DNA of 64,000 nt from Acidimicrobiia bacterium (GCA_040905905.1 JBBDQN010000029.1:47154-111153), one strand, 5' to 3'; positions 1 to 64,000 are shown, counted from the stretch's first letter. Program-made: numbers and translations. Notes: generated from the letters alone by a model not told the origin.

Positions 1-516
1 CTTGGCGCGGTAGTCACCGTCCTCCTCATAGTGGCGTTCCGATACACAACCGTTGGACGCCGCTTTCAGGTAGTGGGGGCCAACCCGGTCGCTTCTCAAG
101 TGCTGGGCGTCCGCGTCACCGTCAACCAGATCCTGGCCTATGTGATGGCGGCGGTCCTGTATGCCCTGGCCGGCGTGGCCCTGGCCGGCCTCCTCCGCAG
201 CCCGGGCGTAGCAGCCGGCACGGCCTATCTACTGGGACCGATCGCGGCCGTGGTCATCGGTGGCGCTTCCCTGACCGGCGGTTTGGCCAGCCCCCTTTCA
301 ACCTTTGCTGCCGCTCTCTTCCTCACCGGCCTCAATCAGATGATGAGGACCATCGGGCTTCCGACGGCCCTTCAGTTCGTCGTGTTTGGCCTGGTGATCA
401 TCAGCGGCATGTTGATTTCGGGCGATCGGATCATCAAAGGTGTGGAGCAGGTGTTCCGCGAACGAAGACGACCGAAACGCATCGAAAACGAAACGGTCAC
501 GAGTCCTATCGAGTGA
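1..516 (+). CDS. sugar/ribose-type ABC transporter permease (5' partial)
   Basis: Frame is open from base 1; hydrophobic; GRRFQVVGANP and IAAVVIGGASLTGG motifs of BPD_transp_2 permeases. Confidence 0.9.
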   Translation, partial: LGAVVTVLLIVAFRYTTVGRRFQVVGANPVASQVLGVRVTVNQILAYVMAAVLYALAGVALAGLLRSPGVAAGTAYLLGPIAAVVIGGASLTGGLASPLSTFAAALFLTGLNQMMRTIGLPTALQFVVFGLVIISGMLISGDRIIKGVEQVFRERRRPKRIENETVTSPIE

Positions 517-601
517 ACCGGTTGAGAAAGGAGACACGTATTCCGGCGAGTCTCACACCAAAAGGAAGGACCAGAGCCATGCGCTCTTTCGGAGGAGGAT
601 C

Positions 602-1960
602 ATGAAACGAGAAACCACCATTGTCACCATCGTGCTCGCAGTCGTGATTGCGGCATGCGGTGGCACCGCCGCGACCACGACAGCCGCCCCAACGACTACG
701 GCCACCACCGAGGCCCCAACCACAACGGGCGGGGAAACCACAACAACTGCGAGTAGCGATCCCCTGGCGGAGTTCGGTGAGAGCATTGACGCCGACCCCG
801 CCCTGGTGATGGAGGCACTCGGACCGGTGGAGCCGTCGGACGAGGCGAGCTGGAACATTGTTCTGGCGTCGATCACCCGTGCCCACCAGGATCTGGCTGC
901 TGCCGGTATCGACGTCAACAAGGCGATCGAGTGCTGGAGCCAACAGGAATGCGACACAGGAAGCGGTGGCGACCTGGTGATGGGCTTTGCCGACGGTGGC
1001 GGGAACGACGTGAACGTTTGGCGCTCGGTGAGTCATATGGAGGCCGTACTCCAAGCGCTCACCTATCCGGAGATTGGCACGATCGTCTCCACGGCCGCCA
1101 ACTTCGATGCGGATCCAGCCGTCCATGTCAACCAGTTCCGATTCCTGATCCAACGAGGAGTCGACTTCATCGTGGGTTATCCCGATGTGGGCGTGGCGCT
1201 AGCGGAAGCGGTGAAGGAAGCAACTGCAGCGGGGATCCTCTACGTCCCGTTCTCGGCGGGCTACGTCGGACTCCCTGACCAGGAAGGCGCCGCCATCCCT
1301 GGCGTGGACTACCTGACCGTCGTTGGGGAGGATCTGTGCGCACTCGGTGAGAGCTTCGCCGACGTGCTAAACACAGGTGTCGGTGCAGGCAAGGTCGCCA
1401 TGCTCGGCGGCACCCCCGGGAACGCGCTGTCCCTTGGTTGGCAGCGGTGCTCCATCGGTGCCCTCGGGTCGGACCTCACTCTGGTGAACCCTCCGGCCAA
1501 CGAGAACAGCACCACCGGTGACACCTTCTGGTTCCCACCGGCCATCCCGGACGTGTTCCGGGGGTTGTTGACGACTAACCCGGACATCAACGGCTACGCA
1601 TACGAGTACGCCGACGGGATCTGGTTTGGCCTGCCGGTCTACGAGGAGCTGGGAATCCCAGTGGAGAATCTGACGCTGGCGCTTCGCACCGACGAGCAGA
1701 ACCTGTTCTGCGACTGGGCACAGCGCAACGAGCCGACGTACAAGATCTTCTACTCGGCGGGTGGCAACTTCCAGTCACGGATCGGTGTGACGGCGGCGAT
1801 GATGGCGCTCCAGGGTGCCGAAATACCCGCCACGGTGGTAGTCCCCCATGTGATGCGCGAGGTCACGGCGGCAGACTGCAACACCGCCCGCCCGAACGAA
1901 GCCGTTTCGGGTACGTCCCTCGTGCCTCCAGACGTCTTGGCGACGATGTTCGGCGGATGA
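602..1960 (+). CDS. ABC transporter substrate-binding lipoprotein (periplasmic-binding-protein type I-like)
   Basis: GGAGGAGG RBS before ATG 602; lipobox IAAC; Thr-rich linker; sits between permease and ATPase. Confidence 0.85.
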   Translation: MKRETTIVTIVLAVVIAACGGTAATTTAAPTTTATTEAPTTTGGETTTTASSDPLAEFGESIDADPALVMEALGPVEPSDEASWNIVLASITRAHQDLAAAGIDVNKAIECWSQQECDTGSGGDLVMGFADGGGNDVNVWRSVSHMEAVLQALTYPEIGTIVSTAANFDADPAVHVNQFRFLIQRGVDFIVGYPDVGVALAEAVKEATAAGILYVPFSAGYVGLPDQEGAAIPGVDYLTVVGEDLCALGESFADVLNTGVGAGKVAMLGGTPGNALSLGWQRCSIGALGSDLTLVNPPANENSTTGDTFWFPPAIPDVFRGLLTTNPDINGYAYEYADGIWFGLPVYEELGIPVENLTLALRTDEQNLFCDWAQRNEPTYKIFYSAGGNFQSRIGVTAAMMALQGAEIPATVVVPHVMREVTAADCNTARPNEAVSGTSLVPPDVLATMFGG

Positions 1961-3555
1961 ACAACCGCAATCCCGCAGGAGAGCCGACAGTCCGGGACCT
2001 GGTCCTCGAACTGAAGGGCGTGTCCCGTCAGTTCGGAGCGGTGCGAGCGCTGACCGATGTCAGCTTCGACTGCTTGGCCGGCGAGGTCCACGCTTTGGTC
2101 GGCGAGAACGGCTCCGGCAAGTCGACTCTCCTTGGGATTGCTAGTGGCTTCGTCGAGCCCGATCGGGGAACCGTCCTCATCGGCGGGATGCCGCTACGTC
2201 GTGATTCGCCTGCGCTGGCGAGGAAGCTCGGGTTGGCCATGGCCTACCAGGACACCTCGCTGGTGCAGGCGGAGCCGGTGAAGAACAACCTCTTCCTGGC
2301 TGCGCCTCGAGGGCTGCGCCCTCCCTTCAGACGTCGTAAGCGATGGGCACGCAAACTCTTGGCCGACCTGGACCTCGACCTGGAACTGTTTCCCGATGCT
2401 CCGGCCGGAATGTTGACCCTGGCAGAGCGACAGCTGTTCGAGGTCGCCAAAGCGATGGTCAACGATCCCAAGGTCTTGCTCCTCGACGAGCCGACCACGG
2501 CTCTTGGCCCCGACGAGATCGAAGCGCTGCATCGCTCCGTGGTCGCCTGTCGCCGCCGGGGGATGGGCGTGGTGTACGTGAGTCATCGCCTTCCCGAGGT
2601 GCTCGAGATCGCTGACCGTATAACGGTTCTTAGAGACGGGCGCAACCAGGGCACGTTCGACGCACGGACGACATCGGAGGCGGAGTTGGTCGAGCTGATC
2701 GTCGGCCGACCCTTTGAGGCCGCCTTTCCCCCATCCACCCCAAGGAGCAATGAGCGGCGTGAGGTGCTCGTGGTGGATGGACTCCAGGGCCAGTCGTTCG
2801 GTCCCGTCAGCTTTACCCTTCAGTCCGGCGAGGTGGTCGGAGTAGCGGGCGCGGAAGGCAACGGGCAGCCTCAGCTTTTTGACTGCCTGGCCGGCAGAGT
2901 TCCGCCCCGCGCCGGGCGGGTCGTTTGTGACGGCAAGGAGCTGAATCTGATCTCCACCCACGAAGCGGTGAGTTCTGGCCTGATGCTGCTCCCGGGCGAT
3001 CGCAAGCGAGAGGCACTGGCCACGGTGTTGGGGGTGAGAGTCAACTCGACCATCCAGTCACTGAGGAAGTTCGCCCTGTTTGGCTTCCTGCGACGGCGGG
3101 CCGAGAGGAGTGCGGTGAGGAACCTGGTCGAGCAACTCGAAGTCCGGACCCCGTCCCTGGAACAACCGGTTGAGTTCCTTTCAGGCGGAAACCAGCAGAA
3201 GGTTTCGGTAGCCCGTTCCTTCCTCAGAAACCCTTCAGTGATCCTCGCTTACGAGCCTACCCAGGGGGTTGATGTCGGCTCCAGGTTCGATATCTATCGG
3301 GCGCTTCGCGCCAGGACGGACTCCGGTGCGGCGCTGCTCGTCAAGTCCAGCGACCCCATCGAACTCTCCGGCCTCTGTGATCGCGTCCTCGTCATGTCCC
3401 GCGGCACGATCGTCGAAGAGATCCCGGGTGACGAGCTCGACGAACGTCGTATCACCGAAGCCATCGTTCGCGGTCCCGGACTCTCCAGATCTGGTCGTTC
3501 CCCTCTGGGGGTAGCTATGCCAAGGGCACCCTCGCCAGAGGCAGGCACGTCATGA
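1957..3555 (+). CDS. sugar ABC transporter ATP-binding protein (two NBDs)
   Basis: GENGSGKST Walker A, LLLDEPT, LSGGNQQK; ATGA overlap with the upstream gene. Confidence 0.95.
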   Translation: MNNRNPAGEPTVRDLVLELKGVSRQFGAVRALTDVSFDCLAGEVHALVGENGSGKSTLLGIASGFVEPDRGTVLIGGMPLRRDSPALARKLGLAMAYQDTSLVQAEPVKNNLFLAAPRGLRPPFRRRKRWARKLLADLDLDLELFPDAPAGMLTLAERQLFEVAKAMVNDPKVLLLDEPTTALGPDEIEALHRSVVACRRRGMGVVYVSHRLPEVLEIADRITVLRDGRNQGTFDARTTSEAELVELIVGRPFEAAFPPSTPRSNERREVLVVDGLQGQSFGPVSFTLQSGEVVGVAGAEGNGQPQLFDCLAGRVPPRAGRVVCDGKELNLISTHEAVSSGLMLLPGDRKREALATVLGVRVNSTIQSLRKFALFGFLRRRAERSAVRNLVEQLEVRTPSLEQPVEFLSGGNQQKVSVARSFLRNPSVILAYEPTQGVDVGSRFDIYRALRARTDSGAALLVKSSDPIELSGLCDRVLVMSRGTIVEEIPGDELDERRITEAIVRGPGLSRSGRSPLGVAMPRAPSPEAGTS

Positions 3556-6005
3556 CAGCCAGGATGGATGCGGCCAGGCAAGTTTTCCGCAGGGTCGTGC
3601 GCGACGCCCGGGACAAGAACAAGTGGCGCAAGATCGTCAGGGTCCGGCTTTGGATGCCTGTGGCGCTTCAGGTTCTCCTGCTTGGAGGCCTCCTGTTGTT
3701 CACGAACAACCGATTCCCTGGCTTCATCAACTCCACGAATGTCAATCAAATCCTGATCCTGGCGCTGCCACTCATCGTCGCCACGTTCGCCCAGACGAAT
3801 GCCCTCCTGGTGGGCTACATCGATCTCTCGGTTGGGGCGATGATCAGCCTGGGGGTAGTGACCGCCTCCTTCCTCATCGGCGCCAATGCGACCATGGGCG
3901 GCATCCTCATTGGTGCTGGCATCATCCTTGTCTGCGGGGTGGCCCTGGGCTTGATCAATGCCGGACTGATCCGGGGGATCAGGATCCCGTCGATCATCGC
4001 CACCCTGGCAACCATGAGCATCCTCGATGGCGTCGCCCTCACCCTTCGACCCACCGCCCAAGGGGTAATCAACAGTGGGTTCGTATCAATGCTCACCACT
4101 TCGGTCGGCCCGATTCCGATCGCCTTCATCGTGATCGTCCTGTCCGCGGCCTTGTTGGACCTGTGGCTTCACGGCTCCGGGTCCGGACTCGAGTTGCGTG
4201 CGGTCGGCTTCGACGATCGATCCGCCAAACGAGGCGGCGTCAGGACCAACTGGATTCGAGTCCGCGCTCTCCTTCTCACGGCGGTGTTGGCCGCGGTGGC
4301 CTCCTTCTTCGTCATGGCCCGATCACCCATCGGGAACGCCCAGGTCGGGTCCACCTTCGCCCTCAACAGCATCACTGCTTCGGTGCTGGGAGGTGCATCG
4401 CTGGCCGGGGGACGAGCCACCTTCCTCGGCGGAACTGTGGCTGCGCTCTTGCTTGCCCTCATCCTGACCGTCCTGCCCTATCTCGGTCTATCTCCCAGTG
4501 ACGGGACCATGATCATTGGCCTTCTGATCCTTCTCGGTCTGCTTCTCTTTCAGTTCGGCGACCTCAAAGAGTTGGTCAAGAGGAACTTCCGACGAGCCCG
4601 TCGCCTCGCGATTGGTAGCCGGACGCAACAGACCACGCAGGTGCCTGCGTTTTATCCCGCCGGCACCGACTTCAGAGTGACTCCCACTGGAAGGAAGCTC
4701 ATCCAGGGAGGGACGGTGCTGAGCCTTGATCCCCACGTCGGCGACATGAGCATCGGCGATGTGCTCATCGAGGGAGACCGCATCGTCAAGGTTGGGCCCA
4801 ACCTCGCCAACGGCGAAGCCGAGTTGATCGACGCCACCGGGATGATCGTCATGCCCGGGTTCGTAGACTCCCATCGTCACATCTGGGAGGGCCTCCTCCG
4901 CAACATCGGGACCGACGTTCCGCTCGAGGGACGGACCAGCTACATCTCCTTCGTCCTCCACAAGCTGGCTCCCGCTTTCCGGCCCGAGGACGCCTACATC
5001 GGCAACCTGGTCTCGGCCCTGGGCGCCATCGACGCCGGCATCACCACCCTCCTCGACTGGTCACACATCCAGGGTTCACCCGCACATACCGACGCCGTCA
5101 TCCAGGCCCTCAACGACTCTGGTCTGCGCGGCGTATTCGCCTACGGCTTCCCCTGGTGGGGGAAATGGGAGGAGCGCCAGCCGAGCTGGTTCGTCCGCGC
5201 CGCTACCGAACATTTCTCCACCAAGGACCAGATGCTCACTCTGGCTCTGGCCGCCCCCGGGCCTGAGTTCACCGACTTCGAGGTGTCGCGCGACCACTGG
5301 AAGCTGGCCCGGGAGACCGGGGCCCGGATCACGACCCATGTCGGAGTGGGTACCTATGGCCAGGACGCCAAGGTCCAGGAGATGGGAACGGCCGGACTGC
5401 TCGGTCCTGACACCACCTACATCCACTGCACGACTCTCAACGACACCGAGATCCAGATGATCGTCGACACCGGCGGCACGGTCTCTTTGGCGTCACCAGT
5501 GGAGATGATGATGGGTCACGGCATGCCCCCGATCCAGAAGTTCCTGGACCGCGGACTGCAGCCCAGCCTGAGCGTCGACGTAGAGACCAACGTCCCCGCC
5601 GACATGTTCAACCAGATGAGATCGGTCCTCACCTTGCAGCGTGGTCTTGCCAAGGCGGAGGGCAAGTCGCCGATCTCGCCCCGCGAGGTTCTCTCCTACG
5701 CCACGATCGAAGGAGCTCGGGCCAACGGTCTGGATTCCAAAGTCGGAACTCTCACCCCCGGCAAGCAGGCAGACCTCATCATGCTTCGCACCGACCGTCT
5801 CAACGTGACTCCCCTCAACGATCCGACGACAGCCGTGGTGGTCGGGATGGACACAGGCAACGTGGACACCGTTCTCATCGCCGGGCGCGTGATGAAGCGC
5901 GGCGGCAAGCTCCTCCACGTCGACTGGGGCGCGGTCAAGCGGATGACCAATGCCTCTCGCGACTACGTCATCGAGAAGTCCGGATTCAAACTTCCCAAGA
6001 TCTAG
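3552..6005 (+). CDS. fusion of ABC permease (N-terminal ~340 aa) and metal-dependent amidohydrolase/deaminase (C-terminal ~440 aa)
   Basis: N-half has IDLSVG, IPSIIATLA, VLGGASLAGG; C-half has MPGFVDSHRH, GITT, TTHVG, YIHC, SVDVE, GTLTPGKQADL; one uninterrupted 817-aa ORF. Confidence 0.88.
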   Translation: MTARMDAARQVFRRVVRDARDKNKWRKIVRVRLWMPVALQVLLLGGLLLFTNNRFPGFINSTNVNQILILALPLIVATFAQTNALLVGYIDLSVGAMISLGVVTASFLIGANATMGGILIGAGIILVCGVALGLINAGLIRGIRIPSIIATLATMSILDGVALTLRPTAQGVINSGFVSMLTTSVGPIPIAFIVIVLSAALLDLWLHGSGSGLELRAVGFDDRSAKRGGVRTNWIRVRALLLTAVLAAVASFFVMARSPIGNAQVGSTFALNSITASVLGGASLAGGRATFLGGTVAALLLALILTVLPYLGLSPSDGTMIIGLLILLGLLLFQFGDLKELVKRNFRRARRLAIGSRTQQTTQVPAFYPAGTDFRVTPTGRKLIQGGTVLSLDPHVGDMSIGDVLIEGDRIVKVGPNLANGEAELIDATGMIVMPGFVDSHRHIWEGLLRNIGTDVPLEGRTSYISFVLHKLAPAFRPEDAYIGNLVSALGAIDAGITTLLDWSHIQGSPAHTDAVIQALNDSGLRGVFAYGFPWWGKWEERQPSWFVRAATEHFSTKDQMLTLALAAPGPEFTDFEVSRDHWKLARETGARITTHVGVGTYGQDAKVQEMGTAGLLGPDTTYIHCTTLNDTEIQMIVDTGGTVSLASPVEMMMGHGMPPIQKFLDRGLQPSLSVDVETNVPADMFNQMRSVLTLQRGLAKAEGKSPISPREVLSYATIEGARANGLDSKVGTLTPGKQADLIMLRTDRLNVTPLNDPTTAVVVGMDTGNVDTVLIAGRVMKRGGKLLHVDWGAVKRMTNASRDYVIEKSGFKLPKI

Positions 6006-6006
6006 G

Positions 6007-6067
6007 ACCCCTCTTCTTGCGTACATTCCCGCCGAAAAACGGCGGGAATGTACGCCAGAAGAGGGGT
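6007..6067. repeat. 28-bp inverted repeat (1 mismatch, AAAAA loop); REP-like element and/or terminator
   Basis: ACCCCTCTTCTTGCGTACATTCCCGCCG-AAAAA-CGGCGGGAATGTACGCCAGAAGAGGGGT, starting 1 nt after the fusion gene stop. Confidence 0.9.
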
Positions 6068-6076
6068 TTGTCGCGA

Positions 6077-6235
6077 TCCCAGGCATACGACGCGCTCCAC
6101 GAATGGATTCATCAACCCGACCACGACGAGGGACACGGACCTTGGGAGTCATACGTTGACGACCCAAGAGAGATTGCCGACCAGGCCAAGTTACGAACCG
6201 AGATCCATTGGCCCTTAACCACCTTCGCGCCCTAG
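6077..6235 (+). pseudogene. C-terminal remnant of a GyrI-like small-molecule-binding domain
   Basis: AYDALHEWI...GPWESYVDDP...LRTEIHWPL resembles GyrI-like C-termini; no N-terminus, hairpin directly upstream. Confidence 0.65.
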
Positions 6236-6292
6236 CGAAGCGGTTGCTTTAGTAGGCGCGTAAGTCGGTGACCTGTCTTGGCAAACCGGGCA

Positions 6293-7246
6293 TCAAAGGT
6301 TGATGACAACTTTTCCTTGGGCGTGTCTTGCCTCCAGGTACCGGATCGCCTCAGGGACCTCACCCAAGGGGTAACGCCTGTCTATGACCGGGGTTACTTT
6401 TCCGGCTTCGATGAGTTCTTTCAGAAGAACCAGGTCTTCTTTGCTTCGTTTCGAGAGAAACGGGACCAGCTTCTGGCTGACAAAGGGTGACATCAAGAGC
6501 GCTTTGAGCGCCCGAAGGAGTGGTCGGTCGAATGCACCCACCACTACGAGAATCCCCCTGGGCTTTAAGACGCGCCTGCAAGCTGAGAACGAATGGTTCC
6601 CTACACAATCGAAGATAAGGTCGTAAGGTTGCCCGCCTCGTGTGAAGTCGGCCTGGGTGTAGTCAATAACGCGGTCAGCGCCAATCGATCGGACCATCTC
6701 CACATTCCTTGTGCTGCACACGCCGGTCACTTCCGCTCCGAACGACTTGGCGATCTGCACCGCGAAGGTGCCGACCCCTCCGGCCGCACCGTTGATGAGG
6801 ACTTTGTGCCCGGGCTGAATCTCTCCTTTGTCTCGGAGACCCTGGAGGGCGGTGATTGCTCCCACAGGCACGGCTGCTGCTTGCTCCATGGTCAGGTTGG
6901 CCGGTTTCAGGACCAACCCTTCTTCGGAAACGCAGGCATACTCGGCCAGGGTTCTGACGCTCATGCCGAATACCTCATCGCCTGGTTGAAACTGCGATAC
7001 GTTTTTACCGACCGCTTCCACCCGGCCGGCCATGTCGGCTCCTAGGCCATCGTTCTTTGGTTTGGTCAGACCCTCGCCCGCGCGCATTATGTATGGCCGG
7101 CCTCTCATGCGGTGCCAGTCGAGTGGGTTGACAGAAGCCGCCTGGACTTTCACCAGCACCTGATTGTCCTCAGGAGTGGGGGTTTCGATATCCCGTAGTT
7201 GGAGGACATCTGGCGATCCGTACCTGTCATAGACGATGGCCCTCAT
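6293..7246 (-). CDS. NAD(P)-dependent medium-chain oxidoreductase (quinone oxidoreductase-like MDR)
   Basis: AASVNPLD, GAAGGVGTFAVQIAK, GKVVI motifs. Confidence 0.93.
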   Translation of the reverse strand: MRAIVYDRYGSPDVLQLRDIETPTPEDNQVLVKVQAASVNPLDWHRMRGRPYIMRAGEGLTKPKNDGLGADMAGRVEAVGKNVSQFQPGDEVFGMSVRTLAEYACVSEEGLVLKPANLTMEQAAAVPVGAITALQGLRDKGEIQPGHKVLINGAAGGVGTFAVQIAKSFGAEVTGVCSTRNVEMVRSIGADRVIDYTQADFTRGGQPYDLIFDCVGNHSFSACRRVLKPRGILVVVGAFDRPLLRALKALLMSPFVSQKLVPFLSKRSKEDLVLLKELIEAGKVTPVIDRRYPLGEVPEAIRYLEARHAQGKVVINL

Positions 7247-7263
7247 TACGTGCTCCTAACATT

Positions 7264-7317
7264 CGTACGCTGTAAGATGACTTCTGTCAAGATAGCCATA
7301 CACCGTAAGGCTGTCAA
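7264..7317 (-). promoter_or_regulatory. promoter of the MDR gene with two candidate TetR operators
   Basis: Minus strand TTGACA (7317-7312)-N17-TATCTT (7294-7289); imperfect palindromes CGTACGCTGTAAG (7264-7276) and CATACACCGTAAG (7297-7309). Confidence 0.65.
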
Positions 7318-7337
7318 CCCATCCGAGAGATATACAG

Positions 7338-8009
7338 ATGGCTACTCAAACTGATGCAAGCCCCGAGCCCCGTATCCCATTGAGCAAAGAGCGGGTTCTG
7401 CGGGCAGCCATCAGCCTCGCTGATGAGGGTGGAATCGAGGCACTCACGATGCGCAAGCTCGCTCAGGAACTCGGGGTCGAGGCGATGTCGCTCTACTACC
7501 ACGTCAACAACAAGGACGACATCCTGGATGGCATCGTCGATACCGTGGTTAGCGAGATCGACTTGCCTTCCAAGAAAGCCGACTGGAAGACGGCCATACG
7601 CCAAAGCGCAATTTCAGCCCACGACGTTCTCTTACGCCATCCATGGGCATGCAGACTCATGTTGTCCCACACCAGGGTCCTGCTCGGGCGGTTGCGCTAC
7701 ATGGACTCTTTGCTCGCCGCTCTTCGGGAGGGGGGCTTCTCGCCGGAGATGACCCACCACGCCTATCACGCCCTGGACAGCCACATCATGGGTTTCACGT
7801 TATGGGAGGCGAGCTTTACGTTCACCGCCGAGGATCTTCCAAAGCTCGGGGCAACCTTCCTCCAGGAGCTACCAACCGGCGAGTACCCCTACTTAGTCGA
7901 ACACGTCGAGCAGCACCTCAAGGAGTCCAGCCAGGAGGAGGAAGGCGAGTTCGAGTTCGGGCTCGATCTGATCCTTGACGGCCTCGAGAGGCTCCTGGCA
8001 ACGACTTGA
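7338..8009 (+). CDS. TetR family regulator with TetR_C domain
   Basis: LTMRKLAQELGVEAMSLYYHV HTH; FEFGLDLILDGL C-terminus; divergent from the MDR gene. Confidence 0.95.
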   Translation: MATQTDASPEPRIPLSKERVLRAAISLADEGGIEALTMRKLAQELGVEAMSLYYHVNNKDDILDGIVDTVVSEIDLPSKKADWKTAIRQSAISAHDVLLRHPWACRLMLSHTRVLLGRLRYMDSLLAALREGGFSPEMTHHAYHALDSHIMGFTLWEASFTFTAEDLPKLGATFLQELPTGEYPYLVEHVEQHLKESSQEEEGEFEFGLDLILDGLERLLATT

Positions 8010-8041
8010 GAGAGGCCGAACGTTGCTTCAGATAGTTGGCT

Positions 8042-10150
8042 TCATACGGGTTTCAGATCGAGGCGTCGCAATAGTTGGGCGTTGATGGCGACGATCACTG
8101 TGGAGGCGCTCATCAGCACCGCCGCCGCGGCTGGGGCAAGGACGATCCCGGCCCAAGCCAGGGCCCCGGCGGCAAGGGGGATGGCGACCACGTTATATCC
8201 TGTGGCCCAAACAAGATTTTGGATCATCTTGCGGTATCCGGCCTGGGAGAGCCGGCGGATCCCGACTACTCCTCTTGGGTCGTCGGAGGCGAGAACGATC
8301 CCGGCCGATTCGATGGCCACATCGGTGCCGGCGCCGATAGCGATGCCGACGTCGGCCTGGGCCAAGGCGGGGGCATCATTTACTCCGTCACCAACCATCG
8401 CCACTCGCAACCCTCCTCGTTGTAGTTCAGCAACCCTGGAGTGCTTGTCCTCAGGTAGAACTTCGGCAAGAATTTCGTCGATTTCGAGCTCGTCTCCTAC
8501 CGCCTGGGCGACCTGGTGGGCATCACCCGTGATCAGTGCCACCCGCACTCCAAGCTGGTGGAGCTGGCTCACCGCCTGGCGGGATTCGGGTCGGATTTCG
8601 TCTTCCAGGGAAAGCGCACCGTATACCTTTCCGTCCTTGATCACGTAGAGGATGGCGGCCCCTCGCTCTTTCCAACCGTCGGCTGAAGCCCTCACGGGAT
8701 CAGGCACCTCGAGACTCCGCTCCCGGATAAGGGCCGGCCCCCCGACCGCAACCTCCGAATTCCCGATATTCGCTTCCACCCCGCGGCCACTCATCGATCG
8801 GAAACCGGACGCCACCGGGACCTCACTTTCCCGGGCCGCGGTGACTATGGCTCGCGCCAACGGATGCTCCGAGTCGGCCTCGACGGCAGCGGCGAGGGCT
8901 AATAGTCCGGCTTCGTCCCCGTCGATGGCCGTGACGGCAGTAACACGATGACTCCCCTTGGTCAGGGTGCCGGTCTTGTCAAACAGGACCACGTCAACGC
9001 TTCGCATCCGTTCCAGGGCGAGCCGGTCCTTGACCAGGATCCCGTTGCGGGCGGCGAGACCAGTGGAGATGGCGATCACCAGCGGTATCGCCAGACCGAG
9101 GGCGTGGGGACAGGCGATCACGAGTACCGCGACCGTCCGTACCACCGCCTGATCCGGCATTCCGGCAACCAGCCATGCCACCGCGGTTGTAGCCGCGGCG
9201 GCAATCGCGATATAGAACAGGAGAGCTGCCGCCCGGTCGGCGAGCACCTGGGCCCTGGAGCGAGACTGTTGGGCCTGGGCGACCAGCCGTTGGATCCCGG
9301 CCAGGGCGGTGTCATCGCCGACCGCCTCGACCTTGACACGCATCGACGTGTCGGTGGCCACGGTGCCCGCTATCACCCTGTCGCCCGGACGCTTGGCGAC
9401 CGGCTTCGATTCGCCGGTCACCATCGACTCGTCGATTTCGACCTCACCCTCGAAGATCGCTCCGTCGGCGGGGACCCGACCACCGGGTCTGACCAGCACC
9501 AGATCACCCACCCGAAGCGCTCCCACCGGCACTGTTTCGATCCCACTACCGGTGATCCGTTCGGCCTCGTCGGGCAACAGTTCTGCCAAAGCGGCCAAGG
9601 CTCCCCGGGCCTGGCCGATGGCGCGCATTTCCATCCAATGCCCGAGGAGCATGATCGTGATCAGGGCGGCCAGCTCCCACCAGAATTCGAGATCGAACCA
9701 GCCCAATGTGGTGGCCAGTGAGGCGGAGAAAGCGACGGCGATCGCCATCCCGATCAGCAGCATCATCCCCGGCCGGCGGTCCCGAACCTCCTCAACGGCC
9801 CCTTTCAGGAACGGCGCACCGCCATAGATAAAGATCACCGTCCCCAGCACCGGTGCTACCAACTCAGAGCCCGGGAAATCAGGAGTGCGGTAGCCCAACC
9901 ACTCCTGGATCATCTCGCTGAAGAGGATGACTGGCAGGGTCAGCACAAACGAGAGCCAGAATCGATCCCGGAACATGGCCACGCTGTGGCCGGCATGTTT
10001 GTCATGTCCGCCCGCGTGGCCGTCATGGTCGGGCCCGGTGTGACCTGCGGTAGTGTGCCGGTGAGACGCTGACGGGTCGTTGCTCACAGCCGCGGCAGGC
10101 TCGTGGGCCTTTTGACCCTTGTCGTGATCCTGATAGTCATGACCTGTCAT
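8042..10150 (-). CDS. copB: copper-translocating P1B-type ATPase (CopB-like)
   Basis: His-rich N-terminus, [22 protein letters not shown] and MSAST motifs; GGAG RBS before ATG 10150. Confidence 0.9.
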
Positions 10151-10266
10151 TGTGGCTTCTCCGGAAGATGAGCTGACCATTCAGTGACCGATGGCGCGTC
10201 GCCGGCCTCTGCGAGCCGTCTTCCGGAGGCCAACACCGCTTGGGCACGGCTCGATAGGATCCGGCC

Positions 10267-11493
10267 GTGAATCCCCGACGGCGCTTGACCGCCACTCTGT
10301 TTTCGGGCGCCGGCCTTGGTATGACCGGCTATATCGGCGCGGTGACCGTCTCCACCCTGGCGGTGCAGGACATCACCGGTTCGCCATTACAGGCCGGGCT
10401 GGCAACGGCCACGGCAGTGGTCGGCAGCGCAATCGGTACAAACGTGATGGCATGGTCGGTGCCTCGGCTGGGAAGACGGCCAGGAATGGTGGCTGCGTCG
10501 TTGGTGGCGGCCATTGGTGGGGTCGTAGGTGTAGTGGCTATCGATCGGGCCCAACTTTCGCTTTTGCTCGGGTCGATGTTCTTGATCGGCTTTGGCCAGG
10601 CGGCGGTCCATCTCTCCCGCTACGCCGCGGGAGACATGTACCCGACTCAGAGCCGGGCAGGGGCAATCAGCCTTGTCGTGTGGGCGGGAACCATAGGCTC
10701 AGTAGCCGGGCCGGCCTTGCTGGAAGGCTCCGCCAACGTCGCCACGGCCTTGCGACTCCCGGAACTGGCCGGTGGATACCTGGCGGCGGCGGTCTTCATG
10801 GGATTGGCCACGCTCCTCTATGCCGTGGCACTCCGCCCCGATCCTGCCCAGCTCACTGTCCTCGATGCCCCTGATACCGCGATCGGTTCGCGTCTCGGGC
10901 TGGGGGCGGGTCTGGCTCGACCCAACGTGCGCCTCGCATTGGTCGGGCTGGTTGTGGGGCAGTTGGTGATGGTGCTCATAATGACCGGAACCCCAATCCA
11001 TGTCCGCGACCACGGACACGGACTGAGTCTGGTCGGACTCGTCATTAGCGGCCATACCTTCGGGATGTTCGCCTTCTCACCACTCACAGGAAAGCTGGCC
11101 AATCGCTTCGGCAGGGTCCCGGTGATGATGGCGGGCCAGGCCCTTTTGTTCATAGCCGCGCTCTTGGCGGCCCTGGCTCCTGTTACCTCAACCCCTCTCC
11201 TCGTGACTGCCCTGTTCCTGCTGGGCGTCGGTTGGAACCTTGGGTTCGTAGCCGGCAGCGCCCTGGTGGGTGAGGGCTTGCAGCCGGCCGTACGGGCTCG
11301 TCTACAGGGAGTGGTCGACGGATTGACCTGGACGTCCTCGGCCGTCGCCGCGGTCTCCTCGGGTGCGCTGCTGCAGGTAGCGGGCTTTCAGTCGCTGGCG
11401 ATCCTGGGTGCCAGCCTGGTTTTCATCCCCGCGGTGGTCCTGTTGCGCCTCCGACGGCGGCTAGACCCGGCAGTGGCTACGGCACCGGGCTGA
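10267..11493 (+). CDS. MFS transporter
   Basis: About 12 hydrophobic segments; RLGRRP and RFGRVP loop motifs; TAGGAT 6 nt before GTG (leaderless). Confidence 0.9.
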   Translation: MNPRRRLTATLFSGAGLGMTGYIGAVTVSTLAVQDITGSPLQAGLATATAVVGSAIGTNVMAWSVPRLGRRPGMVAASLVAAIGGVVGVVAIDRAQLSLLLGSMFLIGFGQAAVHLSRYAAGDMYPTQSRAGAISLVVWAGTIGSVAGPALLEGSANVATALRLPELAGGYLAAAVFMGLATLLYAVALRPDPAQLTVLDAPDTAIGSRLGLGAGLARPNVRLALVGLVVGQLVMVLIMTGTPIHVRDHGHGLSLVGLVISGHTFGMFAFSPLTGKLANRFGRVPVMMAGQALLFIAALLAALAPVTSTPLLVTALFLLGVGWNLGFVAGSALVGEGLQPAVRARLQGVVDGLTWTSSAVAAVSSGALLQVAGFQSLAILGASLVFIPAVVLLRLRRRLDPAVATAPG

Positions 11494-11670
11494 TTCTCAG
11501 CGATGCCCAGGTAGGGCCCTAGCGTCTCAAGGCGTCATCGATCGATGGCGTCGGCTCGGGCCGCCTTGGAGAAACAAGAGCGACCCCGGGCCATTTCATC
11601 ATGTGTCACCCAACCGGGGGCGGCCATCCGTCTGTAGTGGAGAAATCTCAACATCTCACTGTGACGATGG

Positions 11671-12438
11671 ATGAAGAACCCAATGAACCGGCCCGAGCTG
11701 ATGACTGAGACCAAGCAGTCGCCAAATCAGGAACGATCCGAGCGCCTGATCGAAGAGATGCGGGTGCTCATCGTCGCCGGAATTCCCGTCGGTATGCTCG
11801 TCGCTGGCGTCGGAAGCCGGCTTGCGATGCTGCTGCTTCGAGTGACATCTCCCGACTTTGTGGTTGGCCTCACCAGCGATGACGGGTTCACCATCGGCCA
11901 AGTCACGGTGGCAGGCACTTACAACCTATTGCTGCTCGGCGCCGCGGTCGGCATCATCGGTGCTGGCGCCTACAAGATGGTCGCACCCTGGCTTATCGGA
12001 CCGACCTGGTTCCGCCGCCTTACGACTGGTCTGGGGTCGGCTGCGGTCGTCGGTTCGATGCTCGTGCACGCCGGCGGCATCGACTTCACAGTACTCAAGC
12101 CCACCTGGCTGGCGATCGGGCTCTTCGTCGCCCTCCCCGGTGTGTTCGGCACCGTCATAGGCTCGGCCGTTGATGCCGTCGGCGAGCCAGACTCGTGGAC
12201 CGCACAAGGTCGACGACGCTGGTTGCTCCCCCTCATCGCCGTAGGCTGCTTCCCTTTCACAGTGCTGTTTCTCTTCTTCGCACTCGTCATAGTGGGATTC
12301 TGGGTAGTCGTTGAGCCCTCGCCAACTCAGCGTTTGCGCAGGATCCCCGTATTCAGACATGCAGCCCGGTCCGTCTGGCTGCTCATCGCGATTGCTGGAC
12401 TCGTCGCACTCGTGAGGGACATTGAGGAACTCATGTGA
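11671..12438 (+). CDS. hypothetical multi-pass membrane protein
   Basis: About 6 TM segments; GVGSRLAM and TSDDGFTIG motifs; start uncertain. Confidence 0.75.
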   Translation: MKNPMNRPELMTETKQSPNQERSERLIEEMRVLIVAGIPVGMLVAGVGSRLAMLLLRVTSPDFVVGLTSDDGFTIGQVTVAGTYNLLLLGAAVGIIGAGAYKMVAPWLIGPTWFRRLTTGLGSAAVVGSMLVHAGGIDFTVLKPTWLAIGLFVALPGVFGTVIGSAVDAVGEPDSWTAQGRRRWLLPLIAVGCFPFTVLFLFFALVIVGFWVVVEPSPTQRLRRIPVFRHAARSVWLLIAIAGLVALVRDIEELM

Positions 12439-12476
12439 GATGAAATCGAAACCAGAGCCGACCCGGGCCCTACAAG

Positions 12477-12911
12477 TCAGTTGACAACAGCAGGGTTGGC
12501 CTTGCCCGATTCGGCGACCGCCACAAGGTTGTCAAGAAATCGAATCCACGCAGGCGTGATGACCTGGATGATCGGGTCGTCGGGGTCAAACCCTCTGTGT
12601 GTGAACAACAATCGCGTCTTGTCACCTTCGGAACCGGAGAGTTCAAATCGGATCGTCGTACCTTGCCACCAGGGCGGGCTCTGAGGGATGTGCCACTCCA
12701 CTGCGGTATCAGATACGGCAATAACCTCGAGATCAAATACAACCGGCGATGTCGGAAACGTCACATGGAAGGTGTCACCGACTGTGCCGGCGGCACCGTC
12801 GACCTTGTCGGACCACCACCCCGCAATTCCCTGTGGGTTGTCGAGCCATCGCTTCATCGCCAATGGCGGGCAGCCCGCTTCGAATTGAGCCTTGATCGAA
12901 TAGTCACCCAT
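12477..12911 (-). CDS. SRPBCC/AHSA1 domain protein
   Basis: GIAGWW, WQGTTIRFEL, LLFTHRGF, W..FLDNL pattern. Confidence 0.85.
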   Translation of the reverse strand: MGDYSIKAQFEAGCPPLAMKRWLDNPQGIAGWWSDKVDGAAGTVGDTFHVTFPTSPVVFDLEVIAVSDTAVEWHIPQSPPWWQGTTIRFELSGSEGDKTRLLFTHRGFDPDDPIIQVITPAWIRFLDNLVAVAESGKANPAVVN

Positions 12912-12931
12912 TACGGTCCTCTCTTTGGTCA

Positions 12932-12987
12932 TAATCTATTTCACTCAAGACTATATCTGCCTCCCTAATCTATTTCAACTTCGACTA
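12932..12987. promoter_or_regulatory. tandem 22-bp direct repeat, candidate ArsR operators
   Basis: TAATCTATTTCA-N5-GACTA at 12932-12953 and 12966-12987, between divergent SRPBCC and ArsR genes. Confidence 0.6.
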
Positions 12988-13002
12988 AAGTACGCCGGGC
13001 CA

Positions 13003-13317
13003 ATGGATCCGATTCAGGTAATCGCTGAGCCCCGCAGAAGGGAGATTCTTGCCCTGGTATGGGATAGCGAAATGGCGGCCGGTGACATAGCTGCCCAGTT
13101 CAACGTCACGTTCGGAGCAGTGTCTCAACACTTATCAATTCTCCGCAATTCAGGGTTCGTGACGGTACGTAGGGACGGGAACCGACGGCTGTACCGAGTC
13201 GATAAAGACCGCCTTGGACCACTCCGCGGGATTCTCGAAGCGATGTGGGCGAGAACCCTGGATCGCTTAGCCTTGGCGATCGAAGACGACCTTGCCCAGC
13301 CGGAGGATCGTGACTAA
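13003..13317 (+). CDS. ArsR/SmtB family regulator
   Basis: IAEPRRREIL...AVSQHLSILR...RRLY winged HTH. Confidence 0.92.
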   Translation: MDPIQVIAEPRRREILALVWDSEMAAGDIAAQFNVTFGAVSQHLSILRNSGFVTVRRDGNRRLYRVDKDRLGPLRGILEAMWARTLDRLALAIEDDLAQPEDRD

Positions 13318-13741
13318 GCCAATAGTCGTGGAGAAGCGAATCGCCGCTCCCCCGTCAATGGTCTACACCTATCTGACGGAGTCAGACAAATGGGCCCGCT
13401 GGCAGGGGGAAAGCGCAACCATCGAGACGAAGCGAGGAGGCGTTTTTGCTTTCTCAATGGCAAACGGCATGAAAGCTCGCGGGCAGTTCATCGAACTCGT
13501 TCCGGATCAGCGAGTCGTGTTCACGTGGGGGTGGATCGACCATCCCGACATTCCACCTGGATCAACCACGGTTGAAATCGACCTCGTCTCGGATGGAGAT
13601 GACACGCTGCTCAGGCTCACCCACCACGGGGTACCACCTGATGAAATAGCAAAACATTCCGCAGGGTGGACCCATTACCTTCAACGCCTCGCGTTGGTCG
13701 CAAGCGGGGGCGACCCTGGAGCCGACCTGGGCCCGTCGTAG
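13310..13741 (+). CDS. SRPBCC/AHSA1 domain protein
   Basis: RVVFTWGW, LLRLTH, HSAGWTHYL; GTG overlaps the end of ArsR, GGAGG RBS. Confidence 0.9.
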   Translation: MTKPIVVEKRIAAPPSMVYTYLTESDKWARWQGESATIETKRGGVFAFSMANGMKARGQFIELVPDQRVVFTWGWIDHPDIPPGSTTVEIDLVSDGDDTLLRLTHHGVPPDEIAKHSAGWTHYLQRLALVASGGDPGADLGPS

Positions 13742-13821
13742 CCCTTAAGTTTCTGTCTTGGTCGACTTCGAGTGACAACTGCGGTCTGAGGCCAATTGCG
13801 GCATCCGATCCTCGAGTCGAG

Positions 13822-14025
13822 CTAGCCCCCAGATTCGAGGAGGCGTGCAAAGCGCTCCCAGGTGAAGCTGACCGGTGACTTTTTGTTGGCGGGCCACCAG
13901 TCGACTGCCCCCTTGCTGATGTGAAGTTCGCCGAGCTTGGCGCCATCGCTTTTAATCGTGAATCGGACATCCTTGTGGAGCACGACCTTGGCGGGAAGTT
14001 CCACTTCGATGACATGCGTTGACAT
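13822..14025 (-). CDS. small (67 aa) hypothetical beta-rich protein
   Basis: AGGAGG RBS; protein-like sequence KLGELHISKGAVDWWP...FTWERFARL. Confidence 0.75.
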   Translation of the reverse strand: MSTHVIEVELPAKVVLHKDVRFTIKSDGAKLGELHISKGAVDWWPANKKSPVSFTWERFARLLESGG

Positions 14026-14111
14026 GCCGCTGGCCCTCCTTCGATCAGTATCACCGCGAGCAGGTTCGACAAACCTAGCTAACGAACAGGTGACCCGTGA
14101 TCTCCCGACGT

Positions 14112-14453
14112 CTATACGGAGGCGATGGTCCAGACGTCCAAGGCAATGGCAACGCTGAGCAGTGCCAAGACCACGCCCATGAAGGCCGTATATGACCAGC
14201 GCGCACGGTGGTCTGCGATCCAGAAGCGACGGATACCGGCGACACCCATCACCATGGCTGCGACACACAGGGCGATACTTATGGGAGCACTGAGGGTGTC
14301 GAGCAAACCGACCGTGGGTGCGAGGATCGGGATCAACAGATAGGTGATGGTGCACCGAATGCCCGACACGACGATTGCGGCGGTGGTCGACCGGCGTGCC
14401 CCGAAGATGGCATCCTTGTCGACGACGTCGCCGACGCGCAACAGCCCCCGCAT
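14112..14453 (-). CDS. small membrane protein at the end of the heme operon
   Basis: 3 TM segments, SGIRCTITY motif; start may lie nearer 14500. Confidence 0.75.
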   Translation of the reverse strand: MRGLLRVGDVVDKDAIFGARRSTTAAIVVSGIRCTITYLLIPILAPTVGLLDTLSAPISIALCVAAMVMGVAGIRRFWIADHRARWSYTAFMGVVLALLSVAIALDVWTIASV

Positions 14454-14499
14454 GAAACGTTCTATCAGCGGGCGCTCCGCGTGAAGCCGCTGGGCGCTG

Positions 14500-15951
14500 C
14501 TAATGCCTTCCCCCAAGCCGCACCGGGTGCGGGTCCAGCCGAAAGTCGCCGGTCCGGGTAAGGGCAGAAAACACCGCAACCGCCGCCCGCCGACCCGATT
14601 CGACACATTCATTGAGGCCGATGCCGTGAAAGGCTGCTCCAGCCAGAGCCAGCCCTGGATAAGGGGCCAAAGCCGATTCAGCGCGGGCCACACGGTCAAG
14701 ATGGCCCAGGGTGTACTGATGGAGGCCACCTTCCCATGATTGGGTTCTCGTCAGCACCGGTTGGGAGGTGACGCCGATCAATTCCGCCAGCTCCTCTCTC
14801 ACGACTGCCAGTAGCTGCTCCTCGCCGGCCAGGGCCAGCTCTTGGTAGTTCGCTCCTCCAACGAAAGCGCGCAGCAGCGCAAATTGCTGATTGGGAACCC
14901 TCCCCTGCCACTTCTGGGAGAGATACGACACTCCCATGATCCGTCGGCCCTCCACGGATGGGACGACGAATCCCGAGCCCAACAATTCGGGAATCTCATC
15001 AAATCGATACGCCAGCGTGACCGTAGCGGTGGCCACCTGGTGGATTCCGGCTATCGCCTCGGCCGCCTTTGGCGCTAGCTCGGATAGCAGTCGAGCGGTC
15101 TCGCGGGCTGGAGTGGCGAGAATCACACCCTGGAACTTGATCTCGGTTCCGTCCTCGAAGACCAGGCGGTAGCCGCCGCCTTCGGCAGCGGTTAGGCGGG
15201 TCACTGCCATGCCCAATCGGATGGCAACGTCCTTGAGTGCCCCGATCAAGGCGCTGGGCAGCTCTCCCATACCCCCTTTGAAGCTGGCGAAATAGCTGTG
15301 GCCGTTTCCTGGTGCCGCCTTCGATGCGGCCGACCTGGCAGCCAGGATCAGGCTGCGGTGTTCACGCTCCATCTGCAAGAAGCGAGGGAAGCTTGCCATC
15401 AGGCTCATCGTCGAGGGCTCGGCGGCGTGGATGCCTGCAATCAACGGCTCGGCTATTCGCTCGAGTACTTCACGGCCCAACCGGCGCACCACAAATGATT
15501 CGAGGCTTTCGTCTGCCTCTCGGCGTTGCCTCGGCACGACCAAGTCGGCCAGAACACGGAGCTTCCCCTTCCAGCTGAGAAGCGATGACTGGAACAACGG
15601 CAGTATTCGGGAGGGCGCCATTAGCAGCAGTCCCTCGGGGAGCGGGTGCATGTGCCCTCGCCACCAGACGTACGAACCCCGGTGCTCGGGCTGGCTCGAG
15701 ATGATCCGATTGGTGAGGCCGAGCTCGTCGGCGAGCTGGATCACAGATCCCTTACCGGCAACGAAGCTGTCAGGGCCGCCCTCGAGAAGGAACCCATCCA
15801 CAAGCTCGGTTACGACTTTCCCGCCAAGGTGGGGCGCCTTGTCGACGACCGTCACCCTCACTCCGGCCTTGTTGAGTTGGTAGGCGGCTACCAGACCGGA
15901 TAGCCCACCTCCGACCACGGCAACCGTCGGTGCCGCTCCCAAATCAACCAT
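14500..15951 (-). CDS. cgoX: coproporphyrinogen/protoporphyrinogen oxidase (HemY/CgoX)
   Basis: VVGGGLSGL FAD motif, EGGPDSF, EPLIAGIHA, GIGLNECV. Confidence 0.93.
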   Translation of the reverse strand: MVDLGAAPTVAVVGGGLSGLVAAYQLNKAGVRVTVVDKAPHLGGKVVTELVDGFLLEGGPDSFVAGKGSVIQLADELGLTNRIISSQPEHRGSYVWWRGHMHPLPEGLLLMAPSRILPLFQSSLLSWKGKLRVLADLVVPRQRREADESLESFVVRRLGREVLERIAEPLIAGIHAAEPSTMSLMASFPRFLQMEREHRSLILAARSAASKAAPGNGHSYFASFKGGMGELPSALIGALKDVAIRLGMAVTRLTAAEGGGYRLVFEDGTEIKFQGVILATPARETARLLSELAPKAAEAIAGIHQVATATVTLAYRFDEIPELLGSGFVVPSVEGRRIMGVSYLSQKWQGRVPNQQFALLRAFVGGANYQELALAGEEQLLAVVREELAELIGVTSQPVLTRTQSWEGGLHQYTLGHLDRVARAESALAPYPGLALAGAAFHGIGLNECVESGRRAAVAVFSALTRTGDFRLDPHPVRLGGRH

Positions 15952-16858
15952 GATCAGAGGTGGCGGTAACCAGATCGGCAAGGGTGTTGATCAACCCTGG
16001 GTGTTCGTTGAGACATCGACATCGGTAGAAGGCCAATCCCAGTTCGTTGGCATGCGCACGATGTTCGATGTCGTTGTCGTACAGGGTCTCGACGTGGTCG
16101 GAAATGAACCCGATCGGATCGACCACCACCGAGTCGGCACCATCTGCTGCCAGGCGTTCCATGACCTCTTCCACCGATGGCCCCAGCCAGGGTTCCCGAG
16201 CCGCGGCGCTGACGCTCTGATAGCCAAGATGCCAATCCTCCAGTCCGAGGCGTTCGGCCACCTTCCCGGCGGTGGCCAGGAGCTGACTTTTGTATGGATC
16301 ACCTTGCTCGATCATTCGCTCGGGAAGGCTGTGAGCAGTGAATACGACGGGTGTGTGCGGAGGGGCATGTTCGAGCGCCCTTGCCAGCATCTCCGCCAGC
16401 GCATCCAGGTAGCCGGGAACCATATTCCAATCAGGGCCGAAGTGGAGCCGAGGACCCTTCCCGTCGACGGCTTGTGCAACCGCAGCCTCATAGGCGTCGG
16501 TCGACACTTCGCACCGATAAGGAGCGAGGCTGATCACGGTGAGGTCCTCGACGCCCTCGGCCCCGATCTGGGCTACCGCCTCGTCAATGGTTGGGCGGGC
16601 ATGCATCATGCCGACATGCACGCTCGCTTCGAGCCCGCGCCGCTTCAGCTCCCCGGCGACGAGGACGGATTGACGCCGCGTGGTGGCAGGCAACGGCGAG
16701 CCACCCCCAATGGCCCGGTAACGGCCCATGGCAGAGACGACAACGTGGTCAGGGGGTTTCCGGCCGAGGACACTCTCCACGAAGGCCGGAACCTCGTCCA
16801 TGGTTTCCGGACCACCGAAACCAACGAGCAGCACCGTCAAACGATTGTCCTCACTCAC
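15944..16858 (-). CDS. cpfC: coproporphyrin ferrochelatase (HemH/CpfC)
   Basis: RYRAIGGGSPL, FTAHSLP, PWLGP, GFISDHVETLYD. Confidence 0.95.
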   Translation of the reverse strand: MSEDNRLTVLLVGFGGPETMDEVPAFVESVLGRKPPDHVVVSAMGRYRAIGGGSPLPATTRRQSVLVAGELKRRGLEASVHVGMMHARPTIDEAVAQIGAEGVEDLTVISLAPYRCEVSTDAYEAAVAQAVDGKGPRLHFGPDWNMVPGYLDALAEMLARALEHAPPHTPVVFTAHSLPERMIEQGDPYKSQLLATAGKVAERLGLEDWHLGYQSVSAAAREPWLGPSVEEVMERLAADGADSVVVDPIGFISDHVETLYDNDIEHRAHANELGLAFYRCRCLNEHPGLINTLADLVTATSDHG

Positions 16859-17603
16859 CTATGCACCTGCCCAAGCCTGTGGGGAGGAGCCGCTGGCCCA
16901 CATAGAACGGCCCGAATTCGGCAAAGCGCGCACTCACCTCGTCGAAACGCATCTCGTAGACCAGCTTCTTGAACTCAAGAGGGTCATCCGAGAACAGGGT
17001 GACTCCCCATTCCCAGTCGTCGAGGCCCATCGAGCCGGTGACAATCTGGGTTACCCTCCCCGCATAGCCGCGGCCTGTCCTCCCGTGGGCGCGCATGAGT
17101 TCGCCTCGCTCGGAGGCCGCCAAGGTGTACCAGTTGTCCGTTCCCTCCCGCTTCTTGCTCATTGGGTAGAAACAGATGTACGCGCTATGGGTTGGCAGCT
17201 CCGGGTAGAGACGGGCTTGCACGTAGGGGCTGTCCTCGATGTTTCCGGCGGTACCTTCGGGGGCTCCATGCCGACTCATCTCGATCACCGAGAGGTATGA
17301 GTAGGGACGGGTGGTGTAGGAGGCCAGCGTTGTGGCGTCGAAGGCTCGTTCGAGTTCGTGTAGCTGGCCGACTTCGGGCCGGAGATGAAGCATCAGTAAG
17401 TCGGCCTTGTGCCCGATTATGCAATAGGTCACGCTGCGGCCCTCCGGGGCGTCTTCCACTGTTTGGAAGGAAGCAAGGAGATCGGTGGCCTCGGCCAGTG
17501 CCTTTTCTCGTTCCGCGGCCGGCAGCGAATTCCATGCCATCCGATCGAAACTACGGAGATCGTGGAGGGCAAACCAACCTTCGAGAGTCTCGGGCGCACT
17601 CAT
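16851..17603 (-). CDS. chdC: coproheme decarboxylase (HemQ/ChdC)
   Basis: CFYPMSKKR, NWY, HGRTGR, GLDDWEWGV, MRFDEVSARF. Confidence 0.93.
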   Translation of the reverse strand: MSAPETLEGWFALHDLRSFDRMAWNSLPAAEREKALAEATDLLASFQTVEDAPEGRSVTYCIIGHKADLLMLHLRPEVGQLHELERAFDATTLASYTTRPYSYLSVIEMSRHGAPEGTAGNIEDSPYVQARLYPELPTHSAYICFYPMSKKREGTDNWYTLAASERGELMRAHGRTGRGYAGRVTQIVTGSMGLDDWEWGVTLFSDDPLEFKKLVYEMRFDEVSARFAEFGPFYVGQRLLPTGLGRCIGE

Positions 17604-18631
17604 ACGGTGGGTAGCGCTTCCGCCAAGTCACCGGTGGTGCTCTGACCGTCCCAGCCGACGACGGTCCTCACCATTGTTTCAACGTTAGTGAGAGGGGTCT
17701 CAGGCAGAATCCCATGGCCAAGGTTGAAGATGTGACCGGGGCGGTTAGCCGCCGCCTCCATCACCCCGACCGTCCCAGCACGCACTGCCTCGGGATCGGA
17801 GAGAAGTAATGCCGGATCCAGGTTGCCTTGGATGGGAAGTCTGGCCCCGATCCGGCGCCACGCCTCCCCGAGCTGGAGCCGCCAGTCGACTCCGTAGGCG
17901 GTCGCCCCGACCAGGTGGAACAGATCGAGCAGGTGGGTCGCCCCTGGAGCAAAGTAAATGGTTGGCACCCCCAGGCCGTCCAACGCTGCACGAGCCGCGG
18001 GCAGCGCCCAACGCTCGAACTGGTCGGTCGAGAGCAGGCCCACCCACGTGTCGAAGAGCTGCACGACCTCGGCGCCCGCTTCTATCTGTGCTCGCAGGTA
18101 GGTGCGCATGGCTCGAGCCAAAACGGCCAAAGCCTCGGCCGGTGGGTCGTTGTGAAACGCCCGGCGGAAATTGACGAACTGCTGGGACCCTCTCCCCTCA
18201 AGCAGGTAGGCAAGCAGGGTGGCGGGACCACCGGCGAAGCCGATCGTCGTTGTCTCTGGGCCAAGGGTGGCCCGCACCGTTGAGATGGTCTCGATGACGA
18301 ACTCAACCCTGGCCGGGTCCAGATCGCCGAGCCGGGCGACGTCAGCGACGCTGAGTGGCGTCAGCTGCGGTCCTGGAGAGAATTCGATCTCGACACCCAT
18401 GGCGGTGAGCGGCGTCATGATGTCCGAGAAGACGATGGCGGCGTCAAGGGGGAATCGGCGCACCGGCTGCAGCGTGATCTCGGCCGCGACCGAGGGAGTG
18501 CGCATGGCTTGATCGAAGGTGTACTTGCGCCGCAACTCCCGGTACTCGGGTAGATAGCGACCGGCCTGGCGCATGAACCAGATGGGGGGTCGGTCGAGCG
18601 GTTCTCGTCGAAGCGCCTGGAGCAACCTCAT
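17600..18631 (-). CDS. hemE: uroporphyrinogen decarboxylase
   Basis: PIWFMRQAGRYLPEY, FSDI, QGNLDP, FNLGHGI. Confidence 0.97.
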   Translation of the reverse strand: MRLLQALRREPLDRPPIWFMRQAGRYLPEYRELRRKYTFDQAMRTPSVAAEITLQPVRRFPLDAAIVFSDIMTPLTAMGVEIEFSPGPQLTPLSVADVARLGDLDPARVEFVIETISTVRATLGPETTTIGFAGGPATLLAYLLEGRGSQQFVNFRRAFHNDPPAEALAVLARAMRTYLRAQIEAGAEVVQLFDTWVGLLSTDQFERWALPAARAALDGLGVPTIYFAPGATHLLDLFHLVGATAYGVDWRLQLGEAWRRIGARLPIQGNLDPALLLSDPEAVRAGTVGVMEAAANRPGHIFNLGHGILPETPLTNVETMVRTVVGWDGQSTTGDLAEALPTV

Positions 18632-19938
18632 TGGGCTGCCTCCTCGATTGCCTCGACGAGCGCGTCGAGCGCGGTTTCGAGAGTTCCGTCAAGATGCGCT
18701 TCCATCAGGAACCAGGTCTCGAAAGGGGAAGGTGGAAGCAGGACTCCCCGGGTAAGAGCGGCATGGAAGAAGCGCTTGAACAGCGCCTGGTCGAGACTGG
18801 CGACATCGTCCCAATTCTGGGCGCGCTCGATTCCGATGAAAAGCCCGACCATCCCTCCGACCTGATTGACCACTCCGGGCAGGCCGACCCCCTTCATGGC
18901 CGCTCCCAGCCGTGAGGAGATCCTTTCGCCGGCGTCATCAAACTGCTGATAGAGATCGGAATGGGCAACGAGATACCGCAGAGTGGCCAGCCCCGCCGCG
19001 GTCACGATGGGGTTACCGGCCAAGGTTCCGGCCTGGTAAACCGGCCCATCGGGGGAGATCATCCGCATCAGCTCGGCCCGCCCTCCGTAAGCAGCGGCCG
19101 GCGTCCCTCCCGCCACCACCTTTCCCAAAGCGGTGAGATCGGGCGTCACTCGATAGCGCTCCTGCGCCCCACCCAACCCCACTCGAAACCCGGTCATCAC
19201 CTCATCGAAGATCAGAAGCGACCCGTGGGCATCGCACAGGCGCCGCAACCCGGAAAGGAAACCTGGGACAGGGAGAACACAACCCATGTTTCCAGCCACT
19301 GGCTCCACAATCACCGCGGCCACCCGTCCATCGGCTATCAGCTCGGCCACCGAGTCGAGATCGTTGTAACGGGCTACCCGAGTATCGGAGGCGGTACCCA
19401 ACGGCACCCCGGGGCTCGATGGCTCCCCAAATGTGGCGAGACCCGACCCGGCCTTGACCAAGAAGGCGTCCGTATGGCCGTGATAGCAGCCTTCGAACTT
19501 GATAACTGCAGGCGATCCCGTGGCCGCACGAGCGAGACGCAGTGTGGAGGCCGTTGCCTCCGTCCCCGAGTTGACCATCCGCACCACGTCGACCGAGGGG
19601 ACCAGGGAGCAGATGAGCTCGGCCAGCTCCACCTCAGTTGTGGTCGGCATTCCGAAGGAAGTGCCATTGCCCACTGCCCTGTTGATTGCCTCGACCACCT
19701 CGGGATGGGCATGGCCAATGACCAATGCTCCCCACGAGGCGATGAAGTCGATCAGTTCGGCGCCGGCAATCGTCCGAAGACGGGCGCCACGACCCGACTC
19801 GATAAAAGGCGGTGCGCCACCCACCCCCCGAAAGGCTCGCACCGGTGAATTGACTCCACCGGGCATGACATCGGTGGCTCGCCGGTACCACTGCTCGGAG
19901 GTCTGCCGGGCGCCAAGCGCCATGAGGTCTGAGGTCAT
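18628..19938 (-). CDS. hemL: glutamate-1-semialdehyde 2,1-aminomutase
   Basis: [39 protein letters not shown]. Confidence 0.97.
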
Positions 19939-20918
19939 TGCACCTCCTGGAGGGTCCGAGCGGCGTCCAACGCGAAGTAGGTGAAGACAATTCCCGCCCC
20001 CGCCCGCACGATGCCTGTGAGCGACTCCATCATGACTCGGTCTCGGTCGATCCATCCGTTAGCGGCGGCCGCCTCGATCATGGCGAATTCGCCCGAAACC
20101 TGATAGGCGACCACCGGCACCTCAACCTGTTCCCGCACCGCCCGCACGATGTCGAGGTAGGGACCAGCCGGTTTGACCATCACCATGTCAGCACCTTCTT
20201 CCACATCCAGGCGCGCCTCTCGGATCGCTTCTCGTGAGTTGGGCGGGTCCATCTGATGAGAACGACGGTCGCCAAATGCTGGTGCCGACCCGGCGGCGTC
20301 CCGGAACGGCCCGTAATAGCCCGAGGCATATTTGATCGCGTAGGAACAGATCACAAGATCGGTGTGGCCCGCATCATCGAGTGCAGCTCTGATCGCTGCG
20401 ACCCGACCGTCCATCATGTCGGAGGGAGCCACCACATCAGCCCCGGCATTCGCATAGACAGCCGACGCCTTGGCAAGGAGAGGGAGAGTCGAGTCGTTGT
20501 CAACGATCCCCTCCCGCAGCGGCCCGCAGTGCCCGTGGCTGGTGTATTCGCACAGGCATACGTCGGCCCAGCGAACCAGTTCAGGAGCGACGGTGGCGAC
20601 CGCCTCGATCGCCCGTGGTACCGGCCCGGTCCGATCCCAAGCCGCTGAGCCCATTTCGTCCTTGTGCTCGGGGATCCCGAAAAAGATCATCCCGCCGATC
20701 CCAGCTGCCTCGGCCTCCTTGGCCAGGAGAGCCACTTGGTCGACCGATAGCTGGGCATGGCCGGGCATTGACTCGATCGGTTTCCTCACCCCTTCCCCCG
20801 GGACCACAAAGACAGGAAGCACGAACTGGGCGGGATGAAGGCGAGTTTCGGCCACTACTCGACGCAACGCGCTCTTCATCCGTAGTCGGCGGGGACGAAC
20901 GGTCGGAAAACTGCTCAC
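19935..20918 (-). CDS. hemB: porphobilinogen synthase
   Basis: [35 protein letters not shown]. Confidence 0.97.
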
Positions 20919-21592
20919 ACTGCTACCTCCAGGTACGACGCCAGGGCGTGGGCCAGGGACTCGTGAGATGGGCGGGGAGCCAGGACCTCGGGCGGCCGGT
21001 GTTGAGCCACCGCCTCCAGCGTCCTGGCACCTATCACACCAACCACCAAGCCATCGAAGTCGCGGGATAGAAGCCATCCTTCCACGGCCGATGGGGAACC
21101 GAACGCGGCGGCTCGCACCCGGGTGGAATCAGGGGCCACGGGAACTGTCCGATAGACCTCGAAGTCCCGAAGATCGATGGCCTCTCGTCGGAGGTTCTCC
21201 AGAGTCACAGGATCCGATCCGGCGGCACGCGGAAAGACAACCCGGGCCGACGCCAGCCGGTCTCCGATTTGGGCAGTCAGATCGGCCAACCCCGATCGTC
21301 CTGACACCACCACCCGACCACCCCTGGCCACTACAGCGGCGGCAGTCTTTTCGCCCACCGCCGCTACCTCGGTGGTCGGCATGGAGCCACCGGGCCAGAG
21401 AAGGTCGACGGTCCGGACTGAGCTGATAAGAACCAGGTCGGCTTCCGAAGCGGCTTGTCGAGCTTGGACGAGAACAGAAGCCTTAGCGGATTCGACCCGG
21501 ATGCACGGGATCCAGACAGGATCGAGCCCAAGCTGGCGATATACCGGAGCTATTCCTTCGAAACGATCGGTGGTTATCGCCACGCGGCTCAA
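20915..21592 (-). CDS. hemD: uroporphyrinogen-III synthase
   Basis: [21 protein letters not shown]; position between hemC and hemB. Confidence 0.85.
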
Positions 21593-22449
21593 AGCTTGAG
21601 CTCCTTCCGCGCCTCCGCCACCACTGCTTCCGAGGTCTCGCCTAATACGACGGTACGACGTCGGCCCTGCTTATCGGCCACGAAGCATTCCAGTCTGATC
21701 CTGTCTCCCTGCCAGGTGGCATACGCACCAAGCGCCGACCGGCAACCAGCACCCGTCTCGGCCAATAAGAGGCGTTCAGTTGAGACAAGGGTTCGAAGCG
21801 AACCATCGTCAATACACCGAGCAAGTTCTGCGAATTCACTCGAAGCACGCGTTTCGACCGCCAAGGCGCCCTGGCCCGGTGCTGGCACCATCTGGTCAAG
21901 GTCGAGATGTTGACTGATCAAATCAGACTTTCCCAACCGATCGAGCCCTGCCTCTGCCAGCACAGCCGCATCGACCTCGCCGCTGGCCACCTTGCTGAGC
22001 CGCGTATCGACATTGCCTCGCAACTCCACTGTCCGCAGATCGGGCCTCAGGTCCAATAGCTGTGCAACCCGGCGGGGACTACCGGTCCCCACCACCGCTC
22101 CGGGAACAAGCTCATCGAGAGTCGCCCCAACCAGCACGTCAAAGGGAGAGGCTCGCTCGGGGAAGGCAGCGAGCACCAACTCCTCTGGCCCCCAAACCGG
22201 CAGGTCCTTCAAGGAGTGCACCGCCAGGTCGGCCCTGCCATCGACCACTGCCTCCTGCACAGAACGGACAAAGGCCCCAACCTGGCTGAGTTCGGCAATC
22301 GCACCTTCCTGGTCGCGGTCCCCAGAGGTGGAAATCTCGACCAAACGCACCACCAGGTCCGGAGTGGCGGCACAAAGTAGATTGGCTACCCGATTCGCTT
22401 GGGCGAGTGCCAGCACCGACCGGCGGGTGGCGATTCGTACCTCAGTCAT
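21589..22449 (-). CDS. hemC: hydroxymethylbilane synthase
   Basis: IATRRSVLALAQ, AVHSLKD, LRGNVDTRL, PAPGQGAL. Confidence 0.96.
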   Translation of the reverse strand: MTEVRIATRRSVLALAQANRVANLLCAATPDLVVRLVEISTSGDRDQEGAIAELSQVGAFVRSVQEAVVDGRADLAVHSLKDLPVWGPEELVLAAFPERASPFDVLVGATLDELVPGAVVGTGSPRRVAQLLDLRPDLRTVELRGNVDTRLSKVASGEVDAAVLAEAGLDRLGKSDLISQHLDLDQMVPAPGQGALAVETRASSEFAELARCIDDGSLRTLVSTERLLLAETGAGCRSALGAYATWQGDRIRLECFVADKQGRRRTVVLGETSEAVVAEARKELKL

Positions 22450-23623
22450 CATCGATTCCAAATGCTTCGGCCAGCATGTCCACTGCTTGCGTCCCACGTT
22501 CGGTGGAACCGATGAAAGAGATTGGTGGATGGAGAACCCGGCGAGCGACAGTGTGAGCAAGCTGCCTCAATATCTGTTCAGGATCCTCGGCCCCTGCCAG
22601 CCGATGCGCGAAACGCGATACCTCCTCAGATACCGCTGTCTCTGCCTGCTTGACCATCGCCGAAATCACCTCACCCACACGATCCGGAGCTGAGAGGCGG
22701 CGCCAAGTTTCGGCCACAGCCCTGGCCACGACCGCTTCCGCCTCAACGGATGGTCGGGCGGGTACCGATGAGGCAACCTCATCCACTCCCAGGTATCGGA
22801 CCGAACCATGGGTCTGAGGTCGTGGAAACCCCGGCGGCATGCCGAGGTCTATCAACAGCAAAGGCTCACCGCGTGAGCGGAGGGCGCGAGCAAGGACATC
22901 GTCGGCGAATAGTGGAACCTTGCCAGGCACCGTTGATATCACCACCGGATAGGTGGCAAGCGCCTCCGCTGCTCCTTCCCAACCGAGTGTCTGGCGACCA
23001 GCAACAAGCCCCGGCCTACGGGCAAAGATCGTGATCTCGGCGCCATCGAGGCGCTCGGCCGCCGCCCGGGCCATCGCGCCGCCGCCGAGAATCGCCACTC
23101 GCTCCGAAGGCGCCGCCGCGCTCGCAGCCAAAGCCGCTAAGGAGCCTCGAGGCGCATCGCCCAGCAGCCGCCGGGCGCTCCGGCCAATTCCGATCGCTGC
23201 TTCGAGCACTCTTCCCAAGCTTGCCGGAGACGAGGCGGTCTCTTGAAACACAGAAAACGCATGCCGGAACTGGCCGAGAACCTCGGGTTCTCCAATCAAC
23301 GGCGAATCCAGCCCGGCCGCAACCCGGCAAAGATGCTCAAAGGCGGCCTTGTCTGATCGAATCGCTCCCAGACCCAGGGCTGACCCGTCGCCATATAGGC
23401 AGGCCATCACGTCTGACGCCGACTCCGCAGCGGTGGCCCAAGCGATCTCCACCCGCAGACACGTGGACAGCAGGAAGGCTTGGTGGCCACTTCTATGAAG
23501 ACGGCCATGAGCCTGACGAAGCACGGCCCCCGGCAAGGACAACGGGGCGCGGTGGTCGGATAAAACCGCGGGATGGGCAAACGACAAGCTGGTCAAGCGC
23601 AGCACGCGGACGCGGTCCTCCAA
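22442..23623 (-). CDS. hemA: glutamyl-tRNA reductase (divergent)
   Basis: LSTCLRVE, HLCRVAAGLDS..IGE.EVLGQ, IDLGMP, LHPP; first gene of the hem operon; start uncertain. Confidence 0.85.
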   Translation of the reverse strand: MEDRVRVLRLTSLSFAHPAVLSDHRAPLSLPGAVLRQAHGRLHRSGHQAFLLSTCLRVEIAWATAAESASDVMACLYGDGSALGLGAIRSDKAAFEHLCRVAAGLDSPLIGEPEVLGQFRHAFSVFQETASSPASLGRVLEAAIGIGRSARRLLGDAPRGSLAALAASAAAPSERVAILGGGAMARAAAERLDGAEITIFARRPGLVAGRQTLGWEGAAEALATYPVVISTVPGKVPLFADDVLARALRSRGEPLLLIDLGMPPGFPRPQTHGSVRYLGVDEVASSVPARPSVEAEAVVARAVAETWRRLSAPDRVGEVISAMVKQAETAVSEEVSRFAHRLAGAEDPEQILRQLAHTVARRVLHPPISFIGSTERGTQAVDMLAEAFGIDDD

Positions 23624-23673
23624 ACGACGCCAGGACGATGGGCAAGATAAGGCCAGGCGTTGCTAGACAGCGA

Positions 23674-23700
23674 GTCGGAAACAATCCGACGGTCCGTCGG
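23674..23700. promoter_or_regulatory. overlapping palindromes upstream of the hem operon
   Basis: GTCGGA-N5-TCCGAC (23674-23690) overlapping the perfect CCGACGG-T-CCGTCGG (23686-23700). Confidence 0.35.
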
Positions 23701-23785
23701 CAGATGCCGTCGCAAACAGGGCTTCCCTGACTCCCAGTCGATCAGTCAGCATCCTCTGTCTGCGACACCTGCCAGGCTACGCCGA

Positions 23786-24922
23786 ATGGATGTCATCAAG
23801 TGGCTGCTTGACTCGGATCCGTCGATCCGTTGGCAGGTGATGAGTGATCTCACCGACGAACCCAACGACTCGGTGGCTGCTGAGCGATCCCGGATTGCCT
23901 TCGAGGGTTGGGGGGCTCGGCTGCTCGCACTCCAGGACCCGGACGGTCAATGGGGCAGGGACGTACTTCCAGTCTCAAACGAGACTTCGGGGGCGGGTCT
24001 TCCCGACGTTGCCACCCGAAGGTTTCTCCGTGACTTGCATCGGATCTCCCTCGACGATCTCGCCGGCTTCCTCGAAATCGACAGTGCGACCCTGTCCAAG
24101 TGGGAGAACGAACCAGACCCGGCAGACGAGCGGATCGGCAAGTACCGGGGTGCTCTGGATTGGATGAGGAACTCAATCGGCACCCTGAAGCCCGAGTGGA
24201 CCTCTACGACCTGGACCCTGTTGCTGTTACGTGACATGGGCCTCGACCCTGGGAGTGACCAGGCTCGCCGAGCGGTCGATCTGGTTCGGGACAATATCAA
24301 GTGGGACCATGACGGTCAGGACTACTTCGATGGAGAAGTAGAGCCATGTATCAACGGGAAGGCGGTCGCCCTCGGGGCTTACTTCGGCCAGAACGTCGAC
24401 GGCATCGTCGAGCGACTTCTCGGCGAACAGCTCGCCGATGGTGGGTGGAACTGTGAGGCGGAGAGGGGGTCGATCCGGTCATCGTTCAACACGACGATGG
24501 CGGTGCTCGATGGCCTATTGGAGTACGAGCGGGCTAAAGGAGCCTCCCCGGAGGTGACCTCCGCCCGTCGCAAGGGTCAGGAATATCTGCTGGAGCGACG
24601 GCTGCTCCGCCGCTTGTCGACCGGCGAGGTCATCGATCCCGCCTGGACCATGTTCTCGTTCCCCACGCGCTACTACTACGACGTTTTGCGAGGACTCGAT
24701 TACCTCCGAAGCACCGGCGTCGAGCCTGATGAGAGATCCGCCGAGGCGATCGACCTCGTGGAGAGCAAGCGGGACCCCGACGGGCGATGGCCTCTGGAGA
24801 ACACCCATCCCGGTCGGGTTCACTTCGACATGGAGGAAGGCGACGGCAAGCCGAGCCGCTGGAACACCCTGCGAGCGCTCCGCGTTCTGCGGTGGTACCG
24901 CGGATCGGGCTCCGAAGGGTAA
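23786..24922 (+). CDS. prenyltransferase/squalene-cyclase-like repeat protein with an internal XRE-type HTH insert
   Basis: WLLDSDPSIRWQ, QDPDGQW, EPCING, QLADGGWNC, KPSRWNTLRALRVL; residues ~59-135 form an HTH-like insert. Confidence 0.85.
   Translation: MDVIKWLLDSDPSIRWQVMSDLTDEPNDSVAAERSRIAFEGWGARLLALQDPDGQWGRDVLPVSNETSGAGLPDVATRRFLRDLHRISLDDLAGFLEIDSATLSKWENEPDPADERIGKYRGALDWMRNSIGTLKPEWTSTTWTLLLLRDMGLDPGSDQARRAVDLVRDNIKWDHDGQDYFDGEVEPCINGKAVALGAYFGQNVDGIVERLLGEQLADGGWNCEAERGSIRSSFNTTMAVLDGLLEYERAKGASPEVTSARRKGQEYLLERRLLRRLSTGEVIDPAWTMFSFPTRYYYDVLRGLDYLRSTGVEPDERSAEAIDLVESKRDPDGRWPLENTHPGRVHFDMEEGDGKPSRWNTLRALRVLRWYRGSGSEG
23800..23959 (+). repeat. dispersed inverted repeat block A (partner 49209-49368)
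   Basis: 8 mismatches in 160 nt by manual alignment. Confidence 0.9.
24726..24870 (+). repeat. dispersed inverted repeat block B (partner 49045-49189)
   Basis: 4 mismatches in 145 nt by manual alignment. Confidence 0.9.
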
Positions 24923-24934
24923 TAGCCTCCAAGG

Positions 24935-25117
24935 ATGCGGAAGCTGTTCCTGGTTTTGGCGGTGGCGTTGATCGTCCTTCTCGCCGTGGTGGTCATCGGA
25001 CCATCGCTCCCCGAGGAGAACGTCATCCGTGGCCTGAGTGAGGATATCCGTGACTTCTTTGCCGGGATGGGTAGGGGCTTTGGCGGCGGGTACCAGCCGA
25101 TCGGCCCCACGACCTGA
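24935..25117 (+). CDS. small (60 aa) membrane-anchored or secreted protein
   Basis: N-terminal hydrophobic helix and Gly-rich tail; fills the gap between co-oriented genes. Confidence 0.6.
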   Translation: MRKLFLVLAVALIVLLAVVVIGPSLPEENVIRGLSEDIRDFFAGMGRGFGGGYQPIGPTT

Positions 25118-25135
25118 GACTCGAAGGAAGGAACC

Positions 25136-26128
25136 ATGGCCGGGATCATCGATCTGCACGTCCACTACTACACGAACTCCTACCTAGCCGCGGTCGAGAA
25201 TGCCCCAACAACCACGGTGTATCGCCGTCAAACCGATGGGAGGTACGTTTGCAGCTGGCGAGGAGGTGTCGCCCTCACTGTGCCTCAGCCCCACCCTGAA
25301 GTTGCCGAACGCCTCGAGATGATGGACCAGACAGGTATCAGCCTGCAGGTCCTGTCGCTTCCCTCCCCCAGCACCTACTTCCTCCCACCAGGCGCGGCCG
25401 AGGATCTGTCCCGACGGGTCAACGAGGACTTCGCCGAGATCTGCCGTGACCATCCTGGGCGTTTCAAGGCATTGGCCGCCCTCCCCTTGCACGACACCGG
25501 ACGAGCCTTGGCTGTCCTTAGAGAGGCTCTCGACGATCTCAGGATGTCCGGCGTAATGATCCTGACCAATGTGGTCGGGGCCCCACTCGACGACCCCGGA
25601 CTCGAGGCGTTCTGGGAGGAGGCCGATGGACGAAGGCTCCTGGTTTATGTGCACCCCACCGTGCCGGAGGCATCACACTTAGACGAGTACGCCCTAGCCA
25701 TTGGTGTGGGATTCCTCCAGGACTCCACTCTGACCCTGGCGCGGCTCACATACGCCGGCATCTTCGAGCGTTATCCACAAATCCGATGGGTGTTCTCACA
25801 CTTGGGCGGGACCGTGCCGTTCATGCTCCCCCGCCTCGACAACTATCACCGGCAATTCCCCGAGTGTCGGGAGAAGGCCCCTCGTCTGCCTAGCGACTAT
25901 ATCCGCAGTCTGACATTCGACACCGCCACGACCCACCGGCCTGCCATCCGTTGCGCCGTCGAGACAATCGGTCTCGATCGGCTGGTGTTTGGCAGCGACT
26001 ATCCCCACATACCCGGTGGCGTTCAGCCCTTTGTGGCCGCCCTCGATGAGACCGGAGCAACCGGGGAGGCGATGGACGCCCTCGTCGCGGGAAGGGCGAT
26101 GCGTCTCCTCGTTGGCGAGGCGGTGTAG
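25136..26128 (+). CDS. amidohydrolase_2 family (ACMSD/LigW-like decarboxylase or hydrolase)
   Basis: IDLHVH, VYVHP, SHLGG..PF, FGSDYPH. Confidence 0.9.
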   Translation: MAGIIDLHVHYYTNSYLAAVENAPTTTVYRRQTDGRYVCSWRGGVALTVPQPHPEVAERLEMMDQTGISLQVLSLPSPSTYFLPPGAAEDLSRRVNEDFAEICRDHPGRFKALAALPLHDTGRALAVLREALDDLRMSGVMILTNVVGAPLDDPGLEAFWEEADGRRLLVYVHPTVPEASHLDEYALAIGVGFLQDSTLTLARLTYAGIFERYPQIRWVFSHLGGTVPFMLPRLDNYHRQFPECREKAPRLPSDYIRSLTFDTATTHRPAIRCAVETIGLDRLVFGSDYPHIPGGVQPFVAALDETGATGEAMDALVAGRAMRLLVGEAV

Positions 26129-26175
26129 CTGACTGTACGGCGGGCCGAGGTTGGGGCGTCTGGACCGATAGCGCT

Positions 26176-27069
26176 CTAGGTGATCCCGGTCGTGCTGGTC
26201 GACACCGATCGCGGGTCTCGCGTGCCCCACGATCCTTCAGACACCTGAGTGATGAACGATTCGAGTGTGGAGTTGAACATGTCGGGCTCCTCAAGGTTGA
26301 GGGTATGTCCGGTCCGGGGAAACATCACCAGTCCGGCAGTCGGTACCAGTCGCTTTAACGCCACTGAAGGCTCGATGGCGCCTTCGTCCTCGTCGCCGAC
26401 CATGACGAGGAGTGGAATCGCCATCCGACTCAGCTCCGTGGCATAGTCGTAGAGGGAGGGGCGCTCCTTCTGGAAGCCACGCATTGTCAGGGCCGATCCC
26501 TGGCTGGAATGTCCGGCCAGGGCCACCGTAAACTCGCTGTGTCCTCTGGGGTCCTTGTTCTGGAACTGGACCCGGGCAGGCCCCACTGCATAGCGCACTG
26601 CCACTGAGGCCGCTCCTTCCTCCTCGAATGCGCGGGCAATCGCCTCGCACTCCACCCGGAACGACTCCCGCTGATCGGGGCTGGCCCCGTAACCGACCCC
26701 GCCGATGGCCGCCGATCGCACCCTTTGCGGGGCCTGGAGGGCCATGTGCAAGGCACAGAACCCACCCATGGAAAGGCCGACCACGTGGGCATCGGTGGCC
26801 TCGAGCCCTGCCAGGACGTCGAGGGCGTCCCGCACCGCGTGTTGCTGCGAGTACGCATCGAGTCGGCCGGGGACCGACGACGGGACATAGCCGCGAGCGG
26901 CATAGGTGATACATCGGAAGCGGTCGGAAAAGTGTCGCACCTGCCCCGCCCAGCTCCTGTGGTCGCCGGCAAACTCGTGTATGAAGAGAAGTGGTGGGCC
27001 GGAGCCGGCTTCCTCGACATGAAGGGTCACGTCCTCGTCGACCGATGACGTCACGAGATGCGTGGCCAC
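26176..27069 (-). CDS. alpha/beta hydrolase
   Basis: HEFAGDHRSW, GLSMGG nucleophile elbow, GHTLNLEEP. Confidence 0.9.
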   Translation of the reverse strand: MATHLVTSSVDEDVTLHVEEAGSGPPLLFIHEFAGDHRSWAGQVRHFSDRFRCITYAARGYVPSSVPGRLDAYSQQHAVRDALDVLAGLEATDAHVVGLSMGGFCALHMALQAPQRVRSAAIGGVGYGASPDQRESFRVECEAIARAFEEEGAASVAVRYAVGPARVQFQNKDPRGHSEFTVALAGHSSQGSALTMRGFQKERPSLYDYATELSRMAIPLLVMVGDEDEGAIEPSVALKRLVPTAGLVMFPRTGHTLNLEEPDMFNSTLESFITQVSEGSWGTRDPRSVSTSTTGIT

Positions 27070-27214
27070 CGGGGACACGGTACACAGCGCCGACTGAGCA
27101 GCCGGTGACGAGGTGGAGGTGGATCCGCCCACCGGTGCGGTGGTGGAGATGAGCGGCAGCCGTCCAATAGTGTATGCGTCGCCGAACATGCCCAAGAAGG
27201 GACAGGGTCGAGTC

Positions 27215-27910
27215 ATGACGGTGGTGGTATCCGAGCCGATGCCGGAGGTCCGGCAGGTGCTGTTAAACCGGCCTGATCGCCGCAATGCGATCAACCTCGA
27301 GATGGTCTCAGAGCTGGCTCGGGCCATCGCCGGGCCCGGCGCCCGAATGGTCATCCTTGGGTCAACCAGTGAGGAGGCGCTCTCGGCGGGTGTCGATCTC
27401 GATCTCCCGGACGAGGAGCGTGCCCAAGTAAGCCGGGCTCTCTATCGCCTATATGAGTCGATGAGATCCAGCGACGCCATCGTGGTGACTGCGGTCACCG
27501 GCCACGCAGTTGGTGGTGGGGCGCAGCTGGTAATCGCCTCGGACGTCAGAGTCGGGAATCCGAGCACCTCGATCAGGTTCGTCGGGCCCGGGCACGGGTT
27601 GGCCGTCGGTGCATGGGGCCTGCCGGGCTTGATCGGACGAGGCCGGGCCTTGGACTTGACACTCGGCATGAGCACGGTGGACGCCGAGAGTGCACTGGCC
27701 ATCGGTCTCATCGATCGGATCGAGGACCGACCACTTGACTGGGCTCTGGCCTTCGCCCGCCATCTCACCGCTTTGCCCCCGGGAGTCGCGGCCGCCATCA
27801 AGCGGATCGTTGCCATACCGGATCCAATCCAGGCACTCCGTGCCGAGCGGGCGCATAACGATCGGTGGGACGGCCACATGCCCCCCGCAGACGGCCACGA
27901 CGGTGTCTGA
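27215..27910 (+). CDS. crotonase/enoyl-CoA hydratase superfamily protein (non-canonical)
   Basis: LNRPDRRNAI, SAGVDL, AVGGGAQL; both usual catalytic Glu residues appear absent. Confidence 0.85.
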   Translation: MTVVVSEPMPEVRQVLLNRPDRRNAINLEMVSELARAIAGPGARMVILGSTSEEALSAGVDLDLPDEERAQVSRALYRLYESMRSSDAIVVTAVTGHAVGGGAQLVIASDVRVGNPSTSIRFVGPGHGLAVGAWGLPGLIGRGRALDLTLGMSTVDAESALAIGLIDRIEDRPLDWALAFARHLTALPPGVAAAIKRIVAIPDPIQALRAERAHNDRWDGHMPPADGHDGV

Positions 27911-29513
27911 CCTCGACCTCCTCGACGCTGACCCTGCCCCCGACACCCTGAACCAGTGGGCCAGGCACCTGGGACATAGGGTCATCGACCCGGGCGGGCT
28001 GCGTGCAGGGCTCTCGTCGGGCCCGACGCTGTCTGCTGCCTTCGCTAAGACCGCCCGACGCCACCCACGCCGTGAGGCGTTAACGATCAACGGCCTCACC
28101 CTCAGTCATCAAGAAGTCGACGTTGAGGCGGCCCGGGCCGGAGCAGCGCTTCGAGGGTGGGGAATCGGGGCCGGGGATCATGTCACCGTGGTGGCCGACA
28201 CTGATCTGTCGGTGGTGATCGCCTATCTCGGGGCACTGCAGGTCGGGGCGATTGTCACCTTCGCCGACCCCACCTACACCGTTGCCGAGCTGGGCAGGGT
28301 GCTCGCTGCCAGCCATGCCGACATGGCGCTGGCGACCGGACCCTCGCTCGCGCTAATCGCCGAGGCAGGTGACGGGAGGCCCACTCTCGGCCTAAACGAA
28401 TCCGACCGTTACCTGGTCGCCCACGTACTCCACGACCGGCTTGCGGAGAACGTTTTCCCCGCACCTACTGACCCCGAAGCCACCGCCATCCTGGCCTTCA
28501 CGTCGGGGTCGACCGGTGCGCCCAAGCCGGTGCCTCTCACCCACCGCAACCTGCTGTCCTCGATGCGAGGAGCACTCATCGCCTGGCACTGGAGCGAAAA
28601 CGACCGGCTGGTGCACGCCCTGCCGGTCGGCCACCAGCACGGGCTGGGCGGAGTGCACGCTTCCCTTCTGACCGGAAGCCACTCGGTCATTCTGCCCCGG
28701 TTCGACGCAGAGGAGCTATTGGCCACCATCGGTCACCACGACGCCACCATCCTCTTTGCCGTGCCCGCCATCTACCAGCGGCTCGTCCTCTGCAAGGACA
28801 GCAAGGTCGAGGTTCTGGGCCGGCTCCGCCTGATGGTTTCGGGCTCGGCGCCGTTGCCGGTTCCATTGGCAGATCGGGTCCAAGGGCTCACGGGTCAGCT
28901 TCCGATCGAACGCTACGGCTCTACGGAGGCCGGTCTCGACGTCTCCAATCCCTATCGAGGGACCCGGATCCCGGGCACTGTAGGGCTAGCGTTGCCCGGT
29001 CTCGAGGTCGCCCTGGTCGGTGAGGATGATCGACCAGTGGACAGGGGGGAGAGTGGAGAGGTGGTGCTTCGAGGACCGCAGGTGTTCAGCGGCTATCTCG
29101 GGGCCGACGACGGTCAAGCCTTCCTCCATGGCTGGTTCCGCACCGGCGATGTCGGGACCGTCGATGAGGAGTCGGGTCATCTTCGCCTGGTGGGCAGGGC
29201 GAAGGAGATGATCATTACCGGTGGCGCCAATGTCTCTCCCAGAGAGGTGGAGAACGTGTTGCGATCCGTTCCCGGCGTCCTTGATGCCGCGGTGATAGGC
29301 GCCCCGTCCCCCCGATGGGGAGAGGAGGTCACGGCCTTCGTGGTCCTCGAGGGCTCGCCGCTCGAACGGATCACAGACGTGGTTGTGCGCAGCCTGGCCC
29401 CGTTCAAACGCCCCAAGCGAATCATCGAGGTCGCCGAGATCCCCAGGACCGAGACGGGGAAGGTGCGACAAGAAGCGTTAGCTCTCATGCTTGAGACCGA
29501 CACTTCGGATTGA
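27903..29513 (+). CDS. acyl-CoA synthetase (MatB/malonyl-CoA synthetase-like)
   Basis: FTSGSTGAPK, HALPVGHQHGL, ERYGSTE, WFRTGD, TGKV. Confidence 0.88.
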   Translation: MSDLDLLDADPAPDTLNQWARHLGHRVIDPGGLRAGLSSGPTLSAAFAKTARRHPRREALTINGLTLSHQEVDVEAARAGAALRGWGIGAGDHVTVVADTDLSVVIAYLGALQVGAIVTFADPTYTVAELGRVLAASHADMALATGPSLALIAEAGDGRPTLGLNESDRYLVAHVLHDRLAENVFPAPTDPEATAILAFTSGSTGAPKPVPLTHRNLLSSMRGALIAWHWSENDRLVHALPVGHQHGLGGVHASLLTGSHSVILPRFDAEELLATIGHHDATILFAVPAIYQRLVLCKDSKVEVLGRLRLMVSGSAPLPVPLADRVQGLTGQLPIERYGSTEAGLDVSNPYRGTRIPGTVGLALPGLEVALVGEDDRPVDRGESGEVVLRGPQVFSGYLGADDGQAFLHGWFRTGDVGTVDEESGHLRLVGRAKEMIITGGANVSPREVENVLRSVPGVLDAAVIGAPSPRWGEEVTAFVVLEGSPLERITDVVVRSLAPFKRPKRIIEVAEIPRTETGKVRQEALALMLETDTSD

Positions 29514-29526
29514 CACTTGGTATACC
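29510..29526 (+). promoter_or_regulatory. TTGACA -35 element plus GGTATACC palindrome (candidate GntR operator)
   Basis: TTGACA 29510-29515 and GGTATACC 29519-29526 upstream of the SDR; a GntR gene lies next to the SDR. Confidence 0.5.
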
Positions 29527-29562
29527 CTCGCCATTCACCAGGACAAGAGGACGGAGTAGCGA

Positions 29563-30360
29563 GTGGATCTGCGGTTGGCAGGCAGCAACGTGTTGATCAC
29601 CGGCGGCAGTATGGGCATCGGGCGGGCATGTGCCAGTTTGTTTGCCGAGGAAGGCTGCAACATTGCTATCAACGCCCGCCGGCCCGGGCCCCTGGAACAG
29701 GCGGCAGCCGAGATAGCGGGAAAGACCGGTGCCCGTGCCATCGCACTGCCGGGCGACATGAGCGTGCTGAGCGACGTGCAGCGGGTCACCGCTCAGGCGA
29801 TCGAGGGCCTGGGAAGCATCGACGTCCTGGTGACCTGCGCAGGTAGTTCGCCCGGTGGGTTGATGGAGGACCTCACCGACGAGCAGTGGTACTCCTCTCT
29901 GGGTCTAAAGTTCATGGGATACGTGCGCTCGATGCGCGCGGTGCTCCCCCACATGAGACAACGAGGGTCGGGCTCGATCGTCCTCGTGATCGGAAATGAC
30001 GGCCTCAAGCCGAGCTATTGGGAGACGACTGCGGGGGCAGCCAACGCCGCCGGCATAAACGTGGCCGCCTCGATGGCCGAGCAGTACGGCCCGCTAGGGA
30101 TCCGTGTGAACTCGGTGAACCCGGGCCCCGTGAATACCGGGCGCTGGGACGGTCTGGAGAAAGCGTTCGCCCGGGACAAGGGAATCACCCAGGAACATGC
30201 CCACGAGCTGACCGTTGCCAGCATCCCATTGGGGCGGATCGCCGAGCCCACGGAGGTCGCCGATCTAGTGGTTTTTCTGGCATCGGATCGTGCGAGCTTC
30301 ATAAACGGCGCCCACATCCTCGTCGATGGCTCCCAGCGCAAGGGGATCATGGACACCTGA
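29563..30360 (+). CDS. short-chain dehydrogenase/reductase (atypical active site)
   Basis: TGGSMGIG, VNSVNPGP, VDG; AGAANAA in place of YxxxK. Confidence 0.9.
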   Translation: MDLRLAGSNVLITGGSMGIGRACASLFAEEGCNIAINARRPGPLEQAAAEIAGKTGARAIALPGDMSVLSDVQRVTAQAIEGLGSIDVLVTCAGSSPGGLMEDLTDEQWYSSLGLKFMGYVRSMRAVLPHMRQRGSGSIVLVIGNDGLKPSYWETTAGAANAAGINVAASMAEQYGPLGIRVNSVNPGPVNTGRWDGLEKAFARDKGITQEHAHELTVASIPLGRIAEPTEVADLVVFLASDRASFINGAHILVDGSQRKGIMDT

Positions 30361-30363
30361 CCG

Positions 30364-30999
30364 TCAAGCTTCGGGCGGAGCGTACTGGCTGAAGGCTTCG
30401 AGGACGTGGCTGTTGGTGGCATCTCTGGCTACCGAGCAGTCCCCGGCCGCCAAGGCTTCGATGATCTCGTCGTGCTCGGTGATCCAATCCTTCATGTCCC
30501 CAACAGACTGTGTGCTCTCTCCCATGCTTCGACGCAACAGGTTGAGCTGGGTGAGAAGGACCGGGGAGCCGGAGATCTCACAGACCCTGAAATGGAATTG
30601 GCGGTCGAGTGCCGACCCTTCGGCAAGCGTGGTCGCTGATGCCAGCTTCCGGTTGAGGTCGACCAAGTCGGAGATGTCCTCTCTGGTGATCTTTTTGGCA
30701 GCCAACTCGGCCCCGAGTGCCTCCAAGGTGCCGAGAATGACCGCGCTCTCGTACAACTCGGCGTTATCCGGTCTAACCACCACTGCAGGTTGGTGGGGCT
30801 CGATCGAGATGAAGCCTTCGGCCTCCAGTCGACGCATCGCCTCCCTCACCGGAGTTGGACTGACCCCCAGCAGGTCGGCCACCTCACGCTGGTGTAGCTC
30901 GGTGCCCGGTTCGAGCTCGCCGCCCTCGATCATCGATCTGATAGCGTCGGCCACCAGGTCGGTCTTACTGCGATAACTGACTTTGCTTGTCATCAACAT
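30364..30999 (-). CDS. GntR family regulator (FCD domain)
   Basis: LGVSPTPVREAMRRLEAEG, DRQFH, EHDEIIEAL. Confidence 0.93.
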   Translation of the reverse strand: MLMTSKVSYRSKTDLVADAIRSMIEGGELEPGTELHQREVADLLGVSPTPVREAMRRLEAEGFISIEPHQPAVVVRPDNAELYESAVILGTLEALGAELAAKKITREDISDLVDLNRKLASATTLAEGSALDRQFHFRVCEISGSPVLLTQLNLLRRSMGESTQSVGDMKDWITEHDEIIEALAAGDCSVARDATNSHVLEAFSQYAPPEA

Positions 31000-31089
31000 T
31001 CCTCGATGTCCAAACCCGATCCGGGAAGGTCTTGGTGCGTTGGTGCCCACCGGGACCTGGGGAACGTGACGGCCCGCGCCGGAGCCGGG

Positions 31090-31656
31090 TCAACCCGGCT
31101 CGTTGCCGGGCTTCCAGGAGATGGCGCATCCGAGGCTGGGACGCTGCTCGGCAGATGGCACTTCTCCAGCCAAGGCCGCGGCGATGGCGGCACGGAGGTC
31201 GTCTCCGGTGACCGGCTCCTCGTTCTTGGGCCGACTGCTGTCGAACTGGCCCCTGTAGACCAGGTTCTGATCTGGGTCGAAGAGGAAGAAGTCAGGGGTA
31301 CAGGCGGCCCGATATGCCAGAGCAACCTCCTGGGTCGCATCGATGAGATAGGGAAAGCCGAACCCGGCGCGCTCGACCTGTTCCGCCAGGCCGTCGGGGG
31401 TGTCCTCCGGTTCCTGCTCGACATCGTTGCTGCAGATCCCTACGGCAACCAGACCTTCCTTCTGAAAATCGGACACGAGGCTGCTCAGGGCCTTCTCCAC
31501 ATGCTTGACATAAGGGCAGTGATTGCAGATGAACATAACGAGAAGAGCCTTAGCCCCGGCGAGCTCACCGAGACTCACCGTTTCTCCGGACAACGATGGA
31601 AGCTCGAAGGGCGGGGCCTTGGTCCCCAATGCCAGCATGGTTGATTCGACTGCCAC
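31090..31656 (-). CDS. thioredoxin-like AhpC/TSA family protein
   Basis: FICNHCPYV, ACTPDFFLFD, YRGQFD, SLGCAI. Confidence 0.92.
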   Translation of the reverse strand: MAVESTMLALGTKAPPFELPSLSGETVSLGELAGAKALLVMFICNHCPYVKHVEKALSSLVSDFQKEGLVAVGICSNDVEQEPEDTPDGLAEQVERAGFGFPYLIDATQEVALAYRAACTPDFFLFDPDQNLVYRGQFDSSRPKNEEPVTGDDLRAAIAAALAGEVPSAEQRPSLGCAISWKPGNEPG

Positions 31657-31740
31657 CTGCTCCTCCTACGTCTTAAGCGTCACAACGCAAGGGTCTGTCC
31701 CGATCAGTTGCAGGACCCCTAGAAATGTAGTATATCTCGA

Positions 31741-31756
31741 TGAAACCGCTGTTTCA
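31741..31756. promoter_or_regulatory. palindrome TGAAAC-N4-GTTTCA, candidate IclR operator
   Basis: Perfect 6-bp arms just downstream of an AT-rich -10-like region and upstream of the operon that contains an IclR gene. Confidence 0.55.
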
Positions 31757-31784
31757 ACCAGTGGCAATCGGCAGGAGGAGACAC

Positions 31785-32828
31785 ATGAGGCCAAACGGAA
31801 TGAGAGCGCGAACCCTGGGAGCACTCATAGCAGTGCTCGTGGTGGCCGCCGCCTGCGGGAACGGCGGAGGTTCAAATACCACAGGGGGCGGGACCGATAC
31901 CACCGGTTCCGAACCCGTGGTCATCAATGCGATTCACGGAAGCGGCCTCGACTTCATCCACCTAGTGGGTCTCGCCGCATTCGAGATCCTCGAAGAGCAG
32001 GGCTATGTCGTCGAGAACGTGTTCGCCCAGGAAGCAGAGACTGCGGTGCAAGCCCTGGTCCAGGGTGATGCGCAGGTTGCAGTGAACCTGGGGGTCAACG
32101 TGGGTGTTCCTGCGGTCGATGCCGGAGCCAACATCGTCGATGTGGTGGCGACCCAGCGTCCTACTTGGGCTCTGGCAGCCCGACCCGAGTTCGCGACGAT
32201 GGAGGACCTGGAGGGAGCGCGCATCGGTGTACACGGCGAGGCGTCATTCACCCGGGCGGTGTCGATCTTCTTCGCCGAGGAATACGGGTACACCTACGAG
32301 GAGCTGATCATCCCGGGAAGTGATGTCCGCGCCGAGGCACTCGCCCAGGGCGAACTCGATGCATCGGTCATCGACCTCCCCGACGTGGTTCTTCTCGAGG
32401 CAACCTACCCGGAGTCCTTCCACATCCTCCAGACCATTGGCGAGCGTTTCCCCGAGTTGATCGAGGCCGACGTCTGGATCGACGCCACATGGGCCGAAGC
32501 CAACCCGGAGGTAGCCATAGACGTGGTTGGTGCCTTTGTCCAGGCAGCAAGGAAGATGACCGAAGACACCGCTTACTCGCTCGCGCTAGCCATGGAGCAC
32601 CTGAGCGAGATGGGTGAGGATGTCCTCAGTCGTCTGGTCGAGGAGTACTCCTCGAGGGGCATCTGGCCCCAGGACGGGCTCATCAATGAGGAGCGCGCCC
32701 TCATTACCCTCGAGTTCTTCCAGGAGGTCGGGGAGATAGACATCGAAACCCCAATCACCGGCGAAACTGTTACGCGGTACTTCGACTTCTCCTACTTGGA
32801 AGCGGCTCTACAAGAGCTGGATGGCTGA
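31785..32828 (+). CDS. NMT1/TauA-type ABC substrate-binding lipoprotein
   Basis: AGGAGGAG RBS; lipobox AAAC; DLEGARIG, RAEALAQGELDA. Confidence 0.88.
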   Translation: MRPNGMRARTLGALIAVLVVAAACGNGGGSNTTGGGTDTTGSEPVVINAIHGSGLDFIHLVGLAAFEILEEQGYVVENVFAQEAETAVQALVQGDAQVAVNLGVNVGVPAVDAGANIVDVVATQRPTWALAARPEFATMEDLEGARIGVHGEASFTRAVSIFFAEEYGYTYEELIIPGSDVRAEALAQGELDASVIDLPDVVLLEATYPESFHILQTIGERFPELIEADVWIDATWAEANPEVAIDVVGAFVQAARKMTEDTAYSLALAMEHLSEMGEDVLSRLVEEYSSRGIWPQDGLINEERALITLEFFQEVGEIDIETPITGETVTRYFDFSYLEAALQELDG

Positions 32829-33657
32829 GAGGATGACGGCTGTCGACGGCTGGGGCGAACCCACGGGTTCGCCCCGGCCCGGCCTTCGGTCGCTGCTCGA
32901 TCCCCGGTTCCTGGTGGGGTCGGCAGCCATCGTGGCAGGCTTCCTCGCCTGGGAGATCTACGCTCGCTCGCTCGACAACAACATCTTCTTTCCGACGTTT
33001 CTCTCGATGTTGGCGGCGTTGGGAGACCTCGTGCAGGACCCCGAGTTCTGGGGTGCCTACCGTCTAACGCTGATTCCCTTCGTCTGGGGCTTGCTGGCAT
33101 CCATAGTCCTCGGTGTCGTGATCGGGCTGGTCGCCGGTCTCAGCAGAACCACCTGGAAGCTCGTCTCGCCCTATGTGGCCTTCCTTCACGCTCTTCCGGT
33201 CTCGGTCCTGATCCCAGTTGTAGTGGTGGGCCTCGGGATCGGCCTCGTGGCCAGATCTACCGTGGTCTTCCTCTTCGGTTTCTTTGAGGTGATGCTCAGC
33301 ACCGCGGCCGGAGTCGCCTACATCAGCAACGACATCAGGGATATGGCGCGATCCTTTGGGATGGGACCAGTCCGTTTCTTTCGCCGCGTGGTACTTCCCG
33401 GGGCTATGCCCGCCATCATGGCCGGGATACGGATCGGCACCGGCCGTGCCGTTGTCGGCATGGTGGTGATGGAGTTGCTACTGGTGACGGTGGGAGTCGG
33501 GCGCTTGGTGGCTCGTTATCGCGCCGACTTCGACAGCCCCCGCCTCTATGCGGTTGTATTCACCCTCGCCGCCTTCGGTCTTCTCGCGCTGGCAGTCATG
33601 AGGAGGATCGAGGTCTACGCGCTTCGTTGGCGCAGAGACGCTCCGGGGGCCCAGTGA
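32821..33657 (+). CDS. ABC transporter permease (TauC/SsuC-like)
   Basis: DMARSFG...VVLPGAMPAIMAGIRIG EAA-loop region. Confidence 0.92.
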   Translation: MAERMTAVDGWGEPTGSPRPGLRSLLDPRFLVGSAAIVAGFLAWEIYARSLDNNIFFPTFLSMLAALGDLVQDPEFWGAYRLTLIPFVWGLLASIVLGVVIGLVAGLSRTTWKLVSPYVAFLHALPVSVLIPVVVVGLGIGLVARSTVVFLFGFFEVMLSTAAGVAYISNDIRDMARSFGMGPVRFFRRVVLPGAMPAIMAGIRIGTGRAVVGMVVMELLLVTVGVGRLVARYRADFDSPRLYAVVFTLAAFGLLALAVMRRIEVYALRWRRDAPGAQ

Positions 33658-34454
33658 TCCTGGTCAAGGAGGTCTCCAAAGTGTTCACTCGCGACGGGAA
33701 GTCGTTCGAAGCCCTTCGCGATGTCACATTTGAAGTGGCTACCGGCCGTTTCACCTCTCTGATCGGTCCTAGCGGATGTGGGAAGACCACCCTGCTCAAG
33801 ATGATGGCGGGTCTCACTCGACCCACCAGCGGGACCATCAAGATCGACGACAAAGAGGTAAGCGGGTCAGGCCCGGACCGGGCGCTGGTGTTCCAGAACT
33901 TCGTGCTACTCCCTTGGGCCGACGTCCTGACCAACGCCGCTTTCGGGCTTGAGGCAAGGAGGGTTCCCAAGAAGACGCGGGAGGAGATGGCCCGCTGGCA
34001 GTTGGAGCGTGTCGGTCTTGCTGGGTTCGAGCACCACTACCCGCACGAGTTGTCGGGTGGCATGCAACAGCGTGTCGGAATTGCCAGGGCCCTGGCTGTC
34101 GACCCTGACACCCTCCTCATGGACGAGCCCTTCGGGTCCCTCGACACCATCACCCGCCACGTCATGCAACTCGACCTGCTCCGCCTCTGGCAGGAGACCG
34201 CCAGCAAGACAACGGTGTTCGTCACACACAGCATGGAGGAGGCAGCACTCCTCTCAGACCATGTGATCATCATGGACACCCGTCCGGGCCGGGTGGCCGA
34301 GGTGGTCGAAGTTCCATTCCCTCGCCCTCGAGACGTGGGCCTCACCACCTCACCCGAGTATCAAGCGTTCACCGCAGAGCTGTCCCATCAGCTTGAGCAG
34401 ATGCAGCGAGTCGACATGGCCCGCTCCGCCCAGCTCACCGAAGAAAATGACTGA
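33654..34454 (+). CDS. ABC transporter ATP-binding protein (TauB/SsuB-like)
   Basis: GPSGCGKTT, LSGGMQQR, LLMDEPF, FVTH. Confidence 0.95.
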   Translation: MILVKEVSKVFTRDGKSFEALRDVTFEVATGRFTSLIGPSGCGKTTLLKMMAGLTRPTSGTIKIDDKEVSGSGPDRALVFQNFVLLPWADVLTNAAFGLEARRVPKKTREEMARWQLERVGLAGFEHHYPHELSGGMQQRVGIARALAVDPDTLLMDEPFGSLDTITRHVMQLDLLRLWQETASKTTVFVTHSMEEAALLSDHVIIMDTRPGRVAEVVEVPFPRPRDVGLTTSPEYQAFTAELSHQLEQMQRVDMARSAQLTEEND

Positions 34455-35277
34455 CACCGCTCAGCAGGCGACCGCCCCGGACCCCGTCTCCTGGCAGAAG
34501 GCACCAACGCCCGGGTTGCTGAAGCGAGTCGGCCGGTGGCTTAGCAGATACCGGCTCCAGACCCTTGGTCTGGTCGTCGGTGCCGTCCTCTGGGAGATCG
34601 TGGGACGAGCCGGGGTTTCTCCCGCCCTCCCACCGGTCAGCGCGGTGCTCACCGCCGGGCTCGACCTGTGGTCATCCGAACGTTTCCTGGAAGCAACCAG
34701 GACCAGCGCCAGCGCCATCCTCATCGCCCTCCCGCCCTCGGTCGTGGTGGGTGTGATGCTCGGTCTGCTGATGGGCCTGTTCCGTCCGGTGGAGTGGGTG
34801 TGCAGTCCATACATCAATCTGGCCCTCTCGCTCCCCCTGGTTGCCATCATCCCCATCATCCTCCTCATCTTTGGGCTGTCACGTACCACGATCGTGGTTG
34901 TAATCGTGCTTTACGTGCTCCCAGTCGTGATCGTCAACACCTTCATTGGTGTTCGCAGCGCCGAACCGGACCTGCTCGAGATGGCCTCCTCCTTCAATTC
35001 CGGTCGATGGCTCACCGTCAAGCGAATCGTCTTGCCCTCGGCGCGGCCGCTCACCTTGGCCGGAGTCAGGATCGGGGTGGGTCGATCAATCTCGGGCGGG
35101 ATCGTCGCCGAGCAGGTGGTGGGCGCGTTTGGGGTAGGGGGGCTGGTGCAGCGGCTGGGCGGTGCCTTCGCCGTCGAATCGCTCTACGCCGTGATCATCT
35201 TCATCGGTGCAGTCGGAGTCGCCAGCCTGGCCTTGATAAACCGCGTGGAACAGCGTTACCAGATCGAGAGAGCGTGA
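34447..35277 (+). CDS. ABC transporter permease (TauC/SsuC-like)
   Basis: LLEMASSF...IVLPSARP..LAGVRIG. Confidence 0.92.
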   Translation: MTDTAQQATAPDPVSWQKAPTPGLLKRVGRWLSRYRLQTLGLVVGAVLWEIVGRAGVSPALPPVSAVLTAGLDLWSSERFLEATRTSASAILIALPPSVVVGVMLGLLMGLFRPVEWVCSPYINLALSLPLVAIIPIILLIFGLSRTTIVVVIVLYVLPVVIVNTFIGVRSAEPDLLEMASSFNSGRWLTVKRIVLPSARPLTLAGVRIGVGRSISGGIVAEQVVGAFGVGGLVQRLGGAFAVESLYAVIIFIGAVGVASLALINRVEQRYQIERA

Positions 35278-35300
35278 TACCTGTGACCAAGGACGAGGAT

Positions 35301-36320
35301 ATGAAGATCGACTCGTTTTGCCACATCCTCCCCCGACCGTTCTTCGATCGGGTGATGGAGCTGCCCGAGACGGCAGAGTCGGCGGGACTACGCCGCCGGA
35401 TTAGCAACATACCTGCGTTGTACGACCTCGAGGTCCGGCTCGGCCAGCTCGAGGAGTTCGGAGCAGGCTATCGCCAACTCCTGTCCATGGCTGCACCGCC
35501 AGTAGAGGATCTGGGGCCACCAGAAGTGTCGGTGGAGTTAGCCCGGATCGCCAACGAGAGCCAGGCGGCACTGGTACGGGACCACCCTGAGCGGTTCGTC
35601 GGCTTCGTGGCGTGCGTCCCGGTCAACGACGTCGACGCCTCGCTGGCCGAGATCGACCACGCCCTCGGAGAACTTGGGGCCTCCGGCATCCAGATCTACA
35701 CCCACGTGAATGGCGAACCCTATGACCGAGCCCGCTTCATGCCCCTGTTCGAGAAGATGGCCGACCTCGACAAGATGATTTGGGTCCATCCCAGCCGCAA
35801 CGCCAACTGGCCCGACTATCCCAGCGAGGACCGCTCGCTCTACGAGATCTGGTGGGCCCTGGGATGGCCCTACGACACTGCCACCCTGATGGCACGACTC
35901 GTCTTCTCCGGCGTACTGGAACGCCATCCCGATCTCAGGATCCTGGTCCATCACGGTGGGAGCATGATCCCCCACTTCTCAGGGCGAATCGGGGCCGGCT
36001 GGGACCAGCTGGGGGCGCGGACCCCACCGGACAAGCGCCACGAGGTGGAGCACACCTTGACACAGCGGCCGTATGACTACTTCAAGAAGTTCTATGCAGA
36101 CACGGCTTTGATGGGAGCCCAACACGCCATCGCCTGCTCGCTCGAGTTCTTCGGCGCCGACCAAATGCTCTTCGCCTCCGACTCGCCATACGATCCGGAG
36201 AAGGGGCCCGGGTTCATCCGGGAGACGATCCGCAACCTCGATGGCCTCGCTATCTCCGACGAGGACCGACAGAAGATCTATTCGGGCAATGCGATCCGGC
36301 TTTTCAACCTGGAATTGTGA
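35301..36320 (+). CDS. amidohydrolase_2 family (aromatic-acid decarboxylase-like)
   Basis: MKIDSFCHI, IWVHP, HHGG.MIP, FASDSPYD; GAGG RBS. Confidence 0.88.
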   Translation: MKIDSFCHILPRPFFDRVMELPETAESAGLRRRISNIPALYDLEVRLGQLEEFGAGYRQLLSMAAPPVEDLGPPEVSVELARIANESQAALVRDHPERFVGFVACVPVNDVDASLAEIDHALGELGASGIQIYTHVNGEPYDRARFMPLFEKMADLDKMIWVHPSRNANWPDYPSEDRSLYEIWWALGWPYDTATLMARLVFSGVLERHPDLRILVHHGGSMIPHFSGRIGAGWDQLGARTPPDKRHEVEHTLTQRPYDYFKKFYADTALMGAQHAIACSLEFFGADQMLFASDSPYDPEKGPGFIRETIRNLDGLAISDEDRQKIYSGNAIRLFNLEL

Positions 36321-37034
36321 ATGAGCGCGTCCCCTCACCCCGTCGGTTACCGCAGGGGCAACGACCTGGTCGACGCTCCCTATCTGGTTCCCGAATTCAA
36401 GAGCACCCGGCTCCGTGCTCCCAGGCAGCCGTTGATCTCTCTCAAGCACACACTATCGGAAGTCACTGGCCCGATCTTCAGCCATCGGTCGGTGTCTCCG
36501 GATGAACACGACCTCACCACACGACATGGGGCCAACCCCATCGGGCAGCGGATCATCCTCGGGGGGAGGGTCCTCGACAACGACGGCCGGCCGGTCCGCA
36601 ACACCCTTGTCGAAATGTGGCAGGCGAACTCCGCCGGCCGCTACATACACAAGTGGGACCGTTACCAGGCACCTCTGGACCCCAACTTCGATGGTGTGGG
36701 GCGATGTATCACCGACGACAACGGCGCTTACCAGTTCACCACCATCAAACCCGGGCCCTACCCGTTCGGAAACCACTACAACGCGTGGCGCCCCTCGCAT
36801 ATCCACCTCTCGGTATTCGGGCCTGCCTTCGTGACCAGGCTTGTGACTCAGATGTACTTCCCCGGCGACCCGCTGCTCGCCCAGGACCCGGTGTTCAACT
36901 CAGTGCCCGGCCCGCGGGCGCGCGATCGTCTCATATGCCGGTTCGACCTCGAGACCACCGTCCCGGATTTCGCCAACTCCTACCGCTTCGACATCGTCCT
37001 CCGGGGGCGCGACGCGACCCCCGTCGAGTCGTGA
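36321..37034 (+). CDS. pcaH: protocatechuate 3,4-dioxygenase-like beta subunit (paralogue 1, altered pocket)
   Basis: WQANSAGRY, KPGPYP, WRPSHIH, RLVTQMYF; Fe ligands intact. Confidence 0.9.
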   Translation: MSASPHPVGYRRGNDLVDAPYLVPEFKSTRLRAPRQPLISLKHTLSEVTGPIFSHRSVSPDEHDLTTRHGANPIGQRIILGGRVLDNDGRPVRNTLVEMWQANSAGRYIHKWDRYQAPLDPNFDGVGRCITDDNGAYQFTTIKPGPYPFGNHYNAWRPSHIHLSVFGPAFVTRLVTQMYFPGDPLLAQDPVFNSVPGPRARDRLICRFDLETTVPDFANSYRFDIVLRGRDATPVES

Positions 37035-37579
37035 GCAGAGAACTGACCCCATCTCAGACCGTCGGCCCCTATTTCGGGGTGTCGATGACACCCGAGGAGC
37101 TGACTCGTCTCGTCCCCGAAGGAACTCCGGACGCCGTCGTCCTCACCGGGGTGGTCACCGACGGTGAGGGGAAGCCTGTTCCGGAGGGGATGATCGAGAT
37201 CTGGCAGGCCGATCGCGAAGGGAGTTACGACCGGGCGCCGCAGGGAGAGGGTGAGGCCTTCACAGGCTTCGGGCGCTGTCACACCGACGATGACGGGCTT
37301 TACCGATTCCTCACCTTGAAGCCAGGGCCCGTGCCCGCATCAAGGGGTGGGATGCAGGCCCCTCATGTCAACATGGCGATTTTCGGGGCCGGCCTCGTAA
37401 AGCCGCTGCGAACCCGGGTCTATTTTTCTGACGAGACGGAGGCCAATCGGACCGATCCGGTCTTGGCGCTTGTCGACGAGTCGCGCCGCCACCTGCTGGT
37501 GGCAGACGTCGATGGTTCGGTTGCCAGCCTCGACATCCGTCTTCAGGGTGATGGTGAGACCCCCTTCTTCGAGCTATGA
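37031..37579 (+). CDS. pcaG: protocatechuate 3,4-dioxygenase-like alpha subunit (paralogue 1)
   Basis: TPSQTVGPYF, EIWQAD, QAPH, LQGDGETPFF. Confidence 0.9.
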   Translation: MSRELTPSQTVGPYFGVSMTPEELTRLVPEGTPDAVVLTGVVTDGEGKPVPEGMIEIWQADREGSYDRAPQGEGEAFTGFGRCHTDDDGLYRFLTLKPGPVPASRGGMQAPHVNMAIFGAGLVKPLRTRVYFSDETEANRTDPVLALVDESRRHLLVADVDGSVASLDIRLQGDGETPFFEL

Positions 37580-38454
37580 CCGACCGCGGCACAACCACCG
37601 CTCGGTCCCCAACCGATGGCCCGGCTGCAGGCTCCGGTAAGGTGGCCCACCGGCCATCGACCCCAAGGGAACAAGTGCGCGGAGCCCAAAGACTCTTCGT
37701 CATCGTCGAACAGCTCAGCGCCCGGCCGATGACGCTCACCGAGGTGGCGAAGTCGGCCGACTTGCCCAAGTCGACCGCGCTGAGGTTCCTCCGCACGCTC
37801 GAGGAGGCAGGCTGGGTTTTCCGGGACCGGCTCGGGACCTACTCGCTGGGGGCGGCCATCGCCGGGCTGGCCGCCCAGTATCTGGCGGGGAACCCGCTGG
37901 TGGCTATGACGACACCGCCGATGCGGGCTCTCCACGCCAAATTGGACGAGACCATCTCGCTCAGCCGCCGGGTTGGCCTGGCCCGAGTTTGTGTCCAAGA
38001 GTTCCCCTCCACCCAGAGCCTGCGATTGGTTCTCGGCCTCGGCGAGCTGGGCCCGCTCCATGCCGGCGCCAGCGGAATCCTCCTCTTCGCCTACATGCCC
38101 GAAGAGGAGAGGGGTCGTCTCGCCGAACGGGGCTTCGAGCGGTATACCTCGAAAACCATCGTTGATCTGAAGGAGCTAGAAGCCGAAGCTGAGAAGGTGA
38201 GACAACAGGGCTGGGCGATCACCAAAGGCCAGAAGACCGAGGGAGGAGTAGCCATCGCCGTCCCCATCTCCGAGCCGGGATCGAGGAGCGAGATAGCGGC
38301 TCTCGGTGTCTTCGGTCCGGCGATCAGGTGCAGCACCAAGCGCGAACAGGACATCTGGCTCGAGGCGCTGGTCGAGACCGCTGCGGAGGTAAACGAGGCG
38401 ACGGCGAGAGTGGCCTCGCCTGCCGCCGACCGTATTCGACCGGCCGGGGCCTAG
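37576..38454 (+). CDS. IclR family regulator
   Basis: LTEVAKSADLPKSTALRFL HTH; PLHAGASG; AIAVPI. Confidence 0.93.
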   Translation: MTDRGTTTARSPTDGPAAGSGKVAHRPSTPREQVRGAQRLFVIVEQLSARPMTLTEVAKSADLPKSTALRFLRTLEEAGWVFRDRLGTYSLGAAIAGLAAQYLAGNPLVAMTTPPMRALHAKLDETISLSRRVGLARVCVQEFPSTQSLRLVLGLGELGPLHAGASGILLFAYMPEEERGRLAERGFERYTSKTIVDLKELEAEAEKVRQQGWAITKGQKTEGGVAIAVPISEPGSRSEIAALGVFGPAIRCSTKREQDIWLEALVETAAEVNEATARVASPAADRIRPAGA

Positions 38455-38459
38455 CTGCA

Positions 38460-39242
38460 GTGCTCACAGAACAGCAGAGGCGGGAGTCGAGCCGGCTCCT
38501 GCTCGAGGCCGAGGCAAACCGGGTCCAGATTCCCGGGCCATCGCGAAGCTGGCCCGAGATGACCCTCGACGACTCGTATGCCATCGCCGCCATAGGTATC
38601 GAGACCAAGGTCTCGAGAGGCGCACTTTTCCGGGGCCGGAAGGTTGGTTTGACATCGAGGGCGATGCAACGCTCATCTCGCATCGACGAGCCCGACTTCG
38701 GAGTGCTCCTCGACAACATGTTCTTTGAGGACGGCGCCGTCCTCTCTCGGGCCGATTACACGGTCCCCCGGGTCGAAGCCGAGCTGGCGTTCATCATGGG
38801 CGACCGTCTCGCCGGGCCGGACGTGACCTTAGAAGACGTCTTAGTAGCTATCGACCATATCTTCCCCTCCATCGAGTTGATCGATGCTCGGGCCGAGGAC
38901 CCCCGCACCATCTTCGACACCGTCGCCGACAATGGCGCCGCCGCCGGGGTCATCCTGGGCAGGGAGAGGATCGAGCCGGGCGATCTAGACCTGCGTTGGG
39001 TGGGAGCGATCCTCCTCTGCAACGGCGAGGTCGAGGAGACGGGGTTGGGGGCCGGAGTGCTAGGACATCCCGCCAACGCAGTGGTGTGGCTGGCCAACAA
39101 GCTGGCCGGGTTCGGGCTGGCCATTGAGCCTGGCGAGGTGGTGCTTACCGGATCCTTTGTCCGACCAGTGTGGGCCGAGTCAGGTGATGTGGTAGTCGCC
39201 GATTTTGGAGATCTCGGAACGATCAACCTGGAGTTCGCCTAG
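38460..39242 (+). CDS. hpcG: 2-oxo-hept-4-ene-1,7-dioate hydratase-like (FAH family hydratase/decarboxylase)
   Basis: GRKVGLTSRAMQ, EPDFG, PRVEAELAF, DTVADN, VLGHPA. Confidence 0.82.
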   Translation: MLTEQQRRESSRLLLEAEANRVQIPGPSRSWPEMTLDDSYAIAAIGIETKVSRGALFRGRKVGLTSRAMQRSSRIDEPDFGVLLDNMFFEDGAVLSRADYTVPRVEAELAFIMGDRLAGPDVTLEDVLVAIDHIFPSIELIDARAEDPRTIFDTVADNGAAAGVILGRERIEPGDLDLRWVGAILLCNGEVEETGLGAGVLGHPANAVVWLANKLAGFGLAIEPGEVVLTGSFVRPVWAESGDVVVADFGDLGTINLEFA

Positions 39243-40016
39243 ATGCCTCCCAACCTCCTCCGCAACGTTCTGGGAAGAGGAGATCCCCAAATCGGCCTCC
39301 TCTGCAATCTGGCGTCGAGTTATGCAATCGAGGTGGCGGCAGGAGCCGGGTTCGACTGGATGCTGATCGACGCCGAGCACTCCCCTGCCGACCTGGAGAA
39401 CGTGCTCCGCCAGCTTCAGGCCCTTGCCGCATATCCGACCGCCCCCGTGGTTCGAGTCCCGTGGAACGAGATGGTGGCGATCAAGCGATATCTCGACATC
39501 GGCGTCCAGTCGCTCCTCATCCCATATGTGGAGACCCCGGATCAGGCCGGTCTCGCGGTGCGCTCGACCCGGTACCCGCCGTCAGGAATCCGGGGTGTGG
39601 CACTGGCCACCAGGGCCAGCGGATTCGGCCGAGTTCCCGACTATGCACCGAAAGCTCACGAGGACATCGTGGTCATCGCCCAACTCGAGAATCAGGCCGG
39701 CATGGACAACCTCGAGGCGATCGCCGCGGTTGACGGTATCGATGCGCTTCTCATCGGGCCCTCTGATCTCCACGCGGCGTTCGGTCACGTTGGCGAGACC
39801 ACCCACCCCGACGTGGTTGCCCTCATCGACGCTGCCATCGAGCGCATCGTTGCCACCGGCAAGATCGCCGGGGTGTTCGCCCCTATCGAAGATCTCGCTC
39901 GGCGCTGGATCGACCTGGGAGCACGCCTGGTGCTTGTGGGTACCGACATCGGAATCCTGGCGAGGGGCACTGACATCCTGGCCGAAAGGTTTAAGCGAGC
40001 CAGTGGCCATGGCTAG
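39243..40016 (+). CDS. hpcH: HpcH/HpaI class II pyruvate aldolase
   Basis: FDWMLIDAEHSP, RYPPSGIRG, IGPSDL. Confidence 0.85.
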   Translation: MPPNLLRNVLGRGDPQIGLLCNLASSYAIEVAAGAGFDWMLIDAEHSPADLENVLRQLQALAAYPTAPVVRVPWNEMVAIKRYLDIGVQSLLIPYVETPDQAGLAVRSTRYPPSGIRGVALATRASGFGRVPDYAPKAHEDIVVIAQLENQAGMDNLEAIAAVDGIDALLIGPSDLHAAFGHVGETTHPDVVALIDAAIERIVATGKIAGVFAPIEDLARRWIDLGARLVLVGTDIGILARGTDILAERFKRASGHG

Positions 40017-41013
40017 GCCCCGGGTCTGGGACATCCACGCCCACTACCTCCCTGCCTCGGCTCTCGACCTGATGGGCCAGGGCCTGGTCCAAGTCCACCT
40101 AGACACCGTCGACGGGACTCCCGACGCAATTACCGTCAACGGGATGCCGGTCGGTGCCACCATCCACCAGCTGGCCAACGTGTCGGGGATCATCGCTGCC
40201 ACCGATCGGGCCGGTATCGACAGCCGGGTGCTCTCCCCCCCGCCCTTCACCTACCGGTACTGGGACGACCCGGCCCGCACCGTCCGCCTCGACCGGCTCA
40301 TCAACGAGGCCACCGCTGCGGTCGTGGCCGACCACCCCGATCGGTTCGTCGGGCTGGCCACCGTCCCCCTCCAGGACACCGAAGCGGCGATCGCCGAGGC
40401 TATGAGAGCGCGGGACGAGCTGGGGCTGGTGGGAGTCACCCTGGGGACCAATGTTGCCGGTGGCAATGTCGACGACCACGATCGCCGCCCTTTCCTCGCC
40501 GCGGTAGCCGAAGCCGGGATGCCAGTGCTGATCCACCCCGACTTCGTCCCCAACCCGCGGACCGCCGACTACTACCTCATCAATCTGATCGGGTTGCCAG
40601 TCGAATCGACGGTGACCATGGCCAACATGGTGTTCTCCGGGATCTTCGAGGAGATCCCTGAGCTCAGGGTCTGCTTCATGCACGGAGGCGGAGCCGCCCC
40701 TTATCTTCTCGGTCGGTGGGACCACGGCTGGCGGGTCCGGCCCGAGGCCAGGCTCGATAGGACCAGCCCGCCTTCCCAGGGCTTGGCCAACGTGTTCTGC
40801 GACACTCTGACCCACTCGCCGCTCGCGCTCGCCTTCCTCGTCGAGCTGCTCGGCGAGGCCAACGTTGTGATCGGCACCGACCTTCCATTCGATGTCGAAG
40901 ACGCCGATCCCCGTGGTCATCTGCGCCAGGCCCCTCGACTTACCGACCGCCAGATCGAGGTTATCGAGACGGAGAGCCCGTTGCGCTGGCTGACCGGGGA
41001 GGCCACCCCATGA
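40009..41013 (+). CDS. amidohydrolase_2 family (ACMSD-like)
   Basis: DIHAH, LIHP, HGGG..PY..GR.DHGW, GTDLPFD. Confidence 0.88.
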   Translation: MARPRVWDIHAHYLPASALDLMGQGLVQVHLDTVDGTPDAITVNGMPVGATIHQLANVSGIIAATDRAGIDSRVLSPPPFTYRYWDDPARTVRLDRLINEATAAVVADHPDRFVGLATVPLQDTEAAIAEAMRARDELGLVGVTLGTNVAGGNVDDHDRRPFLAAVAEAGMPVLIHPDFVPNPRTADYYLINLIGLPVESTVTMANMVFSGIFEEIPELRVCFMHGGGAAPYLLGRWDHGWRVRPEARLDRTSPPSQGLANVFCDTLTHSPLALAFLVELLGEANVVIGTDLPFDVEDADPRGHLRQAPRLTDRQIEVIETESPLRWLTGEATP

Positions 41014-41354
41014 TCATCCGCCGCTTCGAAGACCTTGAGAAGTACTCACCCCCTGGTCATCAGGGTGTGGTCAACCGACTTCTGGCCGGGAGGTCCCTTG
41101 GCGACGGCGACTCGGTGAGCGTGTGGCACGGCCGGCTCCAGCCGGGCGGGCGATCCGACCTCCACACCCACGAAGGGAGTCTCCAGATCTATTTCGCGAT
41201 CTCGGGTGAAATGGTGGTCGGCGACGGGAACGTCGAGTCGGTGCTCACACCGCTGGGGACCGTGGTCGTCCCGGTGGGGTCGCAGCACTTCATCGAGAAC
41301 CGCAGCAGCCGGCTTGCCGAAATTCTCGTGATCTCGGTTCCCGCCCTCCGCTGA
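41010..41354 (+). CDS. cupin domain protein
   Basis: PGGRSDLHTHE, PVGSQHFIEN. Confidence 0.85.
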   Translation: MIIRRFEDLEKYSPPGHQGVVNRLLAGRSLGDGDSVSVWHGRLQPGGRSDLHTHEGSLQIYFAISGEMVVGDGNVESVLTPLGTVVVPVGSQHFIENRSSRLAEILVISVPALR

Positions 41355-41355
41355 G

Positions 41356-42330
41356 CTAACCGAGCAAGGGAAGGGCCAGAGGCCGAATCGGGCCGGCGGT
41401 GGCCCCTCGCAGTTTGAGGGCGGCTCCCAGGTAACAGAACTCGTAGAGCTCCGCTTCGGCAATTGCCTCGAGATCGACCACCTCGATGATGGGGACCCCG
41501 GCCTCGGCCAGTAAGTAGGTGTGGACCGGCAGCCAATTCTCCGGGTCGGCCGAGGGGAGCTGCTCTAAGGCGACATTGTCCGCCCCGATCATGGCCGCTC
41601 CTCTCTCCGCCAGCCAGGTTGCACCCGCCCGGTCCAGACCGGGCTCACGTAGGAGATATGCGCCCGGGTCGGGCCAGGTGGAACCCCGTCCGGTGCGGAT
41701 CATCACCACGTCACCGGGTAGGACCTCGGTTCCCTGCCGGGATGCCGTGGCCTCCAGCTCGTGGGGCCCAATGGGGAACGAGTCGGGAAGAAGGTCCACG
41801 TCGTGGGCGGTGGCCACGTCAAGGAGGATCCCGCGGGCGATCACCGGTGGGTGTGTGTCGGGACCGGCAACCGTCCACCCGGTGCTTCCCAGGTGCTCAC
41901 CGGTGGTGAAGCCATTCCAAATGGCGTCGCCATACCCGAAGTGGTTGAGCGTGTCCACATGGGTGCCGCAATGGGTGAACATGGATAGCGAGTCGGCCGA
42001 CCATCCGACGAGCCGGTTCTGTTCGGCGCCCACCCCCACCGGATCGTCGACCACGCTGCCTTGGGGTGTGTGGTTCATCCAGATCTGGAACGGGGGCTCA
42101 CCCCCCTGGGTCCAAGTTGGCATTCCGGCGAACAGGTCGACCGAAAGGTCGAAAATCCTGGTGGCGTCCGCCCGGCCCAACATAGATGCCGAAATCTCGG
42201 GAGTGACCAGATTCAGCATCCCGATCTGATCGTCCACCCCGAACGGGCTGAGGGTCACCTTATGGCGGACCGCCGACCAGGCAGCGATCCTGGAGCGGGT
42301 GTGGTCGTCAAGGTAGGAGGGCCCGCACAT
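41356..42330 (-). CDS. cyclase family metallohydrolase (kynurenine formamidase-like)
   Basis: HCGTHVD, IRTG, EPG, IGADN, H..LL...G..IIE. Confidence 0.9.
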   Translation of the reverse strand: MCGPSYLDDHTRSRIAAWSAVRHKVTLSPFGVDDQIGMLNLVTPEISASMLGRADATRIFDLSVDLFAGMPTWTQGGEPPFQIWMNHTPQGSVVDDPVGVGAEQNRLVGWSADSLSMFTHCGTHVDTLNHFGYGDAIWNGFTTGEHLGSTGWTVAGPDTHPPVIARGILLDVATAHDVDLLPDSFPIGPHELEATASRQGTEVLPGDVVMIRTGRGSTWPDPGAYLLREPGLDRAGATWLAERGAAMIGADNVALEQLPSADPENWLPVHTYLLAEAGVPIIEVVDLEAIAEAELYEFCYLGAALKLRGATAGPIRPLALPLLG

Positions 42331-42332
42331 CG

Positions 42333-43514
42333 CTAGTTAGCTCCGGCCGGCGGGGTTGAACGGACCCATTCCCTAATTTGGCTTTCATGCTCTCCTAGTT
42401 GAGGCGGCGGCATCGGGTCCTCATGAGCCCCGTCGTAATTGATCGGGCTCTTCACCAATCTCAGCGGCCCCCGCAAGGGATCCAGGAGAGAGGTCACCAT
42501 CGCCGCCCCTTCGGGTGAGTCGAAGACTTGGTCGATACTCCTGGTCGGTGCCGCGGGCACCCCCGCCTTGGCGAGGGCATTCACCCAGTGGGCGACGTCC
42601 GCGGTCTCGAAAATTGCCGACATCTCGGCGACCAGGCTCACCCGGTTGCTCACGCGGTTTGAGTTGGTTGCATAACGGGGGTCTCCCGCCAAATCGGCAC
42701 GCCCCAAGGCGGAACAGGTCGCCCGGAAAAGCTTATCGTTGGCTGCGGCGAGAACGACACGCCCGTCAAGGGCGTCGAACGCCTGGTAAGGAACGATGTT
42801 GGGGTGGGCGTCGCCGAAGGCGGTTGGGACCACACCACCCATCAGATAATTGGCGGCCTGGTTGACCAGGCTGGCCACACTGGCCTCGAAGAGACCGACC
42901 TCGACCCGCCTCCCCGCACCGTCCTGGTCTCGCTGTCGGAGCGCAGCGAGAATGCCGGTGGCGGCGTACAGCCCAGCGATCACATCGAGGACGGCTACTC
43001 CAATCTTCACTCCTCCCCGACCCGGTTCACCGGTTATCGACATAAACCCCGATATCGCCTGCATCATCAAGTCGTAACCCGGAAAGTTGCGCTGCCTGGG
43101 ATGGGCAAAGGCCGGGATCGAGCAGTAAACCAGACGAGGGTTGATAGTTCTCAGGTCGTCATACCCCAGACCGTGGCGGTCCATGACGTCGGAGCGGAAG
43201 TTCTCAACGAGGACATCGGAGCGGGCTGCGATCTCACGAGCAAGAGCCAGATCGTCCGGAGCCTCCAAGTCGAGCGCGATCGATCTCTTATTTCGATTGA
43301 TCGAGAGGAAATAGGCGGCGTCCCCGGCGATAAAGGGAGGGCCCCAGGTCCGCGTGTCGTCGCCGGTGCCGGGTCGTTCGATCTTGATCACGTCGGCGCC
43401 AAGATCGCCGAGGACCATGGTGCACAACGGCCCGGCCAGGACCCTGGTGAAGTCAGCGATCACCACACCATCCAGCGGCAGCGCTGATCGATCAGGAGTG
43501 GCTGTGTTTGCCAT
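42333..43514 (-). CDS. CaiB/BaiF family III CoA transferase
   Basis: LAGPLC..LGDLGADVIKIE, NRNKRSI, VENFR, PQLGEH. Confidence 0.94.
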   Translation of the reverse strand: MANTATPDRSALPLDGVVIADFTRVLAGPLCTMVLGDLGADVIKIERPGTGDDTRTWGPPFIAGDAAYFLSINRNKRSIALDLEAPDDLALAREIAARSDVLVENFRSDVMDRHGLGYDDLRTINPRLVYCSIPAFAHPRQRNFPGYDLMMQAISGFMSITGEPGRGGVKIGVAVLDVIAGLYAATGILAALRQRDQDGAGRRVEVGLFEASVASLVNQAANYLMGGVVPTAFGDAHPNIVPYQAFDALDGRVVLAAANDKLFRATCSALGRADLAGDPRYATNSNRVSNRVSLVAEMSAIFETADVAHWVNALAKAGVPAAPTRSIDQVFDSPEGAAMVTSLLDPLRGPLRLVKSPINYDGAHEDPMPPPQLGEHESQIREWVRSTPPAGAN

Positions 43515-43760
43515 TGCCGGGCACGATACAAGAACACTCCGGGTTGTCCCACTGACTAAAACCGGCGTGCCGCTTGCCAGAATCCCTTCGACCCGATCGT
43601 CGACCTGGATGGGTCCGGATTAAGCCTGGCAGTAGGGGGTTTTGCTCAAGCCCGTCGTCTTCCCCCAACATCCCTTGACCTTCCCGAGAAGTTGTGGTTT
43701 GAACCACTGTTGCCCCATAGGTTCAAGTTGGGGAATAGCAGCTGGACAGTTCGGCGAACC

Positions 43761-44273
43761 TCACACGAAGATGATCTGTGCTCCCTCGGAGATTTCGATG
43801 AAGTCGGCGGCGCTGATGATCCCTTCAACCCTGGAGTAGAGCTGATCTTCGCCAATGTGCATCATGTCGGCGGACATCCGACACGCCCAGAGGTGACCGC
43901 CGGCGTCAGTGATCATCTCCAAGAACTCAGGAACGTCCGGCACGTCGATGCCCTCGATCTGCTTCTTCATCATGTGGGTTGCGAACGAGGTCATACCCGG
44001 CAAACCCATGAGCGACGGCGGCATGTGCGTGGCTGGATTGCCGACCGGCGTGAACTTGAGATGCGCCATCGTGTCCTTGTTGATGATGTCGAAACCCCAG
44101 AACGTGAAGAACAGGTGAGTCTCAATCCCCTCACCAAGGGCGGCGTTGGCGAGCACCAGGCCCGGGTAGGCCATGTCAAGCGATCCCTTCGAGCAGATGA
44201 TGCACAACTTGCGAGTCGTGGCACCTTCTTCGTCAAAAGCCGGAATCGGAGCGGCTGCAAGTGTTGTAGTCAT
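43761..44273 (-). CDS. DsrE/DsrF/DrsH-like sulfurtransferase (DsrE2-type)
   Basis: SKGSLDMAYP, FFTFWG, ACRMSADMM. Confidence 0.9.
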   Translation of the reverse strand: MTTTLAAAPIPAFDEEGATTRKLCIICSKGSLDMAYPGLVLANAALGEGIETHLFFTFWGFDIINKDTMAHLKFTPVGNPATHMPPSLMGLPGMTSFATHMMKKQIEGIDVPDVPEFLEMITDAGGHLWACRMSADMMHIGEDQLYSRVEGIISAADFIEISEGAQIIFV

Positions 44274-44282
44274 GATCTCTCC

Positions 44283-44597
44283 TTAAACGCAACCAACCGG
44301 CTTGGGAAGACCGGCCACATAGGCCATCTTCTTCGCCGGCTTCTTGGGGAACAGTGCAAACATGTCCTTGGTCGGAACGCCCCCGGCAGTCGCCATCCGG
44401 CGCAAGGTCGGGGTTTCGCTTGTCGCCTCGAAATCCGAACGAGCGAAACGAATGGCCGACCAGTGCCGATCGGTTAGATCGATTCCGATATTGGCGGCCA
44501 ATACTTCGGCCAGAGCCTCATCCCACTCGGAGGGGTCAGTGAGAAAGCCCTCGACATCGACGTGGATGTCGCGACCTTCAATCGTTGCAACCGTCAT
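44283..44597 (-). CDS. tusE: TusE/DsrC/DsvC sulfur relay protein
   Basis: EGFL...W, LTDRHW, C-terminal AGLPKPVGCV. Confidence 0.9.
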   Translation of the reverse strand: MTVATIEGRDIHVDVEGFLTDPSEWDEALAEVLAANIGIDLTDRHWSAIRFARSDFEATSETPTLRRMATAGGVPTKDMFALFPKKPAKKMAYVAGLPKPVGCV

Positions 44598-45853
44598 AGG
44601 GTCACTTCCTCTCGTTCGACTTGGAGTGTGGGCGCGTTCTTGCCGGCCATCGACATCGCGGTCGGAACCGGAAGCCTGCGGCCGGGCAGCAACATGTGCC
44701 AGTAGATTGGCCTAAAGGCCAATTTCCCGAAGTGGTTGAGCCTCGTTTCCTTGAGAAGGCTGAGCGGCCCAATCCCCGGCAGGGGGTACATGCCTGGCAA
44801 AGGCTCGGTGTCGTAGTTGAAGTCAATCAGTAGCGCCTTTCCTGCCCCCGATTCAACAAAGCAGTTGGCATGGCCATCAAACTTGCGGTCCATCGGACGC
44901 CCGGCGATGTGGTCCAAGAAATTCTCAACGAACACATCCACCGCGAAATGGGCTACGGAACCAGCCTTTGAGATGGGGAGGGCGGCAGCATCACCGAGAG
45001 CGAACACGTTCTGGCAACCGGTCGCAAGGAACGTAAAGGGATCCACCTTGACGTGGTTCAACTCATCACCGAGTCCTGATCGCCCTACATAGTCGGCTCC
45101 CATATTGAGGGGCACAGTCACCAAGAGGTCGAACGGAATGGACCGCTCGTCGTACGAGACGATCGCGCCCTCGTCGATGCGTTCAATGGTGAAATCTGCC
45201 TCGACCCGGATATCTCGCTGTTCGAGCATGCTTCCAAGGCGCGCGGACGCAATCGGTTTGGTAAAGGCGCCCGACAGTGGTGTCGCAAAAGTCAAATCCA
45301 CGCGATCTCGAATTCCGCGTTGCTTCAAGTAGTCGTCGGCCAAAAACGCGAACTCGAGTGGAGCAACCGGGCACTTGATCGGAAGCTCGGTGATATGAAC
45401 AACCAGCCGTCCGCCATTCCAATCCTCCAGCGCTCGCCGAAGCGCTAGCGCACCGTCAAGCGTGTAGAACTCATGAACGGTCTTGCCGTACTGGTAGCCG
45501 ACCATTCCGGGGGTCATGTCGGGACGCGGATGGGTCCCGGTTGCGATAACTAGCTGGTCATATGAGATTGCCTTACCGCTGACGAGCTCGACGAAGCTGC
45601 CCTCCGAATCGACCCTCTGCACTTCTTCAGTGATCAAGTCGACGCCGGCGGGCAAAAGTGGTTGGGTCGGCTTCTCCAGGTCGGCCGCCTGGTATCGCCC
45701 GAACGGAATAAAAAGAAGCCCGGGCTGGTAGATGTGGAGCTTGGCGGGCTCCACAACTGTTATCTCCCACTCCCTCGGGGAGAGGAGAGGGCGTAGTTTG
45801 TTGACGACCATCGTGCCGGCCGTGCCGGCTCCAAGCACTAACAAACGTTTCAT
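44594..45853 (-). CDS. sqr: sulfide:quinone oxidoreductase (type III-like)
   Basis: LGAGTAG, YQPG, IKCPVAP, KAGS.AH, FDGHANCF. Confidence 0.88.
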   Translation of the reverse strand: MKRLLVLGAGTAGTMVVNKLRPLLSPREWEITVVEPAKLHIYQPGLLFIPFGRYQAADLEKPTQPLLPAGVDLITEEVQRVDSEGSFVELVSGKAISYDQLVIATGTHPRPDMTPGMVGYQYGKTVHEFYTLDGALALRRALEDWNGGRLVVHITELPIKCPVAPLEFAFLADDYLKQRGIRDRVDLTFATPLSGAFTKPIASARLGSMLEQRDIRVEADFTIERIDEGAIVSYDERSIPFDLLVTVPLNMGADYVGRSGLGDELNHVKVDPFTFLATGCQNVFALGDAAALPISKAGSVAHFAVDVFVENFLDHIAGRPMDRKFDGHANCFVESGAGKALLIDFNYDTEPLPGMYPLPGIGPLSLLKETRLNHFGKLAFRPIYWHMLLPGRRLPVPTAMSMAGKNAPTLQVEREEVTL

Positions 45854-45906
45854 CAAACCTCGTTTAGATACACCACCAAGCTACGGCTGGGGCCTCAGGC
45901 TCAGGT

Positions 45907-45950
45907 AGGGCCGAATGGCCCCAGCTGAGCTGCATTGGACTCAAGGTCCT
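45907..45950. promoter_or_regulatory. DosR/OsdR-like boxes upstream of sqr
   Basis: AGGGCCGAATGGCCCC (45907-45922) and TGGACTCAAGGTCCT (45936-45950); minus-strand TAGCTT -10 at 45883-45878. Confidence 0.55.
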
Positions 45951-46116
45951 GAGCGATTGGAGGCATATGAATCATCTGGCGATCGTCGGGCGGGCAGTGT
46001 GACTCACCATCGTGGATCCGCAGGCTCCGACCTGAAGCATGAAGTCAGTTTCACTCTGTGCGGACCGGATGACGCCCACGCAGCTGCAGTGCGGGGCATG
46101 GCTTGTCAAGCATCGG

Positions 46117-46947
46117 TCAATCGCGTGGATCCTCATTCGGCCGGATCAACGCCACGGGTCCCCAGGCTTCCTTGACCACGTCGGTAGCGACGCTGCCGAG
46201 CAGGACCCGCTTCAAGCCCCGCCGGCCGTGAGTGGCCATTACGACCATCGTTGCCGCATCTTCTCCAAACCCTTCGATGATGGACCGCGCCGGATTGAGG
46301 GAATGCAGCACATCCCAATCGACCTTGATGCCGAACCCCTCTAGCTCTCTCGAAAGATTGTGAACGTAAGTGCTCTCAAAGGCGGTGACGAACGGAGGCA
46401 GATTGGGTGGCACCACCTGAATCACCCACAGGTGAGCCTGCAGAGCCACAGCCCATCTGGCTCCTTCGGATATGCTGAGTTCCGAGAACTCAGATCCATC
46501 AACGCAAGCAACGATTCGTTCGATCGCCATCGGCGCTCCGGCACCCGGACCATATGCCATGATCGGCCGATCCGGCTGGCCCACCAAGTCAACCGCGGTG
46601 GAACCAAGAAGTGTCGTTCCCATCCCACCCCGTCCATGGGTGCCAATTGCTACAACAGCGTTTCCGACCTCCGTCGCGTACGAGCCGATCTCATTGACCG
46701 CTGACCCGCCGGAGGGGACATCTCGGATGATCAATTTGTACGGCTTGTCTTTAAGAAGGTCGGCCGCCTGCCTGATCGCCACTGCCTTGCCAGCAGTGTC
46801 CGAAGCCGCATGAAAGACATGCAACTCCGCCTGAGTGCGCGCTGCCAGAGTCGCACCACCAGCCAAGGCAATCCCGGCAAGCTTTGAACCGTCGGTGGCG
46901 ATAATCACATGCAAAAATGGCGCCTTCAGCTGAAACGAATCGGTCAC
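46117..46947 (-). CDS. tandem universal stress protein
   Basis: Two USP domains: ATDGS...THGRGG..LLGSTA and CVDGS...THGRRG...LLGSVA; GGAG RBS before GTG 46947. Confidence 0.92.
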   Translation of the reverse strand: MTDSFQLKAPFLHVIIATDGSKLAGIALAGGATLAARTQAELHVFHAASDTAGKAVAIRQAADLLKDKPYKLIIRDVPSGGSAVNEIGSYATEVGNAVVAIGTHGRGGMGTTLLGSTAVDLVGQPDRPIMAYGPGAGAPMAIERIVACVDGSEFSELSISEGARWAVALQAHLWVIQVVPPNLPPFVTAFESTYVHNLSRELEGFGIKVDWDVLHSLNPARSIIEGFGEDAATMVVMATHGRRGLKRVLLGSVATDVVKEAWGPVALIRPNEDPRD

Positions 46948-47192
46948 GATCTCCTCTTTGTTCGGACAGTTCCAATCTGCCTTTGGTGACAATGGGTTTT
47001 TAGAGGCAAACGGCACTTAATCGCTGACAAACAGCGGGTTCCAAAGACTGCGTCCGCGGCCGGACCCGGCGGTCTTGTCGGGCAACCACCATGACTCCTT
47101 GTTCGACTACGGCCCATGCGTACCGAAGAGCCAGCTCCCCCACCAGAGCAGAACGCCCTCAGCCTCGCTGCGTCCACTGATGCGCCAAGATG

Positions 47193-47612
47193 TCAGAGGA
47201 TCCGCCGGCCAGTGATCTCCGACGGGCGTATGCGAACCCACGTCGTGGGACGCAAATCGGGAACCCATGATGCCAGCCCGACTCTTTCCAGCTCGGCGAT
47301 CTCCGACTCGTCGTAAACGGTCTCAGCCCGTCCCCGGACCAATACGCTCCAACCTGTTCGGGCCGACAGGTCCCAGTCGTCGATCTCGAAAGCGGCCGTC
47401 GCGTTAGCCCAGACCATGTCAAGTTTCTCACCCGGTGCAGTCCGAAAGACAATGGCACCCTTCGTATAGGCGAATAACAACGGAAGTATCAACGGCTCAC
47501 CGGCATACAGCACGCTTATTCGGCCGATCAAGGTGCGCGAAAGCAACTCCTCGCACTCGGCCAGACTCATTACTTGAAGACCTCGCCGATCGGTCGGGAC
47601 GGAGTCGGTCAC
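47193..47612 (-). CDS. pyridoxamine 5'-phosphate oxidase-like flavin-binding protein
   Basis: ECEELL, IVFRT, AFEID, GWSVLVRG, ITGRR. Confidence 0.9.
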   Translation of the reverse strand: MTDSVPTDRRGLQVMSLAECEELLSRTLIGRISVLYAGEPLILPLLFAYTKGAIVFRTAPGEKLDMVWANATAAFEIDDWDLSARTGWSVLVRGRAETVYDESEIAELERVGLASWVPDLRPTTWVRIRPSEITGRRIL

Positions 47613-47708
47613 AATCCACCTGCCTTTCCCTCTTGCCTTCTCACGGGGTCGAATGTTTGGAGCTCGCAGGATGGGCGTTGTAAACCACCCTTTCGATCGG
47701 GGTCATAC

Positions 47709-48098
47709 TCACAGGTCAGCGGCTTCCACTTCGGCTGCCATGGCATCGAGATCACCGGCTACCGGACGATGGTTCCACACCTTCAGTCCGCTGACCAGAT
47801 GCGCATATTTCGTCGCCTGACCTGACCGAACCGCCATCCGGATGGGGAGATCACTACGCAAGGAGTCTTTGTAATGAGCAAGGATGTCTCGATGTTGGTC
47901 CTGGTCGAGATCAAACTCGAACACAATTCCGTGGGCCCCTTCGGCCAACTCGCAACCCCCGCCCGTGAGGAGTGGGCACTGCGAGTTAGGTCTGGGGCCG
48001 TGGCACACCATGACCTGGTGGCCCAACTGTTCGAGAAATTCCCGATCGACCACGTCGCTCCCCTCTGGGATATCGAAAAGGATGTAACTCTCATCCAT
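47709..48098 (-). CDS. hypothetical protein with three-Cys motif
   Basis: GGAG RBS; VCHGP...CPLL...CEL. Confidence 0.75.
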   Translation of the reverse strand: MDESYILFDIPEGSDVVDREFLEQLGHQVMVCHGPRPNSQCPLLTGGGCELAEGAHGIVFEFDLDQDQHRDILAHYKDSLRSDLPIRMAVRSGQATKYAHLVSGLKVWNHRPVAGDLDAMAAEVEAADL

Positions 48099-48169
48099 GA
48101 CCTCAACTCCTTTTGCTTCCAGCCTGGCCTCAGTACCCCATAGTCCGAAAGAGGAGAAAGTCATGTTCC

Positions 48170-48274
48170 CGTGGGACCTTGGTTTGGAGTCATCTGGTCT
48201 CGGCCCGTCAGGACCCATGCGAAACCGATACCGTGAAGAGCCAAAGGTCACCCGGCTAAAGCCTGTTCGGCCCT
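48170..48274. promoter_or_regulatory. cluster of degenerate DosR/OsdR-like sites
   Basis: GAGCCAAAGGTCAC (48238-48251), AAGCCTGTTCGGCCCT (48259-48274), plus GGGACCTT and TCGGCCC half-sites in the divergent region. Confidence 0.4.
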
Positions 48275-48359
48275 ATTCGGCCACTTTGCGCACAGGAAGA
48301 CTGGGACCTGGACCGATCACCGGCCTGGTGATCGAGTTTCATCAACAGAAAGGGCACAA

Positions 48360-48773
48360 GTGAGAAAAACCGCCTCCGTCTTTTCGATCGTGATCGGACT
48401 GCTGCTGATCCTCGGAGGGACGGCAACTTGGATCGTCGTCAGCAGCACTCTCGGCGAACAGAAGATCACGGTCGCCGATGATGCCTCATGTCTAGCCGGT
48501 GACGAGGTCAACGGACCGTTTAGCGCCTATTGTGAGGCGAAGATCATCGACCAGCACGCTCTCGACGCCACAGGTGGCTTGCATTACTCGGAGCTTGATC
48601 GGGATGATCCTCTACGCCAGGTTGCACAAAGCGCGGCGTTCCTCCAAGCCTCCCTGTTCACGTCGGTCGTGGCTTTTGGCGTGGCCGGCATGGCGATACT
48701 GATCGGGGTGCTTTTCATCCTGATCGGCTTGGGCATCAGGGATGTAGCCGTCCGTAGCATGCCAAGCGCTTAA
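48360..48773 (+). CDS. actinobacterial two-TM membrane protein
   Basis: TM-ITVADDA...PFSAY...HAL...FLQASLFTSVVAFGV-TM; GAAAGG RBS. Confidence 0.82.
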   Translation: MRKTASVFSIVIGLLLILGGTATWIVVSSTLGEQKITVADDASCLAGDEVNGPFSAYCEAKIIDQHALDATGGLHYSELDRDDPLRQVAQSAAFLQASLFTSVVAFGVAGMAILIGVLFILIGLGIRDVAVRSMPSA

Positions 48774-48869
48774 CAACCTCAGTCACTCACTGGGTAAGAC
48801 CCGAAAGCGACGTTGCCTAAGGTTCTTCCTGCTCCATCTCGCCCTGTTCGTCCTCTCTCTTTTTGGGGT

Positions 48870-48968
48870 GGGGACCTGGGCGAGCAAGTCAGACATCCGG
48901 TCCACTCGCCCACGCCATTCTCTCTCGAGATGGTCGAGAGCTTGCTGGGGCACGGCGGACCGCGTCGT
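48870..48968 (-). pseudogene. possible frameshifted C-terminal remnant of an ArsR-type regulator
   Basis: Minus strand reads DAVRRA, frameshift, then QQALDHLEREWRGRVDRMSDLLA, resembling ArsR C-terminal helices. Confidence 0.4.
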
Positions 48969-49001
48969 GAGTTGCTGGAAGCCTTTTAATCGTCACGTTG
49001 C

Positions 49002-49382
49002 TTATCGGCGGCGCCCGTACCACGCGAGCACGCGCATGGCGCGAAGGGTGTTCCAGCGGCTCGGCTTGCCGTCGCCTTCCTCCATGTCGAAGTGAACCCG
49101 ACCGGGATGGGTGTTATCCAGAGGCCATCGCCCGTCCGGGTCCCGCTTGCTCTCCACGAGGTCGATCGCCTCAGCAGATCTCTCATCAGTCCAGGCTGGG
49201 AGTTGAGGCCTGCCCCATTGACCCTCTGGGTCCTGGAGTGCGAGCAGCCGAGCCCCCCAACCCTCGGTGGCAATCCGGGATCGCTCAGCTGCCACCGCGT
49301 CGTTGGGTTCGTCGGTGAGATCCCTCATCACCTGCCAACGGATCGACGGATCCGAGTCAAGTAGCCACTCCGTGACAGTCAT
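49002..49382 (-). pseudogene. internally deleted, in-frame mini-copy of the 23786-24922 squalene-cyclase-like gene (126 aa)
   Basis: N- and C-terminal blocks ~95-97% identical to the full gene, joined as ...GRPQLPAWT-DERSAEA... Confidence 0.8.
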
Positions 49383-49590
49383 GGACCCGCTTTTCGTCAC
49401 GTGACCTCCTCCCTTGATCTGAAAAACCTGCAATCAACAGTGAGTCGAACTTACCGTCGCACGGCGCTCGGCGATATTTCGACCGCAGATTTCATATCCA
49501 CGCTCTTCGCACTTCGATTCACCACCGGCGCTAGGGTACGTAATGAAGCGTCACCGTCACCAGTAAGAGGCGGATAGGTATTCTCGATCG

Positions 49591-50247
49591 ATGGGCGAGA
49601 GGATCCACATCGATGCGGCGCCTGGAGACACCGATGCCTACCTCGCACCGGCGCGCCCGCCGCCCGGGGCGCCCATCCTGCTGCTCCATGCCTGGTGGGG
49701 CCTCAACGAAACGATCCGCGATCTCGCCGACCGGCTCGCCGGCGACGGGTTCACGGTCATGGCGCCGGATCTGTTCAACGCCGTCCTGACCACGATCGAG
49801 GATGCCGAGGCGCACACCACGGCGATCGAGCAGGGCGGTGGCCAGTCCGGAGGGCTGAATCCGGACCGCATCATGGGACGTGTCCGGGCGGCCCTCGACC
49901 ATCTTCTGGCGGACTCGGGCGCGCGCGGAGACCGGGCCGGGATCATCGCCCTGAGCTTCGGCGGTTGGTACGGGAGCCAGGTCGCGGCTTCTCGACCCGA
50001 TGTCGCCGCCTTCGTGTCTATCTACAGCGATGTTTTCGAGGCGCCTGGCGGAGCCGCATACCTGGGCCACTTTGCCGAGCAGGACCCGTACGTCGACGCC
50101 ACCCAGGTGGCAGACGGCAGCACCGTGCACGTCTACCCGGGGACGAAGCATTGGTTCATGGAATCGGACCGACCCGAGTTCGACGCCGCGGCGACCGAGC
50201 TCGCCTACGCGCGGACCGTCGCGTTCCTGCGCGAGCAGCTCGATTAG
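49591..50247 (+). CDS. dienelactone hydrolase family protein
   Basis: HAWWGLN, APDLF, ALSFGG, HFAEQD, YPGTKHWF; TATTCT 6 nt before ATG. Confidence 0.88.
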   Translation: MGERIHIDAAPGDTDAYLAPARPPPGAPILLLHAWWGLNETIRDLADRLAGDGFTVMAPDLFNAVLTTIEDAEAHTTAIEQGGGQSGGLNPDRIMGRVRAALDHLLADSGARGDRAGIIALSFGGWYGSQVAASRPDVAAFVSIYSDVFEAPGGAAYLGHFAEQDPYVDATQVADGSTVHVYPGTKHWFMESDRPEFDAAATELAYARTVAFLREQLD

Positions 50248-50350
50248 CTAGGAATAGACGCGAACCCGGCCAGCTTGCCGTCCCGCCAGGTGTCAGCCAC
50301 AGTCTCCAAGGTTCGCATGGCCTGACAGGGTGCGGCCTAAAGGACTCCTC

Positions 50351-50369
50351 GTGTTCGCACTGCGTACAC
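50351..50369. promoter_or_regulatory. PcaR/PobR-type operator
   Basis: Near-palindrome GTGTTCGCACTGCGTACAC upstream of pcaR; TAGACT -10 at 50376-50381. Confidence 0.7.
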
Positions 50370-50388
50370 ACCTCGTAGACTGGAAGGG

Positions 50389-51162
50389 ATGGAGCGCAAA
50401 GCCGACCATGTCCGGGCGTTGGAACGCGGGCTGGCGGTAATCAACGCATTTTCCGCCGAGCACCAGCGGCTCACATTGAGCGAAGTCGCTCGTCGCACCG
50501 GTCTGACCCGAGCGACCGCCCGGCGGCTACTTCACACTCTGGTCAACCTTGGCTACGTCGAGCAGCAGAACACATCTTTCGTCCTCCTCCCCAAGGTCCT
50601 CGATCTCGGTTATTCGTATCTGTCGGCGTTGAGGCTCCCCGATCTCGCCCTCCCTGTCATGGAAGAACTGGTAGTGAGTATCAGGGAGTCCTCGTCGATG
50701 GCAGTGCTCGATGGTCACGAGATCGTCTATGTAGCACGGGTGCCGACGACGAGAATCATGACTATCGCCCTGGCTTTGGGCTCTCGTCTTCCCGCCTTTG
50801 CCACGTCCATGGGCAGGGTGCTGCTGGCCGGCCTGCCCCGCCCGGACTTCGATCGCTATCTGAGCGAGGTCGTATTGAAGCCGCTCACCTCTCGCACCGT
50901 GAACAGCAGAAGCCAGCTACGAGAGATCATCGACCAAACCCGTGGAAAGGGCTGGTGCCTGGTCGATCAGGAGCTCGAGGACGGGGTGCGGTCGATCGCC
51001 GCACCAATCGCCAATAGTCATGGGCGGGTCCTGGCTGCCCTCAACGTCTCCTGCCATGCCTCCCGATCGACAGTTGACCAGATGATCGACGATTACCTGC
51101 CCAAGCTGCTGGAAGCAACTGCTGTTATCACCAAGCGGGCCGGCTCCTTGGTTCGAACCTAG
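50389..51162 (+). CDS. pcaR: IclR family regulator, PcaR/PobR type
   Basis: LERGLAVI, LTRATARRLL, GSRLPAFATSMGRVLL, DQELEDG. Confidence 0.88.
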   Translation: MERKADHVRALERGLAVINAFSAEHQRLTLSEVARRTGLTRATARRLLHTLVNLGYVEQQNTSFVLLPKVLDLGYSYLSALRLPDLALPVMEELVVSIRESSSMAVLDGHEIVYVARVPTTRIMTIALALGSRLPAFATSMGRVLLAGLPRPDFDRYLSEVVLKPLTSRTVNSRSQLREIIDQTRGKGWCLVDQELEDGVRSIAAPIANSHGRVLAALNVSCHASRSTVDQMIDDYLPKLLEATAVITKRAGSLVRT

Positions 51163-51947
51163 CCGGAAGCCGGTTTCCAGCTCGAGTGCGCTTCGCGGGT
51201 GCGGCGCCGCAGCTCTCGCAAGGTCGCAAGCTCCATGTCGGTCGGCGGTGGGGTAACCGACAGATCATCGGCGACCTTCAGGTTCCAGCCGGTCTCTTCC
51301 AACACCTTCGACACCTCTACTCGTGGGTGAATCGAGCTAAGGATGAGCTCTTTGGTTTGTTGGTCGGGTCGAAGCACTCCCAGGTTGGTGATGACCGCGG
51401 CTGGGCCGGCGCCGCCCAGCCATGACCGTCCGCCGCCGTTACGGCCAAACCCGACCGAGGTCAGAAAGTCGACCCGTTCCACAAAGGCGCGGCGTTGATG
51501 GCGCATCATCACCAACACCTCACCGACGGCACCTGCTATTTCCGGTGCTCCTCCCGCCCCCGGCAAACGCACCTGCGGACTCTCGTACGGACCAATGACA
51601 GTGCTGTTGAGATTGGCGTACTTGTCAATCTGTGCAGCCGACAGGAATCCGACGTCGATCCTTCCCCCCTGCAACCAGTATGAGAAGATCTCGGGGACGC
51701 TCACGACGGACACCGCCGTCTCGGCGAGCTCACCATCGCCGATAGAAAGGGGCAACACCCTGGGACTGGTCCCGATCGTCCCCGATTCGTAGATCAGGAC
51801 CAGGTTGGGTGCGTGGGTGAGATGGGCCAGGTTGGCCGCCTCGCTCGGCGGCCCAATCCCAACAAAGCAGACGGCCCCGTCACGTAGCTGGCGAGCAGCA
51901 GTGACGGTCATCATCTCGTCAGATGAGTAGGCCTCAGTAGAACTCAT
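51159..51947 (-). CDS. pcaJ: 3-oxoadipate CoA-transferase subunit B (glutaconate CoA-transferase/CatJ type)
   Basis: FVGIG, LIYESG, AQID..ANLNST, LPGAGGA. Confidence 0.85.
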   Translation of the reverse strand: MSSTEAYSSDEMMTVTAARQLRDGAVCFVGIGPPSEAANLAHLTHAPNLVLIYESGTIGTSPRVLPLSIGDGELAETAVSVVSVPEIFSYWLQGGRIDVGFLSAAQIDKYANLNSTVIGPYESPQVRLPGAGGAPEIAGAVGEVLVMMRHQRRAFVERVDFLTSVGFGRNGGGRSWLGGAGPAAVITNLGVLRPDQQTKELILSSIHPRVEVSKVLEETGWNLKVADDLSVTPPPTDMELATLRELRRRTREAHSSWKPASG

Positions 51948-51950
51948 GGT

Positions 51951-52826
51951 TTAGTCACGGCCCTTCCGCGTTTGTGCCGTGGCCTCACTCAGGAGCTCGA
52001 TGTACTCGGCATGATCCGACGTTTCCAAAACAAAGTGGCGCAGCCACTCTTCGAATAATTCCCGATCGGCGGAGATCCGGTCCCACTCCAGATAGAACCG
52101 GTTTCCGCGGGATGAATAGCCCATGGCGTAGGAGGGGTGACATCCTTGCGGAACCGGCACCACCGCGCTCACCACAAAAGATGGCAGGACCACGTGGTTG
52201 GGCCCGTGAGGCGCGAGCTGGTCGACCACCTCTTCGACGGTGACGATCGACGTGCGGGCGGCCAGCACCGCTTCTTTCTGCACTCCGGTTATGCCCCAAA
52301 AGGCGACGTTGCCTTGCCAATCCGCCTGCTGGGCGTGAATGACGGTGACGTCCGGGCGGAGGGCGGCCACTGCTGCTAACTCCTCACCGGTGAAAGGGCA
52401 GGTAATAGTGGTGATGCTCCTGGTTTGGGCCGGGAGATCGGTCCCGGCATATGCCCGCAGCACTCCCAGGGGCAAGCCGGCAGCGCCGGCGACGTAACGA
52501 GCTGCCATCCCGGCATGGCTGTGCTCTTCTATTTCCAGTGAGCGGGGGTATCCGTTTTCAACCGCGTCACGGAAACGGTGCAGCGAACCCACTCCCGGAT
52601 TACCTCCCCAGGAGAAGATCAGCTTGCGGACGCAGCCGGCCCCGATCAGCTGGTCGTAAATCAGATCGGGGGTAAGTCGGCAAAGGGTGAGATCCCGCCT
52701 CCCCTGCCTGATCACCTCGTGGCCGGCGGCGAAAGGGATCAGATGGGTGAAACCCTCCATGGCGATAACGTCGCCATCGTGGATGAGCTCACTTACCGCC
52801 TCCGCCAGGGTCGTGATCTCCGTCAC
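51951..52826 (-). CDS. pcaI: 3-oxoadipate CoA-transferase subunit A (CatI type)
   Basis: EGFTHLIPFAAGHE, FSWGGNPGVGSL, HAQQAD. Confidence 0.85.
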   Translation of the reverse strand: MTEITTLAEAVSELIHDGDVIAMEGFTHLIPFAAGHEVIRQGRRDLTLCRLTPDLIYDQLIGAGCVRKLIFSWGGNPGVGSLHRFRDAVENGYPRSLEIEEHSHAGMAARYVAGAAGLPLGVLRAYAGTDLPAQTRSITTITCPFTGEELAAVAALRPDVTVIHAQQADWQGNVAFWGITGVQKEAVLAARTSIVTVEEVVDQLAPHGPNHVVLPSFVVSAVVPVPQGCHPSYAMGYSSRGNRFYLEWDRISADRELFEEWLRHFVLETSDHAEYIELLSEATAQTRKGRD

Positions 52827-52842
52827 CGGTCACCTGCTTCCT

Positions 52843-52876
52843 GTACGCAGAGCGTCCATTCGTGCGACTAGCGTAC
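52843..52876. promoter_or_regulatory. two PcaR-type boxes in the divergent pcaI/pobA region
   Basis: GTACGCAGAGCGTCC (52843-52857) and GTGCGACTAGCGTAC (52862-52876) match the box at 50353-50367. Confidence 0.7.
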
Positions 52877-52905
52877 AGGACCGGCACAAGGGTCGCCGGC
52901 GCAGC

Positions 52906-54093
52906 ATGAGCCAGATCCCAAAACGCACGCAGGTAACCATTGTCGGAGGGGGCCCAGCCGGCTCGCTGCTCGCACACCTCCTCCATCTCGCGGGCATCGA
53001 GAGTGTGATCCTCGAGCTGCGGACCCGCCAACATGTGCTCGAACGGGTCCGCGCCGGGGTTATCGAGCACGGCAGCGCCGGGGTTCTGAGGGATGCTGGC
53101 CTTGGCAACAGGATGGATCAGGAAGGCTTCATTCACGAAGGTGTGAACCTTGCCTTCGGTGGGCGTTTGACCCGCATCGACTTCATGGGGCTCGTCGGCA
53201 AGTACGTCATCATCTATGGGCAGACCGAACTGCAAAAGGACCTATATCAAGCCATCGACGCAGGCGACATCTCCCTCGTCGACGAAGCGGAAGGAGTTGA
53301 GCTCCACGACATTTCCGGCGCTCGCCCCACAGTCACCTTCCTCCGGCAAGGAAAGCGGCAAGAGCTGGAGTGTGACTTTGTGGTGGGCTGTGACGGTGCT
53401 CATGGCGTCACTCGCGAGTACATACCCAAGCCCCTCCTCCGGAGCTTCGAGCGAACATATCCGTTCGTATGGGTGGGGGTACTAAGCCCCACCCCCCCGG
53501 TTGCAGACGAGCTGATCTATGCAAATCACGAGACCGGGTTCGCCCTCTGCTCGATGAGGAACAGGCAGCTGAGCCGGTACTACGTGCAGGGCTCCGCAGA
53601 CGACCAGATCGAAGACTGGCCCGATGACCGGTTCTGGGAGGTGCTCAAGAACCGCTTGCCGTCGGGCGTCTCCGAACGCCTGGTGACCGGACCTACCATC
53701 GAAAAGCTTGTGACCCCCCTCCGCAGTTGGGTAGTAGAGCCGATGAGCTTCGGGCGCCTGTACTTGGCCGGTGACGCCGCCCATGTCGTTCCCCCGACCG
53801 GCGCCAAGGGACTCAATCTCGCCATCTCCGACGTGGTCTATTTGGCCGAGGCTTTCGCCGATCGCTACCGAACAGGTTCGATGACGGGGCTCGACGGTTA
53901 TTCGATAACCGCTCTCTCCCGGGTGTGGAGGGCGGTGCGATTCTCCTGGTGGATGACAACCATGATGCACCACTTCCCGGGGATCGCCCACGACTTCGAG
54001 CGGAGGCTGCAACTGTCCGAACTCGAATATCTTGCTGCGTCCGAGAACGCCCGGCGGACGATGGCCGAAGGCTATGTGGGGCCTTCCCCATGA
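52906..54093 (+). CDS. pobA: 4-hydroxybenzoate 3-monooxygenase
   Basis: RAGVIE, YGQTE, GCDG.HG, ELIYANH, AGDAAHVVPPTGAKGLN, AEGYVG. Confidence 0.95.
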   Translation: MSQIPKRTQVTIVGGGPAGSLLAHLLHLAGIESVILELRTRQHVLERVRAGVIEHGSAGVLRDAGLGNRMDQEGFIHEGVNLAFGGRLTRIDFMGLVGKYVIIYGQTELQKDLYQAIDAGDISLVDEAEGVELHDISGARPTVTFLRQGKRQELECDFVVGCDGAHGVTREYIPKPLLRSFERTYPFVWVGVLSPTPPVADELIYANHETGFALCSMRNRQLSRYYVQGSADDQIEDWPDDRFWEVLKNRLPSGVSERLVTGPTIEKLVTPLRSWVVEPMSFGRLYLAGDAAHVVPPTGAKGLNLAISDVVYLAEAFADRYRTGSMTGLDGYSITALSRVWRAVRFSWWMTTMMHHFPGIAHDFERRLQLSELEYLAASENARRTMAEGYVGPSP

Positions 54094-54114
54094 CGAACAC
54101 CAAGGAGGCAGGTA

Positions 54115-54483
54115 ATGGGCTCGATTGAGGAAGGGATGGAGGTACGGCGCCAGGTCCTGGGGTCGGAACACGTCGACCGGGTGACGGCGGCAACCAGCGA
54201 ACTCGATCGCGACTTTCAAGATTGGATCACCGAGAACGTCTGGGGCGGGATCTGGACCCGACCAGGTCTCGACCTGAAGACGAGGAGCATGCTCACGATC
54301 GCGATACTGGGCGCCCTCAACCACGAAGAGCTCGAGCTGCATCTAAGAGCGACGCGTAATACCGGAGTGACGCCGCCCGAGGTGGCCGAGGTTCTCCTCC
54401 ACGTCGCCGCCTATGCCGGCGTCCCCGCCGCCAACCGGGCTTTCAAGCTCGCCAAGTCGATTTACGAGCAGGAGACGCTGTGA
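54115..54483 (+). CDS. pcaC: 4-carboxymuconolactone decarboxylase
   Basis: GMEVRRQVLG, WGGIWTRPGL, YAGVPAAN. Confidence 0.92.
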   Translation: MGSIEEGMEVRRQVLGSEHVDRVTAATSELDRDFQDWITENVWGGIWTRPGLDLKTRSMLTIAILGALNHEELELHLRATRNTGVTPPEVAEVLLHVAAYAGVPAANRAFKLAKSIYEQETL

Positions 54484-55205
54484 CCGAACCTCCCGTTCGC
54501 CATTACGGGCCCCGGGCCTATGCCGACCATCCTCCGTTCCGCTATCCCGACTACAAGTCGACGATCAAGCGAAGTCCGACTCATGACCTGGTGAGCATCG
54601 TGGCGACTCTTACTGAGACCACTGGTCCCGGCCCGGTCTGGTCGGAGATCGCCGAAGAGGACGCCGATCTCACCACCAACGCCGGCACTGGAGGCGAGGC
54701 CATCGGAGAGCGGATCATCGTCTACGGCCAGGTCCTCGATGAGAACGGGCGCGGAGTCCCGGGGACGATCCTCGAGATCTGGCAGGCCAATGCCTCCGGA
54801 CGATACGCCCACTGGCGAGAAACCGCCTTTCCGGCCCCTCTCGACCCCAACTTCATCGGGGTTGGCCAATGCCTAACAAATGAACGGGGAGAGTACCGGT
54901 TCACCACGATCAAACCGGGACCCTATCCGTGGGGCAACCATCCCAACGCCTGGCGACCGGCCCACATCCACTTCTCGGTCTTGGGTCCCGCCCTCGGCAG
55001 CCGCCTGGTCACCCAGATGTACTTCGAGGGCGATCCGCTCCTGGCCCTCGACCCGATCTTCAACTCCGCCCCCGAGCATTCTCGGCACCGGATGATCAGC
55101 CACTACGACCATGACCTCACCGTCGAGAACTGGGCACTTGGATACCGCTTCGACATCGTCCTCCGGGGCGAGCTGAGCGCCCTGAGAGAGGAAACCGAGG
55201 AGTGA
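54480..55205 (+). CDS. pcaH: protocatechuate 3,4-dioxygenase beta subunit (canonical)
   Basis: PDYKST, GRY, PYPWGNH, WRPAHIH. Confidence 0.95.
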   Translation: MTEPPVRHYGPRAYADHPPFRYPDYKSTIKRSPTHDLVSIVATLTETTGPGPVWSEIAEEDADLTTNAGTGGEAIGERIIVYGQVLDENGRGVPGTILEIWQANASGRYAHWRETAFPAPLDPNFIGVGQCLTNERGEYRFTTIKPGPYPWGNHPNAWRPAHIHFSVLGPALGSRLVTQMYFEGDPLLALDPIFNSAPEHSRHRMISHYDHDLTVENWALGYRFDIVLRGELSALREETEE

Positions 55206-55810
55206 GCCCCCAACTCGGCCAGACTCCTTCGCAGACCGTCGGACCATTTTTCTCGATGCGCCTCGGCGGGAAGGGCCAGAACGTGATTGCTACCCCGGGC
55301 GGTGAACGGATCACGGTTACCGGCCGGGTTCTAGACGGCGCCCGCCTCCCGATCGAAGACGCCCTCCTCGAGTTCTGGCAGGCCAACCCTGGTGGCCGCT
55401 ACCGCCATCCCGACGACAACCGGCCCGACGACAACCGGCCCGACGACAACCCGGAGCCGGCAATCGCTCCTAGCTTCACCGGCTTCGCCCGGGCTATGAC
55501 CGATTTCGAGTCTGGCGTGTGGCGTTTGGAAACGGTCAAGCCGGGGAGGTTGCCCGACTCTGAAGGCGCCCTCCAGGCCCCCCATGTCTCGGTGATCGTG
55601 CAAGCTCGTGGGACACTCAATCCCGTCTTCACCCGCATCTATCTCTCCGACGAGGACGAGGCGAATCGCGATGACCTGATCCTCCGTCAGGCTCCCCGAG
55701 AGCGGAGCCATACCCTCATTGCCAAGCTCATCCCCGGCTCGACCCCCAAGCTGTACGAATTCGACATCAAGTTCCAGGGGGACGATGAGACTGTGTTCTT
55801 CGACTTCTAG
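55202..55810 (+). CDS. pcaG: protocatechuate 3,4-dioxygenase alpha subunit (canonical)
   Basis: TPSQTVGPFF, QAPH, QARG, QGDDETVFFDF. Confidence 0.93.
   Translation: MSPQLGQTPSQTVGPFFSMRLGGKGQNVIATPGGERITVTGRVLDGARLPIEDALLEFWQANPGGRYRHPDDNRPDDNRPDDNPEPAIAPSFTGFARAMTDFESGVWRLETVKPGRLPDSEGALQAPHVSVIVQARGTLNPVFTRIYLSDEDEANRDDLILRQAPRERSHTLIAKLIPGSTPKLYEFDIKFQGDDETVFFDF
55409..55453 (+). repeat. 3 x 15-bp in-frame tandem repeat in pcaG
   Basis: CCCGACGACAACCGG x2 plus CCCGACGACAACCCG, encoding PDDNR-PDDNR-PDDNP. Confidence 0.9.
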
Positions 55811-55825
55811 TTTGGCCCCTTTCCC

Positions 55826-56968
55826 ATGACCTCATTGCCCACTTTCGATCCCGGTTTCAGCACGGTTGCCATGTCAGAGGTATGGACAGCCACCAGTCGA
55901 GCCAACGCCATCCTCGAGTTCGAAGCCGCCCTGGCCCTGGCCCTGGCCGAGACAGGGTTGGCGCCGGCAGAGGAGGCGGAGGCGGTGGCGGAGGCTTGCC
56001 GCCAGCCGCTAGCCGACCCTGAAGCGGTCTTGGCCTCCGCCTGGGAACAGGGCACCCCGCTGCTTGTCATTGTTGACGAGGTGAAGGCCCGCCTCGGCAA
56101 CGAGGCTCAAACCCGTTGGGTGCATTACGGCGCCACCAGCCAAGATGCTCTCGATACCGCCCAGATCCTCCAGTCCCGGCAGGGCCTCACCCTCCTCGAG
56201 TCGTCTCTCATTCGCATCGCCTACACCATGCGGGGACTGGTGCTGGCTCATCGAGAGCAACCGCAGATCGGTCGCACCTTCCTCCAACATGCCACGCCAA
56301 CCACGTTCGGTATGAGGGTGGCGATGTGGTTGGTGCCGACGTTGCGTCACCTGGAGGCGATGCGGGAGGTTCGTTCCGGCCTCGCCGTCCAGCTCGGAGG
56401 CCCGGTCGGCACCCGGGCCGATTATGGAGACGTATCGGAAGAGGTGGCCGAGGCTTTGGGTCGGAAACTGGGCCTCGCTAGCCCTTCCCACGCCTGGCAC
56501 ACCGACCGCTCTCGGATCGTGGACGTTATCAAAGCCATCGAGGGGCCGGTGGGCTGGCTGGCCAAGGTGGCCATGGACATCGCCCTCCTCGCCCAAAGCG
56601 ACACCGCCGAGGTCACCGTCCGAACCGGGGGGTCATCGAGTATGGCCGGCAAGCGCAACCCGATTGACCCGATCCGGGCCCTGGCCGCGGCCGACGCCTG
56701 CCGGGGGGCGGCAGCGATGATCACCCAGGCAAGGCCGCATGAGCTCGACCGTGCCCTCGGCTCGTGGCAGGTCGAATGGCTGGCCGTGCCGCTGGTGTTC
56801 CAAACCGCCGCCGCCGCCTGCGAAGCGATGGAGCAGGCGCTGGCGACCCTCGAGGTCGATGGTGGGCGCATGGCGTCCCGAGTTCCCCCCGAGCAGACTG
56901 CGGGCTCGGTGGGTCGCCAGATCGACCAAGTGCTCTCTTTGTTCGACCAGGTGGTGGGGACGGCTTGA
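55826..56968 (+). CDS. pcaB: 3-carboxy-cis,cis-muconate cycloisomerase
   Basis: VHYGATSQD, GRTFLQHA.PTTFG, GGSSSMAGKRNP (fumarase class II family); pca context. Confidence 0.88.
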   Translation: MTSLPTFDPGFSTVAMSEVWTATSRANAILEFEAALALALAETGLAPAEEAEAVAEACRQPLADPEAVLASAWEQGTPLLVIVDEVKARLGNEAQTRWVHYGATSQDALDTAQILQSRQGLTLLESSLIRIAYTMRGLVLAHREQPQIGRTFLQHATPTTFGMRVAMWLVPTLRHLEAMREVRSGLAVQLGGPVGTRADYGDVSEEVAEALGRKLGLASPSHAWHTDRSRIVDVIKAIEGPVGWLAKVAMDIALLAQSDTAEVTVRTGGSSSMAGKRNPIDPIRALAAADACRGAAAMITQARPHELDRALGSWQVEWLAVPLVFQTAAAACEAMEQALATLEVDGGRMASRVPPEQTAGSVGRQIDQVLSLFDQVVGTA

Positions 56969-57750
56969 CCCGGTCGAGACTGCGGACGGGGACCCTCAAG
57001 TGGACCGAGCAGGGACCTATCGACCAGCGAGGTCTGGTTCTTCTCCACTCGCTCGGCAGCGACAGCCAGCTGTGGGCGCCCCAACTCAAGGCCTTCGCCA
57101 CGCTGAGGCGGGTGGTTGCCATCGACCTCCCTGGCCATGGCCGGTCTATGGCCCATCCCGGCGAGTACGGCTTGGATGACCTTGGCGCCGACGTGCTCGC
57201 CATCGCCGACCAGACCGGTCTCGCTCGGTTCGACGTTTGCGGGATCTCCCTCGGCGGTCTCCTCGGTCTGTGGCTGGCGATCAACGCTCCCGAGCGGCTG
57301 CTGACCTTGGTAGCGAGCAACACGGCGGCGCGGGTGGGAAGCCGGGAGCTGTGGGCGGACCGCATCCAGGCCGTTATCGACCAGGGCATGGCGGGGATTC
57401 GCCCCAGTGTCGTTGCCCGATTCTTCACTCCCGATTTCGGCCGGCGTCGGCCGGAGGTACTCCGCCAGATCGAGGAGACATTCACCTCGGTGGACCCGGT
57501 GGGCTATATCGGGTGCTGCGCTGCTCTCCGCGATGGCGACCTCTCGGCCGCAATACCGAGCATCCGCTGCCCCACCCTGATCATGGCTGGGGAAAAAGAC
57601 CAGTCCACTCCCCCGGACCAGGCGGAGTGGCTTCAAAGACAGATACCCCACAGCCGGCTGAAGGTGATTCCCCAAGCGGCCCACCTGGCCAACCTCGAGC
57701 AGCCGGAGATTTTCACCCGTCTGGCGATGGACTTCCTGGAGTCGAGCTGA
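56965..57750 (+). CDS. pcaD: 3-oxoadipate enol-lactonase
   Basis: HSLGSD, GISLGG, GYIGCCAAL, AHLANLEQP; TTGA overlap with pcaB. Confidence 0.88.
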   Translation: MTRSRLRTGTLKWTEQGPIDQRGLVLLHSLGSDSQLWAPQLKAFATLRRVVAIDLPGHGRSMAHPGEYGLDDLGADVLAIADQTGLARFDVCGISLGGLLGLWLAINAPERLLTLVASNTAARVGSRELWADRIQAVIDQGMAGIRPSVVARFFTPDFGRRRPEVLRQIEETFTSVDPVGYIGCCAALRDGDLSAAIPSIRCPTLIMAGEKDQSTPPDQAEWLQRQIPHSRLKVIPQAAHLANLEQPEIFTRLAMDFLESS

Positions 57751-57767
57751 GAGACACCGGGTCCCGC

Positions 57768-57783
57768 CTGACCCATTGGTCAG
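57768..57783. promoter_or_regulatory. palindrome CTGACC-N4-GGTCAG (candidate TetR operator 1)
   Basis: Upstream of the TetR gene; identical arms recur at 61974-61989. Confidence 0.7.
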
Positions 57784-57815
57784 TACCTGACGGCGGACAC
57801 GGTACCCTCCGATCC

Positions 57816-58421
57816 GTGACCTCGAAGACTCTTGCCGAGCGGAGCCCTCGGGAGATGGAGATCATCCGCTCGGCCTACCAGATGATGGCGGACCGCGGCT
57901 CCCACCGCCTCACTCTCCTCGACATTGCCGAGGAGGCCGGCGTATCCAAGGCTCTTCTCCTCTATCACTTCGGCACGAAAGACGCCCTCCTCCATGCCGC
58001 CATGCAGTGGGCCCTGCAAAGGACAGCCGAGCGCATCCTGCGACGGCTTGAGCCGGCGACGACCGGAGCCGAGGCGATCAGCCTTCTAATCGACGCGGTG
58101 TTCATCGACCCCCAAGCCAACCGGGACTTCTACCTCTTTTACCTCGACCTGGTCGAGCACGCTGCCCGGGTGCCCCGCTTCGGAGAACTTCCCATGATGC
58201 TCACCGAGATCATCAACGGCCTTTACGCCGAGGTAATCGAAGCCGGAATGAGGGACGGCTCTTTTCAAGTCACCGACGCCCATCTGGCTGCCCGCAACAT
58301 GCGGGCTCTGATCGAGGGAACATTTCTGCAGTGGATGCAGACCGACAACTGGCGGACTACCCACAGCCAATGGCGGGATGCTTGCCAGCAAGCAATTCTC
58401 AGGCTCCTGGGCGTTGGCTGA
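57816..58421 (+). CDS. TetR family regulator
   Basis: LLDIAEEAGVSKALLLYHFGTKDAL; TACCCT 7 nt before GTG (leaderless). Confidence 0.92.
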   Translation: MTSKTLAERSPREMEIIRSAYQMMADRGSHRLTLLDIAEEAGVSKALLLYHFGTKDALLHAAMQWALQRTAERILRRLEPATTGAEAISLLIDAVFIDPQANRDFYLFYLDLVEHAARVPRFGELPMMLTEIINGLYAEVIEAGMRDGSFQVTDAHLAARNMRALIEGTFLQWMQTDNWRTTHSQWRDACQQAILRLLGVG

Positions 58422-58822
58422 TGGGCGTATCGATCACTATTCGCCGGCGGGTCCAGTGGATGGACACCGACGCGGCCGGACACTGGCACCACTCGACGGC
58501 CATCCGCTGGACCGAGGATGCCGAAGCTGAACTCCATCGACGGTTGGGCATCATCAACGAGACCTTCGGGCTCACCCCCCGGGTTCATATCGAGTATGAC
58601 TTCGGGAGTCTGCTCTTCTTCGACGACGAAGTCGAGATAACCCTGGCGATCACCACAGTGGGAGAGAGCTCGCTTGGCTACGAGGTGCGGGTGAACCGAG
58701 ATGGAGAAACCGCAGTGAGCGGACGCCTCGTCATCGTTCTGATCGATCGGGAGACCGGAAAAACGGTCCCTTGGCCGACCCACATCCGCAACCTGCTCGC
58801 CGGAGCTGATCCGGCTGACTAG
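58421..58822 (+). CDS. 4-hydroxybenzoyl-CoA thioesterase family (hotdog fold)
   Basis: RVQWMDTDAAGH, VGESSL; TGATG coupling to the TetR gene. Confidence 0.88.
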   Translation: MGVSITIRRRVQWMDTDAAGHWHHSTAIRWTEDAEAELHRRLGIINETFGLTPRVHIEYDFGSLLFFDDEVEITLAITTVGESSLGYEVRVNRDGETAVSGRLVIVLIDRETGKTVPWPTHIRNLLAGADPAD

Positions 58823-58852
58823 GCCCGGCGAGACTCGCGGAGAGAAAAGCTC

Positions 58853-60295
58853 TCAGGGCAACTTGACGTATTCATAGTCGGTCGGCCTTTGGTCTATACC
58901 TTTGGTCGGTGGGGCGATCCAAGGAGCGACGTCGCCGGGCTCGAAGTGAGGCCGCATCAGGCTTTCGATGAACTCCTGATCGTCGGTGTTGGGCAGCCAA
59001 TGGTCCCGGGACGCTTCGAATTCCTTCTTGCTCACCACATGGCCCTCGGGCGTCACCGAGATCGTGGAGAACTCCCCGATCTTGCGGTTGAAGGCGCCAT
59101 GGGGAAGTCTGATCTCAAAGTCGATCCCCTGGCTCTGAGTCTCCCGGTTCCAGCGGCTGATGCCGCCCATGCAGTCCTCGATGAAGTCGTCACGGAGTCG
59201 GGCGTTGAGGGCGTTGAGGGCGGGGACTTCGACCTGTCGTAGCTTGCCTTCAACCAGCTTCATCACCGGGTAGGTGGCCTGGCGAAGCTGGTGGTCGTCG
59301 TCGATCTCCTCTTCGTGATAGCGGGCCTTCACTCCGGAGTTGAAGAAGTTGGCGGCGTTGGTCGACTCCTCCGAGCCGAACAGGTCGAGGGTCAGTGAGT
59401 AGTGAAGATTGACCTTGCGTTGGATGAGGGGGAGGTCGATGACCCCGAGCTGGCGGACCACCTCTACGTCATAGGGATCCTCGATCCCGGCGGCGGCCAT
59501 GGCATTGGCCGTGGCCTCGACGATGCGCTTGACCCCCGTGTAACCCACGAACATGTGATGGGCTTCCTCCGCCAGCATGAACCGGCACGTCCGGGACAGG
59601 GGATCGAATCCGGACCGGGCCAGGGCCTCCAACTGCATCTTTCCGTCCCGGTCGGTGAAATAGGTGAACATGAAGAAAGAGAGCCAATCGGGGGTCGCCT
59701 CGTTGAAGGCACCCAACATGCGCGGCTTCTCGGACGAGCCCGACTGGCGGGCGAGGAGGTCTTGGGCCTCTTGGCGCCCGTCCCGTCCGAAATACTTGAG
59801 GAGCAGGTAGACCATGGCCCAGAGGTGACGGCCTTCCTCAACGTTGACCTGAAAGAGGTTGCGCATGTCGTAGAGCGAGGGAGCGGTGTTTCCCAGGTGG
59901 CGCTGCTGTTCGACAGAAGCCGGCTCGGTGTCACCCTGGATGACGATCAGCCTTCGAAGCATCGACCGATATTCTCCCGGCACCTCTTGCCAGGCCGGCT
60001 GGCCGTAATGTTCGCCGCAAGGGATGCGCCGGTCTTCCTCGGGTGGAGCCAGCAGTACCCCCCAACGGTATTGAGGCATCTTCACGTAGCCGAATTTGGC
60101 CCACCCTTCCTTCTCCACGCTGATAGCTGTCCGCAGGTAGACATCTGTCATCTGAAAACCTTCCGGGCCCATCGCCATCCACCAGTCGATGTAGCCCGGA
60201 TGCCAGGTCTCCAGCGCCCGCTTGAGCTTGGGGTCGTCGGCCAACCCCACGTTGTTGGGGATCAGAGCGTCGTAGTCGACCTGTTCCCAGCTCAT
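58853..60295 (-). CDS. boxB: benzoyl-CoA 2,3-epoxidase subunit BoxB
   Basis: VYLRTAISV, QGDTEPASVEQQ, VNVEEGRHLWAM, DRDGK, EEAHH di-iron motifs. Confidence 0.96.
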   Translation of the reverse strand: MSWEQVDYDALIPNNVGLADDPKLKRALETWHPGYIDWWMAMGPEGFQMTDVYLRTAISVEKEGWAKFGYVKMPQYRWGVLLAPPEEDRRIPCGEHYGQPAWQEVPGEYRSMLRRLIVIQGDTEPASVEQQRHLGNTAPSLYDMRNLFQVNVEEGRHLWAMVYLLLKYFGRDGRQEAQDLLARQSGSSEKPRMLGAFNEATPDWLSFFMFTYFTDRDGKMQLEALARSGFDPLSRTCRFMLAEEAHHMFVGYTGVKRIVEATANAMAAAGIEDPYDVEVVRQLGVIDLPLIQRKVNLHYSLTLDLFGSEESTNAANFFNSGVKARYHEEEIDDDHQLRQATYPVMKLVEGKLRQVEVPALNALNARLRDDFIEDCMGGISRWNRETQSQGIDFEIRLPHGAFNRKIGEFSTISVTPEGHVVSKKEFEASRDHWLPNTDDQEFIESLMRPHFEPGDVAPWIAPPTKGIDQRPTDYEYVKLP

Positions 60296-61944
60296 CACAC
60301 TCTCCTCCAATCGAAATCGGGTCGGATCCCGCTCTTATATCGCCGCAGGGCACCGTTCTCGCCGGAAGCGTTGGGGCGAGAGAACACCCAGTTCTGCCAG
60401 GCACTGAGCCGTCCGAAAATCTTGGTTTCCATGGTCTCCGGGCCGGGGAAACGGAGATTGGCCTCTAGGGCCGTCAGTCCGTCGTCAGAGAAGGAAGCGC
60501 GCTCTTCCAGCATGACTCGCAGCTCGTCGTCCCAGTCGAGGTCGTCCATCGCGTCGGTGACCACCCCCACTGCCACAGCTCCATGAGCGTCCAGCATCTC
60601 CCCGATCGTCTTCTGGGCGGATTGGAGGCCGTCGGGATCCCCAAAGAATCGTGTCTCCAGACGGGAGAGTCCGTTGAACATCGGGTAGGCGATGCGGTTG
60701 GCCTCGGTGAGAGCGAGATATGCGATCGCGCCGCCCTCCCCCGACCAGGAACCGGCGAGCATGTAAGAGCGATCGGCGGCCAAGGCAAGTTCGGCCATCA
60801 GCCCGCCGAAGCAGCTCTCGGGCTCGATTAAGGCCATGAACGAGCGGGAAGTGAGATCGACCCGCCGCAGCACTCTCCCCCAATAGAGAAGGACTTCTCG
60901 GACGAGCCAGTGGTCAGTGTGAGTGAGGAGCAACTGGTCGTAGGCGAGGACCAAACCGAGGTCGCCCTTGGTCTTGATGATGAGCGTGCCGATCTCGAGT
61001 TCGTTGAGGCGGAGGTGAAGGAGGGCGTCGTCGAGTTCGCGGCTCAGCCGAAGCGGCCAGAACGCGGCTCCGGCAGCGGCGGCTCCCTCACCATCCGCCG
61101 GCGGGGATTCGTCCGGCCCGGCCAGGGTGACGGTGGCGACGCGCTCCTCGCGGTTGATTTCGACCACGACCAACGAGTAGACGACGCCCTGGTCGGTGAT
61201 GCGCCGCTCGAGCGGAGTCAACTCCACTCCTCTTGTCTTCGGTGGACGATCGCTTCGGCCAGCGAATTCGGCCGCCCGGGCTGCCACAGTCTCCGCGAAG
61301 GAGGAAGCCGGCACCAACTCGTCGACCAGACCCCACTCCCAAGCTTTGCGACCCTTCATGCCTTCGGCCAAGGTGCAGAACACATCTGCCCGATCCCGAC
61401 GCACGTGTCGCTTGTCAGTGAGCCGAGTGAGCCCACCGGTACCGGGGAGGACCCCGAGCAACGGCACCTCGGGGAGGGACACGGCAGCGTTGCGGTCGTC
61501 GACCAGCATGATGTGATCGGTGGCCAGCGCCAGCTCGTAGCCACCCCCGGCCGCGTTGCCTGCCACCGCCGCCAGGTAACGCTGGCCGGAATGGGTGGAG
61601 GCATTCTCCATGGCCAGGCGGGTCTCATTGGTGAACTTGCAGAAGTTGACCTTGAGGGGATGTGAGGCCGTTGCGAGCATTCCGATGTTGGCCCCGGCAC
61701 AGAACATGCGCTCAAGCGCCGAACTGATCACCACCGCCCCGACCTCTGGGTGCTCAAAGCGGAGCCGCTGAACGGCATCGGCCAGTTCGATATCCACCCC
61801 GAGGTCATAGGAGTTGAGCTTCAACTCGTAGCCGGGCTGGATGCCGCCGTTGGGATCGACCTTCATATCCAGGTAGGCGACCCGGCCCTCGATCCTCATT
61901 CCCCAGTGGCGATAAGAATCGGGGTGGGTTTGGAAGTCGATCAC
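60295..61944 (-). CDS. boxC: 2,3-epoxybenzoyl-CoA dihydrolase BoxC
   Basis: FQTHP..YRHW, YELKLNSYDLGVDIELADA, KVNFCKFTNETR, ETKIFGRLSAWQNW. Confidence 0.96.
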   Translation of the reverse strand: MIDFQTHPDSYRHWGMRIEGRVAYLDMKVDPNGGIQPGYELKLNSYDLGVDIELADAVQRLRFEHPEVGAVVISSALERMFCAGANIGMLATASHPLKVNFCKFTNETRLAMENASTHSGQRYLAAVAGNAAGGGYELALATDHIMLVDDRNAAVSLPEVPLLGVLPGTGGLTRLTDKRHVRRDRADVFCTLAEGMKGRKAWEWGLVDELVPASSFAETVAARAAEFAGRSDRPPKTRGVELTPLERRITDQGVVYSLVVVEINREERVATVTLAGPDESPPADGEGAAAAGAAFWPLRLSRELDDALLHLRLNELEIGTLIIKTKGDLGLVLAYDQLLLTHTDHWLVREVLLYWGRVLRRVDLTSRSFMALIEPESCFGGLMAELALAADRSYMLAGSWSGEGGAIAYLALTEANRIAYPMFNGLSRLETRFFGDPDGLQSAQKTIGEMLDAHGAVAVGVVTDAMDDLDWDDELRVMLEERASFSDDGLTALEANLRFPGPETMETKIFGRLSAWQNWVFSRPNASGENGALRRYKSGIRPDFDWRRV

Positions 61945-61973
61945 AACCCAACCATACGTGGCGCAATCATATA

Positions 61974-61989
61974 CTGACCCGCCGGTCAG
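61974..61989. promoter_or_regulatory. palindrome CTGACC-N4-GGTCAG (candidate TetR operator 2)
   Basis: At the -35 position of the leaderless boxC promoter (minus-strand TATGGT at 61956-61951). Confidence 0.7.
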
Positions 61990-62029
61990 GACCAAAGGAG
62001 CAGCGAATGGCCACCGGTCGAGGTAACAG

Positions 62030-62830
62030 GTGGAGCTGATTGACGGCTTCATCGAGGTGGCCGGGCATCGGCTCCAGTACCGATTGTTCGAGCCACACCT
62101 TGCAGCCACCCCGCTCGTGTTTCTCCATGAGGGACTGGGCAGCATCGATCTGTGGCGCGACTTCCCGGGACAGATTGTGGGGCGAAGCGGTCATCCGGCC
62201 CTGGTCTTTTCCCGCTACGGCTACGGCTGGTCCGATCCGCTCACGGAGCCGCGGGCCGTCAACTACATGCATGTCGAAGCAATCGAGGTGTTGCCGATCC
62301 TGGTTGACCGGCTGCTGGACCGGCCGCCGATTCTGATCGGGCACTCCGAGGGGGCATCAATCGCGATCATCTACGCGGGTAGCGGCCATTCGACTGCCGG
62401 CCTGGTTCTCCTTGCCCCCCACGTCTTTGCCGAAGAGGAGGGTCTCAACAGCATCGAGGTTGTGCATGCCTCGTTTCCCGAATCAGAGATGAGCGAGAAG
62501 ATGTCCAAGTACCACGCCGACCCGGAGGCAACGTTTTATAGCTGGGCCGACGTCTGGCTGAGCCCCGAGTTCCGGACCTGGAACCTGGAGGAGTATCTGG
62601 CGGAAATCGGGTGCCCGGTGCTGCTTATTCAATGTGAAGAAGACGAATACGGAAGCCTGCGTCAGCTGGATGCGATCGCGAGCCAGGTGGGTGGTCCGAT
62701 CGAACGGCTGATGGTCTCCGGATCGGGACACTCTCCTCATCTGATCGATCCCGAGGCGGTCACGGCGGCTACCGCTCGCTTTGTCGCCAGCGTCGAGAAA
62801 TCGGCTACCGGGAGGCTTCCCTTAACTTGA
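62030..62830 (+). CDS. alpha/beta hydrolase associated with the box cluster
   Basis: LHEGLGS, SRYGYG, GHSEGAS, GHSPH. Confidence 0.9.
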   Translation: MELIDGFIEVAGHRLQYRLFEPHLAATPLVFLHEGLGSIDLWRDFPGQIVGRSGHPALVFSRYGYGWSDPLTEPRAVNYMHVEAIEVLPILVDRLLDRPPILIGHSEGASIAIIYAGSGHSTAGLVLLAPHVFAEEEGLNSIEVVHASFPESEMSEKMSKYHADPEATFYSWADVWLSPEFRTWNLEEYLAEIGCPVLLIQCEEDEYGSLRQLDAIASQVGGPIERLMVSGSGHSPHLIDPEAVTAATARFVASVEKSATGRLPLT

Positions 62831-64000
62831 AACGCTGGATCTTCCCGGTGGGGGTGCGGGGAAAGTCGTCGACGAACTCGATCAGGTGGGGGTACTGGTA
62901 TCGAAGGAGGCTCTGCTTGCACCAGTCCTGCAGCTCGGCCACCAATGAGTCGTCTCCGCGTCGCTCGCCGGCCAGAATGACCCCCGCCTTGATTCGGGAG
63001 GCGTTGTCGATCTGGACCCCGACCACCGCCGCCTCCCGAACCGCCGGATGTTCCATCAACCGGTTCTCGATCTCGATCGGGCTCACCCACAGCCCGCCGA
63101 TCTTCATCATGTCATCTACCCGGCCTTCATACACGTAGTAATTGTCCTCGTCGCGGTGATAGCGGTCGCCCGAAGCGAACCAGCCGCCCGCCAGCTTCTC
63201 CCGGGTCCGCTCGATCTGATGCCAGTATGCGGCGAGCGCGCTGGGACCGCGCACCCACAACTCGCCGGGTTCGCTGGATTCGATAACCTTGCCCGCCTCG
63301 TCTCGGATCTGCAGCTCGTAGCCGTCGACCGGGATGCCGGAAGTGCCGGGTTTGACGCTCCCCGCCCGGTTTGAGCAGTAGATGTGCAACATCTCGGTCG
63401 AGCCGAGTCCGTCAAGGATCTCAATCTTCGTCCTCTCGTGAAACCGCCGCCAGATCTCGGGCGCCAGCGGTTCGGCGGCCGACACTCCCAGCCGCACCGA
63501 TGACCAGTCGGTCTGGTCGAGGGCGGGATGGGCGAGGATGGCGTTGTAGAGGGCCGGAACCGAGAAGTAGAGAGTTGGCCGGTGACTCTGGACCCGCTCC
63601 AACAGCCTTTCCGGGGTGGGCCTCCCGGTCAGGTAGACAGAGGTGGCCCCGACCGACATGGGAAAGGTCAGGTTGTTGCCCAACCCGTAAGCGTGGAACA
63701 TCTTGGTACTGGAGAACACGACGTCTTCCGGTCCGATCCCCAACACCGGCCAGGCGTAGTGACGACAGGTAGCGGCGACGTCGGCGTGGCGGTGGACCAC
63801 CGCCTTGGGCGCACCGGTGGAGCCTGAGCTGTAGAGCCAGAAGGCGGGGTCATCCTGGTGGGTGGGGACCGGGTCGAGCTCGACAGGACCTTCTTTCATC
63901 CAGTCGTCGAGCGACTCGTAACCGTCGGCCTCGCCGTTGGCCACGATCCTCCGCACAGCTTCCCGTTTTTCCAGCTGCGGGCCCACCACTGGTAAGAAAG
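62805..64000 (-). CDS. benzoate-CoA ligase family protein (5' partial)
   Basis: FWLYSSGSTGAPK, FHAYGLGN, SAAEPL, DGLGSTEMLHI, TGKIQRFKL; frame open to the window end. Confidence 0.92.
   Translation of the reverse strand, partial: FLPVVGPQLEKREAVRRIVANGEADGYESLDDWMKEGPVELDPVPTHQDDPAFWLYSSGSTGAPKAVVHRHADVAATCRHYAWPVLGIGPEDVVFSSTKMFHAYGLGNNLTFPMSVGATSVYLTGRPTPERLLERVQSHRPTLYFSVPALYNAILAHPALDQTDWSSVRLGVSAAEPLAPEIWRRFHERTKIEILDGLGSTEMLHIYCSNRAGSVKPGTSGIPVDGYELQIRDEAGKVIESSEPGELWVRGPSALAAYWHQIERTREKLAGGWFASGDRYHRDEDNYYVYEGRVDDMMKIGGLWVSPIEIENRLMEHPAVREAAVVGVQIDNASRIKAGVILAGERRGDDSLVAELQDWCKQSLLRYQYPHLIEFVDDFPRTPTGKIQRFKLREASR

What the first reader, a model, noticed from the sequence alone, without database searches (positions are those of the whole stretch)
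35301..41354. PcaHG paralogue lacking carboxylate-binding residues, linked to a decarboxylase and meta-type lower-pathway enzymes: candidate new catabolic route
Seen: the window has two pcaHG pairs. The pca-cluster copy keeps PDYKST, PYPW and alpha QARG. This copy has PEFKST (36396-36398), PYPF (36765-36767) and alpha FGAG (37388-37390), with the Fe ligands intact. Its operon has no pcaB/C/D. Instead it has an amidohydrolase_2 directly upstream, then IclR, an HpcG-like FAH enzyme, an HpcH aldolase, a second amidohydrolase and a cupin. Established (from memory): in Pseudomonas putida numbering these positions are beta-Tyr324, beta-Trp449 and alpha-Arg133, which line the protocatechuate carboxylate pocket. 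Arg133 and Trp449 changes are known to shift specificity toward catechol or 4-sulfocatechol. Inference: an intradiol enzyme retuned to a non-carboxylated or differently substituted catechol. One model is decarboxylation of a trihydroxybenzoate to pyrogallol, cleavage to 2-hydroxymuconate or its pyrone, then FAH and aldolase steps to pyruvate.
Basis: partly seen in the sequence, partly recalled or inferred. Interest (0 to 1): 0.85.

Follow-up and report, generated by a model that had tools for sequence, protein, structure and literature searches.

The report
Retuned PcaHG dioxygenase in new operon
A second copy of a well-known aromatic ring-opening enzyme has lost the residues thought to grip its usual substrate and always sits in its own conserved operon, so it probably starts an undescribed breakdown route for a different plant-type phenolic compound.

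Summary
PcaH1/PcaG1 (36321-37579) keep the iron ligands. They carry beta-Tyr324Phe, beta-Trp449Phe and alpha-Arg133Ala, while the pca-cluster copy (54480-55810) keeps Tyr/Trp/Arg. This is not a one-off. A monophyletic clade (40 of 87 tree rows, SH-aLRT 100) shares Phe449, never has Arg at alpha-133 (15 sequences) and mostly lacks Tyr324. Wherever contigs reach far enough, it sits in the order ABC importer, amidohydrolase AH1, PcaH, PcaG, IclR, HpaH-like hydratase, HpaI-like aldolase. Eighty canonical loci gave 0 AH1, 0 hydratase and 59 PcaB. Seventeen variant loci gave 0 PcaB. Two related genomes have only the variant pair and no PcaB orthologue. Best reading (about 0.5): a self-contained route in which an intradiol enzyme with an uncharged distal pocket cleaves a non-protocatechuate substrate, probably a vicinal triol of pyrogallol type. 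The 2-hydroxymuconate-type product would then be decarboxylated, hydrated and split to pyruvate. The substrate is untested. AH2 is ACMSD-like, which points to decarboxylation after ring opening rather than before. Trp449Phe alone is not diagnostic, and one related genome lacks the hydratase and aldolase. I rate it a new variant of a known kind, of moderate to high interest.

The parts
31740..32828 (+). Substrate-binding protein of the ABC importer (divergent, weakly NMT1/OpuAC-like)
   Evidence: The ORF is. Pfam gives only sub-threshold OpuAC/NMT1_3 hits and the best PDB match is 3qsl at E 4e-4. Orthologues of 77-92% identity sit at the same place in G190, G234, G254 and 5 metagenome contigs.
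32821..33657 (+). ABC permease 1
   Evidence: BPD_transp_1, E 7.2e-17. Syntenic.
33627..34454 (+). ABC ATPase (taurine/nitrate/SaoA-like subfamily)
   Evidence: ABC_tran, E 4.2e-32. The best NCBIfam models are SaoA and the taurine ATPase, both below cut-off.
34393..35277 (+). ABC permease 2
   Evidence: BPD_transp_1, E 1.3e-19.
35301..36320 (+). AH1: COG2159-type amidohydrolase_2 of unknown reaction. Its stop codon abuts the pcaH1 start.
   Evidence: PF04909, E 3.1e-38. It passes no NCBIfam model. The best PDB match is the uncharacterised 3ij6 (E 2.2e-42), then LigW (E 3e-26) and ACMSD (E 3e-25). The N-terminal motif is D-x-F-x-H, not HxH. It lies upstream of PcaH in 11 of 11 variant contigs that reach that far and in 0 of 80 canonical loci.
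36321..37034 (+). PcaH1: beta subunit of a PcaHG-type intradiol dioxygenase with Phe26 (position 324) and Phe149 (position 449)
37031..37579 (+). PcaG1: alpha subunit with Ala120 at position 133
   Evidence: It is 39% identical to PcaG2.
37576..38454 (+). IclR-family regulator inside the operon. This is the maximal ORF. The first ~45 residues are not conserved in orthologues, so the true start may lie further downstream.
   Evidence: IclR_C and HTH_IclR. It scores 128 bits on the PcaR/PcaU/PobR subfamily model, below the 284.75 cut-off. It lies downstream of PcaG in 9 of 9 variant contigs that reach that far.
38460..39242 (+). HpaH/HpcG-like 2-oxo-enoate hydratase (FAH fold)
   Evidence: TIGR02312 scores 329.3 bits (cut-off 351.5). 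DmpE scores 190 and DmpH 173. It is present in 7 of 7 variant contigs that reach that far and in 0 of 80 canonical loci.
39243..40016 (+). HpaI/HpcH-like class II pyruvate aldolase
   Evidence: PF03328, E 1.1e-44. TIGR02311 scores 302.4 bits (cut-off 368.8).
40009..41013 (+). AH2: ACMSD-like amidohydrolase_2, the putative decarboxylase of a carboxylated ring-fission product
   Evidence: Human ACMSD gives E 2.7e-53 and P. fluorescens ACMSD E 1.5e-39. HxH, His176, His225 and Asp291 are kept. Its position varies between relatives.
41010..41354 (+). Small monocupin (114 aa) with both metal-binding motifs, function unknown
   Evidence: Cupin_2, E 1.2e-9. The best PDB match is 1v70 (TTHA0104), E 7.6e-11. 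It follows AH2 in G190, G234, L118 and L134.
41356..42330 (-). Cyclase-family (PF04199) metal hydrolase, convergent with the operon. Conserved neighbour, role unknown.
   Evidence: Syntenic in G190, G234, L118 and L134.
42333..43514 (-). Family III CoA-transferase. Conserved neighbour, role unknown.
   Evidence: PF02515, E 2.4e-118. All NCBIfam equivalogs score below cut-off. Syntenic.
25136..26128 (+). AH3: a third ACMSD-type amidohydrolase_2, possibly part of the same island
   Evidence: A 63%-identical orthologue lies between the cyclase and the CoA-transferase in metagenome contig L134.
27113..30360 (+). Enoyl-CoA hydratase, acyl-CoA synthetase and SDR block. It recurs beside the operon in relatives. 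The link to the operon is an inference.
   Evidence: The same three families flank the operon in G190 (L031) and are contiguous with the CoA-transferase in L134.
54480..55810 (+). Comparator, not part of the operon: canonical PcaH2/PcaG2 with Tyr324, Trp449 and Arg133, followed by a PcaB-type lyase

Best explanation
Genes 31740-41354 form one tightly packed operon. The junctions from AH1 through PcaH, PcaG and IclR, and from the hydratase through the aldolase, AH2 and the cupin, overlap or abut. The IclR-hydratase and permease-AH1 gaps are 5 and 23 bases. I read it as a self-contained catabolic module for an aromatic compound other than protocatechuate.

An ABC importer brings the compound in. 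A PcaHG-type Fe(III) intradiol dioxygenase then opens the ring. Its catechol- and iron-binding core is unchanged, but the distal, carboxylate-facing end has lost its charged and polar residues. Tyr324 is Phe, Leu or Val. Alpha-Arg133 is Ala, Gly, Thr or Leu. Trp449 is Phe.

The only downstream enzymes are a 2-oxo-enoate hydratase and a 4-hydroxy-2-oxo-acid aldolase, and there is no cycloisomerase, lactonase or dehydrogenase. So the ring-fission product must already carry a 2-hydroxy/2-oxo group. An intradiol enzyme makes such a product only from a vicinal triol (pyrogallol type). The product would be a 2-hydroxymuconate derivative or its pyrone.

That product is then decarboxylated by an ACMSD-family enzyme (AH2), hydrated by the HpaH-like enzyme, and split by the HpaI-like aldolase to pyruvate plus a short aldehyde-acid. 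AH1, translationally coupled to pcaH1, either prepares the ring substrate (decarboxylation) or opens the pyrone.

What is shown: the residue changes, the clade, the synteny and the absence of a beta-ketoadipate link. What is inferred: the substrate class, the order of steps and the role of each amidohydrolase.
For: 1. Residues:.

2. The clade is real. 31 of the 120 best homologues of PcaH1 carry Phe449, with position 324 as Phe 13, Leu 9, Val 6 and Tyr 3. The tree of 87 rows puts 40 of them, window included, in one clade with SH-aLRT 100, nested among Trp449 sequences of Actinomycetota type. Alpha-133 is Ala 8, Thr 3, Gly 2, Leu 2 and never Arg in 15 clade sequences, against Arg in 96% of 79 canonical ones.

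3. Synteny. G190 and G234 hold all 14 genes from the binding protein to the CoA-transferase in the same order. Of the 19 stretches matched by the pattern scan, 14 belong to the clade. Among those 14, AH1 is upstream in 11 of 11 that reach far enough, IclR is downstream in 9 of 9, and hydratase plus aldolase follow in 7 of 7.

4. Control. In 80 canonical Tyr/Trp loci with up to 10 kb of flank, AH1, hydratase, AH2 and cupin were each found 0 times, the aldolase once, and PcaB 59 times. PcaB was found in 0 of 17 variant loci.

5. G190 (97% complete) and G234 (93% complete) have only the variant pair. No canonical pcaHG or PcaB orthologue was found there (best 32% identity in G190, none in G234).

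6. AH2 matches ACMSD at E 2.7e-53 with its catalytic motifs intact. ACMSD-family enzymes OpaD, PraH and NbaD decarboxylate carboxylated ring-fission products (PMC6362003, passages read).

7. Precedent. P. putida PcaHG turns pyrogallol, a poor substrate, into 2-pyrone-6-carboxylate (PMC6628648, passages). A yeast catechol 1,2-dioxygenase was assayed on pyrogallol with 2-hydroxymuconic acid listed as the product (PMC9204233, passages).
Against: - PcaH1 and PcaG1 both pass NCBI's equivalog models for protocatechuate 3,4-dioxygenase, so by profile they are ordinary members.
- The pocket roles of positions 324, 133 and 449 are recalled and not verified by any search.
- Trp449Phe also occurs in a lineage that keeps Tyr324 and Arg133 and sits with quinate/shikimate genes, where protocatechuate is the expected substrate.
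- Four clade members keep Tyr324.
- 17 of the 150 best alpha-like cluster representatives also lack Arg133, so loss of this Arg is not unique to the clade.
- G254 (unpublished genome, 97% complete) has importer, AH1, PcaHG and IclR, but no hydratase was found. Its best aldolase match is 28% identical, and its AH2 orthologue lies on another contig.
- AH2 is not fixed in place. It follows the aldolase in the window, G190, G234, L118, L130 and L134. It does not in L116, L133 or L125, and it lies upstream of the importer in L123.
- An ACMSD-type decarboxylase implies that the ring product still bears a carboxyl group. This sits awkwardly with a pocket that has lost its carboxylate binders, unless that carboxyl is ortho to the hydroxyls.
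- AH1 lacks the first metal-ligand His.
- No tautomerase and no second FAH-fold enzyme are present.
- No enzyme was assayed.
Confidence: 0.5

Rival explanations
1. PcaH1G1 is still a protocatechuate 3,4-dioxygenase. The three substitutions are tolerated drift, or they tune affinity. The neighbouring genes then either form a new route from 3-carboxymuconate or are merely adjacent.
For: Both subunits exceed the curated equivalog cut-offs. The iron ligands and Arg457 are intact. In G190 and G234 it is the only pcaHG found. A Phe449 lineage in a quinate/shikimate context presumably uses protocatechuate. The IclR is nearest the PcaR/PcaU/PobR subfamily.
Against: Alpha-Arg133 is never kept in 15 clade sequences, and Tyr324 is replaced in 43 of 47. 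A PcaB gene was found in none of the 17 variant loci, and no orthologue was found in G190 or G234. 3-Carboxymuconate has no 2-oxo group, so neither the hydratase nor the aldolase could act on it, and there is no oxidoreductase in the operon to create one (inference from the chemistry). G000 already has a canonical pair 17 kb away.
Confidence: 0.15
2. The enzyme cleaves a 4-substituted catechol whose substituent is neutral, bulky or differently charged, for example hydroxyquinol, a 4-alkylcatechol or 4-sulfocatechol. It would give an ordinary substituted muconate or maleylacetate. In that case the hydratase, aldolase and AH2 serve another branch or a side-chain product.
For: The replacements at 324 and 133 vary among small or apolar residues (Phe/Leu/Val and Ala/Gly/Thr/Leu). 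That looks like loss of a specific contact rather than gain of a new one. The importer's ATPase is nearest the taurine/sulfonate-type families. G254 has the dioxygenase core without the hydratase and aldolase (unpublished genome). A CoA-ligase, crotonase and SDR block that could process a side chain recurs nearby.
Against: The operon and its conserved flanks hold no cycloisomerase, maleylacetate reductase or sulfomuconolactone-type partner. Hydratase and aldolase follow the dioxygenase in 7 of 7 contigs that reach far enough, and in G190 and G234. The junctions from the hydratase to the cupin overlap or abut, which argues for one pathway.
Confidence: 0.2
3. Same pathway class, different order. 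The imported compound is a carboxylated triol such as 2,3,4-trihydroxybenzoate. It binds with its carboxyl ortho to the chelating hydroxyls, away from the old carboxylate site. It is cleaved first, and the carboxy-2-hydroxymuconate is then decarboxylated by AH2. AH1 acts as pyrone hydrolase or hydratase rather than as an aromatic-acid decarboxylase.
For: AH2 is closest to ACMSD. The characterised relatives OpaD, PraH and NbaD all act after ring fission on 3- or 5-carboxy-2-hydroxy(amino)muconate semialdehydes (PMC6362003 passages). AH1 lacks the first metal ligand. P. putida PcaHG gives a pyrone from pyrogallol (PMC6628648 passages), so a lactone-opening step may be needed.
Against: There is no direct evidence for any substrate. 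AH2 is not always in the operon. The natural abundance of such a compound is unclear. This rival overlaps the best explanation and differs only in the order of steps.
Confidence: 0.15

Closest known systems
Protocatechuate 3,4-dioxygenase PcaHG (P. putida 2PCD/3PCA; Acinetobacter 1EO2)
   Same: Two adjacent genes encode the beta and alpha subunits. E is 4.5e-77 to 2pcd_M and 6.2e-34 to 1eo2_A. The Tyr408, Tyr447, His460 and His462 ligands and Arg457 are kept. It passes TIGR02422 and TIGR02423.
   Different: Beta-324 is Phe/Leu/Val, beta-449 is Phe and alpha-133 is Ala/Gly/Thr/Leu across the clade. It is never next to pcaB/C/D. It has its own importer, regulator and a hydratase/aldolase lower pathway.
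Type II protocatechuate 3,4-dioxygenase acting on 4-sulfocatechol (Hydrogenophaga intermedia, Agrobacterium radiobacter S2)
   Same: It is a PcaHG paralogue recruited to a non-protocatechuate catechol in its own gene cluster. The papers were seen only as a search listing and abstracts. The details are recalled.
   Different: That pathway, as recalled, continues through a PcaB-like cycloisomerase, a sulfomuconolactone hydrolase and maleylacetate reductase. None of these is here. I could not obtain its sequences, so the residue pattern was not compared.
Homoprotocatechuate meta-pathway lower enzymes HpaH/HpcG and HpaI/HpcH
   Same: These are the best-scoring families for the hydratase and the aldolase. 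Both align end to end with the models.
   Different: Both score below the equivalog cut-offs (329.3 against 351.5, and 302.4 against 368.8). There is no extradiol dioxygenase, dehydrogenase, isomerase or HpaG decarboxylase. They are fed by an intradiol enzyme.
ACMSD-family ring-fission-product decarboxylases (NbaD/ACMSD, OpaD, PraH)
   Same: AH2 and AH3 keep the HxH, His, His and Asp motifs and the Arg that corresponds to the second substrate-binding Arg.
   Different: They pass no NCBIfam model. The residue aligned to the first substrate Arg is not Arg, though that part of the alignment has low confidence. The partner dioxygenase is intradiol, so the substrate would be a diacid and not a semialdehyde.
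Pyrogallol cleavage by intradiol enzymes (side activity of P. putida PcaHG; yeast catechol 1,2-dioxygenase; the pyrogallol 1,2-oxygenase activity of Azotobacter, which is recalled)
   Same: The proposed reaction is the same: intradiol cleavage of a vicinal triol to 2-hydroxymuconate or 2-pyrone-6-carboxylate (PMC6628648 and PMC9204233 passages).
   Different: Those are side activities of enzymes with other main substrates. Here a whole clade and operon would be dedicated to it. This is not shown.
Gallate / protocatechuate 4,5-cleavage lower pathway (LigI, LigJ, LigK, GalB, GalC)
   Same: The logic is the same: a hydroxy- or oxo-muconate is hydrated and then split by an aldolase to pyruvate. 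Amidohydrolase_2 enzymes take part.
   Different: AH1 and AH2 match LigJ only weakly (E 2.7e-13 and 8.6e-16). LigI is not among the PDB hits. The aldolase is of HpcH type, not RraA type. The dioxygenase is intradiol PcaHG, not LigAB/GalA.

Membership tests
Protocatechuate 3,4-dioxygenase (PcaHG, TIGR02422/TIGR02423) | Profile score above the curated equivalog cut-off for both subunits | tested here: met
   Beta scores 348.5 against 296.4. Alpha scores 194.3 against 126.25.
Protocatechuate 3,4-dioxygenase (PcaHG, TIGR02422/TIGR02423) | Fe(III) ligands Tyr408, Tyr447, His460 and His462, plus Arg457 | tested here: met
   All are kept in the alignment to 2pcd_M and in every clade member examined.
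Protocatechuate 3,4-dioxygenase (PcaHG, TIGR02422/TIGR02423) | Residues at the carboxylate end of the pocket: beta-Tyr324, alpha-Arg133 and beta-Trp449 (their role is recalled, not checked in a paper) | tested here: not met
   The window has Phe, Ala and Phe. The clade has Phe/Leu/Val (Tyr in 4), Ala/Thr/Gly/Leu, and Phe. Canonical sequences have Tyr 100%, Arg 96% and Trp 100%.
Protocatechuate 3,4-dioxygenase (PcaHG, TIGR02422/TIGR02423) | Genomic link to beta-ketoadipate genes (pcaB/C/D) | tested here: not met
   PcaB was found in 0 of 17 variant loci against 59 of 80 canonical loci. No PcaB orthologue was found in G190 or G234.
Protocatechuate 3,4-dioxygenase (PcaHG, TIGR02422/TIGR02423) | Catalytic preference for protocatechuate | not testable with these tools
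   This needs an enzyme assay.
HpaH 2-oxo-hept-4-ene-1,7-dioate hydratase (TIGR02312) | Score above the equivalog cut-off | tested here: not met
   It scores 329.3 against 351.5, with a full-length alignment.
HpaI 4-hydroxy-2-oxoheptanedioate aldolase (TIGR02311) | Score above the equivalog cut-off | tested here: not met
   It scores 302.4 against 368.8. GarL-type models score similarly and are also below cut-off.
ACMSD-type decarboxylases of the amidohydrolase_2 superfamily (for AH2) | HxH, a strand-5 His, the His of HGGG and the Asp of the xDxP motif, plus the second substrate Arg | tested here: met
   The alignment to 4ign_A shows DIHAH, IHP, MHGGG, GTDLPF and LLGRW.
ACMSD-type decarboxylases of the amidohydrolase_2 superfamily (for AH2) | The first substrate-binding Arg (human Arg47, recalled) | tested here: inconclusive
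   The aligned residue is not Arg, but this N-terminal insert aligns with low confidence. The top hit, 4ign, itself has Ala at that place.
LigW / gamma-resorcylate-type aromatic acid decarboxylases (for AH1) | A first-strand metal ligand (Glu or His of ExH/HxH) | tested here: not met
   AH1 reads D-S-F-C-H. Its closest structure, 3ij6, reads D-A-Y-A-H. The His, His and Asp of the later strands are kept.
4-Sulfocatechol (type II P34O) pathway | A partner cycloisomerase, sulfomuconolactone hydrolase and maleylacetate reductase in the cluster (composition recalled) | tested here: not met
   No Lyase_1 gene and no alcohol-dehydrogenase-type reductase gene lies between 31740 and 43514.

The most novel reading that the evidence does not exclude
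This clade is the first dedicated bacterial vicinal-triol (pyrogallol-type) intradiol dioxygenase. By cleaving a triol it makes a 2-hydroxymuconate-type diacid directly. That product enters a dehydrogenase-free, meta-like lower pathway of ACMSD-type decarboxylase, HpaH-like hydratase and HpaI-like aldolase. The result would be a hybrid of ortho-type chemistry and meta-type downstream steps. It would give a gene to the long-known pyrogallol 1,2-oxygenase activity (recalled) and supply the missing enzyme for funnelling syringol and S-lignin products.
Probability: 0.3. Interest if true: 0.75.

Novelty: new variant of a known kind. Interest (0 to 1): 0.6.

Why it matters
Genome annotation pipelines will name this pair protocatechuate 3,4-dioxygenase, because it passes the equivalog models. 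Pathway predictions for these sediment and soil Actinomycetota would therefore wrongly infer a beta-ketoadipate route. In two genomes they would infer a route that has no continuation.

If the enzyme is a triol-specific intradiol dioxygenase, it joins ortho-type ring opening to a meta-type lower pathway without the usual dehydrogenase. It would also be a natural answer to a stated engineering need. PMC6628648 (passages) asks for a dioxygenase that cleaves pyrogallol to a product cells can use, so that syringol from S-lignin can be assimilated.

The clade also offers a natural experiment on how the distal pocket of PcaHG sets substrate choice. Three positions are replaced and the rest of the active site is untouched.

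Tried and rejected
Genome-contig scan with an alignment of 32 clade PcaH sequences. They served only as a control set.

Taxonomic range. The clade-level alpha subunit (62% identity or more) was found in 3 of 400 other genomes of the class, all in the window's family. It was found in none of 400 other genomes sampled from the phylum. There the best match was 53% identical and the top five loci were canonical. These are samples: 'not found in those searched'.

Literature on the residue roles. Searches for Tyr324/Arg133/Trp449/Arg457 in several spellings found nothing relevant. Two look-ups of a structural paper by a recalled DOI and PMC id were not held. A review held none of the residue terms. 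The pocket roles therefore rest on recall.

Novelty in print. Searches (pyrogallol, intradiol, 2-hydroxymuconate, PcaHG, gene cluster, decarboxylase, trihydroxybenzoate, amidohydrolase) listed no paper describing this operon. Author manuscripts and subscription papers were not searched. A search for '3IJ6' found nothing. Supplements were not asked for.

Uninformative results. PDB sequence searches for the binding protein, cupin and cyclase gave only uncharacterised or weak matches. The ESM Atlas search for AH1 returned only 'amidohydrolase' clusters. The promoter and terminator scan was at or below chance: 2 found against 1.7 expected, and 2 against 6.5.

Expression. One RNA-library run (X21) holds short contigs on the binding protein, IclR, the IclR/hydratase junction (38404-38714), the aldolase/AH2 junction (39940-40181), the cyclase and the CoA-transferase. 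They differ from the window by 0.4 to 6.6 letters in 100. DNA can be present in such libraries, and a contig across two genes shows no single transcript. I do not count this as evidence of transcription. Parts without cover in X21 mean nothing.

DNA runs. Contigs of X4, X5 and X11 (two sediment and one soil metagenome, three studies) cover most of 31000-44000 at roughly 97% identity. This shows near relatives of the operon there and nothing more.

Ideas considered and dropped:
- AH1 as gallate decarboxylase. Decarboxylases of this superfamily, as I recall, need a hydroxyl ortho to the carboxyl, which gallate lacks.
- Hydroxyquinol as substrate feeding the hydratase. Maleylacetate has no 2-oxo group.
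- The cupin as 3-hydroxyanthranilate dioxygenase. It gives only a generic Cupin_2 hit and is 114 aa long.

So the long contigs behind P0021, P0027 and P0030 (Leu/Val subclades) could not be examined.

Claims that rest on the unpublished genome G254: the partial synteny in L033, its Leu324/Phe449/Ala133 pattern, its rows in the comparison and the tree, its second canonical pair and PcaB, and the missing hydratase and aldolase.

Full report
WHAT IS THERE

On the + strand, 31740-41354 holds twelve tightly packed genes:
- a substrate-binding protein, two BPD_transp_1 permeases and an ABC ATPase;
- an Amidohydro_2 protein, AH1 (35301-36320);
- PcaH1 (36321-37034) and PcaG1 (37031-37579);
- an IclR regulator (37576-38454);
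- an HpaH/HpcG-like hydratase (38460-39242);
- an HpaI/HpcH-like aldolase (39243-40016);
- a second Amidohydro_2 protein, AH2 (40009-41013);
- a 114-aa cupin (41010-41354).

The AH1 stop abuts the pcaH1 start. The pcaH1/pcaG1, pcaG1/iclR, aldolase/AH2 and AH2/cupin junctions overlap by 4 to 8 bases. Convergent on the minus strand lie a cyclase-family hydrolase (41356-42330) and a family III CoA-transferase (42333-43514). Beyond them come unrelated genes of DsrE, flavoprotein and Usp types.

The second pair, PcaH2/PcaG2 (54480-55810), lies in an ordinary pca cluster with IclR, two CoA-transferase subunits, a Lyase_1 (PcaB-type) gene and an alpha/beta hydrolase.

PcaH1 aligns with the P. putida beta chain at E 4.5e-77 with one two-residue gap. 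Chain residue 24 (Tyr324) is Phe and residue 149 (Trp449) is Phe. Tyr408, Tyr447, Arg457, His460 and His462 are unchanged.

PcaG1 aligns with the Acinetobacter alpha chain. 'IFARG' reads 'IFGAG'. The PDB variant chain 2bux_A differs from wild type at exactly this Arg (His instead), which fixes it as residue 133.

The canonical copy reads Tyr, Trp and Arg. Both subunits of the variant still pass NCBI's equivalog models, so routine annotation would call them protocatechuate 3,4-dioxygenase.

IT IS A CLADE, NOT AN ACCIDENT

Of the 120 best database homologues of PcaH1, 31 have Phe449. Among those, position 324 is Phe in 13, Leu in 9, Val in 6 and Tyr in 3. The other 89 have Trp449, with Tyr324 wherever that part is present.

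A maximum-likelihood tree of 87 beta sequences places 40 of them, the window's included, on one side of a branch with SH-aLRT 100. That clade is nested among Trp449 sequences of Actinomycetota type. The Phe/Trp label needs two changes on the tree.

The second Phe449 origin is a small group of metagenome sequences (L124, L128, L131, L132). They keep Tyr324 and alpha-Arg133. L128 and L132, the two whose flanks I scanned, lie among shikimate/quinate dehydrogenase, type II dehydroquinase and MFS transporter genes. So Trp449Phe by itself does not mark the new type.

I compared 48 clade and 162 canonical beta sequences, and 15 clade and 79 canonical alpha sequences. I asked only for columns at least 85% conserved in the canonical set and at most 10% shared by the clade. 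This returned eight beta columns (324, 360, 376, 415, 446, 449, 465, 519) and three alpha columns (133 and two near the C-terminus).

Column 449 is circular, because part of the clade set was collected by it. Columns 324 and 133 are not. Alpha-133 is Ala 8, Thr 3, Gly 2, Leu 2, and never Arg. No column for an iron ligand or for Arg457 appears among the eleven. From recall, none of the other residues I remember as lining the catechol site (400, 477, 479, 491) appears either. The change is therefore concentrated at one end of the site.

In the library of cluster representatives, 133 of the 150 best alpha-like proteins have Arg at this place and 17 do not. Some of those 17 are fused or beta-like hits. 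Other Arg-less lineages therefore exist.

THE NEIGHBOURHOOD IS CONSERVED AND EXCLUSIVE

In a sample of 401 genomes of the class, 26 have a PcaG match. Only three besides the window's genome match at 62-75% identity, and all are in the same family.

G190 and G234 carry all fourteen genes from the binding protein to the CoA-transferase in the same order and orientation, at 65-90% protein identity.

A pattern scan of metagenome contigs for the Phe449 motif gave 19 stretches. Fourteen belong to the clade, four to the quinate-type group, and one matched none of the query proteins. Within the fourteen:
- AH1 precedes pcaH in 11 of 11 contigs that reach that far.
- IclR follows pcaG in 9 of 9.
- Hydratase plus aldolase follow IclR in 7 of 7.

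As a control I used the 80 canonical loci, each with up to 10 kb on either side. They contain AH1, hydratase, AH2 and cupin 0 times each, the aldolase once, and PcaB 59 times. PcaB is in none of the 17 variant loci.

G190 (97% complete) and G234 (93% complete) have no canonical pcaHG and no PcaB orthologue found with the window's proteins. In those organisms the variant enzyme cannot be feeding a beta-ketoadipate pathway.

WHAT DOES NOT FIT NEATLY

AH2 and the cupin are less fixed. They follow the aldolase in the window, G190, G234, L118 and L134, and AH2 does so in L130, where the contig ends within it. They do not in L116, L133 or L125. In L123 an AH2 orthologue lies upstream of the importer.

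The unpublished genome G254 (97% complete) has importer, AH1, PcaHG and IclR followed directly by a CoA-transferase fragment at the contig end. No hydratase was found there. Its best aldolase match is 28% identical, and its AH2 orthologue (69%) is on another contig.

The invariable core is thus importer, AH1, PcaHG and IclR. Hydratase and aldolase are present in all but that one case.

WHAT THE PARTNERS ARE

AH2 matches human ACMSD at E 2.7e-53 and P. fluorescens ACMSD at E 1.5e-39. It keeps HxH, both later His residues, the Asp and the second substrate Arg. AH3 (25136-26128) is of the same type.

In PMC6362003 (passages read), the ACMSD relatives OpaD and PraH are decarboxylases of 3-carboxy- and 5-carboxy-2-hydroxymuconate semialdehyde. 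This family is therefore known for acting on carboxylated ring-fission products.

AH1 is different. Its nearest structure is an uncharacterised Lactobacillus protein (3ij6, E 2.2e-42). LigW and ACMSD follow at about E 1e-25. Its first-strand motif has Phe where the family has His or Glu.

The hydratase and aldolase align end to end with the HpaH and HpaI models but fall short of their cut-offs. This is what one expects of enzymes acting on a close analogue of the C7 diacid.

The cupin has both metal motifs but only generic matches.

HOW IT MOST LIKELY WORKS (INFERENCE)

An Fe(III) Tyr2His2 enzyme cleaves between two adjacent hydroxylated carbons. The operon offers no cycloisomerase, lactonase, reductase or dehydrogenase. 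It offers only enzymes that need a 2-oxo-enoate. An intradiol cut yields such a compound only if the carbon next to the cut also bears a hydroxyl, that is, if the substrate is a vicinal triol.

Pyrogallol-type cleavage by intradiol enzymes has precedent. P. putida PcaHG converts pyrogallol, poorly, to 2-pyrone-6-carboxylate (PMC6628648 passages). A yeast catechol 1,2-dioxygenase was assayed on pyrogallol with 2-hydroxymuconic acid listed as the product (PMC9204233 passages).

The residues lost are, as I recall them, those facing the substrate's carboxylate. They are replaced by variable apolar residues. This suggests the para position no longer carries a carboxylate.

Two orders of steps remain open:
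- AH1 decarboxylates an imported ortho-hydroxybenzoate to the triol, which is then cleaved.
- A triol with an ortho carboxyl (2,3,4-trihydroxybenzoate type) is cleaved first. AH2 then removes the carboxyl from the 3- or 5-carboxy-2-hydroxymuconate, and AH1 opens a pyrone or hydrates.

AH2's family membership favours the second order. The translational coupling of AH1 to pcaH1 fits either. Hydration and aldol cleavage would then give pyruvate and a C2 to C4 aldehyde-acid.

COMPARISON WITH THE KNOWN

By fold, ligands and profile score this is a PcaHG. By pocket residues, neighbours and independence from pcaB it is not the protocatechuate enzyme of the beta-ketoadipate pathway.

The nearest precedent for a recruited PcaHG paralogue is the 4-sulfocatechol type II enzyme (search listing only; the rest is recalled). 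Its downstream genes are absent here.

The lower half resembles the homoprotocatechuate and catechol meta pathways, but without their extradiol dioxygenase and dehydrogenase. I found no paper describing this combination. Those searches do not cover subscription journals or author manuscripts.

WHERE IT OCCURS

Contigs about 97% identical to the operon are present in three further sediment and soil metagenome runs from three studies. The clade was not found in 400 genomes sampled across the rest of the phylum.

VERDICT

That this is a distinct enzyme subfamily in its own pathway is well supported (about 0.75). That the substrate is a vicinal triol is the best available inference (about 0.4 to 0.5). 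Pyrogallol itself is only one candidate.

I class it as a new variant of a known kind, with interest 0.6.

Noticed in passing
L128:3297-4613, L131:3293-4609, L132:9715-11032 (metagenome contigs); L124 is a short copy: A second, independent PcaH lineage has Phe at position 449 but keeps Tyr324 and alpha-Arg133. L128 and L132, the two whose flanks I scanned, lie among shikimate/quinate dehydrogenase, type II dehydroquinase, MFS transporter and BKACE genes. On the tree the window's canonical PcaH2 joins this group, but on long branches, so that join is unsure.
   Followed up: partly
window 25136-31050; L031:386-3125; L134:7341-13933: A block of AH3, alpha/beta hydrolase, enoyl-CoA hydratase, acyl-CoA synthetase (nearest the malonyl-CoA synthase subfamily, 337 bits against a 558 cut-off), SDR and GntR recurs beside the operon. 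In L134, cyclase, AH3, CoA-transferase, SDR, synthetase and crotonase run contiguously on one strand. It could process a side chain, or the aldehyde-acid left by the aldolase (for instance through a hydroxy-acid and its CoA ester). This is speculation.
   Followed up: partly
whole genomes G000, G190, G254: Amidohydro_2 (ACMSD-like) paralogues are numerous in this lineage. There are 8 matches to AH2 in G000, 5 in G190 and 12 in G254. This fits a lifestyle built on substituted aromatic acids.
   Followed up: no
window 31090-31656 (-); L123:4252-4818 (-): A peroxiredoxin (AhpC/TSA) gene sits directly upstream of, and divergent from, the importer in both the window and a metagenome relative. This would be a sensible companion if the substrate is an autoxidising polyphenol.
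   Followed up: no
window 43761-45856 (-): A DsrE/DsrF-like protein and a pyridine-nucleotide-disulphide oxidoreductase with a weak sulfide-dehydrogenase central-domain hit lie just past the CoA-transferase. They appear unrelated to the operon.
   Followed up: no
window 58853-60310 (-): A 485-aa ORF has a weak PaaA/PaaC (phenylacetate-CoA oxygenase subunit) match, E 5e-7, downstream of the canonical pca cluster.
   Followed up: no
window 23660-24922 (+): A 420-aa ORF has no Pfam or NCBIfam match, between hemA and AH3. It may be a real unknown gene or a spurious frame in high-GC DNA.
   Followed up: no
window 38404-38714 and 39940-40181: Short contigs from one metatranscriptomic library (run X21) bridge the IclR/hydratase and aldolase/AH2 junctions. 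This is suggestive of expression in the field but is not proof.
   Followed up: partly
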